Notes under the pieces: model-generated | Told to the model about the DNA's origin: nothing | The model's input: only the letters and a program-made list of their open reading frames with translations | Database searches by the model: none | Part shown: one piece after another, positions 1 through 32,000 of the stretch | Layout: every line of letters starts with the position of its first letter | Position numbering within the stretch: position 1 is the stretch's first letter | Assembly: GCA_050749405.1 (NCBI GenBank) | Contig: JBOGRD010000015.1 | Coordinates: 4,581 to 36,580 of the forward strand | Reading direction: 5' to 3' | From: Nitrosotalea sp. | GTDB taxonomy: Archaea > Thermoproteota > Nitrososphaeria > Nitrososphaerales > Nitrosopumilaceae | DNA length: 32,000 nucleotides | Program-made: the position numbers and the translations under genes

Positions 1-305
1 ATGAGAATTGACTAGAAACTATGTGATTAAATCATGATACATCTGGCAGTTCTCCCATTTTTTTCAAATTCCAAATTCAAAGTTTTGAGTCTTATATGAT
101 TTCACATTGTTTTGATTTTATTTTAAAAAATTCTTGTGGTGGTTGAGTAGAATGCTTTCTGTGAGTGCTGATAATGGAAGGACTTGTTATCACTCTAAAT
201 GAAGATTATGATTTTTTGAAGTTATCAATAAATCACAGATGAAATTTTCATGAAATAGTCGTCAAAAAAGGTGCTCGCTAGAACAGATAATGTTCCATCA
301 ACCCC

Positions 306-932
306 TTACTTTTCTACAATAAAGTTGCCATTCATACCAAGCTCGGCGTGTCCTGGAACAGTACAGATGTAGTGATAAAGACCCGGAGTTCCTGCCACAA
401 ACGTAACCTGTCCTGCCTCCCCGGGCTTCATCGGGCTGTCAGGGGTCTTAAAGGCTGAATTCCAAAGAACCCCACTTGGGTTTTGAGGGTCGATGACTAC
501 ACCAAATGCATGAAATGACTTGGTTGGGTTGCTCAGGTGTACTGTAACGGTGTCTCCAGCGTGTACCTTGATGTCAGGATTTGCACCGGCCGAGCCTATT
601 GTACCATTAAAGCCGTACTTTGAGAAATCAGGACTGATTTGAAAATAGAGCGTGAAATCAACCTTGTTTTCGTTTGGAGGTACCGTTCCACCAGTGCCTT
701 TTGGAATTGTGCTAGTCGTAGTGGTTGCGGGAGCTGGGGGCTGGGTGGTAACTGTAGTGGCCTTTTCAGGCGGAGCTGCGGCGACAAGGCCTTGGTTGTC
801 AAGGGTGACAAGCGTATTACATTTAACGGCCTCAACTGGAATGCAGACACGTTTTCCAGCATACATCGTGCCTCCAAGCACCACTATGAGTACGAGTCCC
901 ATCGCGACATAATACCACCTAAACTTCATCAA
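306..932 (-). CDS. Membrane-anchored type-1 (blue) copper protein, plastocyanin/azurin-like cupredoxin
   Basis: 208-aa ORF. N-terminal hydrophobic anchor (YYVAMGLVLIVVLGG), then a Thr/Pro-rich linker (TTVTTQPPAPATTTTSTIP). The C-terminal cupredoxin has the ligand pattern His (SFHAFG) ... Cys-x4-His-x4-Met (YHYICTVPGHAELGMNG). Confidence 0.85.
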   Translation of the reverse strand: MMKFRWYYVAMGLVLIVVLGGTMYAGKRVCIPVEAVKCNTLVTLDNQGLVAAAPPEKATTVTTQPPAPATTTTSTIPKGTGGTVPPNENKVDFTLYFQISPDFSKYGFNGTIGSAGANPDIKVHAGDTVTVHLSNPTKSFHAFGVVIDPQNPSGVLWNSAFKTPDSPMKPGEAGQVTFVAGTPGLYHYICTVPGHAELGMNGNFIVEK

Positions 933-970
933 GTTAAGCTATGTCAAATTGGTATAAAAAACTGGATGTT

Positions 971-1005
971 GATTCACACTGGTAGCGAACCCTCAAGGAC
1001 GCGCA
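971..1005. repeat. Dispersed repeat R1, copy a (GATTCACACTGGTAGCGAACCCTCAAGGACGCGCA)
   Basis: Shares 26 of 29 core positions with copy c and about 30 of 35 with copy b. It is followed by TCTCGACAGA and TTTCAAATT blocks that are also seen after copy b. Confidence 0.8.
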
Positions 1006-1136
1006 CAGAGCGGTATTAGTCTCGACAGATATGGACCCTTCATCGGTTTCAAATTCTGTAATACTAGTTAAAACAGATAATTAGGCAAAATTATGATTTG
1101 TTAAAAAAAGGAAAAAGGATTGTGGTTTGTGTGATC

Positions 1137-1808
1137 TTACTGGACTGGATAGAATCTTAGCTGCAAGACCTTGTTACCATTGTTGTCGTACGACCAGAAG
1201 TAGTTCTGGAAAGTAGGATCGAATACGTTAACACAGACTGTCTTGCCAGTGGTCTGATCTACGTAACACAGAGTGGTAAGCTGATTAGTCACATTACTGA
1301 AGGTTGACTTTCCGCCATGTCCTCCAAATGATACGGTCTGACCAATGGAACAAATCGTGTCGCCAGTAGTCGGGTCGGTTGCGCATGTTGTGAGGCTACT
1401 TGAACCTCCCGGTATTCCTACAACTCTTGCCCATACTGTATATGCAGGATTGCCTCCAACCGTGTTTGTGGGCGGTAGCTGGAAGTTGGCAGTTCCATCA
1501 AGGCAGTTGTCGTCCAAGACATAGAAAGTGGTACCTTGTGTAAGGTCGATGTTGCAGTGCCCTCGCAGTGGAACATCTATCACATGTCCTCCACTCCCGT
1601 CAGCAGTAGGAAAATTTTTTGTGTTGCTAACACCAATGATGTTAAGGTTAAAGTGAGGGCCACTTGGTGCGCCATTTCCTGTAGCAAACGATGCCTGTGG
1701 AATGCTTGCAAGAGGCATTATTGTCAGTATGGCAAATGCAGTAGCAAGAATAGTTGTCAGATGTGGTTTTTTTGCAGTTGTGGTTGTTTTTGTTGGTATG
1801 AATCTCAT
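1137..1808 (-). CDS. Secreted Cys-containing hypothetical protein (beta-rich, Gly/Thr-rich)
   Basis: 223-aa ORF with a signal-peptide-like N-terminus (LTTILATAFAILTIMPLASIPQASFA) and 8 Cys in the mature part. No family recognised. Confidence 0.7.
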   Translation of the reverse strand: MRFIPTKTTTTAKKPHLTTILATAFAILTIMPLASIPQASFATGNGAPSGPHFNLNIIGVSNTKNFPTADGSGGHVIDVPLRGHCNIDLTQGTTFYVLDDNCLDGTANFQLPPTNTVGGNPAYTVWARVVGIPGGSSSLTTCATDPTTGDTICSIGQTVSFGGHGGKSTFSNVTNQLTTLCYVDQTTGKTVCVNVFDPTFQNYFWSYDNNGNKVLQLRFYPVQ

Positions 1809-2017
1809 TAAAATAACATAAAAGATTTTTGTGTTTAAAGAGTTGCGTAGGATTCCTACTAAATGACAGGATGGGATTTGCGATCAGATTTTCTGTAAAA
1901 TTCCATATGAAATGTGGTAAGTTATTTTTCTAACAGACCAAGTTTACAACTATATCAGGTACTCAAAGTCCGTAGAGCCCTCAATTTATCATCATAGTAT
2001 GGGTCTCAACAGATCAG

Positions 2018-2051
2018 GATTCACATCGGTAGCGACCCCTCGAGGCGCGCA
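2018..2051. repeat. Dispersed repeat R1, copy b (GATTCACATCGGTAGCGACCCCTCGAGGCGCGCA)
   Basis: Same orientation as copy a. Flanked on both sides by TCTCAACAGA(T/C) blocks. Confidence 0.8.
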
Positions 2052-2130
2052 TAATATGATATGAATCTCAACAGACTAGAACTTTCAAAGTTTCGAATCT
2101 TACCAGAAACAATGATTTACTATTGTCTTA

Positions 2131-2484
2131 TTACATTGCTTTACATGAGCATTCTGTAACCACTGCACCCTTTCTTGATGCAGCCCATTGCAATAATGGA
2201 ATAATAATATGATACAGTTTAACACCATCGTCGGTTAGACTATATTCAGTTCTTGGAAGCTTTTCATCAAAATCTTTTCTGAGTATCAATCTGTTTGATT
2301 GCAGTTCATTTAATGTATTTGTCAAGGATTTTGCTGTAATCCCTTTCAATTCTCTTCCTAATTCGTTAAACCTGATGCTTTTATGATTGCCGATCTCGTT
2401 GATTACAAGCAAAGACCATTTCTTGCTTATTATGTCAATTACACCCTGTAGGGGACAGAAAAGCACAATACTTTCTCGTTTCAT
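2131..2484 (-). CDS. HxlR-family winged-helix transcriptional regulator (paralog 1)
   Basis: 117 aa. Shows the HxlR signature CPLQGVIDIISKKWSLLVINEI...FNEL...GITAKSLTNTLNELQSNRLILRK...PRTEYSLT. The C-terminal tail is ECSCKAM. Confidence 0.85.
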   Translation of the reverse strand: MKRESIVLFCPLQGVIDIISKKWSLLVINEIGNHKSIRFNELGRELKGITAKSLTNTLNELQSNRLILRKDFDEKLPRTEYSLTDDGVKLYHIIIPLLQWAASRKGAVVTECSCKAM

Positions 2485-2539
2485 ACCAGTATCTTTGAAT
2501 AAACTTCACAACTTAAGTAGTTTCCTTTGTATACTGGTA
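2484..2539. promoter_or_regulatory. Divergent HxlR / thioredoxin-like intergenic region bounded by a 9-bp inverted repeat
   Basis: TACCAGTAT (2484-2492) and ATACTGGTA (2531-2539) sit at or next to the two divergent start codons (ATG 2484 on the minus strand, ATG 2541 on the plus strand). Confidence 0.4.
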
Positions 2540-2540
2540 C

Positions 2541-2810
2541 ATGGTAGAAAATCATACATTTGAAATATTCTCTGCAAACTGTCCGTTGTGCAAGAATATT
2601 GAGATTAGAAAGAATGAAGGATGCAGCCAAACAGTCCATGACGTAAACAACATGACTACAGAAATCAAGGAAAAAATGGAAAAATATGGGATAACGGCAG
2701 TACCTACCACGGTTATAGACGGAAAATACAAAATAGTTGGAATGCCTGATTTTCCTCTAGTATGTGGTGAAGATCTGTTCAAAAAGCTTCAAAAAGAATA
2801 TCCTCTATGA
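2541..2810 (+). CDS. Small thioredoxin-fold redox-active disulfide protein (glutaredoxin/Thioredoxin_3-like), CPLC motif
   Basis: 89 aa. N-terminal FSANCPLCKN and later GITAVPTTVIDGKYKIVG (cis-Pro region), typical of small archaeal thioredoxin-fold proteins. Divergent from HxlR paralog 1 across a 56-bp gap. Confidence 0.75.
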   Translation: MVENHTFEIFSANCPLCKNIEIRKNEGCSQTVHDVNNMTTEIKEKMEKYGITAVPTTVIDGKYKIVGMPDFPLVCGEDLFKKLQKEYPL

Positions 2811-3276
2811 CGACAGAAGCACAAGAGAGGAATCTAGGGGTGGCATCTTGAAAAACTTTCGAGGCACATGTGCTTGCGCGTCTGGTGGAATAGGAATATG
2901 TCTTTGTACAGTTTTCATGAGCTTTGGTATAGTTAGTTCTGCTGTAGTAGGAGTAGCAAAAAATGCTAATGACATGTCCAATATGGGAAACATGACTGGC
3001 ATGACTATGACATCACAAAACATCATCGTGACATTCTTCTCTGGTTTCTGGGGCGAAGTAATTTTGTTTCTTTCATTTGGTGCAATGTTTTCTGGAATAT
3101 GGTTTAGTGGTAACAGAAAGATCCTACCAATCTCAGCCGCTGGTGCCATAATACTATATGTCAGCATGTATGCATATTTTTCAATTAGTTTAGAAATTAT
3201 TGGTGGCATCGTGTTGGCTTTTGCATTCGTATCAGCTTATAGTAACAGAGTTGCAAGGACAATAAAACTAGCATAG
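2764..3276 (+). CDS. Membrane protein with Cys-rich first helix (CAC...CLC) and Met-rich loop; MerT/MerC-like in style
   Basis: ORF-track frame with about 4 hydrophobic segments. Motif GTCACASGGIGICLCTVF, then loop NDMSNMGNMTGMTMTS. The track start at 2764 overlaps the upstream gene by 47 nt, so an in-frame TTG at 2848 is a plausible true start. The stop coordinate is firm. Confidence 0.65.
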   Translation: MVKICSKSFKKNILYDDRSTREESRGGILKNFRGTCACASGGIGICLCTVFMSFGIVSSAVVGVAKNANDMSNMGNMTGMTMTSQNIIVTFFSGFWGEVILFLSFGAMFSGIWFSGNRKILPISAAGAIILYVSMYAYFSISLEIIGGIVLAFAFVSAYSNRVARTIKLA

Positions 3277-3383
3277 GTTTCAAATAATTTAATCAAGATG
3301 GACATTTAGGTACAAATAGAACCTGAACTGAACAAATTGTAGATTTGTAGGATTGATTTCTTGTCATAGTCGGGTTGATTGTT

Positions 3384-3866
3384 CTACATTTTACATGCAA
3401 TCTTGACATTCTTTGAGGTATAGTACAATGAAATTGCCAGGACAATAATTGCCGCCAATTTCAGTTCTAATCCTTGAAATGGGAATAATGCCAAAGCGCC
3501 ACCAAGACCAAATACGCCTAACAAAGGTGCAGTACATACAGGACATCCTGATGCTATTACTCCAGTAAAGGCACTACATGCGCTGGAACCCGCACCCTTT
3601 TTGAAACCCAAACTTCCTGTCATATGTTTTCTACAAAGAATCAGTGCTGTGTTTAACCCTGTCAGTATTGCTATGATAAAGCCCATAGCCACTGTGGTTA
3701 CAGTGAAAGATATTCCGTACATTTGGATGTATTTTGGTAACGGAGTAGGCGTAAAATCAAAAGTGAGTGACCAAAAGAGCGCGCCTAACGATACTGAAAT
3801 TACGATTGCAGTGATGGCATAAGCTGGTTTTTTTAACACTTGACCAACGGTACTCATGTTGCTCAT
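3384..3866 (-). CDS. 160-aa four-segment membrane protein with intramembrane CPVC motif (paralog A)
   Basis: Hydrophobic segments AYAITAIVISVSLGALFWSL, ISFTVTTVAMGFIIAILTGL, ACSAFTGVIASGCPVCTAPLLGVFGLGGALALF and LKLAAIIVLAISLYY. C-terminal ...IACKM. The start overlaps the thioredoxin stop in an ATGA junction (3863-3866). Confidence 0.75.
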   Translation of the reverse strand: MSNMSTVGQVLKKPAYAITAIVISVSLGALFWSLTFDFTPTPLPKYIQMYGISFTVTTVAMGFIIAILTGLNTALILCRKHMTGSLGFKKGAGSSACSAFTGVIASGCPVCTAPLLGVFGLGGALALFPFQGLELKLAAIIVLAISLYYTSKNVKIACKM

Positions 3867-4240
3867 TTTGCCTGCACTTTCTTTGTTAGTGATGAACTCT
3901 GTGAAAGGCAGTTAGGAATTGTAGTAAGCATTTTATCAAGTTCTAAGACAAGTTTTTCTTTTGTCATGTATCCAACAAGCTCTCCTACGTTTCTACCGTC
4001 ACAAAACATCCTAAGAACCGGGATTCCCATTATACCGTTTGCCTGTGCAATGTCCTCATGTTCCTCAACGTTTACCTTGGCAAATCCCAACTTTCCTTCA
4101 TACTGCTTTGAAACTTCGTCAAATATTGGCATTAGTTTCATGCACCAAGGGCACCAGGGAGCCCAGAAATCAACTATTACAGGGATTTTTGATGATGCTA
4201 CTCTGTCCTGCCAGTCGTTTGAAATATCAATCGTTGCCAA
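3863..4240 (-). CDS. Thioredoxin (variant active site WCPWC)
   Basis: 125 aa. VIVDFWAPWCPWCMKLMPIFDE...GIMGIPVLRMF is the canonical thioredoxin layout. It must start at TTG 4240, directly abutting the upstream TAA, because the active site lies upstream of any in-frame ATG. Confidence 0.85.
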   Translation of the reverse strand: MATIDISNDWQDRVASSKIPVIVDFWAPWCPWCMKLMPIFDEVSKQYEGKLGFAKVNVEEHEDIAQANGIMGIPVLRMFCDGRNVGELVGYMTKEKLVLELDKMLTTIPNCLSQSSSLTKKVQAK

Positions 4241-4402
4241 TTAACAACACCGCACAGCATGTCTTGCAATCTCTCTTGAGCAGCTCTTGTGTTTGTTGCA
4301 GTAATCCTCACACTGCTGCGCTAATTTGGGATCCTCGTATCTAAAACCACACGCATCGCACAGATACAGTTTTTGATCTGATTCTGTTAGTTCTTTTACC
4401 AT
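4241..4402 (-). CDS. Small Cys-rich (8 Cys) zinc-ribbon-like protein, 53 aa
   Basis: This is the C-terminal part of track ORF 4241..4771, taken from ATG 4402: MVKELTESDQKLYLCDACGFRYEDPKLAQQCEDYCNKHKSCSREIARHAVRCC. It ends immediately before the thioredoxin start. The upstream part of the long ORF overlaps the HxlR gene in antisense and looks non-coding. Confidence 0.5.
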   Translation of the reverse strand: MVKELTESDQKLYLCDACGFRYEDPKLAQQCEDYCNKHKSCSREIARHAVRCC

Positions 4403-4460
4403 GTCTTCACTATGAAATTCAAAGTATTTAAGATACAAAGTTCGTAGTAGAATAGTTACT

Positions 4461-4820
4461 ATGAAAAACCAAAGTAATGCAATTTGTTTGTGTCCGCTCG
4501 ATGGCGTAATAGATACAATTGGGAAAAAATGGGGGCTATTGATAATAAACGAAATTGGCAACCACGGTAAACTTAGATACAATGAATTAATGTCAGAACT
4601 GAAAGGAATCAGTCCCTCAACGCTGGCTTCAATGCTAAAGGATTTGGAAAAAGAAGATCTTATCATAAAAGAGGTTTTCAGAGAGATTCCTCCAAGAGTA
4701 GAATATTCACTGTCTGCAAGAGGCAAGGAACTTCGAGAGGCAATAATTCCACTGATAAGATGGGCTACCAAGAAAGGAAACTATACAGTTCACTGTACTT
4801 GCAGTCTAGTTAAGAAATAG
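4461..4820 (+). CDS. HxlR-family winged-helix transcriptional regulator (paralog 2)
   Basis: 119 aa. CLCPLDGVIDTIGKKWGLLIINEIGNHGKLRYNELMSELKGISPSTLASMLKDLEKEDLIIKEVFREIPPRVEYSLS. C-terminal tail HCTCSLVKK. Divergent from the Cys-rich/thioredoxin/membrane operon across 58 bp. Confidence 0.85.
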   Translation: MKNQSNAICLCPLDGVIDTIGKKWGLLIINEIGNHGKLRYNELMSELKGISPSTLASMLKDLEKEDLIIKEVFREIPPRVEYSLSARGKELREAIIPLIRWATKKGNYTVHCTCSLVKK

Positions 4821-4887
4821 ATGACCATTAGATATGGAACAACATTGTCTTATGTCCCCGAGTTTGAATTTCTAATTCAAGCTAATC

Positions 4888-4900
4888 TTGAACTGTTCAA
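4888..4900. promoter_or_regulatory. 13-bp palindrome TTGAACTGTTCAA (site 1, upstream of the Csa3-like regulator)
   Basis: Perfect TTGAAC-T-GTTCAA, 37 nt upstream of GTG 4937. It is preceded by TTGAAT-N5-ATTCAA (4864-4880), and a half-site GTGAACTGTTTG abuts the start. Confidence 0.5.
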
Positions 4901-4936
4901 ACCAATACTTTAGTATCAATTAAGAGTGAACTGTTT

Positions 4937-5590
4937 GTGACTCCAAAGACTCTCCAGATAGCTACTTTTGGGCAAGATAAAGAGGGCATACTTGCGGGTT
5001 TACGCAACTTTCCGATTCATAAACTCATCTTACTCCATTACAAAGATGATGTAAAACTGGTAGAAGAATTTTCAAGTAATCTTCGCTCCACCCTTGGCAT
5101 TTCTATCTCTCTTAGACTAATTGCACAACCCGACATAATTCGAAGTGCCATGGAGTATGTTTCTCAAATCATAAAGGAAGAGGGAGCAAACTATGAGCAA
5201 ATTTTGATAAACGTAAGTGCGGGCGACAAAATGATAGGTTGTGCAGCACTCTCCTGCGCATTTGTAAATGGAATCAAGGCATTTGGGACTGACATGGAGG
5301 GAAATCCAATGCTTTTGCCTATCTTGAAGCTAAGTTACAACGAGATGATCTCTGACGCAAAGATCAAGATTTTACATGCAATAGACAATGCGGGAGGCTC
5401 GGTAGAAAGCCTTGATAATTTATCAAAACACTGTGAGTTTGGAAAACCACTTTTGAGTTATCACATACACGGGAGTTCGGAATCAAAGGGCTTGGTTCAG
5501 CTTGGACTTGTAGATGTTGAAAGATTAGAACGTGGGAGAACCAAGATTACCCTGAATACCCTAGGCAAGATGCTTATTTCTACGAAATAG
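4937..5590 (+). CDS. Csa3-like regulator: Rossmann/CARF-like N-domain plus C-terminal winged helix
   Basis: 217 aa, GTG start. The N-domain pattern LQIATFGQDKEGILAGL...HKLILLHY...ILINVSAGDKMIGCAAL resembles the Csa3/CARF layout (TMGF...; TGG/MR-type loop). The C-terminal part KIKILHAIDNAGGSVESLDNLSKH...GLVQLGLV is wHTH-like. The call rests on pattern resemblance only. Confidence 0.6.
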   Translation: MTPKTLQIATFGQDKEGILAGLRNFPIHKLILLHYKDDVKLVEEFSSNLRSTLGISISLRLIAQPDIIRSAMEYVSQIIKEEGANYEQILINVSAGDKMIGCAALSCAFVNGIKAFGTDMEGNPMLLPILKLSYNEMISDAKIKILHAIDNAGGSVESLDNLSKHCEFGKPLLSYHIHGSSESKGLVQLGLVDVERLERGRTKITLNTLGKMLISTK

Positions 5591-5740
5591 TTTCGATATT
5601 CCTCGTATTACCATATCTATTGGACAGGTCTCACAGTATACGGTGTGATTTGCCTGATGTTGTTCCAATTTCTCTTTTGATTCAAATTCCATATTGCATT
5701 CTGTGCATATATTCTTCGGCTCTTTTTTTTGATTTGCCAT
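5561..5740 (-). CDS. Small C2H2 zinc-finger protein, 59 aa (below ORF-track cut-off)
   Basis: Hand translation: MANQKKEPKNICTECNMEFESKEKLEQHQANHTVYCETCPIDMVIRGISKLFRRNKHLA. Contains C-x2-C-x12-H-x3-H. The 3' end overlaps the convergent 4937..5590 gene by 30 nt. Confidence 0.45.
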   Translation of the reverse strand: MANQKKEPKNICTECNMEFESKEKLEQHQANHTVYCETCPIDMVIRGISKLFRRNKHLA

Positions 5741-5777
5741 TGATACACCATATGCAAATTAGCATAAAAGGAATTCC

Positions 5778-5790
5778 TTGAACTGTTCAA
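5778..5790. promoter_or_regulatory. 13-bp palindrome TTGAACTGTTCAA (site 2, upstream of membrane protein 5850..6407)
   Basis: Identical 13-mer 60 nt upstream of ATG 5850. The flank CTTGAACTGTTCAATTTTTAATTCGATGATTTGGAAAAA resembles the flank of site 3. Confidence 0.5.
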
Positions 5791-5849
5791 TTTTTAATTC
5801 GATGATTTGGAAAAATACCTTTAACTGATTATTTTGGATTGGATATTAG

Positions 5850-6407
5850 ATGACATACAAACTTTCACAATATCCAAGAAAAGCATCGATCGGATACGGG
5901 GCAATAGCAGGCTTTGTTGCAGGGATTGTGATGATGGGCGTTGCCATGTCAACAACTGTAATGATTGGCATGCCATATGATACAATACCAAAAGCCATAG
6001 GAACTGCATTTGGTTCTCAATCAGATAATGCCGTGGCAGCAGGCCTTGGAATGCATCTTCTAACAAGCACACTGGTTGGAATAATTTTTGGCATTGTGAC
6101 TTTTAGCGCACGCAAGCTGCAAATAACAGGACTTGGGAAGGGTGTAGGATTGGGACTGGTTACAGGGATGATAGCGTTTGTTGCAATATCAATACCCGTC
6201 ACAACCAACGTGCTTCCACCGATACTTGTCAAGTTTATAATGCACATGCATCCTGGGATGACCCAACAGATGGCAATGGGCGTATTGCAGCAGAAAAAGA
6301 TGCTTATCACGTCAACTGCCATACTAAGGCATTTGGTGTATGGCGCCATACTTGGAGTAATGACAACAGTGTTGGTACTGCGAAGGAAGGCAAAGACTGT
6401 ACAATAA
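5850..6407 (+). CDS. Integral membrane protein with His-bearing helices (paralog of C-terminal half of 7262..8050)
   Basis: 185 aa. The motifs GMHLLTSTLVGIIFG and ILRHLVYGAILGV match MAHLITGTAIGAAFG and LLIHLIYGFILGV in the 262-aa neighbour. Confidence 0.75.
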   Translation: MTYKLSQYPRKASIGYGAIAGFVAGIVMMGVAMSTTVMIGMPYDTIPKAIGTAFGSQSDNAVAAGLGMHLLTSTLVGIIFGIVTFSARKLQITGLGKGVGLGLVTGMIAFVAISIPVTTNVLPPILVKFIMHMHPGMTQQMAMGVLQQKKMLITSTAILRHLVYGAILGVMTTVLVLRRKAKTVQ

Positions 6408-6476
6408 CGACTGGTTGTATGTCAGAGTAGGTGTGCATGATACAGTCGTTACAACGACTCGTCCGAACATGACAGG

Positions 6477-6513
6477 GATTCACACTGGTAGCGAATCCTT
6501 GAGGATTCAAATC
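6477..6513. repeat. Dispersed repeat R1, copy c (GATTCACACTGGTAGCGAATCCTTGAGGATTCAAATC)
   Basis: Contains nested palindromes GGATTC-N11-GAATCC and GAATCC-TTGA-GGATTC. In one frame the end reads GFKSF, like the RGFKS block of IS transposases. Confidence 0.8.
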
Positions 6514-6590
6514 TTTTAACTCTGACCTACAAAAGCAGATCTAGTAGAAATTCTAGCTATGCGTAAATATTGCGATTTCCTATTTATTGT

Positions 6591-6830
6591 ATGGTCAGCC
6601 TAGGTACAGCAAAATTAGCTGGAGTCATTATGACAATAGGCATAGTTGCCATGGCAGGTACCAACTTAGCCTTTGCACAACAACCATCATGTGGAGAGCA
6701 AGCTTACGGATACATCGGGTGTACTCCACTAGGTGCAGCACAATTGTATGGAGGCGTTTTGGTGGCAGGGGTAGTTGCTTTTGCCATAGCATGGGGAGTA
6801 GCGGGGCGCCAATACCATACGATCCCATAA
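6591..6830 (+). CDS. Small secreted/membrane-anchored 2-Cys protein
   Basis: ATG at 6591 inside track ORF 6570..6830. Signal-like LAGVIMTIGIVAMAGTNLAFA, then QQPSCGEQAYGYIGCTPLG, then a C-terminal hydrophobic helix. Confidence 0.45.
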   Translation: MVSLGTAKLAGVIMTIGIVAMAGTNLAFAQQPSCGEQAYGYIGCTPLGAAQLYGGVLVAGVVAFAIAWGVAGRQYHTIP

Positions 6831-6907
6831 CTTCAACTAAGATCTCAAACCTGAACGGAGTCAATGCCTAGAACAAATCATGATTCATCAACCAAAGGAA
6901 ACAGAAA

Positions 6908-6931
6908 AATCAACCGATAAGGTGGCAGTTC
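6908..6931. repeat. Repeat R2, copy 1 (ATCAACCGATAAGGTGGCAGTTCC)
   Basis: Matches 16473-16497 apart from 3 positions. A degenerate tandem unit lies immediately upstream (ATCAACCAAAGGAAACAG). Confidence 0.7.
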
Positions 6932-6961
6932 CTTGAAAACTATTTTGTATCCTGTAGGAAT

Positions 6962-7123
6962 TTAGCTAAAGTCAAACAAAAACTTTGATGGATCAGCGTC
7001 AAACTCAGACTTACAGTTGGAACAACAAAAGTAGACGTCCTTTCCATCCATGGTTGATTTCAAGCTAGTTTGTCCTGCATCCACTTCCATACCACAAACG
7101 GGATCGATTGCCATTTCTGTCAT
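6962..7123 (-). CDS. YHS-domain (TRASH-type metal-binding) protein, 53 aa (below ORF-track cut-off)
   Basis: Hand translation: MTEMAIDPVCGMEVDAGQTSLKSTMDGKDVYFCCSNCKSEFDADPSKFLFDFS. DPVCGM...YFC(C)S..C..F...P is the YHS-domain consensus. Confidence 0.7.
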   Translation of the reverse strand: MTEMAIDPVCGMEVDAGQTSLKSTMDGKDVYFCCSNCKSEFDADPSKFLFDFS

Positions 7124-7261
7124 ATAATATGCAGAAGTGCAATATAACTACGATCTAAATATCAGTAGACATTAGAACTTCAGACTTATAATCATCTGCC
7201 CATGTAGTAGAGATCCTGACCTACTGCGTAAATACTGGAATCACGTATTATATGCAAGGAT

Positions 7262-8050
7262 ATGGCGTCAGCAACACATGTCACTTGGGGCCTTGGTAAC
7301 TCACTTATCATATCGCTGATTGCCATTCTGTATATTCTACTTCCACTGCCTTTCTTTTTAATTGGAAAAGCTGACAGCAAAACCATATTGAGCTTTTACC
7401 AGTATACATTACCATTTCTTTCCGGCGGTTTGATTCTGCTCTTTCTATTCAAGCAGAACAGAATAGTCACTCCTACAAAAAAAGAGAAGGAAAGAATTGG
7501 CTCAGAGAGAAGGCAGATAATCAGGCTGGGTACACTTGCAGGTTGTGTAGCCTCATTTTCCATATTAGTGCCAATATTTTTGGGCGAGTACTTTACTAAT
7601 TTACCTGAAGGTACGTATCTATCAGTACTTGGGGCGGTGATGGGCAATTATATCGGAAATACCCATTACAGTTTTCTACTGGGTTTTATGGCACATCTGA
7701 TAACCGGTACTGCCATAGGCGCAGCATTTGGTTGTATAATGTCGATATCTGAGATCTTTGATTTGAGGCGTCAAAGTCAGACAATAGCATTTGGCACAGG
7801 TGCAGGCTTTATCACTTTTCTGGCCCTTTTCAATCCCATCTCCCGCCTAGGTATCGAACCGTATCTGCAACAATCGCTACAAATTACAATGAGCGGTGCT
7901 AACCAAATAGCAATTGAGAATGCCGCAAGGAACATAATGTCGAATTTGCTGGCAGGCTCTCTTCTCATACACCTAATTTACGGATTCATACTGGGGGTAA
8001 CTTTTTACACTCTGGCAAGAAAGTATTCCAGGTTCGGTAGATATTACTAG
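7262..8050 (+). CDS. Integral membrane protein, paralog of 5850..6407 with N-terminal extension
   Basis: 262 aa, multi-pass. Shares the His-bearing helix motifs with the 185-aa protein. Confidence 0.75.
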   Translation: MASATHVTWGLGNSLIISLIAILYILLPLPFFLIGKADSKTILSFYQYTLPFLSGGLILLFLFKQNRIVTPTKKEKERIGSERRQIIRLGTLAGCVASFSILVPIFLGEYFTNLPEGTYLSVLGAVMGNYIGNTHYSFLLGFMAHLITGTAIGAAFGCIMSISEIFDLRRQSQTIAFGTGAGFITFLALFNPISRLGIEPYLQQSLQITMSGANQIAIENAARNIMSNLLAGSLLIHLIYGFILGVTFYTLARKYSRFGRYY

Positions 8051-8118
8051 TGAACCCCAGTTCTACTTTTTTGTTCTGGTTACTGTAGGGCCTGCGGTTA
8101 CAGAATGTTCTTGTAAGA

Positions 8119-8229
8119 TTATGCGTTGAGCCAACAGCAACAATCATCCAGAGTGCAATTTGGACATTCTCTTCCCGATTTCCTGGATTTGCACTCTTCT
8201 GGCAAACACCCGCAATCTGCACATGTCAT
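8119..8229 (-). CDS. Very Cys-rich 36-aa peptide (9 Cys), zinc-ribbon/metallothionein-like (below ORF-track cut-off)
   Basis: Hand translation: MTCADCGCLPEECKSRKSGRECPNCTLDDCCCWLNA. The ATG lies 19 nt downstream of the stop of the 8248..8730 membrane gene on the same strand. A different-frame 78-aa track ORF (7986..8222) looks random. Confidence 0.4.
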   Translation of the reverse strand: MTCADCGCLPEECKSRKSGRECPNCTLDDCCCWLNA

Positions 8230-8247
8230 TTTACTATTCAAACATGG

Positions 8248-8730
8248 TCACTTTGTAATCTTACACTGTGCTGTTATCCCCTTCACGGAAACATAGTAAG
8301 TGTATCCCAAAATACCAATAGAAACCAGACGTAACGGAATCTCATAGTTAGTAAGAAAGGCAGTTGCAGTCCCACCAACGGCCCCAAATGCCGATACAAT
8401 TGCAAATCCAATGGACCCACAGCTGCAAGTTCCGGCACTTGCTCCAATTATGGAACCCAAAAATCCAGTTCCTGATTTCCTAACTCCACTTTTCATCAAT
8501 CTAATACGATAGATGCTAAGGCTAATGACAATTCCAGATAGAGCTGCAACTATTACAATTAAAACAAAATTAGCAATCTCATATGTTGGAACATAAAAAA
8601 GAAAATTTGGTGAAAAGAAGATAAATTCCGAGATTATAGAGAGAGCTATTAGTAGAGATGAAAATATGGATATGGTCAAAGCTAGGTATCTTTTTCTTGA
8701 AAAGACTAGTCGTAATGCTTCTCTTTGCAA
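8248..8730 (-). CDS. 160-aa four-segment membrane protein with intramembrane CSC motif (paralog B of 3384..3866)
   Basis: Same length and architecture as paralog A. GSIIGASAGTCSCGSIGFAIVSAFGAVGG aligns with GVIASGCPVCTAPLLGVFGLGGA. Shared C-terminal YY.S.K...A.CK. TTG start. Confidence 0.7.
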   Translation of the reverse strand: MQREALRLVFSRKRYLALTISIFSSLLIALSIISEFIFFSPNFLFYVPTYEIANFVLIVIVAALSGIVISLSIYRIRLMKSGVRKSGTGFLGSIIGASAGTCSCGSIGFAIVSAFGAVGGTATAFLTNYEIPLRLVSIGILGYTYYVSVKGITAQCKITK

Positions 8731-8789
8731 TCTACCCTTTCAGGGTGAAACAAATTATTTAACAATATTTCCAATTTGAGTATATTATC

Positions 8790-8802
8790 TTGAACTGTTA
8801 AA
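8790..8802. promoter_or_regulatory. Palindrome variant TTGAACTGTTAAA (site 3, divergent region between 8248..8730 and DsbA-like gene)
   Basis: 12 of 13 positions match. The flank CTTGAACTGTTAAAGTTTTGATTGATTTG...ATTTGGAAAAAA parallels site 2. Confidence 0.45.
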
Positions 8803-8881
8803 GTTTTGATTGATTTGAGTTTCATCTCAGAATCAATTTGGAAAAAAGGTTAAATCATAAAACCCAGTCTAAACTGCAGCA

Positions 8882-9805
8882 ATGAAACAAATTCATAGAT
8901 TATTTGTTCTATCTTCTATCTTGCTGATTGCTGGTACTTCTTATGCTTATGCTCAATATGGTGATAACATGCAAGGAAATAGCATGATGAATAATACGAT
9001 GTCTGGCGGGGGATCTAGCAGCAACCAAGCCATGATGAATGATAAGAACATGTCAAGTAGCATGATGAACGGTGGAAACATGTCAGGTGGCGGCTGGGGC
9101 AACAACAATACAATGATGAATGAAAGTAGCATGATGATGTCAAGCGGTAGTATTGATCTGTCAATGGCATCACCAGTACGAGGTTCTACAAGTGCTCCTG
9201 TTACAATAGTTGAATTTGGGGACTATCAGTGTCCAAAGTGTGATGCATGGTTCAAAAATGAAGAGCCTGCCATCCAGTCCAATTACATTGATACCAATAA
9301 GGCCAAGCTATACTATGTCGACTTTCCGTTCTTGGGTGCTGATTCACCAGTGGCAGCCCAAGCTGCACATTGTGCGGGAGATCAGGGAAAGTACTGGGAG
9401 TATCATGATTATTTGTATGCCAATCAACAAGGCGTTCAAAGCGGATGGGCAAGTGCAGACAACCTGAAATCATATGCTGCTACTTTAGGACTTGATACAG
9501 CCAAGTTCAACTCTTGCCTTGATTCTGGGAAATATGCTGACGCAGTATCCCATAACAAGGACATCGGAGTTTCAAAGGGAATACAAGGAACACCGGCATT
9601 TTTCATAATTGGACCCACCGGTACCATGACTGAGATCATGGGACCGCAACCTGCATCTGAGTTTTCTACGGTAATTGACCAAATAAGCACTCAGACAGTA
9701 CCTGAGTTTGGTTCCATTGCATCAATTGTGTTAATCGTTGCCGTAATTAGTGTAGTCGTGTTAACTGCAAAAACTAGAGTGACCTCAAGACTGAATTTGG
9801 TTTAG
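8882..9805 (+). CDS. DsbA-family thiol:disulfide oxidoreductase with Met/Asn-rich N-region and PEFG-type C-terminal anchor
   Basis: 307 aa. Signal peptide (LFVLSSILLIAGTSYAYA), then a low-complexity Met-rich segment, then the DsbA-like core VTIVEFGDYQCPKCDAWF...GIQGTPAFFI. The C-terminus is VPEFG plus a hydrophobic helix plus a basic tail. Confidence 0.85.
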   Translation: MKQIHRLFVLSSILLIAGTSYAYAQYGDNMQGNSMMNNTMSGGGSSSNQAMMNDKNMSSSMMNGGNMSGGGWGNNNTMMNESSMMMSSGSIDLSMASPVRGSTSAPVTIVEFGDYQCPKCDAWFKNEEPAIQSNYIDTNKAKLYYVDFPFLGADSPVAAQAAHCAGDQGKYWEYHDYLYANQQGVQSGWASADNLKSYAATLGLDTAKFNSCLDSGKYADAVSHNKDIGVSKGIQGTPAFFIIGPTGTMTEIMGPQPASEFSTVIDQISTQTVPEFGSIASIVLIVAVISVVVLTAKTRVTSRLNLV

Positions 9806-9927
9806 AATTATCGAGAATTTTTTAATAGCCAAGATTCGGGTTTACAAGATTCATAACAATATTGTTTACCTAATTGGAATTAGTGAATCCTGTAATGACA
9901 CATACTCAAAGCAAATTACAATCTCTG

Positions 9928-10058
9928 ATTTTTTTCAAGATCAGCAACATATTGCCTGTATGAATTCAGCAGCATATCGTACAAATCAAACAACCTTGAG
10001 GCCGAAGGTCCTAGAATTGCTGCACTGATCTCAGGATCATTTATCATGTTTTCAGGCT
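9928..10058. repeat. 131-bp direct repeat, copy 1
   Basis: Matches 12088..12218 at a constant offset of 2160 bp, with 2 mismatches (9940 and 10028). On the minus strand it covers 11 nt of leader plus the first 40 codons of a 43-aa ORF (10047..9916, MINDPEISAAILGPSASRLFDLYDMLLNSYRQYVADLEKNQRL). Confidence 0.9.
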
Positions 10059-10088
10059 GGCGCAGTTTTTTATTTTCATTGACCTAAC

Positions 10089-10283
10089 TCACTCCAGACT
10101 TTCTGCTAGCTTGTCAAAGGATTGGTTCCATCCCTGCTTCATATTATCTAGCATTGTAAAATTGATTACCTCCGTAGTGGGATATTTCAAAGTCATTTTT
10201 GTCTTGCCGCCTTGATCTTCAAAAGCAATCGGAAACCCTTCATCACAGGCATATCTTTTAATAGTTATGTAACCATAATGTTG
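10089..10283 (-). pseudogene. 3' fragment of an SRPBCC/AHSA1-like gene (about 64 C-terminal codons, no start)
   Basis: Hand translation: QHYGYITIKRYACDEGFPIAFEDQGGKTKMTLKYPTTEVINFTMLDNMKQGWNQSFDKLAESLE. The ending ...GW...F.KLA..LE is typical of this fold family. The frame is closed by a stop at 10284-10286, where the AbiEi region begins. Confidence 0.5.
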
Positions 10284-10295
10284 TTAGAAGACATT

Positions 10296-11117
10296 ATGGT
10301 AGCACAGAAATTAAGACTAGGCCCTACAGAATTAAAGCTATGGCTCACACTGGAGAAGGAAGGGAAGTCTGTCTTCAAGACGGATGACGCGTATAGGATT
10401 TTAGGAACAAGCAAGGACTCTGTGAACACTGCCCTTTACAGGCTCAGAAATAAAGGAAGAATTAGGGAGATAGAACGTGGCAAATACCTCCTGATCCCTG
10501 CCAAATCAGGAATTGAAGGCAAGTGGGCTGAAACGCCCTTTCTTATTGCGTCAGAACTCGTGCATCCACACTACATTGGTTTCTGGTCTGCGCTAAATTA
10601 TTGGGGCATGACAGAACAGGTGCCTGATATAACATATGTAGTTACAACAAAAAGAAGGAAAAAGAAAGAGCTAACATATGGACCAATCAATTTCGAGTTC
10701 ATCACACTTTCAAAAAAGAAATTCTTTGGAATCGTAGAAGAGAAAATCGAGGACGGAGCATTTAACATCTCTTCCAGAGAAAAAACAGTCGTAGATTGTC
10801 TTTTGTATCCGCAGTACAGCGGTGGCATTGACGAAACGATTAAGGGAATATGGGAATCACAGGACGAGCTTGACTTTGAAAAGATTCTTGATTACTCCAA
10901 GAAAATAGATGTGGATGTTGTCACCCGCAGAATTGGATACATACTGGATATGCTTGGAATTAAAAGTGACATTACGGAAAAAATTGCAAAAGAAAAGCCG
11001 AAAGGTTTCATGTGGCTTGACCCAATCGGACCAAAGAAAGTTCTAGATTATGCGAAGAAATATGGTCTTATCATAAACAGGACAAAGAAGGATCTGACTA
11101 GCTGGATGGGATACTAA
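10296..11117 (+). CDS. AbiEi-family antitoxin / wHTH transcriptional regulator (type IV TA)
   Basis: N-terminal wHTH-like LKLWLTLEKEGKSVFKTDDAYRILGTSKDSVNTALYRLRNKGRIREIERGKYLL. Placed directly upstream of an AbiEii gene with a 1-nt stop/start overlap. Start uncertain: ATG 10296 or 10278, while the track start at 10212 is probably too long. Confidence 0.8.
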   Translation: MVAQKLRLGPTELKLWLTLEKEGKSVFKTDDAYRILGTSKDSVNTALYRLRNKGRIREIERGKYLLIPAKSGIEGKWAETPFLIASELVHPHYIGFWSALNYWGMTEQVPDITYVVTTKRRKKKELTYGPINFEFITLSKKKFFGIVEEKIEDGAFNISSREKTVVDCLLYPQYSGGIDETIKGIWESQDELDFEKILDYSKKIDVDVVTRRIGYILDMLGIKSDITEKIAKEKPKGFMWLDPIGPKKVLDYAKKYGLIINRTKKDLTSWMGY

Positions 11118-11911
11118 TGATCAGCAAAGACGAGCTAAAGAGATTGGCGGGAGAGAAAAACATCAATGTGTCATCTCTGAGCAAGGACTATGCTCTTGGA
11201 TGGATCTTGTTTGGAATATCAAAAAGCTCTGTAACAAACAAACTTGTATTCAAGGGAGGAACAGCACTTTCCAAAATCTACTTTCCGGAAAACTGGAGGC
11301 TCTCAGAGGATTTGGACTTCACCATACTTGATACGGAAACTGGTCTTGATTCAATAGTAAAGATACTCAAGAACGAAGTACCCGCTATAATTCAAAGAGA
11401 AAATGGGATGATAGTGGTTTTGAAGGACAGACCACATACCAACGTAGGTTACCTTCAGAGCAGGTTCCAGTATACGGGTCCTCTCGGAAAAGATATTATA
11501 AAGATCGAGATCTCAAGGGAGGAGGTAATTGGCGAATTCAAAATTGAAAGGGTTCCACGTGTTTTTGATTATCCGGAATTTGAGGCATGTGTCTACTCGC
11601 TGAAAGATATTCTTGCTGAAAAGATGCGTTCCATGCTACAGCGCAAGAGGATAAGAGACTATTATGATGTTTGGAGATTGCTGAAAGTAAGAAAGTTCGA
11701 CAAGGAAAAAGTGACGAATCTATTTTTGGAAAAATGCAAGAGCAAAGGAATTCAGTTCAATGATGTGGACCAATTCTTTCCTGATGATCTAGTTAGTACG
11801 CTTGAACCCTATTTGGAAAAAGGACTTGGCAGGTTAAGCAGAGAGAAACTTACTCCCATCCAAACAATTCTTAATGAATTAAAAAAGTCGTTGAAAGAGT
11901 TTCTTGGATGA
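11117..11911 (+). CDS. AbiEii/AbiGii-family nucleotidyltransferase toxin (type IV TA)
   Basis: 264 aa. The motif LVFKGGTALSKIYFPENWRLSEDLDFT matches the family signature (KGGTAL...R.SEDIDF). Confidence 0.85.
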   Translation: MISKDELKRLAGEKNINVSSLSKDYALGWILFGISKSSVTNKLVFKGGTALSKIYFPENWRLSEDLDFTILDTETGLDSIVKILKNEVPAIIQRENGMIVVLKDRPHTNVGYLQSRFQYTGPLGKDIIKIEISREEVIGEFKIERVPRVFDYPEFEACVYSLKDILAEKMRSMLQRKRIRDYYDVWRLLKVRKFDKEKVTNLFLEKCKSKGIQFNDVDQFFPDDLVSTLEPYLEKGLGRLSREKLTPIQTILNELKKSLKEFLG

Positions 11912-12087
11912 AATTCTTATCTCTTATTCCCTGTATTCATCTGACGAAGCAGAGCGACTAATCTCCGAAGGTGGGCAATACGTCGGAACGTTACCAAATG
12001 GAAAGGTAGTCGTCAAAAAGGTGCCCAGTAAAACAGTTTTGGCTGGTCCGTGGGTTACCGCCAGAACTGTAGTGGGCACCAAACCAC

Positions 12088-12218
12088 ATTTTTTTCAAGC
12101 TCAGCAACATATTGCCTGTATGAATTCAGCAGCATATCGTACAAATCAAACAACCTTGAGGCCGAAGGTCCTAGAATTGCTGCACTGCTCTCAGGATCAT
12201 TTATCATGTTTTCAGGCT
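12088..12218. repeat. 131-bp direct repeat, copy 2
   Basis: 129 of 131 positions identical to 9928..10058. On the minus strand the ORF continues into a different tail (…AELEKNVVWCPLQFWR). The upstream context is closed by stops (TAA TGA TGA). Confidence 0.9.
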
Positions 12219-12373
12219 TGCAAGATCATCATTAGGCATGCTTACAGATTGCAATATGTTGTTAAAATTTTGATTGGTTGCTTCACTTCAATAGCAGAAA
12301 GGGGCAACACCATGTTCAAGGTCCCAGTCACAAGTCCCAGTACGATGTTGCCACATTAATAGGAATTAACAGA

Positions 12374-12431
12374 TGCGGTCTACATAACCAAGGGGTTGCC
12401 AGTTCCGATGAATGATGAAGTGTAGACCGCA
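12374..12431. repeat. Perfect 11-bp inverted repeat (TGCGGTCTACA / TGTAGACCGCA) with 36-nt spacer
   Basis: Read directly. Arms at 12374..12384 and 12421..12431. The loop is TAACCAAGGGGTTGCCAGTTCCGATGAATGATGAAG. Confidence 0.8.
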
Positions 12432-12754
12432 GTGATTGTGTTTGTTTTACAATATCTAAGGGTGTTCTATCAATTTTACATATGTTATGTAGAACTATAT
12501 TCCCATGACAGAAATGCTCATGAATTTATTGCAGGCCCACTTTATGTGTACATTTTAAAAGCGCATCACTGATCCCAACTTGTCTGCCTTTACAAAACCA
12601 AAGTAATTGTGAATCTAAAGATAAATGCCATACAATATCATCTTCTAAAATCAAAAATGATTCATGCAATTTTTTGCAATCATTTGAATGCGTTAATCTA
12701 GAATTAACATGACACAAATAATGGCAATGTCTAGCGTCTAACGCGTAAGGATTT

Positions 12755-14074
12755 ATGATATTACAAGATTGGTGGTTCACTACTCTTATGGGAGTAAAAG
12801 AACCCATGAGGCCTCCACTGAAAGGAGACATCAAGACAGATGTCTTGATCGTAGGTGCCGGTGCAGCTGGTCTTGCATCTGCTCTCAGACTTGCAGATTC
12901 GGGAAGAAAAGTTACCTTGATTGACAAAAATATCTGCGGTGGAAGCTCAACAGGCAAGAGCGCAGGTTTTCTTACTCCTGACAGCGAGCTTGAACTATCC
13001 CAGCTGTTGCGCAGATATGGTACAAAGGGTGCAAAGGAATTGTGGGAGGTTGCTGCAAAAGGTGTGGAAATAATGGTATCGAACATCAAAGAGCACAAAA
13101 TAGAGTGTGATCTTCAGGTACAGGACTGTCTTTACATAGGAAAAGGCAAAGGCGGGTGGAAAGATGTCCAAGAAGAGGTAGAGGCACGCAAGAAGCTTGG
13201 ATACTCTAGTACGATATACACAGAATCAGAGGTGCCTTCTGTTCTTGGTTCAAAGGCATATTCTGGAGCAATTAGATACACGGGAACATACGGAGTAAAT
13301 CCACTCCTTTACGCACAGGGAATAAAGGGGGTTCTCTTAGACAAGGGAGTTGAGATCTACGAATCCTCGGAAGCACTCTCCTGTGATGACCATACTGTCC
13401 GTACACATCTTGGATCTGCCACTGCAGACGAGATCATCTTTTGCATTGACAAACCAAAACAAGACATGACAAAATATTATGAGAACGTATATCATGCGCA
13501 GACTTTTCTCTCTGTTAGTGAACCGTTAGGAGATGACGATATTGCAGAGCTCTTCCCCCAAGGCCCGCTACAATGCTGGGACTCTGATCTTATCTATACA
13601 TATTTTCGGCTAACTGGAACAAAGCGGTTGCTAGTTGGAGGAGGAAATATGCTAACAACTTATGCAAAAAATGACACCACAAATTCTCATGTCATAAATC
13701 GAGCCATAGGCAATTTGAAGGAGAAAATTCCTTCAATTAGGAACCTAAGATTCATCCAGTATTGGCAGGGCCGCATCGACATGACACGAGATCTCATTCC
13801 GACCGTAGTGAGGGATCCTGCAAGACCTTGGATTCATTTTGTGCTAGGATGTGTGGGGTTGCCATGGGCTACATTCTGTGGAGATTTTGCCGCAAGAAAT
13901 GTGCTTGACAACAAGGAAATTGACAATGAGAAATTTTACCGATATTTTTCACCTGACAGAAAGTTTCTCATACCAATATGGATGGAAAACATACTAGGCA
14001 AACAGCTAGTCTTTACCATCAATAACGCATGGGCCAAGTACAGGCAAAAAGACACAACAAGTAAAAATCAGTAA
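12755..14074 (+). CDS. FAD-dependent oxidoreductase (DAO/glycine-oxidase-like family)
   Basis: 439 aa. N-terminal dinucleotide-binding motif DVLIVGAGAAGLASALRLADSGRKVTLIDK...GGSSTGKSAG. Confidence 0.85.
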   Translation: MILQDWWFTTLMGVKEPMRPPLKGDIKTDVLIVGAGAAGLASALRLADSGRKVTLIDKNICGGSSTGKSAGFLTPDSELELSQLLRRYGTKGAKELWEVAAKGVEIMVSNIKEHKIECDLQVQDCLYIGKGKGGWKDVQEEVEARKKLGYSSTIYTESEVPSVLGSKAYSGAIRYTGTYGVNPLLYAQGIKGVLLDKGVEIYESSEALSCDDHTVRTHLGSATADEIIFCIDKPKQDMTKYYENVYHAQTFLSVSEPLGDDDIAELFPQGPLQCWDSDLIYTYFRLTGTKRLLVGGGNMLTTYAKNDTTNSHVINRAIGNLKEKIPSIRNLRFIQYWQGRIDMTRDLIPTVVRDPARPWIHFVLGCVGLPWATFCGDFAARNVLDNKEIDNEKFYRYFSPDRKFLIPIWMENILGKQLVFTINNAWAKYRQKDTTSKNQ

Positions 14075-14345
14075 CAATGTTTTCAAGATGGATTAATTTT
14101 GAACAAACAAAAAAAATACTTGTGAACGATTAGTTTGCAACGGATTGTAAATGATTGCCATATTTATGATATGTTGCATTTGCAGAGTTTATGTCGTCTT
14201 TCCTACACTGAATTGACATAGTACACTTGACTTGTACGAATACTGGATGATGGTGCCAAGGCATAAAACTCATCTAATTTGGTTAATCTAGCCTTAATAG
14301 ATATCGTGCATATTATTATCATGATGGGATTTGAGGAATAGAGCC

Positions 14346-14528
14346 ATGTATTATGTAGGAATTGCAGTTGCTGGAGCGGCATTTTTGTTCCTTGTGTTCA
14401 GGGAGGCGATGAACCACGCCGCAGTTGGTGTTGTCGGAGGCATAGTAGCTGCTGGCGTAGTTGGCGGTTGCGTTATCATTGGATTTTCATCTGAGAAAAA
14501 AGAACAAGAAAAAACCAGTCGCGGTTAG
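14346..14528 (+). CDS. Small two-helix membrane protein
   Basis: ATG inside track ORF 14331..14528: MYYVGIAVAGAAFLFLVF...VGVVGGIVAAGVVGGCVIIGF, followed by an acidic/basic tail. Confidence 0.4.
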   Translation: MYYVGIAVAGAAFLFLVFREAMNHAAVGVVGGIVAAGVVGGCVIIGFSSEKKEQEKTSRG

Positions 14529-14582
14529 ATTGTAGATCCCAAGAAAAGACTAAGTTAAATAAAAAATGGTTCTCTAGTTCAA

Positions 14583-15260
14583 ATGTTGTCAGATTTTGCG
14601 TACATACCGCCCCAAGAAAAGTTCGAGTCTTCAAATATATTTAGATTCATGAAGAAATTTGGAATTAAAACATTAACAGAGTTGCTAGACAGATCAAGAT
14701 CTGACCTAGCCTGGTTCTGGGATGCTGTAAGCGACGATCTAGGCATTGTTTGGGATGAAAAATACAGCAAGGTATTTGATACAAGACTTGGAAAGCCGTG
14801 GCCCAAGTGGTTTGTAAACGGAAGAATCAACATATACAAGTCTTGCGTGGAAAAATTTCTAAAGGTACAGCCAGACAAGATAGCTTACATCTGTCTCTCA
14901 GAAGACAACTGTGAGCGTACTGTAACCTATGCTGAGCTTGACAAAGAGGTTTGTCAATTGGCAAATGCTCTAAAATCACTCGGTGTTGCAAAGGGTGATG
15001 TCGTTGCAATTTACATGCCCATGATTGCAGAAGCTGTATTTGCAATTTTGGCCTGTGCAAAAATTGGAGCCATTCATACAGTCATCTTCTCAGGGTTTAG
15101 TGCGGATTCCTTGAGGATTAGATTGCAAGATTGTAGTGCCAAGATTCTCTTTACAACAGACGGCTTTATCAGAAAAGGAAGACAGGTCTCACAGAAGAAG
15201 GTCGTAGAAAACTCATTGGTTGGGACCAAAGTATCACAAATGGTCAAAGGATTGCCATAA
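14583..15260 (+). pseudogene. Truncated AMP-forming acetyl/acyl-CoA synthetase (N-terminal ~225 codons only)
   Basis: Strong ACS-like N-terminal third: KPWPKWFVNGRINIYKSCVEKF...VTYAELDKEVCQLANALKSLGVAKGDVVAIYMPMIAEAVFAILACAKIGAIHTVIFSGFSADSLRIRLQDCSAKILFTTDG. The ORF stops before the (S/T)GTTGKPKG P-loop. Full-length family members are roughly three times longer. Transposase-derived repeats follow. Confidence 0.7.
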
Positions 15261-15349
15261 TACACATCATCCCATTGGAGTTCTATGGTCTACAACACAA
15301 TTTACTTGATATGATAAATTGTTTACTCTAAATCTCAAATAGACTTTGT

Positions 15350-15414
15350 GGAGTTCAGACCTGTAAGGATTCGAGTATATATCTGGATTCAGACCTATGA
15401 AAGTCAGCTTGCGT
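15350..15414. repeat. R1-related / transposase-derived fragments (two tandem units)
   Basis: GGAGTTCAGACCTGTAAGGATTCGAGT (15350-15376) and GGATTCAGACCTATGAAAGTCAGCTTGCGT (15385-15414). The second aligns with 19271-19300 (GGATGCAGATCTATGAAAGTCTACCTGCGT), the start of the transposase remnant. Confidence 0.6.
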
Positions 15415-15487
15415 TAAAAGTATCATCTATTGTAAGGGTAATTCTTGTTTTGTAGTAGAATGACATCCAAATGCTTTTCAATCAAAA

Positions 15488-16468
15488 ATGTCCTTCAGAT
15501 TCATGCTATCAAGCAAATGCATTCTTGTTATACTAGTGATTTTAATTCTAGGAGTAACAGAACTGCAAGCTTATGGTCAGTTTGGTGATGGGATTTTCAA
15601 TCCTGCTAAAAACGGTAATGGACCATTAGCCCTTTCTGTTTCTCACATGGCTTTGATAAAAGATACTAATGATACAATCGTGAAACTCAGATTATACAAT
15701 GCCAATACTAATCACACAATTCCGCATGTTACATATTTACTAGAAGTAACAAAACATGATAAAATGATCATGATAGATTGGTTTCACTCCCATAGTGGGG
15801 AGTTGACAATGCAAATAACTCCTACTACCACTCTTGGAAAGTGGGTAATTTTGGGAGACCAAGAACCATTTCTCGGCGGATGGATGCAAAAAGACAATAG
15901 TCCCTTACGTATTTACGCACCAATTTTTGAAAAAGGAATATACCATATACATACAGAAATTCTCACCATCTATAACGACAAAAATCTTTTTACCCTTGAT
16001 GAAACACCAAAATTTGATTCTTGGATAAACATGGGGTGCCCTGATGGTTTTGTATCTGTTACAAAATCAAGTGATCACAATGATGTTTGTGTAAAACCTT
16101 CTACAGTGCAGAAGCTTGTTGAACGTGGATGGGGTGTGCTAGTGGAACCAACTGTTAAATCAAACAAGATAATTCAATATGGAACACTTTCTGGTAATGT
16201 ATCTAGAACAGATTACATGCCATGCGTATTACCTTGTAGTAATAGAATTTACTACCCAAGCCCAAATTATGAGGTGGATGTTTTTACAAATGATGGAGTC
16301 ACACTTGTGGGAAAAACTTTCTCTGATGCTCATGCACATTATTCAATACAACTTCCAGCTGGAAATTATACAATCATCAGACATGAATCCATTAAACAGA
16401 ATTACACAGTTTCAGTATTTGCAGGTAAGAACACAGTCTTTAACATCATTTACGGCGATGCTGAATAG
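15488..16468 (+). CDS. Secreted hypothetical protein with C-terminal carboxypeptidase-regulatory-like beta-sandwich
   Basis: 326 aa. Signal peptide (ILVILVILILGVTELQAYG). The C-terminal YEVDVFTNDGVTLVGKTFSDAHAHYSIQLPAGNYTII pattern is typical of CarboxypepD_reg-like domains. Confidence 0.7.
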   Translation: MSFRFMLSSKCILVILVILILGVTELQAYGQFGDGIFNPAKNGNGPLALSVSHMALIKDTNDTIVKLRLYNANTNHTIPHVTYLLEVTKHDKMIMIDWFHSHSGELTMQITPTTTLGKWVILGDQEPFLGGWMQKDNSPLRIYAPIFEKGIYHIHTEILTIYNDKNLFTLDETPKFDSWINMGCPDGFVSVTKSSDHNDVCVKPSTVQKLVERGWGVLVEPTVKSNKIIQYGTLSGNVSRTDYMPCVLPCSNRIYYPSPNYEVDVFTNDGVTLVGKTFSDAHAHYSIQLPAGNYTIIRHESIKQNYTVSVFAGKNTVFNIIYGDAE

Positions 16469-16472
16469 CTAG

Positions 16473-16497
16473 ATCAACCGATAAGGTTAACAGTTCC
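16473..16497. repeat. Repeat R2, copy 2 (ATCAACCGATAAGGTTAACAGTTCC)
   Basis: Begins 5 nt after the stop of 15488..16468. The downstream ~75 nt run without a stop codon into the R1-related fragment at 16549. Confidence 0.7.
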
Positions 16498-16548
16498 CAA
16501 TATAATTATGCTTATTAAAAACCTGTACCGTATTGTCAAAATTCAATT

Positions 16549-16575
16549 GGATTCATACCTGCAAGGATTCGAGTC
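16549..16575. repeat. R1-related fragment (GGATTCATACCTGCAAGGATTCGAGTC)
   Basis: Aligns with 15350-15376 and, with a gap, with copy c. Confidence 0.6.
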
Positions 16576-16647
16576 AATACATAATTCGAGTCTTAAATTA
16601 TGAATGATTCTATTTCATTGAATCATTTTGAGAGAACAAAATCTAGA

Positions 16648-17751
16648 TCATGGAAGTGAAGGTGGAGTTGTTGCTCCAACCGGTGTTGCAGACGCGGTAT
16701 TAGACGGTTCACTTGTTCCAACTGAATTAATTGCCGAGACACGGTAGGTGTAGGTTGTCAGTGGAAGTACATTTGTGTCTGAATAAGTGGTTCCAGTTTT
16801 GCCAGTGTTTGCAACAAGAGTTGACCACGTATTTCCATTGTCAGTTGATCTCTCAATCATGTATCCTGTTATTGGAGTACCACCATTATCGCTTGGTGCA
16901 TTCCAGCTTAGATTGATTTGTAAAAGATTAGCTGTTGCAGTCAATCCGGTTGGAGGTGTTGGTACTACATTGAATGTAGTTGCGGTTGCAGTGTTAGATG
17001 GAGAGCTTGTTCCAACCGAGTTTATTGCAGATACTCTGTATGTGTATGTGGTACTGTGTACAAGTCCTGTATCAGAATATGTTGTTCCAGCAGAACCAGT
17101 ATTAGCTACAATTGTAGTCCAGGTCGTTCCACCATTGGTTGACTTTTCAATCATGTAACCTATGATGGAAGACCCGCCATTGTTTGAAGGTGCAATCCAT
17201 GATAAAGCAACTTGGGCATTACCAGCTGTTGCCCGTAGATTTTGTGGGGCAGATGGTGGCAGATACGGATTTTTCCAATATACATTAAATGTAATTCCAT
17301 TTGTTGTAAACCAATAATACTTGTAGTTTACGTTTGTAGCAGGATTATATGTACCTGGGAAGCCAACGTTTTCACTAAAAGTAAGGTTTTGATTAGGACC
17401 TGCACCAGAACATTGACTTTGGTCATATCCAAGTGTATTGTCGTAAGTCCAAATTTGCCCAGGCTGGGTATTGCCTTGACTACTCTGGTTTGCAACCTTA
17501 ACATTAACTGTCAAGGAGAATGTCTGGTTATTTAGCATCTGAAAGGATACATTGTTTTTCAGCGGATAGTAAGATTGGTTTCCAGCAATTATTGTAGCAT
17601 TGGTAATGTATGCGTTATATTGGTTGGTACAAGATGGCGGACCCATTGCAAATGCATTGTGTGAAATCATGCCAATTGATATTAGGAACAGTGAAGCAAA
17701 AATAAGTATCAGCCAATGATTCCTGCCATTGCTACTTTTCAGTAGATACAA
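16648..17751 (-). CDS. Secreted protein: variable N-domain plus two fibronectin type III domains (tandem paralog 1)
   Basis: 367 aa. Signal peptide ending AFA. Two FN3 repeats (PSAPQNLRATAGNAQVALSWIAPSNNGGSSIIGYMIEKSTNGGTTW...YTYRVSAINSVGTS). TTG start. Confidence 0.85.
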   Translation of the reverse strand: MYLLKSSNGRNHWLILIFASLFLISIGMISHNAFAMGPPSCTNQYNAYITNATIIAGNQSYYPLKNNVSFQMLNNQTFSLTVNVKVANQSSQGNTQPGQIWTYDNTLGYDQSQCSGAGPNQNLTFSENVGFPGTYNPATNVNYKYYWFTTNGITFNVYWKNPYLPPSAPQNLRATAGNAQVALSWIAPSNNGGSSIIGYMIEKSTNGGTTWTTIVANTGSAGTTYSDTGLVHSTTYTYRVSAINSVGTSSPSNTATATTFNVVPTPPTGLTATANLLQINLSWNAPSDNGGTPITGYMIERSTDNGNTWSTLVANTGKTGTTYSDTNVLPLTTYTYRVSAINSVGTSEPSNTASATPVGATTPPSLP

Positions 17752-17927
17752 TGTATGTATTCTAAACTCAATATATATCTCGATATACTAATAATCGCCT
17801 ATAAGATCAATACAGATAATTTCATAATGTTTAGCCAACTGCAAAACAGTGGTTTAAACAGTTTTTTCGAATAACCAACCAAAAATACTTTCTAAAGATA
17901 CTTTTTTGTATTTAGGGAAGACTCAGT

Positions 17928-19067
17928 CTAGGGAAGCGATGACTGCGTTATTGGACCAACGGAAGTTGTGGCTGATGCAATATTCGATGGGGAGCTTGTT
18001 CCAACATCATTGATTGCCGAGACACGGTAGGTGTAGGTTGTAAGTGGAAGTACATTCGTATCAGAATATGTAGTAATTGTACTGCCGGTATTGGTCACAA
18101 GTGTACTCCAAGTAGTACCACCATCAGTTGACCTTTCTATCATGTAACCTGTAATCAGAGTTCCACCGTTGTCACTTGGTGCATTCCAGCTTAGATTGAT
18201 TTGTAAAAGATTAGTTGTTGCAGTCAAACCTGTTGGCGGTGTTGGCACTGTATCAAATGTTCTTGCTGATGCGGTATTGGATGGAAAGCTGGTGCCTATC
18301 GAGTTTATTGCAGAGACTCTATACGTGTAGGTAGTGCTGTGTACAAGTCCAGTATCTGAATAGGTAGTAGAAGTGGATTCGGTGTTAGCAACAACAGTAG
18401 ACCAAGTTGTACCATTGTCTATAGATCTCTCTATCATGTAACCTGTAATTGCAGAACCACCGTTATTTGCAGGAGCTGTCCATGATAGATTGATTTGCGA
18501 TGATGATGTTGCGGTAGCAGAAAGATTTGTTGGTATTCCAGAAGGAGTTATAAACTGAACATTGTATGTTATGTGACCGCCAGGATAAAACCAACTGTAA
18601 AAGTTAACAGATTGTAAATACCCTGGATATGATGGTGTGTTTGGGTTATAAGGCAGATTCCTAGAAACAGTCACGTTTTGGTTAGGACCTACAGTGGTGG
18701 TTGTTCGGTCCGGAATGCAGTGACCATTACCATAAAACCATACATCATCATCGTACCACGTGGTACCGTTAAGTGTATTGCCCTGAGAACTTGTGCTTGG
18801 TGTGTGTATGACAAATTTTACACTATAACTACTGCCAAAATTCACATCAAACGTTACACCCGGATTTGCTATCGCATCAAATGTTTGACTCCCGTTGTTA
18901 ATTATGAAAGACGTTATTGGCCCATCATATCTATTAGTACATGTTCCCGGTGCATCACCCATTGCAAATGCATTGTGTGCAAACATACCAGATAATACTA
19001 AGAATAATGATGCAAAAACAAGTATTAGCCAATGATTCCTGCCATTGCTACTTTTCAGTAGATTCAA
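17928..19067 (-). CDS. Secreted protein: variable N-domain plus two fibronectin type III domains (tandem paralog 2)
   Basis: 379 aa. The N-terminus is near-identical to paralog 1 (LLKSSNGRNHWLIL.FASLFL), and the two FN3 repeats are highly similar at the nucleotide level. TTG start. Confidence 0.85.
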   Translation of the reverse strand: MNLLKSSNGRNHWLILVFASLFLVLSGMFAHNAFAMGDAPGTCTNRYDGPITSFIINNGSQTFDAIANPGVTFDVNFGSSYSVKFVIHTPSTSSQGNTLNGTTWYDDDVWFYGNGHCIPDRTTTTVGPNQNVTVSRNLPYNPNTPSYPGYLQSVNFYSWFYPGGHITYNVQFITPSGIPTNLSATATSSSQINLSWTAPANNGGSAITGYMIERSIDNGTTWSTVVANTESTSTTYSDTGLVHSTTYTYRVSAINSIGTSFPSNTASARTFDTVPTPPTGLTATTNLLQINLSWNAPSDNGGTLITGYMIERSTDGGTTWSTLVTNTGSTITTYSDTNVLPLTTYTYRVSAINDVGTSSPSNIASATTSVGPITQSSLP

Positions 19068-19270
19068 TGTATGTATTCCAAGCTCAATACATATCTCACT
19101 ATGTTAAGAATTTCCTATAAGATCAGTACAGAAGTTTTGTAGAATTCAACTTTGCCAACAAATCACACTTTCCGTTATAACGAGAATTGGGAACTTTTTA
19201 TACGTAATTTAGGGGGATTCCATTTTTACTCTTTATCAACGAACTCGTTTGCTTTTAATTCAATTAGTTT

Positions 19271-19426
19271 GGATGCAGATCTATGAAAGTCTACCTGCGT
19301 CAAATGGATCATAACTACATTCGACCACACATGACTTTAGACGATCAATCTTCTGCGGAAAAATGCGGAATTAAGATTGAAGGTGATGACAAATGGATAA
19401 CATTAGTTCAAAATGCTAGTAAAAAA
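19271..19426 (+). mobile_element. Remnant of the 3' end of a DDE (rve/IS6-like) transposase gene
   Basis: GCRSMKVYLRQMDHNYIRPHMTLDDQSSAEKCGIKIEGDDKWITLVQNASKK matches the conserved C-terminus of integrase-core transposases (YN.IRPH..L...TPAE..GI....NKW..LI). The upstream part is missing or frameshifted. Confidence 0.6.
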
Positions 19427-19471
19427 TATCAACTCAACACCTTCATTAATCTTATATTGCTTCGTTTTTTC

Positions 19472-19678
19472 ATGCTTAATTTAAGAACAGACTTAATTGC
19501 AAGAGTTTGTATTATTACGTCCATTTACTCCATAATTTCCTACTTTGTGATACAGAAGAACTACTCACAAGATCAATTAGCAATGGGTGTTCCAATGCTC
19601 TTTGTTATGTTTGGAATAGTGATACTGATCAGTATTCTGTATGACCTCAGAAGATATCATGTGACAAGTTCCAAATGA
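19472..19678 (+). CDS. Small two-helix membrane protein (paralog 1)
   Basis: ATG inside track ORF 19283..19678: MLNLRTDLIARVCIITSIYSIISYFVIQKN...GVPMLFVMFGIVILISILYDL. Paralogous to 19986..20177. Confidence 0.45.
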   Translation: MLNLRTDLIARVCIITSIYSIISYFVIQKNYSQDQLAMGVPMLFVMFGIVILISILYDLRRYHVTSSK

Positions 19679-19704
19679 TAACGCCCGACGACTTTTGACA
19701 GTGA

Positions 19705-19818
19705 GAATATCCGACATCAATGATACCGAACCCACCTGCCAAAGCCTGCGGGGTCAAGATTGAAGGTGATAATAAATGGCTAACACTCATACAAAACGCA
19801 AGTAGGAGAGAAGCTTAA
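19705..19818 (+). mobile_element. Second remnant of a transposase 3' end
   Basis: IPNPPAKACGVKIEGDNKWLTLIQNASRREA followed by a stop. Homologous to the 19271..19426 remnant. No upstream catalytic domain. Confidence 0.55.
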
Positions 19819-19985
19819 CATACATCAATGTCCTTTATGCCGTATCAGGATGGATCTTGATTATGATTATCCGTTCAAGTATTTTTGGTGTGATGATTGT
19901 AGGATCAAAGTTACTAGATACTTGACTAGATAAAACACTATTGATGATAAGTGTAATTCATTAACCTAAGGACTATCACATCCTT

Positions 19986-20177
19986 ATGCCGGATTTAAGT
20001 CAGAGTCTTATTGTAAGAGTTGTTATTACTACAGCGATCCTCTCAATAATTTCCTACTTTGTGATTCGGAAGAATGTAGTATCACCAGACCGATTAAAAT
20101 GGGCTATTCCAGCCCTCTTTGTTGTCTTTGGAATCTCGATACTAATCCAAATTCTGTATGTCCTCAGCACAAAATAA
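19986..20177 (+). CDS. Small two-helix membrane protein (paralog 2)
   Basis: 63 aa: LIVRVVITTAILSIISYFVIRKN...AIPALFVVFGISILIQILYVL. Matches paralog 1 helix for helix. Confidence 0.5.
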   Translation: MPDLSQSLIVRVVITTAILSIISYFVIRKNVVSPDRLKWAIPALFVVFGISILIQILYVLSTK

Positions 20178-20249
20178 GGTTCTGTATAGTTAACAGTCAA
20201 CGTAAGATCAATTTTAAAATTCTGAGTTTTAGGATTGCCACTTGGTTTG

Positions 20250-20505
20250 TCAAGATGATGTGGGATTCTCTCTAATGGGGTTCCGATCTGCTGTGCGGTT
20301 TGAACCTCGACCCACAAGAAACATGCCTCCGCCAACTAGTATTACGCCGAAAAGCGCTAGACCGCTGGCAATTGGAAACCCAAGCTTAAAACAGTTGGGC
20401 CCACCAAGGCGAGCCGCAAAGAAAAGTGCTCAGCCCTAAGATAAAAAGCACCCATCCAACCAAAGCCAAAGAACCGCCCACGTAACGACCGTATGGATAC
20501 TCCAT
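20250..20505 (-). pseudogene. Possible frameshifted small membrane protein gene in a GC-richer patch
   Basis: Frame 1 gives MEYPYGRYVGGSLALVGWVLFILGLSTFL... and stops at 20386. A second frame continues with the membrane-like LGFPIASGLALFGVILVGGGMFLVGRGS... to a stop at 20250. The frames would join near a CTTTTCTTTG run. Confidence 0.3.
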
Positions 20506-20729
20506 CGTTATTCGCACCCATAAGCTCCTATGCTTTAGATTTATAGATATTTGAACTGTAGGCTCAGTCATAATAGGAATGTCTGTCTTAACCTATTATG
20601 GCAAAGTCAGTACTAATTCTATGATATTGCTATACTTTATTTTTCCAAGCAACAGCTTGAGGCTGGGCTGATGCAGTTAAATGAAAACGGCTTTTTGGTC
20701 AATAACGAAATCTCTTGTTAAATTAGTAA

Positions 20730-21077
20730 TTAGCTATACATCAGTATTCCGGCAATAACAAAAAGGTTTACCACCTCCCAAAGGATGAAGCTTACTACAA
20801 TGGATTTTTCTTTGTGCGCCATGCCGTAGAAAATCCATGGCAGGGTGACGACAAACATCATAATCCACGAGGTGAGAGAAACGCCGCTTGCGTTTTTGGT
20901 GCTGAAAATTTCGTAAACCTGCGGAAGTACCGTAAACGGCCCGACAACGCCGGCAAAGAATGTGATGCGGTCAAGAAAATGCACATAGCGAGGGCTTGAT
21001 TTGGCCGGCACGCTTTGCTTGCCCAGCGCCTCTTTCAGCCGCCGCTCGATTTTGTGTTTAAACCCAAGAAAATGCAT
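20730..21077 (-). CDS. SemiSWEET / PQ-loop family small transporter
   Basis: 115 aa with three helices. TVLPQVYEIFSTKNASGVSLTSWIMMFVVTLPWIFYG is the PQ-loop pattern (PQ...k..s..G.S......W..YG). Visibly GC-richer than neighbouring genes. Confidence 0.75.
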   Translation of the reverse strand: MHFLGFKHKIERRLKEALGKQSVPAKSSPRYVHFLDRITFFAGVVGPFTVLPQVYEIFSTKNASGVSLTSWIMMFVVTLPWIFYGMAHKEKSIVVSFILWEVVNLFVIAGILMYS

Positions 21078-21317
21078 ATCCTTACTGTATCAGTTTGCTC
21101 CTTCACTGTATTTACGCCTTTAGAATTAAAATGCCTGATATGGGATTTATGCTAAACTTTGAGAGATTTGAAAACAATAGTTAGAATAAAACAGATTTCA
21201 TTTTATTTGAAGATGTCATAAGGTGAATCGTCCAAGATTCTGTTTTCTCAAATACAGAAGAAATAAGAAAAATAATTTTACGTATACAGCAAGACAATGT
21301 TTCCACAAACCACAAAA

Positions 21318-21476
21318 TTACTTTTCATCATCATAAAACTCAGGCCGAATCCTGCTTCCATACAAGGCGGTGTCCTTGGCCTCCCTTCTTCTTTTTATCC
21401 ACAGATGAATTCCGCCAAATGTCATTGCTCCCAGAAGAATCATTCCAGGAATTATCCACATCACACCAAGTGCCAT
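21318..21476 (-). CDS. Small single-helix membrane protein, 52 aa (below ORF-track cut-off)
   Basis: Hand translation: MALGVMWIIPGMILLGAMTFGGIHLWIKRRREAKDTALYGSRIRPEFYDDEK. One hydrophobic helix followed by a charged tail. Confidence 0.35.
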   Translation of the reverse strand: MALGVMWIIPGMILLGAMTFGGIHLWIKRRREAKDTALYGSRIRPEFYDDEK

Positions 21477-21600
21477 GATATATCGATACCATGATATGAT
21501 AAAAAGTTCCTGAAAAACACATTCCAGAATAATCGTGTACAGTTTCCACTGGATGCAAAAATTTCAAATAAGTATAGAAAAAATGACGTAGTAAAATCGT

Positions 21601-21629
21601 CGCGTATAGTCTCTATGTATGTGACTGAA
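21601..21629 (-). other. 23S 3' trailer half of the processing helix
   Basis: The reverse complement of 21601-21632 (CAGTTCAGTCACATACATAGAGACTATACGCG) pairs with 24630-24660 (TTCAGTCACATA / internal loop / GACTATACACG). This resembles an archaeal bulge-helix-bulge type processing stem. Confidence 0.6.
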
Positions 21630-24628
<2,999 letters not shown>

Positions 24629-24773
24629 ATTCAGTCACATATTACACGACTATACACGACGATCATCGCTAGTGCCGGGTCTCGACTACCAGCTACGTCC
24701 TTCACCGGATAGTTTCCTATCCAGTTGCATCTTTTGTGAAGAAAGTGTGTGAACCCACACAACCCAATTTTCT
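24629..24773 (-). other. 16S-23S internal transcribed spacer, no tRNA
   Basis: About 145 nt. It is occupied by the 23S 5' stem half (24630-24660) and the 16S 3' stem half (24738-24758). No cloverleaf-compatible sequence was seen. Confidence 0.7.
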
Positions 24774-26245
<1,472 letters not shown>

Positions 26246-26337
26246 GTTTAATCGGTACTTTATTTCAAGTACCTTGTCGAAGTACGACTTTTAATCACAC
26301 ATTATATTGGGAATTGGTGGATTCACACACTTTCTTC
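26246..26337 (-). other. 16S 5' leader including processing-helix half
   Basis: 26317-26337 (GTGGATTCACACACTTTCTTC) is the near-perfect reverse complement of 24738-24758 (GAAGAAAGTGTGTGAACCCAC). This gives a ~21-bp helix enclosing the 16S. Confidence 0.65.
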
Positions 26338-26481
26338 AAATTTCAGATAAAACCGTTAGGTCATACCCACATCTTGTATGCGTAACTGGAGGCCTGTGAA
26401 TCATACGATGGTACAATACCAAGTTGTCATCACAAGCGCCGCCTTGCTGTTACGTATGCAAAGAGGAGATCAAAACGAAAT

Positions 26482-26489
26482 AATATAAA
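26482..26489 (-). promoter_or_regulatory. Candidate TATA box of the rRNA operon promoter
   Basis: The minus strand reads GAAGGGTTTATATTATTTCG. TTTATATT is preceded by a purine-rich BRE-like stretch, about 145 nt upstream of the leader stem. Position only, no experimental support. Confidence 0.3.
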
Positions 26490-26562
26490 CCCTTCAAAAT
26501 CGATTCCTAAAAAATGCATTTTTTCCGATCAATAATATGGGTCATCAACTCTAGTTTGTTCA

Positions 26563-27870
26563 TTGTCTTCTGCAGTTGAAATCTACAAGAAAAAAACTAG
26601 AAAATCTGCCAGGATTTTTGAGAAATCAAAAAAGTTCCACATCAATGGCGTAAGCCATAACATAAGATTTTTCAAGCCATATCCTTTTGTTACCAAGTCT
26701 GCAAAAGGCAAGTTCATTTCAGATATAGACGGAAACAGGTATACAGATTACTGGATGGGGCATTGGAGTCTCATACTGGGCCATGCCGCACCGCCTATTG
26801 CAACTCTTGTCAAAAAACAGCTGCCATCATGCTGGATGCATGGAACCGTAAACGAAATGACGGTATTGTTCTCCGAAGTAATACAAAATGCAGTGCCAGT
26901 AGCTGAGAAGATTCGTTATGTCTCCACCGGTACTGAGGCCACAATGTATGCAGTAAGGATTGCAAGATCTGTTACTGGAAAAAAGACAATTGCCAAAGTC
27001 GATGGGGGCTGGCATGGTTATACAACAGACCTGCTCAAGTCAGTCAACTGGCCATTTGATCAGTCAGAAAGTCGCGGCCTGATAGACGAGTCCCATGTCA
27101 TATCAATACCATACAATGATCTTGAAAAATCCATACAGATACTGCAGTCAGTAAAAGATGATCTTGCAGGTGTAATCATTGAGCCGGTTCTTGGCGGAGG
27201 AGGTTGCATTCCTGCAACAAGAGAATATTTATCTGGAATACAAGAGTTTGTCCACAAAAATAATGCACTCTTTCTGCTCGATGAAATAGTGACAGGGTTT
27301 AGATTTTCATTTGGATGTCTGTATCAGACCATGAAGCTCGACCCAGATATCGTAGTGCTTGGAAAGATTGCGGGCGGCGGATTTCCAATTGGGGTGATAT
27401 GTGGAAAAGAAGAGATGATGAAAATTTCTGACACGCAAACCCGTACAAGGCTTGATAGATCATACATTGGGGGCGGAACATTTTCTGCAAACCCCATTAC
27501 AATGACTGCAGGCAGAGCGATGTTACAGTTCCTCAAGAAAAATCCTGTCGTGTACAAAAAGATAGGACGTCTTGGAGACCAAGCAAGAGATGGACTCGAG
27601 AAAATTTTTGATGGAAAAGCTGTCATCACCGGAAAAGGCTCTCTTTTTATGCCACACTTTTTGGCAAACGACATCACCGAGGTAAGAAATGCAGCAGATG
27701 CTGCCAAGTGCAACACTGATCTGTTACACCAATATCACTTTGAGATGATTGCAAGAGATGGAATATTTTTCCTTCCAGGAAAGCTTGGGGCAATCTCATA
27801 TGCACATAGCGAGTCTGACATCAAGTGTCTAATAGAAGCATCAAATAGATTTGCAGCTTCGCTAAAGTAA
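26563..27870 (+). CDS. Class-III aminotransferase, glutamate-1-semialdehyde 2,1-aminomutase-like
   Basis: 435 aa. [56 protein letters not shown] and [14 protein letters not shown] (PLP lysine) match the GSA-aminomutase family. The N-terminal [11 protein letters not shown] deviates from the canonical PGGVNSPVRAF. TTG start is needed. Confidence 0.85.
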
Positions 27871-27910
27871 ATAGCGATATTTATTAACTAATAATTCTAG
27901 ATTTGTTCTC

Positions 27911-28714
27911 ATGTACAAGATAGCCATAGGCGTTGCAGCACTAGTCTTGCTTATTCCTTTTGCATCCCACTCTTTTGCATCAAATATTGAGATTGATATA
28001 CACACAGGCTCTGCTGACCCCAACCAGCACCTGACATTTTACCCTCCCTCATCGTCAGCATATGTTGGCGATACCCTAGAGTTTGGAAACGGTGATACTG
28101 TAGCTCATGAGGTGACATCTGGAACCCCCAGCGCAGGCGCAGATGGTAAATTTGACAGCGGTACGCTAAACCCCGGCCACTACTATTCGTATACCCTTAC
28201 AGAATATGATGTTGGCACAGTCAACTTTTACGACAAGGCATACCCATGGATGACAGGTGATGTCATAGTTCAGGAAGCACCAGGAGGATACAAGGTAATT
28301 CATAATGTTGGTGCAGATGTCGGAGACGGCAAGACAACATTTGATGTCCAGTACAAATCCGTAAAAAACATCATCTCAGCTGAAGTGGGGGTAAAGGACA
28401 AGTCGCTCAGTTTGATGCTAGTAGGACAGGCAAGTCAGGGTAGCGACCTAGTGATCAATCTTCCGACAGGCCTTGTTACTCCACCATTCTTTGGAGTACA
28501 GCTTGACGGTCAGTTCACAAAGAACTTTACCGAAACACCCCTGCAAGGTATGACGGTTCTCACAATACCCATTACGCCACTTACAGAACAGGTCAGCATT
28601 GTAGGAACACATGTAGTGCCAGAGTTTGGTCCAATTGCCGCACTAGTTCTTGCAATATCAGTTGTCACAATAGTACTGTTTACAAGATTTACGCCAAACC
28701 GTATACTGGGATAG
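27911..28714 (+). CDS. Secreted cupredoxin-like protein lacking Cys, with PEFG-type C-terminal anchor
   Basis: 267 aa. Signal peptide (AALVLLIPFASHSFA), then a cupredoxin-like block FYPPSSSAYVGDTLEFGNGDTVAHEVTSG...FDSGTLNPG.YYSYTL...GTVNFYDKAYPWMTGDVIV. A second beta domain follows, then VVPEFG plus a helix plus a basic tail. Confidence 0.8.
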   Translation: MYKIAIGVAALVLLIPFASHSFASNIEIDIHTGSADPNQHLTFYPPSSSAYVGDTLEFGNGDTVAHEVTSGTPSAGADGKFDSGTLNPGHYYSYTLTEYDVGTVNFYDKAYPWMTGDVIVQEAPGGYKVIHNVGADVGDGKTTFDVQYKSVKNIISAEVGVKDKSLSLMLVGQASQGSDLVINLPTGLVTPPFFGVQLDGQFTKNFTETPLQGMTVLTIPITPLTEQVSIVGTHVVPEFGPIAALVLAISVVTIVLFTRFTPNRILG

Positions 28715-29408
28715 CTGCGCCGTGTATAGGCTGCGCATCATCTGATGCCAAAAAGAGGACCACTCGTGCAATATCATTTGGCGTTACCCATTTTGTATGA
28801 TCAGCACTTGGCATTGATTCCCTGTTTTCTTTAGTATCAATAATGCTTGGTATGATACAGTTGACATTGATTCCTTTTGACTTTACTTCTTCTGACAGCG
28901 ATTCGACCAATCTTATCACGCCGCTCTTTGATGCAACATATGCTGCATCAGATCCTGCACCCTTGAGTCCAGACCGTGCCGAGACATGAATCACTTTGCC
29001 GCCAGACTGTTTTATCATCTGCGCAACAACATGCTTGCTTAACAAAAATGCAGTCTTGAGGTTGATATCCATCATATGATTCCAGTCTGTTTCATCTATC
29101 TCAGTAATGGGTTTTCCCGCAATGTACCCGCCAATCACATTTGCAAGCACGTCTATTTTTCCAAATCTCTTTACTGCCTCAGAGACCAGAATTTTCACGT
29201 CGTCTTCTTTTGTAAAATCACCCCTCAACAAAAATGTGTTTTTTGACGTACCGCAGATCTTTTGCAGTGACTCTAGAGAGTCGCTAGAGTAATACGTCAG
29301 GACAATAGATGCCCCTGCCTTGAGAAAGGCATGGGCCACCTCAGTTCCCAATCCCCCACTGCTACCAGTAACGAGTACAGCTTTTCCTGAAAAATCATAA
29401 CGGTTCAT
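28689..29408 (-). CDS. Short-chain dehydrogenase/reductase (SDR), 3-oxoacyl-ACP-reductase-like
   Basis: KAVLVTGSSGGLGTEVA (TGxxxGxG), NVIGG, and the catalytic YVASK (YxxxK). Start taken at ATG 29408 (MNRYDF...); the track start at 29429 is also possible. The 3' end overlaps the convergent upstream gene by 26 nt. Confidence 0.85.
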   Translation of the reverse strand: MNRYDFSGKAVLVTGSSGGLGTEVAHAFLKAGASIVLTYYSSDSLESLQKICGTSKNTFLLRGDFTKEDDVKILVSEAVKRFGKIDVLANVIGGYIAGKPITEIDETDWNHMMDINLKTAFLLSKHVVAQMIKQSGGKVIHVSARSGLKGAGSDAAYVASKSGVIRLVESLSEEVKSKGINVNCIIPSIIDTKENRESMPSADHTKWVTPNDIARVVLFLASDDAQPIHGAAIPVYGLA

Positions 29409-29487
29409 GATAAAGCAACTGTAAGGCACATTAAAAAAGAATCTATCAAGTGATCATATTTATCAAATGATACTACAATGGTATATC

Positions 29488-29838
29488 ATGTCAAAAGAGA
29501 ACAAAAACCAAGATTGGGACGAGATGTGGACTGGATACACCCAGATGCTAAAAAAATGGACGCAGAATTTGGAAGCTCTGCAAAAGACAAGTGCCGAGGT
29601 ACAAGAAAAGTATAACGAGGTCATGTCAAAAGCAATTAGTGAGTCAAGCCAGAAGACAATAAAGGAATTTCAGGAGAACTGGCAAAGGGCTATGACAAAA
29701 GCAGGCGCCGCTGCCTTCAAGCAATTTGGCGAAAGCTGGCAAAAGTCAGTCAGCGAGTCAGGACTTGATCAGCTCCAGACATATGGAGATATGATGAACA
29801 AGTTTGCCGAAACATGGCAAAAGATGTGGCGAAACTAG
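29488..29838 (+). CDS. Trp-rich coiled-coil hypothetical protein
   Basis: 116 aa from ATG 29488. Helical heptad-like sequence with a recurring x-W-Q-K/R motif (ENWQRAM, ESWQKSV, ETWQKMW). No family assigned. Confidence 0.55.
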   Translation: MSKENKNQDWDEMWTGYTQMLKKWTQNLEALQKTSAEVQEKYNEVMSKAISESSQKTIKEFQENWQRAMTKAGAAAFKQFGESWQKSVSESGLDQLQTYGDMMNKFAETWQKMWRN

Positions 29839-29854
29839 ACGTCCAAAGAAGAGA

Positions 29855-30553
29855 TTAGCTCCTGTCCACCTGTTCACCACTAGTCTTGGACTCCACCTCG
29901 TCTGCCATCAGATCAAGCTCTGAGGTATCCCCAAGTTTTTGGTATGTCAATTTTTCAAGTGTCTTGAGTATGCTTTTTGCAGAACGATACTGTGGAAGTT
30001 TTGGCTCGTTGAGCTCTGCATACAGACCAATTCCCTGAATGCCGTTCATCTTTGCAAATCCCAAGATGAGACCGTTAAATCCAGTAATTATCGAGGCCTC
30101 TGGCGTTGTCTCAATTCCAAGTTTTCTTACCTGGTCTGTCATTTCAAGGGATGTCGTAGTAACAAATGTCTTGGGTTCTTTTCCAATGGGGTTTTTTGTA
30201 TGAAACCCTCCAAGTGTATAGATGAACCTTGTCGAATATTTTTTTGCTACATTTATGACATCTTGGCATAACACGTTGAGTTCCTCTGTTGAAGACGGCT
30301 GGCCAGAGCCTCCACCAAAGACAATTGTATCCTTGCCAGATCGATATTCCCATTTTTCTTCGGGCACATCAATGTAGCCGCCGTTATCTATAACATAAGC
30401 AGGGTACGATGGAAGAACTTCACGAAATACAACAGTCTCTAGATTCTCGTTGATAAAATCAATCACTATGCTTCCCACATCTCCCATGTCTTGCATTGCA
30501 GCAATCATGAGTGGCTTTTGCAGATCTGGCTCTTTTATTTGCGAAAACTTCAC
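29855..30553 (-). CDS. PAC2-family (proteasome assembly chaperone-like) protein
   Basis: 232 aa, GTG start. KPLMIAAMQDMGDVGSIVIDFI...IYTLGGF...ITGFNGLILGFAKMNGIQGIGLYAE has the PAC2/DUF75 family layout. Confidence 0.7.
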   Translation of the reverse strand: MKFSQIKEPDLQKPLMIAAMQDMGDVGSIVIDFINENLETVVFREVLPSYPAYVIDNGGYIDVPEEKWEYRSGKDTIVFGGGSGQPSSTEELNVLCQDVINVAKKYSTRFIYTLGGFHTKNPIGKEPKTFVTTTSLEMTDQVRKLGIETTPEASIITGFNGLILGFAKMNGIQGIGLYAELNEPKLPQYRSAKSILKTLEKLTYQKLGDTSELDLMADEVESKTSGEQVDRS

Positions 30554-30632
30554 TCTAGTTCTTTATCTCGGATCTGATTAATACTTTGGCTCTCTACATG
30601 ACATATAAGTAGAATTTTTTAAAATTCAAATC

Positions 30633-31256
30633 ATGGGCAAGTATGAGCTGCCGCCTCTTCCATATTCTTACGACGCACTAGAACCGTACATCGATGAGGC
30701 CACTATGAAGATCCATCACAGAAAACACCACCAGGCTTATGCGGACGGGCTAAATGATACGCTTGCAAAGATAAACGCGTTATCACACAAAAATTACATT
30801 ATCGGGATTTTGTCCGATATGAGCACAGTTCCAGAAAATGTAAGGGATGCAATCAACTTCTACGGCGGAGGATATGAAAATCACAGGATGTTCTGGGATA
30901 GTATGAAGCCAAGTGGTGGTGGCAAGCCGGGTGGAAGACTGGCAGACGAGATAGGTGTCCATTTTGGAAGTTTTGACGAGTTCAAAAAAAAGTTCTCAGA
31001 GGGCACCACATCCATACAGGGAAGTGGATGGGGGTGGCTTGTGTATAACCAGACATATGCTAAAGTGGAATTTATGACAACTCCCAATCAGACAAGCCCG
31101 TGGACACAGAGACGTGTTCCCCTCCTGGGCTTGGATGTCTGGGAGCATGCGTATTATCTCAAGTATCAAAACAAGAGAGCGTCTTATGTTGAAGCATGGT
31201 GGAATGTTGTCAACTGGCCCGAAGTTGAAGAGAGATTTATCAGAGTATCTTCATAA
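30633..31256 (+). CDS. sod: Fe/Mn-family superoxide dismutase (Mn/cambialistic-type signatures)
   Basis: YELPPLPYSYDALEPYIDEATMKIHHRKHHQAY, GGGYENHRMFW, QGSGWGWLV and LGLDVWEHAYYLKYQNKRASYVEAWWNVVNW. All four metal ligand positions are present. Confidence 0.95.
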   Translation: MGKYELPPLPYSYDALEPYIDEATMKIHHRKHHQAYADGLNDTLAKINALSHKNYIIGILSDMSTVPENVRDAINFYGGGYENHRMFWDSMKPSGGGKPGGRLADEIGVHFGSFDEFKKKFSEGTTSIQGSGWGWLVYNQTYAKVEFMTTPNQTSPWTQRRVPLLGLDVWEHAYYLKYQNKRASYVEAWWNVVNWPEVEERFIRVSS

Positions 31257-31378
31257 TGGCAGCTTCTTGGCTCCAAAAAAGATGACGCTTTTTAAAAATT
31301 CTCTGGAATTATGATATGTACCAATGATTTTGCTAGTTTTAACATATCTTTATACGCCTTTAATTTTTTCAATGCATC

Positions 31379-31633
31379 ATGGACGCGTATCTTGAAGAAG
31401 AGTTGTATGATTTGATGACTTTTTGCATTCAAAATGCGCCAGCGTCTACTGACTATGACTCCAAGAAAGCAAGGATTCACGAGGTAGGTAAGGAGATCCA
31501 TAGTGATGGCGGAGCAGATGCAATGGAGAACATGTATTTTGCCATACAAAACAGAATAAAAGAAGAGATCCAAAAAGATGCCACGCCATATCGTTCATGG
31601 TGGAATGGAATCACAGACGAATGGAAGTATTAA
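31379..31633 (+). CDS. Hypothetical protein
   Basis: 84-aa ORF with balanced composition. Preferred over the overlapping antisense 93-aa ORF (31292..31573), which is Cys/His/Leu-skewed. Confidence 0.4.
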   Translation: MDAYLEEELYDLMTFCIQNAPASTDYDSKKARIHEVGKEIHSDGGADAMENMYFAIQNRIKEEIQKDATPYRSWWNGITDEWKY

Positions 31634-31833
31634 ATCAGCAGATACTACGGATTACACTGATTGTCTTAATCAGTTTTGAAGTCCTACAGTACTTTGATGT
31701 ACGTAGATCTTTAAAGAAGATGGTTTTCTTTGCTTCTCATGTCTTTTGTTTGATAAAGATTAATGATTTTCAAAATAAATATTTAAAAAAAAACCTGCAA
31801 GTTATTGCAATCACATATTTGATAATTTCAGTT

Positions 31834-32000
31834 TCAGCTGTTCAGTTTCAACAATATTTTTGCAACACTTGAGCCGATCATCCTGACTTGCTCTTCTTGT
31901 TTTTTGTCCTTCAGGATTCCATCTGCATCAAAGGCTTCGTGAGCCTTTGCAATAGCAACCTGCTCTGGTATGACAAGCACCCCTATATTTCCAAGTATTG
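31834..32000 (-). CDS. Partial CDS (C-terminal end; continues beyond the window)
   Basis: The frame is open from the window edge to a TGA at 31834-31836: ...ILGNIGVLVIPEQVAIAKAHEAFDADGILKDKKQEEQVRMIGSSVAKILLKLNS. Product not recognised. Confidence 0.4.
   Translation of the reverse strand, partial: ILGNIGVLVIPEQVAIAKAHEAFDADGILKDKKQEEQVRMIGSSVAKILLKLNS

Follow-up and report, generated by a model that had tools for sequence, protein, structure and literature searches.

Predicted four-helix membrane proteins of an unannotated family pair with thioredoxin-fold proteins in Nitrosotalea and may form a Mer-like thiol relay

We analysed a 32,000-nt stretch of Nitrosotalea DNA (henceforth referred to as the window) in which three neighbouring modules had been proposed to pair a thioredoxin-fold protein with a small Cys-bearing membrane protein. 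All open reading frames, motifs and orientations named in the original prediction are present. The claim that the same pairing occurs three times stands for the kind of proteins involved, a thioredoxin fold and a Cys-bearing membrane protein, but not for the gene pair itself, as the membrane protein of module C is unrelated to those of modules A and B. A YHS protein and a cupredoxin are encoded near the modules, and neither MerA nor CopA is encoded within the window.

The first gene of the module A operon (4241..4402, reverse strand) encodes a 53-aa, cytoplasmic, Cys-rich, DUF7128-like protein with the pattern C-x2-C-x12-C-x3-C-x5-C, often with a CC end, which matched DUF7128 below the cut-off (E 1.5e-4). 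It is followed by a 125-aa cytoplasmic thioredoxin that has no signal peptide (3863..4240, reverse strand; 85.7 bits against PF00085, and 93.7 bits against TIGR01068, where the cut-off is 96.8). The start of membrane protein A (3384..3866, reverse strand; 160 aa, four TM helices, CPxC type of the family described below) overlaps the thioredoxin gene by 4 bases. Protein A contains GVIASGCPVCTAPLLGVFGLGG; its C108-P-V-C111 coincides with a break in TM3, and C158 lies at the cytoplasmic C-terminus. The WCPWC motif of the thioredoxin is an unusual active site; 11 of 16 orthologue ORF hits show it, and the remaining five are fragments in which no motif was read. Adjacency of the thioredoxin to A in relatives is common but not universal: the gene lies directly upstream of A in 15 of the 18 loci with upstream DNA available and is absent from three N. 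okcheonensis-type loci. The DUF7128-like ORF is found upstream of A in all 18, those lacking the thioredoxin included. Divergent from the operon is HxlR-type regulator 2 (4461..4820, forward strand; Pfam HxlR 79 bits), which is syntenic and carries a conserved 'CLCPLDG' and a C-terminal 'HC(S/T)CS' in 17 orthologues.

In module B, membrane protein B (8248..8730, reverse strand; 160 aa, CxC type of the same family as A) contains GASAGTCSCGSIGFAIVSAFGAVGG, with 'TCSCGS' in TM3 and C156 at the cytoplasmic C-terminus. The divergently oriented partner gene (8882..9805, forward strand) encodes an exported DsbA-like oxidoreductase that matched Thioredoxin_4 (102 bits) and PEFG-CTERM (32.5 bits) and consists of a signal peptide, a Met/Asn/Ser/Gly-rich linker, the CPKC motif, a 'GTP' cis-Pro loop and a PEFG-CTERM anchor. 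Among solved structures, it is closest to BdbD, actinobacterial DsbA-type proteins (4PWP, 7UNN) and S. aureus DsbA. Nitrosotalea orthologues keep the Met-rich linker, two Nitrosopumilus orthologues carry a cupredoxin-like domain, and the gene adjoins a B orthologue in 21 loci from four genera. Six bases downstream of B lies a conserved small ORF (8119..8241, reverse strand) for a 40-aa cytoplasmic peptide with nine Cys and the consensus C-x2-C-x-C-x4-C-x7/8-C-x2-C-x4-CCC; it had no Pfam match and directly follows B in eight loci (L007, L008, L009, L014, L015, L017, L025 and L067). The tiny Cys-rich ORFs predicted for modules A and B are thus both real and both conserved. Nitrosotalea also holds ~30 paralogues of B, which adjoin genes for SlaA-like and small secreted two-Cys proteins and not metal genes.

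In module C, HxlR-type regulator 1 (2131..2484, reverse strand; Pfam HxlR 70.1 bits) is divergent, as regulator 2 is in module A and as had been predicted for both, from the gene for an 89-aa cytoplasmic mini-thioredoxin of the MJ0307/MTH895-like type (2541..2810, forward strand) with the active-site motif 'ANCPLCK'. The mini-thioredoxin matched Pfam Thioredoxin_3 with 34.4 bits (cut-off 24.8) and TIGR00411 below the cut-off (E 5.8e-10), and its nearest solved structures are PDB 1FO5, 1NHO and 1ILO; the active site is CPLC in five of six orthologues and CSLC in one. The membrane ORF of the module, which runs mechanically over 2764-3276 on the forward strand, contains GTCACASGGIGICLCTVF. Protein C most likely starts at the TTG at 2848, because an identical NCBI-annotated protein and most homologues begin there, which gives 142 aa with four predicted TM helices (2848..3276). 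The predicted topology places a CxC...CxC cluster at the cytoplasmic end of TM1, and the outer loop is Met-rich (NDMSNMGNMTGMTM). Protein C matched no Pfam or NCBIfam model, and its 58 homologues are all unnamed and all from Nitrososphaerota. The order of divergent HxlR gene, mini-thioredoxin and C recurs in all five loci holding C (L057, L065, L067, L075 and L076), and the regulator keeps its Cys motifs, N-terminal 'LFCPLQGV' and C-terminal 'ECSCK', in six orthologues. Protein C showed no detectable relation to A and B (hhalign P 0.018) and is an analogue of the two, not a homologue.

Proteins A and B share 27% identity along their full length (E 3e-4) and are paralogues; they belong to a previously unannotated family of small, predicted four-helix membrane proteins. 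An exhaustive profile search at E <= 1e-3 gave ~1,550 clusters (50% identity) from both archaea and bacteria. The family had no Pfam, NCBIfam or PDB match, and A, B and C matched neither PDB sequences nor the Pfam and NCBIfam models for MerC, MerT, DsbB, VKOR, DsbD/CcdA and MauE. The three proteins thus fit no described family, in agreement with the original view that their architecture does not match MerC, DsbB, VKOR or CcdA. Conservation of the Cys motifs was borne out in 103 diverse members: at least 90% keep C108, C111 and C158, a near-invariant CxxC or CxC sits at the helix 3 break, and the cytoplasm-side Cys is kept in 99 members and is single in 71. In some members this last Cys is relocated to the TM2-TM3 loop as CC or CxxC, which is more in keeping with the need for a site than with a fixed disulfide geometry. 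The tail past it is only 2-5 residues long, the outer loops of family members have no Cys, and the outer end of TM4 has a conserved Glu and a conserved Lys or Arg. Positive-inside counts place both termini in the cytoplasm, and natural fusions have an additional helix ahead of the outside domain. The AlphaFold model (pLDDT 83.6) has four helices and a break in TM3 at G107-C108. Synteny of all three modules extends to dozens of related loci, and the pairing is found more often than chance would give.

The proposed resemblance of the Cys-bearing helices to MerC and MerT received weak but specific statistical support, the similarity being to the Cys hairpin of these two proteins. Pfam MerT matched an Arthrobacter family member (E 0.005), and among 119 multi-helix ORFs of the fetched loci the family HMM matched, besides its own members, only MerT (E 4.2e-5, 16.3 bits) and MerC (E 0.028). 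With hhalign, the family gave P 4e-4 against MerC, 3e-3 against MerT and 0.24 against CcdA, with the Cys motifs in register, the Mer similarity spanning ~40-60 residues of a Gly/Ala-rich helix and the control set being small (54 decoys). No window protein reached the curated Mer thresholds. Profile searches found no DsbD_TM similarity in the window proteins or the 103 members.

In Nitrososphaerota, Halobacteria and Actinomycetota, family members are fused to DsbA-like or TlpA-like proteins or share an operon with them. Some members lie among genes for metal handling or redox chemistry. Two AOA-like contigs (L087 and L110) carry the operon MerA, TlpA-like protein, A-like protein, B-like protein; the MerA of L087 scored 564 bits on TIGR02053 (cut-off 454) and ends in 'SCCVE', and only the TlpA-like partners of these two contigs gave SCO1-SenC matches, which were weak. 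In an archaeal locus (L109), a TRASH-domain Lrp regulator, a CopA-type P-type ATPase with two HMA domains and a Cys-rich anchored protein precede a family member whose gene overlaps that of the anchored protein. Another locus (L082) encodes a P-type ATPase, a family fusion protein with an adjoining rhodanese gene, and a CuA-like cupredoxin. Actinobacterial plasmid copies adjoin genes for a multicopper oxidase, a copper storage protein and CopY-family regulators, and also a Cu ATPase accompanied by an HMA protein and a CsoR-type regulator; in actinobacterial copper islands, family copies lie beside CcdA. Some members are fused to a ~300-aa 'PCCNN..DCNHG' domain that is not a thioredoxin fold, and PCYCGC proteins adjoin members in Thermomicrobium roseum and in L083, the latter having CcmH and cytochrome c genes as further neighbours.

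Of the two functions originally put forward, metal hand-off gained most, from the two MerA operons, the TRASH/CopA operon and the copper islands. We tentatively favour, at somewhat under an even chance, a Mer-like thiol relay that would carry Cu(I) or Hg(II) and have thioredoxin-fold proteins as hand-off partners; we infer its cargo, the direction of transfer and each hand-off step. In the manner of MerT, MerC and MerF, A and B would hand a thiophilic metal ion along a short thiol chain by ligand exchange; the ion would probably be Cu(I) in Nitrosotalea, a copper-dependent ammonia oxidiser, and Hg(II) in relatives located in mer operons. At the outer face, the partner of B would be the Met-rich DsbA-like CxxC protein with its thioredoxin fold, and in the relatives a TlpA-like protein or a Cys-rich domain without a thioredoxin fold would take this place. 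From there, the ion would move to the Cys pair inside the membrane, then to the cytoplasm-side Cys and lastly to or from a soluble Cys-rich protein in the cytoplasm, a part that the WCPWC thioredoxin and the 53-aa protein may play for A and the 9-Cys peptide for B. Module C would be an analogous, non-homologous device with its helix 1 Cys4 cluster, Met-rich outer loop and cytoplasmic mini-thioredoxin, and the Cys-bearing HxlR regulators may switch on modules A and C under thiol or metal stress. If so, the unannotated family to which the membrane proteins of two of the three modules belong would pass soft metals or, less probably, electrons across the membrane.

Besides these operons, islands and the Mer similarity, the metal relay is supported by the non-thioredoxin-fold, Cys-rich partners of some members and, in the window, by the Met-rich stretches of the DsbA-like linker and the C loop, the coupled 9-Cys and 5-Cys mini-proteins, the YHS protein and the cupredoxin. 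Against it count the absence of MerA and CopA from the window, the unmet Mer thresholds, the mostly single cytoplasm-side Cys (71/103; MerT, MerC and MerF carry pairs), the ~30 Nitrosotalea B paralogues without metal-gene neighbours, and a DsbA-like partner that looks like a working thiol-disulfide oxidoreductase (CPxC, cis-Pro 'GTP' loop, oxidases as closest solved structures). Purely redox systems such as Scs are also found in copper and mercury islands, so context alone cannot separate metal transfer from electron transfer under metal stress.

The thiol-disulfide relay, the other function put forward, survives in a reducing, DsbD/CcdA-like form: a reductant conduit, functionally analogous to CcdA, DsbD or ScsB, in which electrons would flow from the cytoplasmic thioredoxin to the cytoplasm-side Cys, on to the CxxC or CxC inside the membrane and finally to the DsbA-like or TlpA-like protein outside. 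It would keep surface thiols, cupredoxin Cys ligands included, reduced under oxidative, copper or mercury stress. The Cu and Hg contexts match it too, with Scs as the precedent (PMC10907172). The thioredoxin gene that is co-operonic and overlapping with A in 15 loci points to such a conduit and counts against the metal relay, as does a haloarchaeal island whose trxA, thioredoxin-family and FAD oxidoreductase genes, found there together with DsbA, would be natural donors. The DsbA-like and TlpA-like adjacencies and fusions in three phyla, the CcmH and cytochrome c neighbours, an FNR-like reductase beside a DsbA fusion (L005) and the classic redox geometry of a CxxC at the N-terminus of a helix segment are likewise consistent with it. 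We nevertheless consider this main rival somewhat unlikely: in five actinobacterial operons a true CcdA adjoins the family member, with just one DsbA-like protein present, which would make the member redundant; the TM3 pair lies about one membrane thickness from the cytoplasm-side Cys, thiol-disulfide exchange needs contact, and the tail spans just 2-5 residues; the CC pairs and non-thioredoxin-fold partners are better explained by metal binding; DsbD_TM similarity is missing; and the tightly linked 9-Cys peptide has no role. Sulfur may be the cargo instead, the Cys chain linking an exported thioredoxin-fold protein to rhodanese- or DsrE-type carriers in the cytoplasm and moving S0 or persulfide between them. 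Actinobacterial copies near genes for rhodanese-domain, DsrE-family, TauE/SafE and MBL-fold hydrolase proteins and CsoR/CstR-type regulators, the rhodanese beside the L082 fusion and a Rubrobacter rhodanese gene overlapping the family gene suggest this, yet such genes occur near A, B and C neither in the window nor in ~80 AOA loci, the mer and cop operons are left unexplained, and we know of no need of ammonia oxidisers for such a relay, which makes it very improbable.

Read as an analogue of DsbB, VKOR or MauE, B would re-oxidise the exported DsbA-like oxidase and pass electrons to quinone or to cupredoxin/cytochrome c, giving ammonia-oxidising archaea a membrane oxidase for the formation of disulfide bonds. 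Adjacency and fusion to DsbA-like proteins typify the partners of DsbB and VKOR, the closest solved structures of the partner (BdbD, actinobacterial DsbA and S. aureus DsbA) are oxidases, and the TM4 Glu and Lys or Arg, the cupredoxin-like domain of the two Nitrosopumilus partners and the secreted two-Cys neighbours of paralogues B2 and B3 would also fit. However, this reading fits the family poorly and is unlikely, with little probability left to it: the near-invariant third Cys is cytoplasmic and useless to an outward-facing oxidase, the cytoplasmic thioredoxin of the A operon would make no sense, and no Pfam DsbB, VKOR or MauE signal was found in the 103 members. DsbB and VKOR each need a second, outer Cys pair, whereas the family has no Cys in either outer loop. 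The recently described MauE oxidase (bioRxiv 10.64898/2026.03.05.709764) also has CxC as its active site, which lies in a periplasmic loop, unlike the CxC of the family, which lies inside a helix.

All of the open reading frames named in the original prediction are present in the window, and Pfam and NCBIfam models confirmed the soluble products as two HxlR regulators, a thioredoxin, a Thioredoxin_3 mini-protein and a protein that combines a Thioredoxin_4/DSBA domain with a PEFG-CTERM anchor. Module C consists of a mini-thioredoxin with a CPLC motif (2541-2810) followed by a membrane protein, for which the mechanical ORF spans 2764-3276 and homologues and the public annotation place the start at a TTG codon at 2848, yielding a protein (C) of 142 aa. 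The mini-thioredoxin satisfies the general Pfam Thioredoxin_3 model and scores below the NCBIfam cut-offs of TIGR00411 (39.1 vs 92.75 bits) and TIGR00412 (24.9 vs 62 bits). Module A is an operon of three genes on the minus strand, in which the gene for a 53-aa Cys-rich protein (4241-4402) is followed without a gap by that for a WCPWC thioredoxin (3863-4240), which in turn overlaps by 4 bases the gene for membrane protein A (3384-3866). In module B, membrane protein B (8248-8730, minus strand) is encoded divergently from an exported DsbA-like protein (8882-9805), and a 40-aa peptide containing nine Cys residues is encoded 6 bases after B (8119-8241). The DsbA-like protein scores 102 bits against Thioredoxin_4 (cut-off 23.2) and 32.5 bits against PEFG-CTERM (cut-off 25), has a signal peptide, a CPKC motif and a ‘GTP’ cis-Pro loop, and shows its greatest similarity to BdbD. 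Between its signal peptide and thioredoxin domain (residues about 25-90) lies a low-complexity linker rich in Met, Asn, Ser and Gly; Met accounts for 9-17% of this segment (orthologues in the related DNA loci L006-L017, L025, L041 and L067), and the Met-rich linker is kept in most Nitrosotalea orthologues, that of the Nitrosarchaeum locus L044 being rich in Met, His and Asp instead. The two HxlR regulators (2131-2484 and 4461-4820) score 70.1 and 79 bits, respectively, against the winged-helix domain model (cut-off 20.8), and in nearly all of their orthologues a ‘CP’ Cys is retained at the N-terminus and a CxC at the C-terminus (‘ECSCK’, ‘HC(S/T)CS’), which suggests a sensing site based on thiols or on metal.

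The nearest proteins in the database, 100% identical, belong to a Nitrosotalea MAG. Elsewhere in the window, a membrane-anchored plastocyanin-like cupredoxin (306-932) is encoded just 5' of the modules, and an archaeal 16S-23S rRNA operon is located at 21626-26244. A 134-nt direct repeat (9928-10061 and 12088-12221, 98% identical) flanks an AbiEi/AbiEii toxin-antitoxin pair (10212-11117 and 11117-11911), and this region looks like an inserted cassette with duplicated flanks. The ORF at 14583-15260 covers just the N-terminal 225 aa of an enzyme resembling acetyl-CoA synthetase (ACAS_N and the beginning of the AMP-binding domain) and is likely a gene fragment; two paralogous fibronectin-type-III surface proteins (16648-17751 and 17928-19067) and an Fe/Mn superoxide dismutase (30633-31256) are also encoded.

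The original prediction held that the same pairing occurs three times. Three modules joining a thioredoxin-fold protein to a membrane protein are indeed found, but protein C is unrelated to A or B by BLASTP and by profile comparison, and we therefore rejected it as a third paralogue. A and B are both 160 aa long and align end to end with 27% identity. No Pfam or NCBIfam model matched A, B or C, even at E ≤ 1, and none of the three could be assigned to a curated family; scans of ten fusion proteins with the same two collections left the membrane domain without a family, and a PDB sequence search with the profile of the A/B family returned nothing. A word-indexed search gave 123 matches for A, 2,041 for B and 58 for C, all of them unnamed proteins, and every match carrying an organism name was from the Nitrososphaerota. 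An exhaustive HMM search with the A+B alignment recovered 1,550 clusters (50% identity) at E ≤ 1e-3, 345 of them at E ≤ 1e-10, from archaea and bacteria alike. Three Cys residues are kept in at least 90% of 103 diverse aligned members: a pair, which is of the type G-C-P-x-C-G in A (with the variants CAAC and CSAC) and C-S-C-G in B, and a third Cys in the C-terminal tail. Protein C has a signature of its own, as helix 1 of most of its homologues opens with C-A-C...C-L-C and is followed by a Met-rich loop. Overall, we regard the family as a thiol-lined membrane relay with new architecture and partners.

Counts of Lys and Arg place the N-terminus, the TM2-TM3 loop and the C-terminal tail of A and B in the cytoplasm. 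Judged by their domain order, natural fusions among the family representatives agree with this topology: in P0417, P0428, P0374, P0398, P0429 and P0440 a basic linker comes after the four-helix domain, then an extra helix and finally an outside domain. An AlphaFold model built from the 103-sequence alignment (pLDDT 83.6, pTM 0.75), which superseded a poor run on 20 sequences (pLDDT 64), contains four long helices with a break in TM3 at G107-C108, and the Cys pair is thus predicted to cap the N-terminus of a half-helix inside the membrane. The third Cys lies at the cytoplasmic end of TM4. Cytoplasm-side Cys residues are present in 99 of the 103 members (71 with a single Cys, 22 with CxC or CxxC and 2 with CC), and members without the tail Cys have a CC or CxxC in the cytoplasmic TM2-TM3 loop instead (for example ‘ASCCSG’ or ‘CIDC’); because of this relocation, what is required seems to be an inner-face thiol and not a fixed residue. 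The outer loops of the family contain no Cys. A Foldseek comparison of the model with the PDB gave nothing below E 1.7, hence no similar solved structure.

To follow the modules across ammonia-oxidising archaea (AOA), the window proteins were compared with six-frame ORFs of 81 related loci; the genome scan, which used A-only and B-only alignments, was confined to the Nitrososphaerota. The predicted adjacency to thioredoxin-fold genes is conserved for all three membrane proteins. The order of module A, with HxlR divergent from the 53-aa protein, thioredoxin and A genes, is repeated in 15 metagenomic loci; three loci of the N. okcheonensis type retain HxlR, the 53-aa protein and A, with the thioredoxin absent. 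B orthologues are divergent from a DsbA-like gene in Nitrosotalea-like loci (L006-L013, L016, L017, L025, L041 and L067), and the DsbA-like gene lies immediately 5' of B and in the same orientation in loci of the named genera Nitrosotenuis, Nitrosarchaeum and Nitrosopumilus and in another four loci from Nitrosopumilaceae/Nitrosotalea MAGs (co-directional loci L040, L044, L048, L053, L057, L058, L060 and L061). The nine-Cys peptide is found directly 3' of B in eight loci, and HxlR is divergent from the mini-thioredoxin and C genes in all five of the loci that contain C. In L067, modules A, B and C are contiguous within 4.5 kb. The WCPWC and CPLC motifs and the N-terminal and C-terminal Cys motifs of HxlR are all conserved.

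About 30 further B paralogues fall into two other synteny classes without thioredoxin-fold genes. One paralogue, B2, is always encoded directly 3' of an SlaA-like surface protein and adjoins genes for a 96-aa secreted two-Cys protein and a TPR-like protein (L004, L021-L024, L030-L034, L036, L038, L039, L043, L046 and L049). In two Nitrosopumilus loci (L053, 1517-3094; L048, 3436-4950) the DsbA-like protein encoded 5' of B has an extra N-terminal cupredoxin-like domain, with amicyanin-type ligands (H...C-x2-H-x2-M) in L053 and without the Cys in L048; the ligand motifs and a Cupredoxin_1 match at E 0.016 are the whole of the support for this domain. Directly 5' of the DsbA-like and B genes, L061 encodes a 149-aa membrane protein (3809-4256) that has ‘GCCGWW’ within a helix and ‘GCNLK’ within a loop on the cytoplasmic side and, on an hhalign P of 0.005, may be a very divergent member of the A/B family. 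Between modules A and B, the window contains five genes (4937-5590, 5561-5740, 5850-6407, 6962-7123 and 7262-8050), whose products comprise an HFX_2341-like protein, a zinc-finger protein of the C2H2 type, two membrane proteins resembling DUF6789 and a YHS-domain protein of 53 aa. The first three of these genes accompany the modules in L006, L010, L011, L064, L065 and L076, and L057 contains HFX_2341-like and DUF6789-like genes and gave no C2H2 match.

Beyond the ammonia oxidisers, family members are likewise coupled to thioredoxin-fold or Cys-rich partners. Two representatives (P0417 and P0428) are fused to a C-terminal DsbA-like domain, and at least four bacterial fusions (P0374, P0398, P0429 and P0440) carry a C-terminal outside domain of ~300 aa with the motif ‘YRPCCNNST.F.DCNHG’ and the ending ‘GGCGV’, which has no Pfam, NCBIfam or PDB match and is probably another undescribed Cys-rich domain. 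An apparent cytochrome c fusion (P0371) was discounted: it is known from one contig, lacks a signal peptide and would require the wrong topology, and an internal Met stands where the protein usually starts. By tblastn, more than 87 plasmids of actinobacteria and haloarchaea were found to encode a family member, in every case annotated ‘hypothetical protein’. The family gene overlaps a DsbA-like gene in Halorussus and, in Halobacterium, lies among trxA, a thioredoxin-family gene, an FAD oxidoreductase gene and a DsbA gene. A trio of DsbA-like, CcdA and family genes, arranged in three different orders and often overlapping, occurs in Arthrobacter (two plasmids), Rhodococcus PR4, Streptomyces and Pseudonocardia, and the family gene of Mycolicibacterium chubuense overlaps one for TlpA and adjoins a multicopper oxidase gene.

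Further neighbouring genes are related to metals. They include a Cu-type P-type ATPase accompanied by an HMA protein and a regulator of the CsoR type, a protein for copper storage, DUF305 proteins, CopY-family regulators and PCYCGC proteins, and rhodanese, DsrE and TauE genes were also found; a literature search yielded no papers on DUF7128 and nothing useful on PCYCGC. One bacterial fusion (L082) is flanked by a P-type ATPase and a CuA-like cupredoxin, and another (L083) lies with CcmH, PCYCGC, COX2-like and cytochrome c genes. Three AOA-like or archaeal contigs (L087, L110 and L109) are the most revealing of all the loci. No MerA operon was found in the window itself; relatives do have this context in two AOA-like metagenome contigs (L087, 2535-5513; L110, 1-2703), where MerA is followed by a membrane-anchored TlpA-like protein (WCTPC), an A-like protein and a B-like protein. 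The MerA of L087 scores over the equivalog cut-off and has the diagnostic CC at its end, and that of L110, truncated where the contig ends, was recognised from its match with the protein of L087. A truncated HxlR fragment lies upstream of the mer operon in L087. An archaeal cop-type cluster (L109, 1174-5516) encodes a regulator with Lrp-HTH and TRASH domains, a 59-aa Cys protein, a P-type ATPase with two HMA domains, a 197-aa anchored protein with many CC and CCC motifs and, overlapping it, a member of the family, with a DsbA-like gene at the contig edge. The 197-aa protein resembles PCYCGC proteins by eye, and this identity was set aside as there was no such Pfam match.

No dedicated Hg(II) transporter is known from archaeal mer operons, and in AOA neither the route by which copper is loaded into exported cuproproteins nor the membrane partner of their many DsbA-like proteins is known to have been established. 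The family is a candidate for one or more of these roles. In a survey of mer genes, MerA alone was typical of early archaeal lineages (PMC8261052).

We considered whether the family is related to the Mer transporters in sequence. A, B and C gave no match to the Pfam models MerT (PF02411) and MerC (PF03203) at E ≤ 1, and the best Pfam MerT result in the family, from an Arthrobacter member, was 17.3 bits (cut-off 32.9, E 0.005) and spanned the Cys helix and the next helix. As in a Mer hairpin, the Cys pair is located in the first of two consecutive helices (CPxC or CxC in TM3, then TM4), and it aligns with the CC of MerT and the CAAC of MerC. With MerT and MerC sequences rebuilt from plasmid mer operons, hhalign comparison of the family profile gave P 4e-4 for MerC and P 3e-3 for MerT with the Cys motifs in register, against values of P 0.24 for the family with (Arthrobacter) CcdA and P 0.015 for MerT with MerC. 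When 119 multi-helix ORFs of the fetched loci were searched with the family HMM, the only matches outside the family were MerT (E 4.2e-5, 16.3 bits) and MerC (E 0.028), and MerT proteins were again the top two when the remaining 54 ORFs were ranked by hhalign. These results are consistent with distant homology between TM3-TM4 and the Mer hairpin; as the similarity spans a short stretch of biased composition and the controls were few, we treat this as a supported lead and not as membership.

Two sets of features can be considered established: an intramembrane thiol pair, an inner-face thiol, one partner that is exported (with CxxC or Cys-rich) and another in the cytoplasm (Cys-rich or a thioredoxin) on the one hand, and the recurrence of the family in mer, cop and copper-stress loci on the other. 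By analogy with what has been proposed for MerP, MerT and MerA, a soft metal ion could pass along the thiols by ligand exchange, and this would be the simplest mechanism that uses all of these features. It would account for the MerA and CopA operons, the partners without a thioredoxin fold, an inner-face Cys that can change position, the mini-proteins with nine and five Cys residues and the Met-rich stretches in the DsbA-like protein and protein C; where CcdA coexists with the family, it would keep the outer binding protein reduced. Transfer could run either way, as import for detoxification or export for cuproprotein loading. The main rival is a conduit that, in the manner of CcdA, carries reductant under metal stress. 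CcdA, DsbD-beta and ScsB resemble the family in having a cytoplasmic thioredoxin beside an intramembrane-Cys protein, an exported thioredoxin-fold protein on the other side and a place in copper-stress loci, and the reductant conduit best explains why a thioredoxin is co-operonic, why haloarchaea have a thioredoxin island and why the DsbA-like partner has features of an oxidoreductase; gene adjacency by itself fits a thioredoxin donor with A and an exported DsbA-like acceptor with B. It is strained, however, by the redundancy with genuine CcdA, encoded in the same actinobacterial operons, by the distance between the Cys sites and by the Cys-rich partners. Moreover, the family has four helices and not six, holds both Cys residues in one helix and not in TM1 and TM4, has an extra cytoplasm-side Cys, and matches neither the DsbD_TM and DsbD_2 models nor the DsbD_TM fold.

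An oxidase like DsbB, VKOR or MauE would equally be a four-helix protein encoded beside or fused with a DsbA-like protein (as in BdbC-BdbD), and such coupling or fusion is found for the family in 21 AOA loci, in P0417 and P0428 and in the Halorussus and actinobacterial operons. However, DsbB and VKOR have two outer Cys pairs and MauE a loop CxC, whereas the conserved third Cys of the family is cytoplasmic and its outer loops have none, which makes an oxidase unlikely; the 103 members gave no Pfam match to these proteins, and the family shows no sequence relation to them and no sign of quinone binding. Identity with MauE, whose active site is also a CxC, was rejected because there was no Pfam signal and the MauE motif lies in a periplasmic loop. 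A relay of sulfane sulfur fits only the actinobacterial contexts. Metal transfer by ligand exchange is the reading we prefer, and its cargo assignment, which draws on about a dozen contexts and weak sequence similarity, could be overturned. The wider proposal, that A, B and their ~1,550 relatives form an unrecognised ancient branch of thiol-lined soft-metal conduits distantly akin to Mer proteins, in which thioredoxin-fold proteins replace MerP or CopZ-type domains as hand-off partners, is one that we hold, taken as a whole, to be rather improbable. If it were true, the DsbA-like protein and B of AOA would be the missing route of Cu(I) delivery or recycling for the many exported copper proteins of ammonia oxidation, and the family would be the long-missing Hg(II) transporter of archaeal mer operons; it is in Nitrosopumilus that the DsbA-like partner bears the cupredoxin-like domain. 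Either outcome would be a new thiol-based membrane device, be it a Mer-like metal relay with thioredoxin-fold partners or a fourth type of transmembrane disulfide relay, and a large family repeatedly coupled to thioredoxin-fold proteins and mer or cop genes is a concrete and easily testable candidate.

In their logic, the known systems nearest to A and B are the Mer transporters, CcdA/DsbD/ScsB, DsbB/VKOR/MauE with DsbA, and ScsA. Like MerT, MerC and MerF, the family consists of small membrane proteins with a Cys pair within a Gly/Ala-rich helix and a second helix after it, with additional Cys on the cytoplasmic side and, outside, a soluble partner bearing CxxC; in both, the transporter can occur naturally fused to its outer partner (L096 encodes a MerT-HMA fusion), two relatives sit in MerA operons, and the sequence similarity is weak but specific. 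In contrast to the Mer proteins, the Cys helix of the family is TM3 of four and not TM1, its motif is CPxC or CxC where MerT has CC and MerC CAAC, its cytoplasmic Cys is usually single, and its outer partner has a thioredoxin fold or a Cys-rich domain in place of the ferredoxin-like MerP; no curated Mer model reaches threshold, and most copies of the family lie outside mer operons. Module C, with its ~85-aa mini-thioredoxin similar to MJ0307 and MTH895 and its CxC membrane protein, is reminiscent of the pairs of ArsP_1/SO_0444 ‘CSC’ permeases with mini-thioredoxins (MTH895/ArsE, MJ0307 and SaoT), and for pairs of this kind, including SaoE-SaoT, metal traffic has been proposed (bioRxiv 10.1101/2022.07.06.499078). 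Protein C differs from these permeases in having 4 helices and 142 aa rather than ~300 aa and gave no ArsP_1 match, and weak ArsP_1 matches were seen in 4 of the 103 A/B-family members. ScsA of the Salmonella scsABCD operon is a copper-induced small membrane protein of unknown function, with a CxxC predicted to be membrane-buried, and is encoded with DsbD-like, DsbA-like and TlpA-like proteins (PMC10907172). Unlike the family, ScsA has two predicted helices and a lipobox, and no NCBIfam or Pfam match links the two; the likeness is an analogy drawn from the literature description and extends to operon composition, which is the same where actinobacteria combine DsbA-like and CcdA proteins with a family member (or TlpA). 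The family also offers a plausible model of how the enigmatic component of the ScsA type in copper-stress operons may work.

Follow-up and report, generated by a model that had tools for sequence, protein, structure and literature searches.

In E. coli, the thioredoxin TrxC carries a Cys-ligated zinc module together with a thioredoxin domain and is associated with an oxidative-stress regulator. The CcdA, DsbD and ScsB systems lead from a cytoplasmic thioredoxin to a membrane Cys pair and on to extracytoplasmic thioredoxin-fold proteins (ResA, TlpA, ScsC, ScsD); CcdA and DsbD have six helices with one Cys in each of two, and Scs-type relays are copper-tolerance genes. In the Mer chain (MerP/MerT/MerC/MerF, NmerA and MerA), a Cys pair in a transmembrane helix is combined with cytoplasmic Cys residues and a small cytosolic Cys-rich partner, and in archaea a TRASH chaperone, MerH, is described. 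In early archaeal lineages, MerA is found without known accessory functions such as transporters or chaperones (PMC8261052). DsbB and VKOR are four-helix proteins with a quinone site and with redox Cys in loops outside the cytoplasm, and the HxlR/DUF24 regulators (HxlR, HypR/YybR, YodB and QsrR) have an N-terminal sensing Cys and a divergent, autoregulated gene layout.

The locus compared with these systems here lies in the window, the whole 32,000-nucleotide stretch of DNA that was analysed, which comes from a Nitrosotalea MAG whose host is a soil ammonia-oxidising archaeon. The locus comprises the following features:

3384..3866, minus strand: membrane protein of 160 aa with a GCPVC motif (by hydropathy; no Pfam/NCBIfam family)
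3863..4240, minus strand: WCPWC thioredoxin of 125 aa with a TTG start (by Pfam Thioredoxin)
4241..4402, minus strand: Cys4 zinc-finger protein of 53 aa, ATG...TAA (by a borderline DUF7128 match, dN/dS and AlphaFold)
4403..4476, no strand: putative bidirectional control region (by palindromes and a TATA-like element)
4408-4426 and 4457-4476: two copies of the imperfect palindrome ACTATGAAA-N-CAAAGTA, 49-50 bp apart
4431..4425, minus strand: central, AT-rich TATA-like element TTAAATA, flanked by both palindromes
4461..4820, plus strand: HxlR-family winged-helix regulator of 119 aa (by Pfam HxlR)

On the minus strand, the TAA of the finger gene (ending at 4241) abuts the TTG start of the thioredoxin gene at 4240, the TGA of the thioredoxin gene and the ATG of the membrane gene overlap as ATGA (the membrane ORF starts at 3866), and the finger ATG is separated from the HxlR start on the opposite strand by 58 nt (4403..4460). 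An earlier, sequence-only reading had described the three minus-strand ORFs, their abutting and ATGA junctions, the WCPWC and CPVC motifs and the divergent HxlR gene 58 nt from the finger gene, and all of these are in place. Rfam and tRNA scans of the region revealed no RNA element, and a bacterial sigma-70/terminator scan is uninformative for an archaeal host.

The locus was compared with 14 related loci that have upstream DNA. The 53-aa ORF was found in all 14, the finger and membrane genes are neighbours in 14/14 thaumarchaeal loci, and the HxlR and finger genes diverge in each of the 14 and likewise in locus L098. The thioredoxin gene is present in 10/14 loci; in the other 4 the finger gene runs directly into the membrane gene, so the thioredoxin is a frequent but non-obligate member of the operon. 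An extra membrane protein of 82 aa is inserted in 2 loci. Junction distances across the loci range from 0-8 nt (0-5 nt from finger to thioredoxin), and the ATGA overlap of the thioredoxin gene with the next gene is invariant in the 10 thioredoxin-bearing loci. The proposal that the three-gene operon and the HxlR gene opposite it belong together is borne out by this conservation, which extends to the tight junctions. These data indicate that the finger, the CPWC thioredoxin and the membrane protein form a genuine, conserved operon, with HxlR, finger and membrane protein as the core. Translational coupling at a fixed stoichiometry had been proposed; the conserved tight junctions would be consistent with co-transcription and coupled translation. 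The finger stop abuts an in-frame NTG in seven loci (CTG in L010), and, as a minor possibility, occasional read-through of the stop at those seven loci could yield the finger-thioredoxin fusion that one gene encodes in other genomes.

The 53-aa ORF codes for a protein and evolves under purifying selection. Over the whole set its median dN/dS was 0.12, and for the closest loci it was 0.04-0.08, versus 0.80 and 1.45 for the same DNA in the two other frames, and the expectation that it is kept at the protein level in relatives was thereby upheld (dN/dS 0.04-0.12). Between the window protein and the five relatives nearest to it, 33/53 residues are invariant, and the family includes 629 cluster representatives (E <= 1e-3; clusters at 50% identity). 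Gene callers left the ORF uncalled in L004 and L005 and stretched it to 70-71 aa in P0003 and P0005. The protein had been described as carrying eight Cys; seven were counted (C15, C18, C31, C35, C41, C52 and C53), which is also the sum of the motifs listed in that description. Four of them form the motif C15-X2-C18-X12-C31-X3-C35, to which a conserved C41 is added, and the family as a whole shares a Cys4 site, spaced as in C2H2 fingers, and one additional Cys. The terminal CC that had been pointed out is present in the window protein and is limited to the closest subclade of finger proteins, and is not a family-wide trait.

The window finger matched DUF7128 (PF23447) with 22.0 bits (E 1.5e-4) against a gathering threshold of 25.7, while P0133, an orthologue from the thioredoxin-less locus type, scored 30.0 bits, and 94/137 finger relatives matched DUF7128 at E <= 0.01; the window finger appears to be a borderline, divergent DUF7128 member. 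An AlphaFold model of the finger (pLDDT 86.7) consists of a beta-hairpin and a helix. In a PDB fold search the model came closest to C2H2 fingers, namely Kaiso and a C2H2 protein of T. kodakarensis, with all E-values > 0.1, and a profile search of the PDB likewise led to C2H2 fingers, PRDM9 among them. The ligands are spaced exactly as in classical C2H2 fingers (C-X2-4-C-X12-H-X3-5-H), and the core positions correspond, with an aromatic residue (Y22) and a small hydrophobic one (A28); however, the window finger has Cys in place of both His ligands and a tail of the type H-x-S-C-[SN]-x-E-I with a fifth Cys. The Pfam C2H2 models did not match the window finger, in which both His ligands are Cys, and none of the HMA, HMBD or TRASH/YHS models matched it. 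Cys4 beta-beta-alpha sites typically hold structural zinc, and, unlike C2H2 fingers, the window finger gave no sign of nucleic-acid binding. A zinc-binding anti-sigma factor was considered and rejected, as the HxxxCxxC motif is absent and archaea have no sigma factors. A tblastn search with a Patescibacteria-type finger sequence against 72,556 plasmids gave no match, and no relevant literature on DUF7128 was found.

Natural fusions of the finger, which the earlier reading does not mention, were found in several forms. P0128 is a finger fused to a WCPWC thioredoxin and ends in a vicinal C-terminal CC; P0271 and at least 12 further Patescibacteria loci encode the finger and a CPxC membrane protein in one polypeptide; and the protein of L063 has an N-terminal finger followed by a His-rich linker, an HMBD and a P1B-ATPase. 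The finger thus takes the position of a metal-binding domain (N-terminal, beside the HMBD in L063). Other fusions join it to MsrA, an AhpC/TSA-type redoxin, GrpE, a glycosyltransferase and DUF2933-type transmembrane segments. Because the finger is fused to MsrA, redoxin, GrpE and glycosyltransferase domains and also stands in unrelated neighbourhoods, it is not a dedicated metal domain. The finger and the membrane protein are, as far as gene order and fusions predict function, inseparable.

The membrane protein has four predicted hydrophobic segments with GCPVC in the third, and hydropathy and positive-inside counts give an N-in/C-in topology, by which all five of its Cys are predicted to lie at the cytoplasmic face or within the inner half of the membrane. 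It has 123 homologues, mainly from Nitrosotalea or Nitrosopumilaceae; the Patescibacteria homologues are ~30% identical, and C108, C111, G120, P129, G132, E134 and K136 are invariant. It belongs to no Pfam or NCBIfam family. The DsbD/CcdA models PF02683 and PF13386 did not match any of 109 family members even at E <= 1, no Pfam/NCBIfam match of the family to MerT/MerC/MerF was found, and the DsbB/VKOR models did not match it either. A DsbB analogue was rejected, given that the Cys lie on the wrong, cytoplasmic side of the membrane by the positive-inside topology, in contrast to the extracytoplasmic redox Cys of DsbB/VKOR. An AlphaFold model built from 109 sequences was poor (pLDDT 64, and < 50 in the CPVC region), and a PDB fold search with this low-confidence model returned meaningless matches only. 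No match to the window membrane protein was found by tblastn among 72,556 plasmids. The window encodes a paralogue at 8248-8730 (E 3e-12 to the family profile); the membrane protein of Module B (2764-3276) was considered as a further family member and rejected, having no profile match.

The thioredoxin scored 85.7 bits with Pfam Thioredoxin PF00085 (cutoff 23.5), 93.7 bits with the TIGR01068 equivalog model, slightly under its cutoff of 96.8, and 76.2 bits with the TrxC model NF008229 (cutoff 125), of which positions 38-137 of 141 were aligned. Its active site had been noted as WCPWC rather than the canonical WCGPC, and this motif is invariant in the window, in all 10 orthologous loci that carry the gene and in the fusion P0128, within the context WAPWCPWC in 9 loci and WASWCPWC in L013. 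A Pro-X dipeptide raises the redox potential of thioredoxin-fold proteins. The protein has additional conserved Cys79 and Cys109 and, as read from its sequence, the catalytic support residues; the C-terminal Cys is invariant in the 10 loci. Neither the thioredoxin nor the finger has hydrophobic segments, and the WCPWC thioredoxin is predicted to be cytoplasmic. No relevant literature was found on WCPWC, nor on HxlR with thioredoxin in Thaumarchaeota or Nitrosopumilus.

The regulator matched Pfam HxlR (PF01638) with 79 bits (cutoff 20.8) and carries Cys9/Cys11 near its N-terminus and a C-terminal CxC. Its best PDB relatives are EF0647, B. subtilis HxlR (7bzd), HypR/YybR, QsrR and YodB, and Cys11 is aligned to the N-terminal sensing Cys of those relatives, B. 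subtilis HxlR included. The divergent layout is also shared; however, the window regulator is archaeal, and the half-sites of its candidate operators are spaced further apart. The palindromes of the control region are of a TACT...AGTA type, which we take to resemble the YodB box. The pattern TACTWT-N5-8-WWAGTA occurred once in the 32 kb (both strands) versus 0.11 expected. The control region is near-invariant across the 14 loci, and both half-sites change jointly in L005 and L014. The palindromes may be bound by the HxlR protein. Since the TATA-like element ends 23 nt before the finger ATG, the mRNA would probably be leaderless.

Metal-related genes, likewise absent from the earlier reading, surround members of these families at several loci. 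The finger start overlaps the stop of a P1B-ATPase gene in L052, and the finger adjoins a P1B-ATPase in L087. L017 groups ArsR and a 202-aa partner with a Patescibacteria homologue of the membrane protein, which stands directly beside MerA (TIGR02053, 521 bits; cutoff 454), and DsbD_2/cupredoxin and HMA belong to the same island, close to a P1B-ATPase; in L016, ArsR precedes and a P1B-ATPase follows the membrane homologue; and in L100 the homologue is accompanied by ArsR-YHS, DsbD_TM, DUF305 and a P1B-ATPase. In the archaeal locus L099, MerA (592 bits, with a C-terminal CC) is followed by two small ORFs, by a thioredoxin that belongs to the subfamily of the window protein (CSWC, with the same extra Cys) and by the finger, and MerA adjacency was also seen in L065. 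MerA, P1B-ATPase, ArsR, MerR and CsoR were all absent from the window and the thaumarchaeal loci. Clustering of the neighbours of 80 Patescibacteria finger loci gave mostly heterogeneous, unrelated genes, which means that the finger alone is an unspecific marker of metal islands. Thiol oxidoreductases form a second set of neighbours. In L098, HxlR is divergent from a finger-thioredoxin fusion, a ResA/TlpA-like redoxin (TM-anchored, WCTPC) and a membrane protein (153 aa, CPAC), all abutting; the window paralogue at 8248-8730 adjoins the gene of a secreted DsbA-like protein, and the corresponding pair in L003 is in tandem, 3 nt apart; and the window, L003 and L005 have DsbA-like genes no more than 4 kb away. 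The neighbourhoods point two ways, to metal islands in Patescibacteria versus ResA- and DsbA-like partners in the thaumarchaeal loci.

The reading that we place first, although the case for it falls somewhat short of even, is that the module is a thiol-stress-inducible Cys relay at the cytoplasmic face of the membrane with a soft metal as its likeliest cargo. An HxlR-type repressor with a reactive N-terminal Cys would occupy the two palindromes, which would flank a shared, probably leaderless, bidirectional promoter, and an attack on cytoplasmic thiols would cause the repressor to free the operon. The Cys4 beta-beta-alpha finger with its extra Cys would serve the membrane protein as an obligate partner domain in the cytosol, and the CPWC thioredoxin would be the redox-competent component. 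The CPxC of the membrane protein would sit at a helix start in the cytoplasmic half of the bilayer, near further cytoplasmic Cys, and the cargo would pass among the Cys sites by ligand or disulfide exchange. The cargo would most likely be a soft metal ion such as Cu(I) or Hg(II)/Cd(II), with the finger playing the part that an N-terminal metal-binding domain has in a metal pump or in MerA, and with the thioredoxin either taking the metal or holding the relay Cys reduced. We infer a contact among the three proteins, a direction of transfer and the nature of the cargo, just as we infer operator binding and a leaderless transcript.

Soft metal as cargo is favoured by the adjacency and fusion of finger and membrane protein, by the finger at metal-domain positions of P1B-ATPases, by membrane homologues in the metal islands L017, L016 and L100, and by L099 as an independent archaeal link of finger and thioredoxin to MerA. 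The membrane Cys that face the cytoplasm and the lack of hydrophobic segments in finger and thioredoxin were counted in favour of a cytoplasmic relay, and the conserved sensing Cys of HxlR in favour of a relay. Like the Mer chain, the families studied here combine a Cys pair in a transmembrane helix, cytoplasmic Cys and a small cytosolic Cys-rich partner, and MerA stands beside a membrane homologue (L017) or a thioredoxin and finger (L099); the vicinal C-terminal CC of the closest subclade and of P0128 recalls the tails of MerA and MerF. Unlike the Mer chain and MerH, they show no MerT/MerC/MerF/TRASH/HMA match, and the window has no MerA and has HxlR in place of MerR/ArsR. Against a soft metal, MerA, P1B-ATPase and metal-type regulators are absent from the window and the thaumarchaeal loci, the regulator is of the HxlR family, whose known relatives sense electrophiles or oxidants and not metals, the finger has fusion partners unrelated to metals and a kind of Cys4 site that is typically structural, and the ResA-like (L098) and DsbA-like (window, L003) pairings would be just as compatible with an electron relay. 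Nor is there any evident element that would couple transport to energy.

A close rival to soft-metal cargo, which we regard as possible rather than probable, is a transmembrane thiol-disulfide relay that resembles CcdA/DsbD/ScsB in function. The finger-docked CPWC thioredoxin would reduce the intramembrane CPxC, which would in turn reduce extracytoplasmic DsbA-like and ResA/TlpA-like proteins, and the relay would thereby undo or forestall wrong disulfides in the many secreted copper proteins of ammonia oxidisers under oxidant or copper stress. This agrees with the ATGA linkage of thioredoxin and membrane gene in 10 loci, the retained catalytic support residues, the thiol-redox sensors among the HxlR relatives, the ResA/TlpA-like redoxin beside the CPAC membrane protein in the L098 cluster, the paralogue at 8248-8730 beside a DsbA-like gene (in tandem in L003) and the DsbA-like genes <= 4 kb away in the window, L003 and L005. 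ResA- and DsbA-like neighbours and copper/metal islands are features shared with the CcdA/DsbD/ScsB systems, and because Scs-type relays are copper-tolerance genes, the metal-island contexts would also be explained. However, the membrane family has no sequence relation to DsbD, CcdA, DsbB or VKOR, is predicted to have four rather than six hydrophobic segments with its CPxC in one helix and no outer-side Cys, and has an obligate zinc-finger partner. The thioredoxin is absent in 4/14 loci but the finger never is, DsbD-type proteins are already encoded in L017 and L100, and the finger-P1B-ATPase fusion and the MerA adjacency (L017, L065, L099) are left unexplained.

An improbable alternative is a split Trx2-type cytoplasmic oxidative-stress defence, in which the finger would be a TrxC-like zinc redox switch or substrate-recognition module that also serves other thiol enzymes, and the membrane protein would be a target or anchor and not a conduit. 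The locus shares with TrxC a Cys-ligated zinc module, a thioredoxin and a pairing with a putative oxidative-stress regulator, here an HxlR-type protein that would control the operon. P0128 is a true fusion of the two modules, further fusion partners of the finger include an AhpC/TSA redoxin, MsrA and GrpE, the thioredoxin aligns to TrxC minus its zinc domain (NF008229, 38-137 of 141), and the finger stop and thioredoxin start are adjacent and in frame. However, the window modules are separate genes, the active site is WCPWC, and the C-X2-C-X12-C-X3-C motif and C2H2-like beta-beta-alpha fold differ from the two CxxC knuckles of the TrxC zinc domain, and the TrxC model score is far under the cutoff (76 vs 125). 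The constant partner of the finger is the membrane protein and not the thioredoxin; the finger stays coupled to the membrane gene in the 4 thioredoxin-less loci, and many Patescibacteria have the two joined in a direct fusion. By far the least credible alternative, that the 53-aa ORF yields no functional protein (being open by chance, a regulatory upstream ORF or a leader peptide) and that only the thioredoxin and membrane protein count, would suit a short, Cys-rich frame that gene callers often miss or mis-start (L004, L005, P0003, P0005), but a chance ORF or leader peptide is excluded because of dN/dS values of 0.04-0.12 versus about 0.8-1.45 in other frames, and the 33/53 invariant residues, the 629 cluster representatives, the model with pLDDT 86.7 and the presence of the domain in multiple independent fusions also stand against it.

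Ammonia-oxidising archaea rely on many secreted copper proteins and inhabit acid soils, which keep soft metals mobile. To our knowledge, both the metal trafficking and the envelope disulfide machinery of these archaea are largely uncharted. The DUF7128-like finger and the un-modelled CPxC four-helix protein may, as a tentative suggestion, represent an unrecognised relay class of ammonia-oxidising archaea and Patescibacteria that supplies a missing part, either a metal hand-off of the MerT/NmerA type or a redox partner of the DsbD/DsbB type, to lineages with no known component of that kind. If true, a widespread small-protein family, an un-modelled membrane family and an atypical CPWC thioredoxin subfamily would each gain a role, and the locus would provide a compact archaeal case of an HxlR-controlled promoter that is both bidirectional and leaderless. 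Should electrons be the cargo, the module would be a new, non-homologous answer to the DsbD/CcdA problem.

Three abutting genes were read on the minus strand of the window (3384-4402), divergent from an HxlR regulator gene:

4402..4241, minus: small ORF, 53 aa (the finger protein), ATG to TAA
3863..4240, minus: thioredoxin, 125 aa, with a TTG start at 4240, the codon directly after the small-ORF TAA
3384..3866, minus: CPVC membrane protein, 160 aa, its ATG overlapping the thioredoxin TGA as ATGA (3866..3863)
4461..4820, plus: HxlR gene, divergent, with its start at 4461 and a 58-nt gap to the operon

These coordinates agree with the gap-free gene order and the HxlR gene 58 bp away that were described in the sequence-only reading; the one factual mistake there is the eight Cys claimed for the 53-aa protein, which number seven (positions 15, 18, 31, 35, 41, 52 and 53). 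With the membrane protein as bait, 15 related loci were gathered from thaumarchaeal MAGs, and the 14 distinct loci with upstream DNA were examined for the small ORF. All 14 carry it, starting MVK(E/Q/D), including L004 and L005, where it was missed by gene callers; at other loci it was over-extended. The small ORF had a Nei-Gojobori dN/dS of 0.04-0.08 when compared with the closest loci and a median of 0.12 over all loci, versus 0.80 and 1.45 in the other two frames of the same DNA, and variation was highest at third codon positions. An exhaustive profile search with the finger returned 629 cluster representatives at E <= 1e-3, mostly of 45-90 aa. The sequence-only reading had made the ORF depend on protein-level conservation in related genomes, which was found (dN/dS 0.04-0.12), and these patterns of substitution and homology indicate that the 53-aa ORF is a real gene.

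What stays constant across loci is an HxlR gene and, transcribed divergently from it, the finger gene with the membrane gene downstream. The tight junctions of the proposed three-gene operon are conserved, but its thioredoxin gene is an insertion in 10 of the 14 loci, absent from L003, L004, L012 and L015. Junctions were tight in every locus: in seven loci an NTG start comes immediately after the finger stop (TTG in four; GTG, ATG and CTG in one each), the finger-thioredoxin spacing is 4-5 nt in three thioredoxin-carrying loci, the finger and membrane genes lie 5-7 nt apart where no gene intervenes, and all 10 thioredoxin-carrying loci have an ATGA overlap between the thioredoxin stop and the start of the next gene. 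Because the junctions are always tight, they support co-transcription and translational coupling of the termination-reinitiation type, as the geometry of the window had suggested. The codon directly after the finger stop (TAG) in L010 (3387-3392) is CTG, in place of the TTG, GTG or ATG seen at other loci; either the start codon is unusual or translation depends on reinitiation or read-through. Between the thioredoxin and membrane genes, L009 (3756-4004) and L010 (3760-4008) encode an extra Cys protein of 82 aa and two helices, overlapping both neighbours. It combines an N-terminal Cys cluster with two hydrophobic helices bearing FCPIACG, resembles the DUF2933-like segments that Patescibacteria fingers carry as fusions, and had no significant Pfam match, with only a weak sub-threshold CstA match in L010.

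The 58-nt spacer and the first HxlR codons are almost invariant across loci. Two copies of ACTATGAAA-N-CAAAGTA lie at 4408-4426 and 4457-4476, 49-50 bp apart; the palindrome pattern had 1 occurrence in 32 kb versus 0.11 expected, and in L005 and L014 both half-sites are altered together. Between the copies is TTAAATA, ending 23 nt upstream of the finger ATG; as an archaeal TATA box centred near -26, it would make the finger mRNA leaderless. The complementary TATTTAAGATA lies ~30 nt upstream of the HxlR ATG. The HxlR protein retains an N-terminal Cys that falls, in the alignment, on the sensing Cys of its B. subtilis namesake, and HypR, QsrR and YodB were also matched. We infer that HxlR represses through the palindromic sites and is autoregulated. 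Elsewhere in the window the following features were read:

2131-2484, minus: HxlR paralogue of Module B, divergent from the next gene
2541-2810: Thioredoxin_3/MJ0307-like protein of Module B, 89 aa, CPLC
2764-3276: Cys-rich membrane protein of Module B, 170 aa, CACASGGIGICLC
4937-5590, plus: HFX_2341_N/Csa3-like Rossmann protein, in convergent overlap with the next gene
5561-5740, minus: classical C2H2 zinc-finger protein, 59 aa
6962-7123: 53-aa ORF between two multi-pass membrane proteins, YHS/TRASH-like Cys pattern C-X22-CC-X2-C
16648-19067: tandem pair of secreted paralogues, 367 and 379 aa
21626-26244, minus: archaeal rRNA operon, complete 16S and 23S

Module B (2131-3276) is a second, convergent module whose layout also adjoins the main operon in L006 and L007; its 170-aa membrane protein matched no family. 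The Rossmann and C2H2 pair is syntenic with the HxlR gene in L001, L007, L009, L010 and L015. The ORF at 6962-7123 may encode another small metal-binding protein. The secreted pair has nearly identical signal-anchor N-termini and repeats that look like fibronectin type III, and ORFs listed within the rRNA operon (e.g., 22249-23078) are spurious.

The thioredoxin scored 85.7 bits against PF00085 and 93.7 against TIGR01068 (cutoff 96.8), and, having no hydrophobic segment by hydropathy, is therefore taken to be cytoplasmic. The WCPWC active site singled out in the window is invariant in all 10 thioredoxin-carrying loci and in the fusion protein P0128. Since its sequence keeps a buried Asp (VDFWA), the Trp that precedes the first Cys and a cis-Pro context (GIPV), the protein should be redox-active. 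Established work on XX-dipeptide variants predicts that its Pro-X dipeptide would make it more oxidising. Two further conserved Cys, FC79DG and NC109L (the latter in a C-terminal extension), are also in the related L099 protein.

The finger scored 22.0 bits against Pfam DUF7128, just under the 25.7 threshold; one orthologue passes it (30.0 bits), and 94 of 137 relatives match at E <= 0.01. Near-invariant across the family are C15, C18, Y22, A28, C31, C35, C41 and I45, giving the motif C-X2-C-X3-Y-X5-A-X2-C-X3-C, whose spacing is identical to that of a classical C2H2 finger, with Cys in place of both His. The terminal CC is present in the window protein, as first noted, but is limited to the closest subclade. 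A PDB profile search returned C2H2 fingers only, via the Y-x-C-x-x-C-G knuckle. A confident AlphaFold model (137 sequences, pLDDT 86.7) predicts a hairpin, strand and helix; its best PDB matches, Kaiso and a Thermococcus C2H2 protein (rmsd 2.2-2.6 A over ~40 residues), make the modelled fold compatible with C2H2 fingers, with E > 0.1 short of proof.

The membrane protein matched no Pfam or NCBIfam family, and none of 109 family members scanned at E <= 1 matched MerT, MerC, DsbD, DsbB or VKOR. Its 123 word-index homologues are mostly from Nitrosotalea or Nitrosopumilaceae, one database entry identical to it carries the annotation Nitrosotalea sp. MAG, and it is ~30% identical to a large Patescibacteria family, with C108, C111, G120, P129, G132, E134 and K136 invariant and C158 nearly so. 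Hydropathy gave four hydrophobic segments, and positive charges are concentrated at the two termini and in loop 2; the topology is therefore predicted as N-in/C-in, with all five Cys on the cytoplasmic side or half. The fold search was uninformative because the structure model was poor (pLDDT 64). Patescibacteria long forms (~470-495 aa; L017 4390-6449, L100 4400-6476, P0300, P0364 and P0373) have, in addition, a fifth helix and an extracytoplasmic domain of ~270 aa that contains Cys (RPCCDNSTFFQDCNHG ... GCGV) and matched no family. A TM-anchored His-rich ~200-aa protein (HWHP ... HTHDDSGTLHWE) precedes the long forms in all 11 loci whose upstream DNA was recovered (L016-L019, L022, L026, L027, L029, L038, L087 and L100).

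The finger is fused to the WCPWC thioredoxin in P0128 (169 aa, six cluster members), in Patescibacteria (P0271 and many loci) to the CPxC membrane protein, at its N-terminus, and to DUF2933-type transmembrane segments. In L063 it forms the N-terminus of a P1B-ATPase, followed by a His-rich linker and HMBD, and further fusions join it to an AhpC/TSA-type redoxin (L037, L059), MsrA (L033), GrpE (L079) and a glycosyltransferase (L066). Standalone Patescibacteria fingers have very heterogeneous neighbours, and the gene for the archaeal homologue P0130 (53 aa) has its stop directly against the start of a Ham1-like ITPase gene, with ribosomal protein genes alongside, so the family extends beyond redox and metal operons. 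Together, the fusions and varied neighbours indicate that the finger domain is a general module with a clear bias to thiol-redox and metal proteins.

Three cytoplasm-facing Cys-rich components, genetically inseparable or fused, are established under a thiol-sensing regulator family, which is why we read the module as one that would relay cargo from cysteine to cysteine on the membrane's inner face. Its cargo could be a soft metal or reducing equivalents, both of which fit. The Patescibacteria membrane homologues sit in metal islands: L017 has ArsR, a 202-aa partner, the membrane protein, MerA (TIGR02053, 521 bits; cutoff 454), DsbD_2/cupredoxin, HMA and a P1B-ATPase; L016 has ArsR and the membrane protein, then a P1B-ATPase; and L100 has ArsR-YHS, DsbD_TM, DUF305 and a P1B-ATPase. 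In the GC-rich L099, MerA (592 bits, C-terminal CC) is followed by two small ORFs, then by a same-subfamily thioredoxin with CSWC and by the finger, and a MerA fragment in L065 makes a third MerA adjacency. Soft-metal hand-off, the role that we tentatively favor, is suggested by the finger's fusion to a P1B-ATPase, by MerA adjacency at three loci, by the ArsR and HMA surroundings and by the CC tails.

The HxlR-divergent loci of thaumarchaeal type, however, point the opposite way, toward ResA-like and DsbA-like company. In L098, HxlR diverges from genes for a fused finger and thioredoxin, a ResA/TlpA-like redoxin with a TM anchor (WCTPC) and a CPAC membrane protein of 153 aa, and the window itself carries:

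8248-8730: membrane-protein paralogue (E 3e-12 to the family profile), CSC replacing CPVC
8882-9805, adjoining the paralogue: secreted DsbA-like protein, 307 aa, CPKC, Asn/Met-rich N-terminal region, C-terminal TM

The two genes are in tandem, 3 nt apart, in L003 (7756-9027) and may encode a DsbA-partner pair. These partners, the thioredoxin in the operon, HxlR control and the MsrA and redoxin fusions of the finger would all suit a DsbD/Scs-like relay carrying reducing equivalents, which we regard as somewhat less likely than soft-metal hand-off. That the module serves as a split-Trx2 cytoplasmic defence is quite improbable.

In known Scs systems, metal and electron-relay roles can be entangled. 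By the membership tests applied, the module belongs to none of the CcdA/DsbD, MerT/C/F, DsbB, TrxC and C2H2 families; in its proposed working, it is most like a Mer-type or Scs-type relay. Within the literature library searched, no paper names DUF7128 or describes an HxlR-finger-thioredoxin-membrane operon. The module is built from uncharacterised families, and it offers a concrete, testable lead on how ammonia-oxidising archaea and Patescibacteria handle metals and disulfides.

Follow-up and report, generated by a model that had tools for sequence, protein, structure and literature searches.

The palindrome TTGAAC-N-GTTCAA in the window, by which we mean the whole 32,000-nt stretch of Nitrosotalea sp. 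DNA that was analyzed (GCA_050749405.1, contig JBOGRD010000015.1, positions 4,581-36,580, forward strand), is supported by its sequence distribution as a genuine regulatory element with conservation across ammonia-oxidising archaea (AOA). We consider it fairly probable that this element is the operator of a homodimer formed by a DUF6293 protein with CARF and winged-helix domains, governing, probably as an activator, a local regulon that includes its own gene. The product of 4937-5590 is the most likely candidate binder.

A pattern search with TTGAACNGTTCAA allowing up to one mismatch returned exactly three copies in the window, at 4888, 5778, and 8790, all of them intergenic, against an expectation of 0.16 from 100 dinucleotide shuffles (largest count, 2; 0/100 reached 3). 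The coordinates and match grades given by the initial annotation (two perfect copies and one 12/13) were exact, its core CTTGAACTGTT(C/A)AA was common to all three sites, and its by-eye impression that there were no further full copies agreed with the search: no fourth copy with ≤1 mismatch was present within the 32 kb, and 2-mismatch copies were unconvincing. The position of site 1 was kept in loci L001-L021, while Nitrososphaerales and Nitrosocaldus loci had TTTAAC/GTTAAA half-sites there; site 2 was kept in L002, L004, L005, L006, L007, and L009, and the arrangement of site 3 was also present in L004 and L002. The flank proposed for sites 2 and 3, TTTTrATTsGAT, was not conserved elsewhere, whereas the ATTTGGAAAAA that follows both sites (5805-5815 and 8836-8846) was kept in other genomes. 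A second palindrome beside site 1, TTGAAT-N5-ATTCAA (4864-4880), is indeed present, but only its right half, TTCAAG, was conserved across genera. The supposed start-codon half-site (GAACTGTT, 4928-4935) was confined to the window and L001, its closest relative, and is probably due to chance.

Table 1. Coordinates of the palindromes, promoter elements, and genes discussed here (positions within the window).
Feature	Position	Strand	Remarks
HxlR-family regulator genes	4461-4820; 2131-2484	-	Adjacent rival candidates for binding
Upstream auxiliary element TTGAAT-N5-ATTCAA(G)	4864..4881	.	Cross-genus conservation only in TTCAAG, 4876-4881
Site 1	4888..4900	.	Perfect TTGAAC-T-GTTCAA (TTGAACTGTTCAA); center 43 nt upstream of regulator GTG; proximal layout
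TATA-like box CTTTAGTA	4908..4915	+	7 nt after site 1, 21 nt before GTG
DUF6293 / PF19810 (HFX_2341-like) protein	4937..5590	+	N-terminal CARF-like domain, C-terminal winged helix; candidate operator-binding regulator
59-aa C2H2-type zinc-finger ORF	5561..5740	-	C-x2-C-x12-H-x3-H and a second CxxC
TATA-like box CTTTTATG, zinc-finger gene	5763..5770	-	7 nt from site 2
Site 2	5778..5790	.	Perfect TTGAACTGTTCAA; divergent control region; proximal for zinc-finger gene (-), distal for 185-aa gene (+)
Second conserved box ATTTGGAAAAA	5805..5815	+	14 nt after site 2; 3 nt before TATA-like CTTTAAC (5819-5825)
185-aa Met/His-rich polytopic membrane protein	5850..6407	+	Recurrent target; cluster of 7 flanking proteins
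160-aa membrane protein with GTCSCGS motif	8248..8730	-	Site 3 target, distal layout; site center 66 nt from TTG start
Box AATTGGAAATA, 160-aa gene	8766..8776	-	Followed by TATA-like TTAAATAA (8755-8762, minus strand)
Site 3	8790..8802	.	TTGAACTGTTAAA, 12/13 match; common to divergent 160-aa and DsbA-like genes
Box ATTTGGAAAAA (8836-8846) and TATA-like TTAAATCA (8850-8857), DsbA-like gene	8836..8857	+	Box starts 33 nt after site 3
DsbA-like Thioredoxin_4 protein	8882..9805	+	CPKC active site; Met-rich N-terminal low-complexity region; PEFG-CTERM sorting signal (Pfam; NCBIfam)

Conservation was assessed in 80 related AOA loci, from Nitrosotalea to Nitrosocaldus, collected through the DUF6293 gene. 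Throughout this range, a generalised palindrome, TTKAAY-N-RTTMAA, was found at fixed offsets upstream of that gene: 48 of 77 DUF6293 upstream regions carried a site with ≤1 mismatch, compared with 60 of 661 control upstream regions, with the palindrome center at -43/-47 or -63/-67. Over about 740 kb of AOA loci, the motif was far rarer in coding than in intergenic DNA, with 52 intergenic and 4 coding matches in Nitrosopumilales-type loci (shuffled-intergenic expectation, 0.39) and 48 and 3 in the other loci (expectation, 2.2), giving an intergenic density 36-53 times the coding density. Phylogenetic footprinting of 22 aligned promoters left only the palindrome, an upstream half-site, and a TATA-like box as conserved, with the consensus 'TTcAAg..AA..TTGAAC' in DUF6293-gene promoters. 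The central base varied freely across the loci, and at positions 3/11 Nitrosopumilales preferred G..C and Nitrososphaerales T..A, so that symmetry was kept; a symmetric variant, TTGAAT-N-ATTCAA, stood at orthologous DUF3179 promoters. Site density, 3.1 per kb beside the regulator gene, had dropped to 0.09 per kb by 4-7 kb, and no site was present farther out than 7 kb, the figures outside the regulator neighborhood resting on 27 kb of the window and L187. The dimeric-operator and local-regulon reading put forward initially is supported by sites that are intergenic, conserved at fixed promoter positions, and clustered round the regulator gene. Each refuting condition named with it that can be examined by computation was checked, and the finding withstood all of them. 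The term "island", if taken to mean a mobile island, does not fit a neighborhood whose synteny is conserved and vertically inherited among AOA and whose G+C is uniform. Counting against our preferred reading, the upstream motif was degenerate or different in Nitrosocosmicus loci.

Two promoter layouts were recognised. In the proximal layout, at the regulator gene and the 59-aa zinc-finger gene, the palindrome is followed by 7 nt, a TATA-like box, about 21 nt, and the start codon; in the distal layout, it is followed by 12-14 nt, an ATYTGGAAMAA box, 3-5 nt, a TATA-like box, ~30 nt, and the start codon. The block 'AAtACTTTAGTA' was invariant in the 22 aligned regulator promoters, its Nitrososphaerales equivalent being CTTATTA(C/G), and we take the window copy as a putative TATA box, whose distance to the GTG would make the regulator mRNA leaderless or nearly so. 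The zinc-finger promoter was likewise conserved (palindrome, 7 nt, CTTTTAT, about 22 nt, ATG), and 11 intergenic copies of the second box in Nitrosopumilales loci had the palindrome (≤1 mismatch) exactly 14 nt upstream. Site 2 had been correctly placed upstream of the 185-aa membrane-protein gene, but the zinc-finger gene on its other side, newly noticed here, had been missed. Site 3 does lie in the divergent 160-aa/DsbA-like region, with unequal spacings: that to the 160-aa gene equals the spacing from site 2 to the 185-aa gene, and that to the DsbA-like gene is longer.

The fixed spacing between palindrome and TATA-like box would also suit a core promoter element, read by one of the many alternative TFB paralogues of AOA together with the ATYTGGAAMAA box, which is common to many neighborhood promoters, some of them lacking a good palindrome. 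Dyad symmetry, a central base free to vary, and symmetric variants nevertheless argue for a dimeric protein over asymmetric TFB/BRE contacts, and the same site can stand at two spacings, one for each of a pair of divergent promoters; a 1-nt spacer precludes a stable hairpin, and the flanks are not conserved, unlike those of a mobile repeat. A core element, or a structural or repeat element, is therefore highly improbable.

The 4937-5590 protein matched PF19810 (36.1 bits; Pfam cutoff, 30) and had 1429 homologues, under the NCBI name DUF6293; a PDB sequence search with it gave no match. Its AF2 model was of moderate confidence (pLDDT 74.7; disordered stretch, 110-137), and the Csa3 structures 6wxq/6w11/2wte were the top Foldseek matches over the full length. 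The designation "Csa3-like" accordingly holds at the fold level, at which the protein shares its two-domain architecture with Csa3a and Csa3b of Sulfolobales (CRISPR-associated CARF + wHTH; PDB 2WTE, 6W11, 6WXQ). The CARF signature, reported by Makarova et al. 2014 as [DN]x[ST]xxx[RK], is present as N92-V-S-A-G-D-K98. The score against TIGR01884 (Csa3) was far below the cutoff (21.7 vs 60.2 bits; residues 8-187), the AOA gene is vertically inherited across AOA lineages, and its targets would be exported redox or metal proteins rather than defence or DNA-repair genes. The window contains neither cas genes nor a CRISPR array, and cA4 is not expected as a ligand in lineages without type III systems. 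Both N92-x-S94-x-x-x-K98 and G169KPLLSYH176 were invariant, and the latter, in the predicted winged-helix region and invariant across all AOA clades, may be the recognition helix (model helix 170-178). Its invariance accords with the invariant AAC-N-GTT motif core, but the lack of co-variation with the clade-specific G/T shift counts against our preferred reading, as does the 7-bp center-to-center distance between half-sites, which leaves little room for two winged helices to occupy successive major grooves.

It is improbable, in our judgment, that the DUF6293 gene is merely a target of another binder, namely one of the two adjacent HxlR-family regulators, the zinc-finger protein of 59 aa, or an unlinked factor. 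Sensing of thiol or electrophile stress is common among HxlR-family factors, which would fit CxxC-rich targets, and HxlR, thioredoxin, and redox genes are neighbors in several Nitrosotalea loci. However, HxlR homologues lay within 6 kb in only about 8/80 loci and zinc-finger homologues in about 13/80, whereas the motif upstream of DUF6293 reaches Nitrososphaerales and Nitrosocaldus. The promoters of both HxlR genes in the window lack the motif, and one C2H2 finger by itself is not known to recognise a 13-bp dyad.

All palindromes lie upstream of the predicted BRE/TATA, none overlapping or downstream, which makes activation by the DUF6293 dimer most likely; we infer activation rather than repression on this basis. 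In archaea, sites so placed usually activate, as with TrmB/TrmBL1 (TGM) and SurR (GTTn3AAC), where a dimeric wHTH protein binds a short dyad, operator position decides the sign of regulation, and one site serves divergent genes. The AOA palindrome is likewise a short dyad upstream of BRE/TATA shared by divergent genes; the protein families and sequences differ (GTT-N3-AAC for SurR vs AAC-N-GTT within TTGAAC-N-GTTCAA), and DUF6293 has no evident redox CxxC switch. Csa3a is a further example: the imperfect palindrome that it binds lies directly upstream of promoters, which it activates (PMC5587795).

The same factor could instead act as a repressor, with a dimer beside BRE/TATA blocking TFB/TBP at its own and the zinc-finger promoter, and with a ligand on the CARF domain releasing this negative autoregulation, a reading that we hold to be rather unlikely. 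In the proximal layout the palindrome reaches to within 7 nt of the TATA-like box, where BRE would lie, and so could occlude TFB, which weighs against activation; in the distal layout roughly 30 nt separate the site from the TATA-like box downstream of it, a gap too wide for simple occlusion. HFX_2341 of Haloferax mediterranei, the only characterised member of the same family (PF19810, DUF6293), was shown by deletion and over-expression to be a global transcriptional regulator, a precedent for a regulatory role of the AOA protein; it represses many genes, which favors the repressor reading, and is described as a global repressor of transport and cas genes that is vertically inherited and conserved irrespective of CRISPR presence (PMC11434293). 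At 308 aa it is longer than the 217-aa AOA protein, and its study reported no DNA-binding site or autoregulation and does not contain the AOA operator, promoter layouts, or target set (PMC11434293).

Reyes et al. 2020 (PMC7785015) described a copper-limitation promoter motif of N. viennensis, TTCSGSMTTTGWACYANT, that is located between -35 and -70 relative to start codons, in some cases on the other strand, and precedes the genes for DsbD, CopC/D, multicopper oxidase, and uncharacterised exported proteins. It shares with the palindrome its phylum, a TTGWAC hexamer, and a theme resembling the Met/His/Cys-rich targets here, but it has no dyad: its second half, YANT, mismatches NGTT, and its GC-rich left arm is absent from the AOA palindrome. 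With no coincidence between this motif and palindrome sites in 59 Nitrososphaerales loci, a link is not supported. Some matches to the copper motif seem to resemble the T-arm sequence conserved in tRNA genes.

The putative targets recur in different genera, with the site 63-66 nt from the start codon of orthologous genes. Recurrent flanking genes encode a DsbA-like oxidoreductase, a CxC membrane protein, a Met/His-rich membrane protein, DUF3179, DUF7482, DoxX, and a cupredoxin, of which DUF3179, DUF7482, DoxX, and the Met-rich cupredoxin would be targets in other AOA. The DsbA-like family was the most frequent (cluster of 11 flanking proteins); the 160-aa gene is its genomic partner in other AOA, directly following it on the same strand in Nitrosotenuis loci. 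In the 185-aa family, which has no Pfam or NCBIfam match and a distant paralogue at 7262-8050, the site center lay 64-66 nt from the start codon. The zinc-finger ORF, convergent with the regulator gene, overlapping its 3' end by 30 nt, and transcribed away from site 2, was 71-85% identical in L001-L009 and weaker in L012, L015, L017, and L018 (tblastn). Collectively, a homodimeric transcription factor, most likely the DUF6293 protein, would bind TTKAAY-N-RTTMAA, sense a small molecule through its CARF domain, and regulate its own gene along with a largely local promoter set by ligand-dependent activation with positive autoregulation, the dimer aiding TBP/TFB recruitment. Its regulon would comprise a small C2H2 zinc-finger protein together with membrane or exported proteins that bear CxxC, CxC, or Met/His-rich motifs, suggesting that its physiological theme may be extracytoplasmic thiol or metal homeostasis.

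The 13-bp palindrome TTGAAC-T-GTTCAA, which the initial annotation had reported at three promoters by eye, was recovered at all three in a search of the window for TTGAACNGTTCAA with at most one mismatch. Sites 1 and 2 were perfect and site 3 read TTGAACTGTTAAA; the search returned exactly these three, as had been claimed, and allowing two mismatches brought nothing convincing. Dinucleotide shuffles predicted 0.16 sites, and none of 100 shuffles reached three. All three sites were intergenic. A half-site proposed at the start codon of the regulator gene did not hold up, its conservation stopping at the closest relative. A hairpin or terminator was ruled out by the 1-nt spacer, and an origin as a mobile repeat or CRISPR element by the unconserved flanks and the absence of arrays. 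Outside a complete archaeal 16S-23S rRNA operon, G+C content was uniform (37-44%), and the closest protein homologues came from Nitrosotalea and other ammonia-oxidising archaea (AOA).

Coordinates of the palindrome sites, second boxes, and genes discussed in the text
Feature	Position in window	Strand
HxlR-family regulator	2131-2484	-
Thioredoxin	3863-4240	-
HxlR-family regulator	4461-4820	+
Palindrome, site 1	4888-4900	
PF19810/DUF6293 regulator, 217 aa	4937-5590	+
Zinc-finger ORF, 59 aa	5561-5740	-
Palindrome, site 2	5778-5790	
ATYTGGAAMAA box	5805-5815	+
Membrane protein without family assignment, 185 aa	5850-6407	+
262-aa protein	7262-8050	+
Membrane protein without family assignment, 160 aa	8248-8730	-
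ATYTGGAAMAA box	8766-8776	-
Palindrome, site 3	8790-8802	
ATYTGGAAMAA box	8836-8846	+
DsbA-like Thioredoxin_4 protein, PEFG-CTERM sorting signal	8882-9805	+
AbiEi/AbiEii type IV toxin-antitoxin pair	10212-11911	+
225-aa ORF	14583-15260	+
Fibronectin-type-III surface protein	16648-17751	-
Fibronectin-type-III surface protein	17928-19067	-
16S-23S rRNA operon	21626-26244	-

For comparison, 80 AOA loci encoding DUF6293 were collected. With genes called crudely as greedy longest ORFs, the contrast in the enrichment counts was large: the generalised consensus TTKAAYNRTTMAA matched 52 times in 46.6 kb of intergenic sequence versus 4 times in 190 kb of coding sequence in Nitrosopumilales-type loci (shuffled-intergenic expectation, 0.39), and 48 times in 156 kb versus 3 times in 348 kb in the other loci (expectation, 2.2). 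The site was also kept upstream of the DUF6293 orthologues, where 48 of 77 regions carried it with at most one mismatch to TTKAACNGTTMAA, centred at -43/-47 or -63/-67; 60 of 661 control upstream regions had a site, many of these controls being targets themselves. A copy of the palindrome, with T, A, C, or G as its central base, begins 49 nt ahead of the regulator start codon in almost every locus from Nitrosotalea, Nitrosotenuis, or another Nitrosopumilales-type genome, and TTTAAC-N-GTT(A/C/T)AA occupies the equivalent place in Nitrososphaerales and Nitrosocaldus loci. Positions 3 and 11 change together (G..C in Nitrosopumilales, T..A in Nitrososphaerales), and a dyad that is kept symmetric while its centre varies freely speaks for recognition by a dimeric protein. 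The properties of an operator were found together: an over-represented dyad with a free spacer, confined to intergenic sequence with constant spacing to promoter elements or start codons, and kept before orthologous genes across genera, the regulator's own gene included. The footprinting of 22 promoters (ungapped) likewise agreed with the proposal, revealing only three conserved blocks: the half-site TTCAAG on the upstream side, the palindrome itself, and AAtACTTTAGTA. The last of these begins 4 nt past the palindrome and contains CTTTAGTA, which starts 7 nt past the palindrome and 21 nt before the start codon and is presumably the TATA box of a leaderless mRNA. At orthologous DUF3179 promoters, the symmetric variant TTGAAT-N-ATTCAA stands in place of the canonical site; the spacing from it to the ATYTGGAA box downstream is exactly 14 nt at L012 4081(-), L013 7956(-), L019 4734(-), L020 3724(-), and L021 7960(-), and at least two of these promoters (L012 and L013) drive DUF3179. 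The variant may be a lower-affinity site or the site of a DUF6293 paralogue, and two such paralogues occur in some genomes (e.g., at L005 and L016 of one MAG). The upstream regions of the Nitrosocosmicus DUF6293 paralogues (L063-L080) lack a good TTKAAC-N-GTTMAA site and carry other conserved blocks, e.g., ATTAATTGTTAAA and AGTTAAAA…ATTCAA…AATTAGAA; the GKPLLSYH segment of these proteins is unchanged despite the different upstream blocks.

Two promoter layouts recurred. The proximal layout (palindrome, 7 nt, TATA-like box, ~21 nt, start codon) is found at the regulator gene and at the zinc-finger gene, which had been overlooked before. The distal layout (palindrome, 12-14 nt, ATYTGGAAMAA, 3-5 nt, TATA-like box, ~30 nt, start codon) serves the 185-aa gene (site 2), the minus-strand 160-aa gene (site 3), and, elsewhere, DsbA, DUF3179, and DoxX genes. 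Given the layouts of the genes served by each, sites 2 and 3 are control elements that work in both directions. A separate box and TATA-like element, 33 nt from site 3, belong to the window's DsbA-like gene. The ATYTGGAAMAA box usually lies 14 nt past the palindrome; it recurs at many loci (e.g., L005 2437, L019, L020, and L021), turns up at a few promoters of the neighbourhood that lack a good palindrome, and is absent from other promoters in the window. Possible roles for it are a variant BRE used by an alternative TFB and a binding site for a second factor. The zinc-finger ORF, which falls under the 60-aa ORF cut-off, combines C2H2 spacing (C-x2-C-x12-H-x3-H) with a second CxxC; the ORF and the regulator gene converge and share 30 nt at the regulator's 3′ end, and the ORF is conserved in Nitrosotalea loci (tblastn identity, 71-85%). 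Elsewhere in the window, two tandem paralogous genes for fibronectin-type-III surface proteins have nearly identical upstream regions of 60-70 nt (…ctgta(t/c)tgatcttatagg…gagatat(a/g)tattgag(t/c)tt(a/g)gaatacataca TTG).

Clustering of the genes reading away from each site identified recurrent families. The DUF6293 regulator itself was represented 33 times (loci or members), followed by the DsbA-like family (11), the 185-aa Met/His-rich membrane proteins (7), DUF7482 exported proteins (7, Nitrososphaerales included), DUF3179 proteins with a CPLC motif (6), DoxX (4), a 189-aa membrane protein with GCCG (4), the 160-aa CxC membrane proteins (2), and Met-rich cupredoxins (2), with the site centre typically 63-66 nt from the start codon. 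Because the targets are exported and carry CxxC, CxC, or Met/His-rich sequences, their common theme suggests extracytoplasmic thiol-disulfide or copper/metal handling. The regulon appeared local, as had been proposed: no more than 150 bp from the regulator gene, site density was 3.1 per kb; it dropped to 0.09 per kb at a distance of 4-7 kb, and no sites were found beyond 7 kb (19 kb of the window) or in the L187 extension. A walk along the source genome by exact-protein look-ups met short contigs (16.5 kb) and added ~5 kb, with no site. A metagenome-wide scan with the composite pattern TTGAACNGTTCAAN{13,15}WTYTGGAA gave 106 matches, nearly all of which, judged from their flanks, look like chance occurrences in non-AOA sequence; the only ones that look like AOA promoters are L150 and L180, both of the 185-aa family.

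The window's DsbA-like protein has a Met/Asn/Ser/Gly-rich low-complexity N-terminal region of ~70 residues, an insert that its Nitrosotenuis orthologues (~220 aa) lack. The gene for the 160-aa protein, which carries a GTCSCGS motif, consistently accompanies the DsbA-like gene, divergently in Nitrosotalea and head-to-tail in Nitrosotenuis (window; L013, L015, L019-L021, and L040), and the protein may be the membrane redox partner of the DsbA-like protein in a DsbB- or VKOR-like role. In the Nitrosotenuis loci, the two genes lie on one strand, divergent from DUF6293 with a common control region, and look like an operon. From this arrangement, the association is an old synteny and not a mobile island, as the word "island" in the initial annotation might be taken to mean. 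In the window, the DsbA/160-aa pair lies 3.8 kb from the regulator, and it adjoins the regulator in L002 and L004; the AbiEi/AbiEii pair, directly downstream of the DsbA-like gene at the end of the conserved neighbourhood, may be linked to this distance. The 262-aa protein is distantly paralogous to the 185-aa protein, as its tblastn matches fall on the same regions of other loci, and its gene has no palindrome upstream. Farther along, the match of the 225-aa ORF to acetyl-CoA synthetase is limited to the enzyme's N-terminal part (ACAS_N and the first third of the AMP-binding domain), and the ORF is probably a truncated gene or pseudogene.

The regulator beside site 1 belongs to DUF6293, with a PF19810 match of 36.1 bits (cutoff, 30) over residues 7-116, and its homologues carry the same domain and annotation. 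Among 14 AOA representatives (60-97% identity), T10, N92-x-S94-x-x-x-K98, and G169KPLLSYH176 were among the invariant residues. GKPLLSYH, the predicted DNA-binding segment, stays invariant while the motif changes by clade, so a co-variation comparison had no variable residue to follow. An AlphaFold2 model (pLDDT, 74.7) displayed the fold of Csa3, a CARF Rossmann-like N-domain with a C-terminal winged helix (wHTH); its best Foldseek matches were 6wxq_A, 6w11_B, and 2wte_B (Csa3) with ~230 aligned columns (E, 5e-7 to 1e-5), the Csa3 structures aligning over essentially the full length and ranking ahead of the CARF domains of Can2, Cam1, and Csm6. The protein scored 21.7 bits against the Csa3 model TIGR01884 (curated cutoff, 60.2), and a profile search against PDB sequences returned neither Csa3 nor any other relevant match, the fold comparison alone succeeding. 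The earlier description "Csa3-like" therefore applies to architecture and not to family membership. The genomic association of Csa3 was likewise absent, with no cas domains in the scanned ORFs and no CRISPR repeat array in the 32-kb window. Toward a cyclic tetra-adenylate pocket, only the N-x-S-x-x-x-K motif and T10 were seen to be conserved. We infer that the protein is a transcriptional regulator because it has a wHTH fold and its gene is preceded by the operator. The sole experimentally studied DUF6293 member, HFX_2341 of Haloferax mediterranei, is a global regulator that deletion and over-expression showed to be repressive, with no binding site reported (PMC11434293).

On sequence grounds, the motif is a genuine, deeply conserved cis-regulatory element, and the operator/regulon interpretation withstood every computable test. 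In the best-supported reading, the palindrome is the operator of a DUF6293 dimer, which would bind upstream of its own gene and of mostly local targets and control them. We favour ligand-dependent activation by this dimer, with positive autoregulation, because all sites lie upstream of the inferred BRE/TATA and because Csa3a activates promoters from a palindrome that it binds immediately ahead of them (PMC5587795). Repression by the same dimer is a serious alternative, since HFX_2341 is a repressor and the site in the proximal layout abuts the BRE. Binding of the palindrome by an HxlR protein or another factor is less likely, as the HxlR and zinc-finger genes are not consistently near and the HxlR promoters lack the motif.

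A motif upstream of copper-limitation-induced genes in N. viennensis, TTCSGSMTTTGWACYANT (Reyes et al. 2020; PMC7785015), resembles the palindrome in its TTGWAC hexamer and its similar theme but is not a dyad, and the window sites have TTGAAC alone in common with it. A link between the two was not supported, though not disproved, by this one-hexamer consensus overlap, as no coincidence with palindrome sites was seen across 59 Nitrososphaerales loci. In a full-text literature search, the present motif was not described in AOA, and DUF6293 led to the Haloferax paper only. As a kind, the autoregulated dimeric transcription-factor operator and the Csa3-like CARF-wHTH regulator are known; this operator, its two layouts, the AOA regulon, and a non-CRISPR role of the CARF regulator appear undescribed.

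AOA are hard to grow, lack genetic tools, and depend on copper enzymes for their energy metabolism, and to our knowledge almost nothing is known of specific transcription-factor/operator pairs in them. The DUF6293 protein (217 aa) and its candidate 13-bp operator form a pair open to testing, with defined promoter layouts and a candidate regulon of surface redox/metal proteins that is relevant to organisms relying on copper enzymes. The palindrome would be the DUF6293 family's first proposed operator and would provide an example of a Csa3-like CARF regulator that works outside CRISPR defence. As these organisms mostly lack cyclic-oligoadenylate synthases, what their CARF domain senses then becomes a question of its own. 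A bolder and rather improbable proposal is that a CARF sensor, uncoupled from CRISPR across AOA, reads a nucleotide-type second messenger and switches on a conserved set of cell-surface thiol-disulfide and copper/metal genes via a bipartite promoter code of dyad operator and ATYTGGAAMAA box, with an alternative TFB perhaps reading the box. If true, a globally important nitrifier lineage would have a new signalling axis, and CARF domains a housekeeping role.

Follow-up and report, generated by a model that had tools for sequence, protein, structure and literature searches.

The locus described here lies in a 32,000-nt stretch of Nitrosotalea DNA (assembly GCA_050749405.1, contig JBOGRD010000015.1), called the window below, with position 1 as its first letter; the host is a soil ammonia-oxidizing archaeon. 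A complete AbiE operon, two remnants of a small gene here named "sCC", a pair of long direct repeats, and several scraps of other sequences make up the locus, as follows.

9916..10071, minus strand: 3' remnant of sCC, codons 28-78 with the native stop, holding repeat copy 1 (tblastn with protein P0127)
9928..10061, no strand: direct repeat copy 1
10066..10244, minus strand: 3' scrap of an SRPBCC/AHSA1 gene, last ~47-50 codons, stop at 10089-10091, and 23 nt of 3' flank (Pfam; homology to L047)
10249..10299, plus strand: putative AbiE promoter/operator region (conserved among AbiE relatives)
10296..11117, plus strand: AbiEi antitoxin and predicted autorepressor, 273 aa (Pfam, PADLOC)
11117..11911, plus strand: AbiEii nucleotidyltransferase toxin (DUF1814), 264 aa (Pfam, PADLOC, motifs)
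11922..12020, plus strand: scrap "X" (tblastn/tblastx to Nitrosotalea locus L012)
12046..12087, no strand: scrap "pre-R" (match to L025 668-717)
12088..12221, no strand: direct repeat copy 2
12088..12292, minus strand: 5' remnant of sCC, holding repeat copy 2 (alignments to L048, L051, and L052)

The two repeats are identical at 131 of 134 positions, begin 2160 bp apart, and match each other within the window with a BLAST E value of 6e-63. The mismatches (copy 1/copy 2) are A/C at 9940, A/C at 10028, and G/T at 10059; because the third falls at the junction of a deletion, the 131-nt version with 129 identities, as given in a preliminary description of this DNA, is preferable to the 134-nt version. 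That description also had the repeats enclosing an AbiEi/AbiEii operon together with a 3' fragment of an SRPBCC gene, which is borne out, the operon being intact. Identical sequence is present in the NCBI MAG GCA_973421715.1, in a second NCBI contig (41,139 bp), and among the Logan unitigs of run SRR27067714. Exact-protein look-ups with DsbA, AbiEii, and the FAD-oxidoreductase (FADox) led back to that MAG and to one Logan run, with no other match. The assemblies carrying the locus may all come from one sample. The DNA pattern of the repeat gave 0 matches in JGI metagenomes and IMG/VR, and the 2160-bp unit was found nowhere else in searches that included both collections. If an assembler had joined a single sCC pseudogene and a separate toxin-antitoxin molecule through the 87-nt identical core of the repeat, the arrangement would be an artifact; the Logan unitigs do break at the repeat, at a distance of exactly 30 nt from its SNPs as k=31 predicts, leaving the toxin-antitoxin segment as its own 2133-bp contig, and a single source sample for all the data would also suit this explanation. 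However, the SNPs of the two copies are only 87 nt apart and so are phased directly by ordinary reads and large k-mers, two NCBI assemblies agree (contigs of 24,771 and 41,139 bp), and a 2.16-kb molecule without a replication gene is an implausible replicon. An assembly artifact is therefore scarcely credible.

In bacteria, AbiE modules act in abortive-infection defense against phages and stabilize the DNA that carries them; we know of no experimental study of AbiE in archaea. The module in the window is a bona fide AbiE system in an archaeal genome, as had been proposed, with both genes intact and matched by Pfam and PADLOC. AbiEi covers positions 2-251 of the 252 in PADLOC profile PDLC02267 (271 bits), and its matches to the Pfam AbiEi models are modest (24-28 bits): AbiEi_4 (residues 19-66) scores 24.2 bits, just under the cut-off of 25, and AbiEi_1 (residues 86-218) scores 27.6 bits, above the cut-off of 22.2. 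The start at ATG 10296, the one originally preferred, is kept in all relatives, but ATG 10278 is not. AbiEii scores 128.6 bits with Pfam and 229 bits with PADLOC; its gene lies on the same strand, and its start codon shares 1 nt with the AbiEi stop (TAATG), a pairing seen in all relatives. The motif residues present are G47 G48, D65/D67, K169-x6-R176, and D181, with a G-to-D spacing of 18, the same as that of G49/D67 in the Streptococcus agalactiae protein (motifs from PMC3985639).

The promoter region has a TATA-like TTTTAATA at 10256-10263 and a palindrome, CCATAATGT (10273-10281) with ACATTATGG (10291-10299), that overlaps ATG 10296. This region is kept in all AbiE relatives, their sequences diverging upstream of it, and the palindrome is preserved by two compensatory double changes in L037, L043, and L045. 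The search with AbiEii found 1287 homologs, the closest 78-80% identical, and none in IMG/VR; the module is common in Nitrosopumilaceae, where its closest relatives are 72-80% identical. Homology to these relatives runs from ~10249 to 11904, ends at the AbiEii stop, and lies ~190 bp inside each repeat, so that the relatives share the toxin-antitoxin genes and promoter and nothing else of the unit. The neighborhoods of the closest relatives are varied and often conjugative-element-like, including DUF87/VirB4-like ATPases, TraG-like genes, and ThiF/E2 genes. The dN/dS values of the AbiE genes against their relatives (0.06-0.16) indicate that the module evolves under strong purifying selection.

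Toxin-antitoxin activity, GTP binding, autorepression dependent on inverted repeats, and plasmid stabilization have been described for the AbiE family (Dy et al. 2014, PMC3985639). As in AbiE of Lactococcus and S. agalactiae (PMC3985639), the Nitrosotalea module has two overlapping genes in one operon, that of the antitoxin in front, the toxin is a DUF1814 nucleotidyltransferase with catalytic motifs, an inverted repeat lies in the promoter, and the DNA is horizontally acquired. Unlike those systems, it is known here from sequence alone, has an archaeal host and an archaeal-type TATA promoter, and carries a palindrome that is one 9-11-bp pair over the start codon rather than two 23-bp repeats.

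Alignments indicate that the repeat itself is a piece of sCC, a small host gene of 78 codons with a coiled-coil product, located on the minus strand between a DsbA-like gene and the FADox gene and without any Pfam or PHROG match. Residues 28-78 of P0127 (78 aa) align with positions 10071 to 9919 at 80% identity (tblastn), and the 3' remnant is 83% identical in nucleotides to L048 524-665. The 5' remnant begins with the native upstream region (12251-12292), ATG 12250, and codons 1-10 (MPNDDLASLK), followed by a 73-nt frameshifting deletion flanked by AGCYTGAAAA micro-repeats and then by codons ~33-75, which are cut off at a T-run at 12088. L048 392-473 matches 12292-12209 of the window at 83.5% and L048 537-665 matches 12218-12090 at 83.7%; the deletion pattern is seen in a three-way alignment, and the picture is the same against L051 and L052. 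The P0127 residues covered are 28-78 in copy 1 and 32-74 in copy 2. The native 5' end to the right of copy 2 is easily missed because the 73-nt deletion hides it, and an argument that the unrelated-looking right flank of copy 2 rules out an insertion-duplication topology was wrong for this reason. Outgroup comparison shows one derived substitution in each copy, E->D in copy 1 and I->S in copy 2, which fits divergence after duplication. A reading of the repeat as part of the interior of a CDC48_N-domain protein (L025) was dropped once the stand-alone 78-aa gene turned up; the L025 protein has an sCC-type domain fused to its C-terminus.

Relatives bear out the earlier suggestion that the DNA enclosed by the repeats was inserted, since the flanks form one uninterrupted sCC gene in L048, L051, L052, and L053, although these relatives are only 78-83% identical in DNA. 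L052 also has the neighboring gene of the window at 6562-6871, which places sCC as native to this chromosomal neighborhood. A same-species empty site was not found. The GTDB species representatives gave ~30 Nitrosotalea/Nitrosopumilaceae loci with the FAD-oxidoreductase as query, and left of ~12570 none of them keeps synteny with the window. The contig of the closest relative, L028 (95% amino acid identity), ends inside the gene, and L027 has the order DsbA, aRF1, FADox, with no sCC there.

Taken with the boundaries of the two remnants, the alignments indicate that an insert of ~2.0 kb (10072-12087) split sCC, with ~144 bp of target (codons 28-75) duplicated, and that the 2160-bp unit combines at least four unrelated pieces: the SRPBCC scrap, the AbiE module, X, and pre-R. 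The SRPBCC scrap corresponds to positions 81-125 of the 125 in the Pfam AHSA1 profile, the complete domain being absent, and the N-terminal part of the gene is absent from the whole window. It is 84% identical in nucleotides to L047 2139-2305 over 10066-10234, perhaps to ~10244 by eye, and 80% identical in amino acids to P0123; L047 has the full gene, an intact version having been anticipated in some relative. The reading frame of the scrap is open to 10283, past the end of homology. The SRPBCC 3' fragment was correctly recognized from the start, but its break lies ~50 nt, not 12 nt, upstream of ATG 10296, the DNA from ~10249 being the AbiE promoter region. The NCBI annotation over the scrap is a 59-aa "SRPBCC domain-containing protein."

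Scrap X has no Pfam or PHROG match; read in the plus frame (SDEAERLISEGGQYVGTLPNGKVVVKK), it is similar to the C-terminal end of a 77-aa ORF of Nitrosotalea locus L012 (54.5% identity over 33 aa, E value 5e-6, tblastn/tblastx). A 151-aa ORF called over 11904-12359 is probably no gene, its only homolog being itself. Pre-R is 86% identical over 50 nt to intergenic DNA of another Nitrosotalea genome (L025 668-717), and this homology spans 12046-12094 and meets repeat copy 2 within the T-run. With DNA of other species standing in for the parental sequences, the first outer junction falls in an AAAAAA run common to the L047 SRPBCC 3' flank and sCC codons 28-29, and the second in AAAAAAT, common to sCC codons 73-75 and the L025 pre-R site; the position of both in A-runs points to microhomology.

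On balance it is probable that sCC was split by microhomology-mediated illegitimate recombination and that the insert brought in the complete AbiE operon. Illegitimate recombination is proposed because the outer junctions lie in shared A/T runs, the insert is a chain of unrelated scraps, and there is no recombinase. The patchwork of ~2.0 kb would have entered sCC by a microhomology-mediated event of the template-switch or staggered-break repair type, leaving ~144 bp of target on both sides. The 5' copy later lost 73 nt by slippage, which trimmed the visible repeat to 131-134 bp, and each copy has gained one point substitution since the duplication. The locus would then record the uptake of a toxin-antitoxin module by an ammonia-oxidizing archaeon, in a patchwork joined at homopolymer microhomologies, and the subsequent slippage decay of the broken gene.

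The same topology is expected from single-crossover integration of a circle with an internal sCC fragment, and sequence alone cannot separate the two mechanisms. In such a Campbell-type event, a circle of ~2.16 kb or larger, in which the SRPBCC scrap and pre-R enclosed an internal 144-bp piece of sCC, would have integrated by a single RadA crossover into sCC, and the reverse reaction would release it. The locus has exactly the insertion-duplication topology, in which the insert is flanked, as by direct repeats, by one copy that keeps the native promoter but lacks its 3' part and another that keeps the native end but lacks its 5' part; the 5' copy stops where the fragment has its 3' end and the 3' copy begins at the fragment's 5' end, and the arrangement is reversible by homologous recombination. 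Mobile-element-like contexts of the closest AbiE relatives also suit a circular donor, and the k=31 unitig graph of SRR27067714 fits an integrated unit and an excised one equally well. However, two prior illegitimate junctions in the donor would be needed, then circularization, then homologous recombination; the unit has no replication or recombination gene; searches of JGI metagenomes and IMG/VR found no circle, second copy, or donor context; and the SNP phase in two NCBI assemblies is that of the integrated form. Unlike Campbell-type gene disruption, the event in Nitrosotalea is natural and its junctions suggest microhomology-mediated joining. Integration of a circle is possible but rather unlikely.

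Direct repeats around foreign DNA are the usual scar of an integrase, and integrated elements of Thaumarchaeota are found in this form in ammonia-oxidizing archaea (Krupovic et al. 2019, PMC6563490); the toxin-antitoxin cargo and the conjugative-element-like neighborhoods of the AbiE relatives fit such an element. The repeats would then be attL and attR of a former integrase-bearing element, conjugative or cryptic, reduced almost to its addictive toxin-antitoxin module, and the SRPBCC scrap against the AbiE promoter looks like an internal deletion. Nonetheless, the unit and all window ORFs that were scanned lack integrase and transposase domains, no integrase remnant was found in the unit or window, and there is no casposase as in the known elements. 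Thaumarchaeal att sites have a median length of 17 bp, with few above 25 bp (PMC6563490), in contrast to a repeat of 131-144 bp, about eight times the typical site, and at 2.16 kb the unit does not come near the size of a multigene element with an integrase of its own. A tRNA or known RNA was looked for as the target and none was found, there being no tRNA in the window; both sCC copies are truncated, so the target gene is not reconstituted; and the borders of the repeat fall within homopolymer runs that share microhomology with unrelated scraps. Searches of JGI metagenomes and IMG/VR also failed to find the repeat sequence, and a decayed site-specific element is improbable. Transposons and insertion sequences differ as well in having a transposase, terminal inverted repeats, and a short target-site duplication; the unit ends have no terminal inverted repeats, and the duplication here is ~144 bp long. 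The repeats are not the ends of a cassette, as in the preliminary description, or attachment sites, but the duplicated central part of the split sCC, with no recombinase and with neither unit nor repeat found elsewhere. The locus is a worked example, and a caution, that long direct repeats around a defense or toxin-antitoxin module need not be attachment sites.

Deletion of the insert, or formation of a circle, by host homologous recombination between the repeats is possible in the microhomology-mediated reading as well. By analogy with characterized systems, AbiEii, as a GTP-binding DUF1814 nucleotidyltransferase, would arrest growth, and AbiEi would neutralize AbiEii and repress the operon, presumably through the conserved palindrome over the start codon. 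Deletion through the repeats would take the antitoxin gene with it, and for this reason the module probably safeguards the locus from being lost. A more speculative proposal is that the 2.16-kb unit is a minimal integrase-free selfish cassette, in which an AbiE module with a captured 144-bp host fragment moves as a small circle using host homologous recombination and its loss is punished by post-segregational killing; there is only a slight chance that this is so. MenAT toxins of Mycobacterium tuberculosis block translation by modifying tRNA acceptor stems (PMC7450476, PMC10435456), and since they belong to the same DUF1814 superfamily, tRNA acceptor stems are a plausible target of the Nitrosotalea toxin; however, its AbiEi-type, COG5340-like antitoxin matches only some MenA antitoxins. 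The AbiE pair itself is ordinary and intact, and the system is not of a new kind. A single AbiE lineage occurs widely in Nitrosopumilaceae under purifying selection, often beside conjugation-like and ubiquitin-like (ThiF/E2) genes, which should be useful to those cataloging defense and addiction systems in ammonia-oxidizing archaea. The toxin is already annotated by NCBI.

Comparison with relatives shows that a mosaic insert has split a host gene and left approximately 144 bp of the target duplicated, and that a 73-nt deletion between micro-repeats came afterwards. The preliminary description had direct repeats enclosing an AbiEi/AbiEii pair and a 3' fragment of an SRPBCC gene, and BLAST, Pfam, and PADLOC confirm this: the repeats match with an E-value of 6e-63, BLAST finds no third copy within the window, and between them are AbiEi, AbiEii, and a C-terminal SRPBCC/AHSA1 end on the minus strand. 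The host gene, here called sCC, is a small coiled-coil gene of 78 codons, and P0127 is its 78-aa homologue; the features of the locus are as follows.

9916-10047, minus strand: 43-aa ORF (gene callers), tail of broken sCC
10071 to 9916, minus strand: copy 1 of sCC, P0127 residues 28-78, native stop kept
9928-10061 and 12088-12221: direct repeat copy 1 and copy 2, 134 nt, spacing 2160 bp, mismatches at 9940, 10028, and 10059
10066-10234, minus strand: SRPBCC scrap, 84% identical to an SRPBCC gene end and its 3' flank on metagenome contig L047
~10249 to 11904, plus strand: AbiE module, DNA 74-78% identical to AbiE loci on ten other contigs
10296-11117, plus strand: AbiEi (Pfam; PADLOC 271 bits, full length)
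11117-11911, plus strand: AbiEii (Pfam; PADLOC 229 bits, full length)
11904-12359, plus strand: 151-aa ORF (gene callers), spanning scraps and repeat on the wrong strand
11922-12020: scrap X, similar to the C-terminal end of an L012 ORF (77 aa)
12046-12094: scrap pre-R, 86% identity to an L025 intergenic site
12292 to 12088, minus strand: copy 2 of sCC, P0127 residues 32-74 only

The host belongs to the archaeal genus Nitrosotalea (Nitrosopumilaceae): an archaeal rRNA operon lies at 21626-26244, and all close relatives of the flanking FAD-oxidoreductase are from Nitrosotalea or Nitrosopumilaceae MAGs. An assembly artefact is unlikely. The identical sequence is present in NCBI MAG GCA_973421715.1 (24,771-bp contig) and on another NCBI contig, 41,139 bp long. 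It also occurs in three Logan unitigs of SRR27067714, whose ends lie exactly 30 nt away from the repeat SNPs, as must be the case in a k=31 graph. In the PGAP annotation of the 41,139-bp contig, the toxin (MGI0088613.1) is already named, as is a 59-aa “SRPBCC domain-containing protein” (MGI0088611.1), and the locus, a member of the already known AbiE family, was partly annotated in GenBank beforehand.

On the minus strand, the repeat has 40 codons (MINDPE...YRQYVA[D/E]LEKN). HMMER, run profile-free with the 43-aa repeat ORF against 1.84 billion proteins, matched P0127 (E 2e-13, 79% identity) and two further, more distant sCC homologues; sCC has no Pfam or PHROG family. Based on how both copies map onto P0127 and the related locus L048, copy 2 represents the 5' part of sCC, promoter to codon 75, and copy 1 its 3' part, codon 28 to stop. 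Copy 1 keeps four native codons past the repeat at either side and is 5'-truncated at codon 28. To the right of copy 2 are the native upstream sequence and codons 1-10 (window 12292-12209 corresponds to L048 392-473, 83.5% nt identity). Copy 2 is 3'-truncated and has lost 73 nt between two AGCYTGAAAA micro-repeats, a deletion that shifts the frame. The original duplication is the overlap of the copies, codons 28-75 or ~144 bp, which the later deletion cut to a visible repeat of 131-134 bp, so that the third “mismatch” (10059/12219) is the deletion junction. The remaining two are one derived substitution per copy relative to outgroups (E to D in copy 1, I to S in copy 2). The 43-aa and 151-aa ORF calls, the latter with no homologues, are probably annotation artefacts.

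In four relatives (L048, L051, L052, and L053), sCC is a single uninterrupted gene. In L052, a homologue of window 6562-6871 (83% nt identity) is ~850 bp downstream of sCC, and this shared neighbour indicates that sCC is native to this part of the chromosome, not brought in with the insert. The L052 homologue (6001-6237, contig VFSW01005153.1) has two in-frame stops, so sCC seems to be decaying independently in that lineage. A CDC48_N/CDC48_2 protein of L025 (Nitrosotalea; 20520-21299) ends in the sCC domain at its C-terminus and, in the portion seen, lacks the AAA ATPase domains usual for such proteins; this fusion hints at sCC acting together with Cdc48-type N-domains. At 12250-12207 (minus strand), as left by the 73-nt deletion, the native sCC promoter would drive a 10-codon mini-ORF (MPNDDLASLKT and stop), and the stop of this mini-ORF overlaps (ATGA) the start of a 50-aa ORF that is the C-terminal half of sCC. 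Speculatively, this half-protein might still be made through re-initiation after the mini-ORF.

The insert (10072-12087, 2.0 kb between the sCC halves) is a chain of unrelated, sharply bordered pieces. The SRPBCC scrap covers positions 81-125 of the 125 in the Pfam AHSA1 profile, with protein similarity reaching ~10244, and the N-terminal part was not found in the window. L047 has the remainder of the gene, broken only by a scaffold gap, and so supplies, the gap apart, an intact SRPBCC gene in a relative. The SRPBCC break earlier placed at 10284 is instead where an open frame ends by accident of sequence, and the true SRPBCC/AbiE junction is between 10234/10244 and 10249. Similarity in the AbiE module runs from a conserved TATA-like box, TTTTAATA (10256-10263), to the AbiEii stop codon; beyond these limits, relatives are unlike the window and unlike one another. 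Both outer junctions are within homopolymer runs present in both parents: AAAAAA is common to the L047 SRPBCC 3' flank and sCC codons 28-29, and AAAAAAT to sCC codons 73-75 and the L025 pre-R site.

Microhomology-mediated illegitimate joining, through template switching in repair or replication or through staggered-break fill-in, is the inferred mechanism, since this single process would account for the scrap chain, for junctions in homopolymers, and for the duplication on either side. As the main rival, less probable yet plausible, circular DNA already carrying an internal sCC fragment could have entered by one homologous crossover, with identical topology as the result. This route needs more steps, and the required donor was not found. 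An integrase-free addiction cassette, shuttling by host homologous recombination through the captured gene fragment, is improbable. A decayed integrase element is unlikely, with no integrase or transposase domain in the unit or in the window ORFs scanned (100 aa and longer). Searches found no tRNA gene, no terminal inverted repeats at the unit, no PHROG signal past one generic regulator, and no match to the repeat pattern in JGI metagenomes or IMG/VR; nothing was found that would enable the unit to move itself, and by the features tested it is neither an integrase-borne element nor a transposon. Thaumarchaeal attachment sites normally reconstitute the target, whereas both sCC copies here are broken. 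Such sites are also short (median 17 bp, few >25 bp; PMC6563490), in contrast to the ~144-bp duplication. The preliminary description of a cassette bracketed by its own repeats is right only in part: it holds for a foreign insert with an AbiE pair, but the repeats are the duplicated middle of split sCC, and no mobility genes were found in the ORFs scanned.

The AbiE operon looks functional because both frames are intact (stop and start overlap by 1 nt), AbiEii keeps the NTase motifs (G47 G48, D65xD67, K169..R176, and D181; motif definitions from PMC3985639), dN/dS against relatives is 0.06-0.16 with dS saturated, and a promoter palindrome, CCATAATGT-N9-ACATTATGG, spans the start codon. Two compensatory double changes turn this palindrome into CATAGTCTTG-N5-CAAGACTATG in L037, L043, and L045. 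In operon layout, AbiEi domain assignment, and AbiEii motifs, the features testable from sequence, the pair agrees with the AbiE family. If the analogy with Streptococcus agalactiae AbiE (PMC3985639) holds, the palindrome should be the site where AbiEi represses the operon; AbiEi should also neutralise AbiEii, and AbiEii should arrest growth through nucleotidyl transfer. The target of the related MenT toxins is tRNA acceptor ends (PMC7450476). Biologically, the pair would then defend by abortive infection and stabilise the DNA that carries it.

At E<=1e-10, 1287 homologues of AbiEii are known to the search; of those with a named source, many belong to Nitrosotalea, Nitrosotenuis, Nitrosarchaeum, and other Nitrosopumilaceae, and the closest AbiE relatives (72-80% aa identity) are in differing contexts, so the module itself clearly travels. 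Some adjoin DUF87/VirB4-like and TraG-like ATPases and ThiF/E2-like genes (flanks of L037, L039, L040, and L041), probably Nitrosopumilaceae conjugative elements or defence islands, while others are beside the core replication genes RFC, GINS, and MCM. Those L037, L039, L040, and L041 flanks also have a conserved 148-159-aa ORF immediately upstream of AbiEi. Recombination between the repeats would remove the operon and leave one still-frameshifted sCC pseudogene. That the repeats lasted long enough to gather two substitutions and a deletion may be due to addiction. The evolutionary anatomy of the locus is tidy and instructive, not surprising.

An acetyl-CoA-synthetase-like gene at 14583-15260 is truncated, keeping ACAS_N and the first ~110 of 384 AMP-binding positions. 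The closest relative, L028, has 91.5% nt identity over window 13093-15236, where similarity ends; beyond this point the two differ up to the rRNA operon, and window DNA 15237-21289 includes two fn3-domain proteins. Position 15236 marks another rearrangement breakpoint, at a distance of ~3 kb from the AbiE locus. Amid otherwise unalignable intergenic DNA, ~96 nt at 12396-12491 are 81% identical to L005 6114-6207 (opposite strand). This stretch contains a C-box-like ATGATGA, has no Rfam match, and may be a conserved small RNA.
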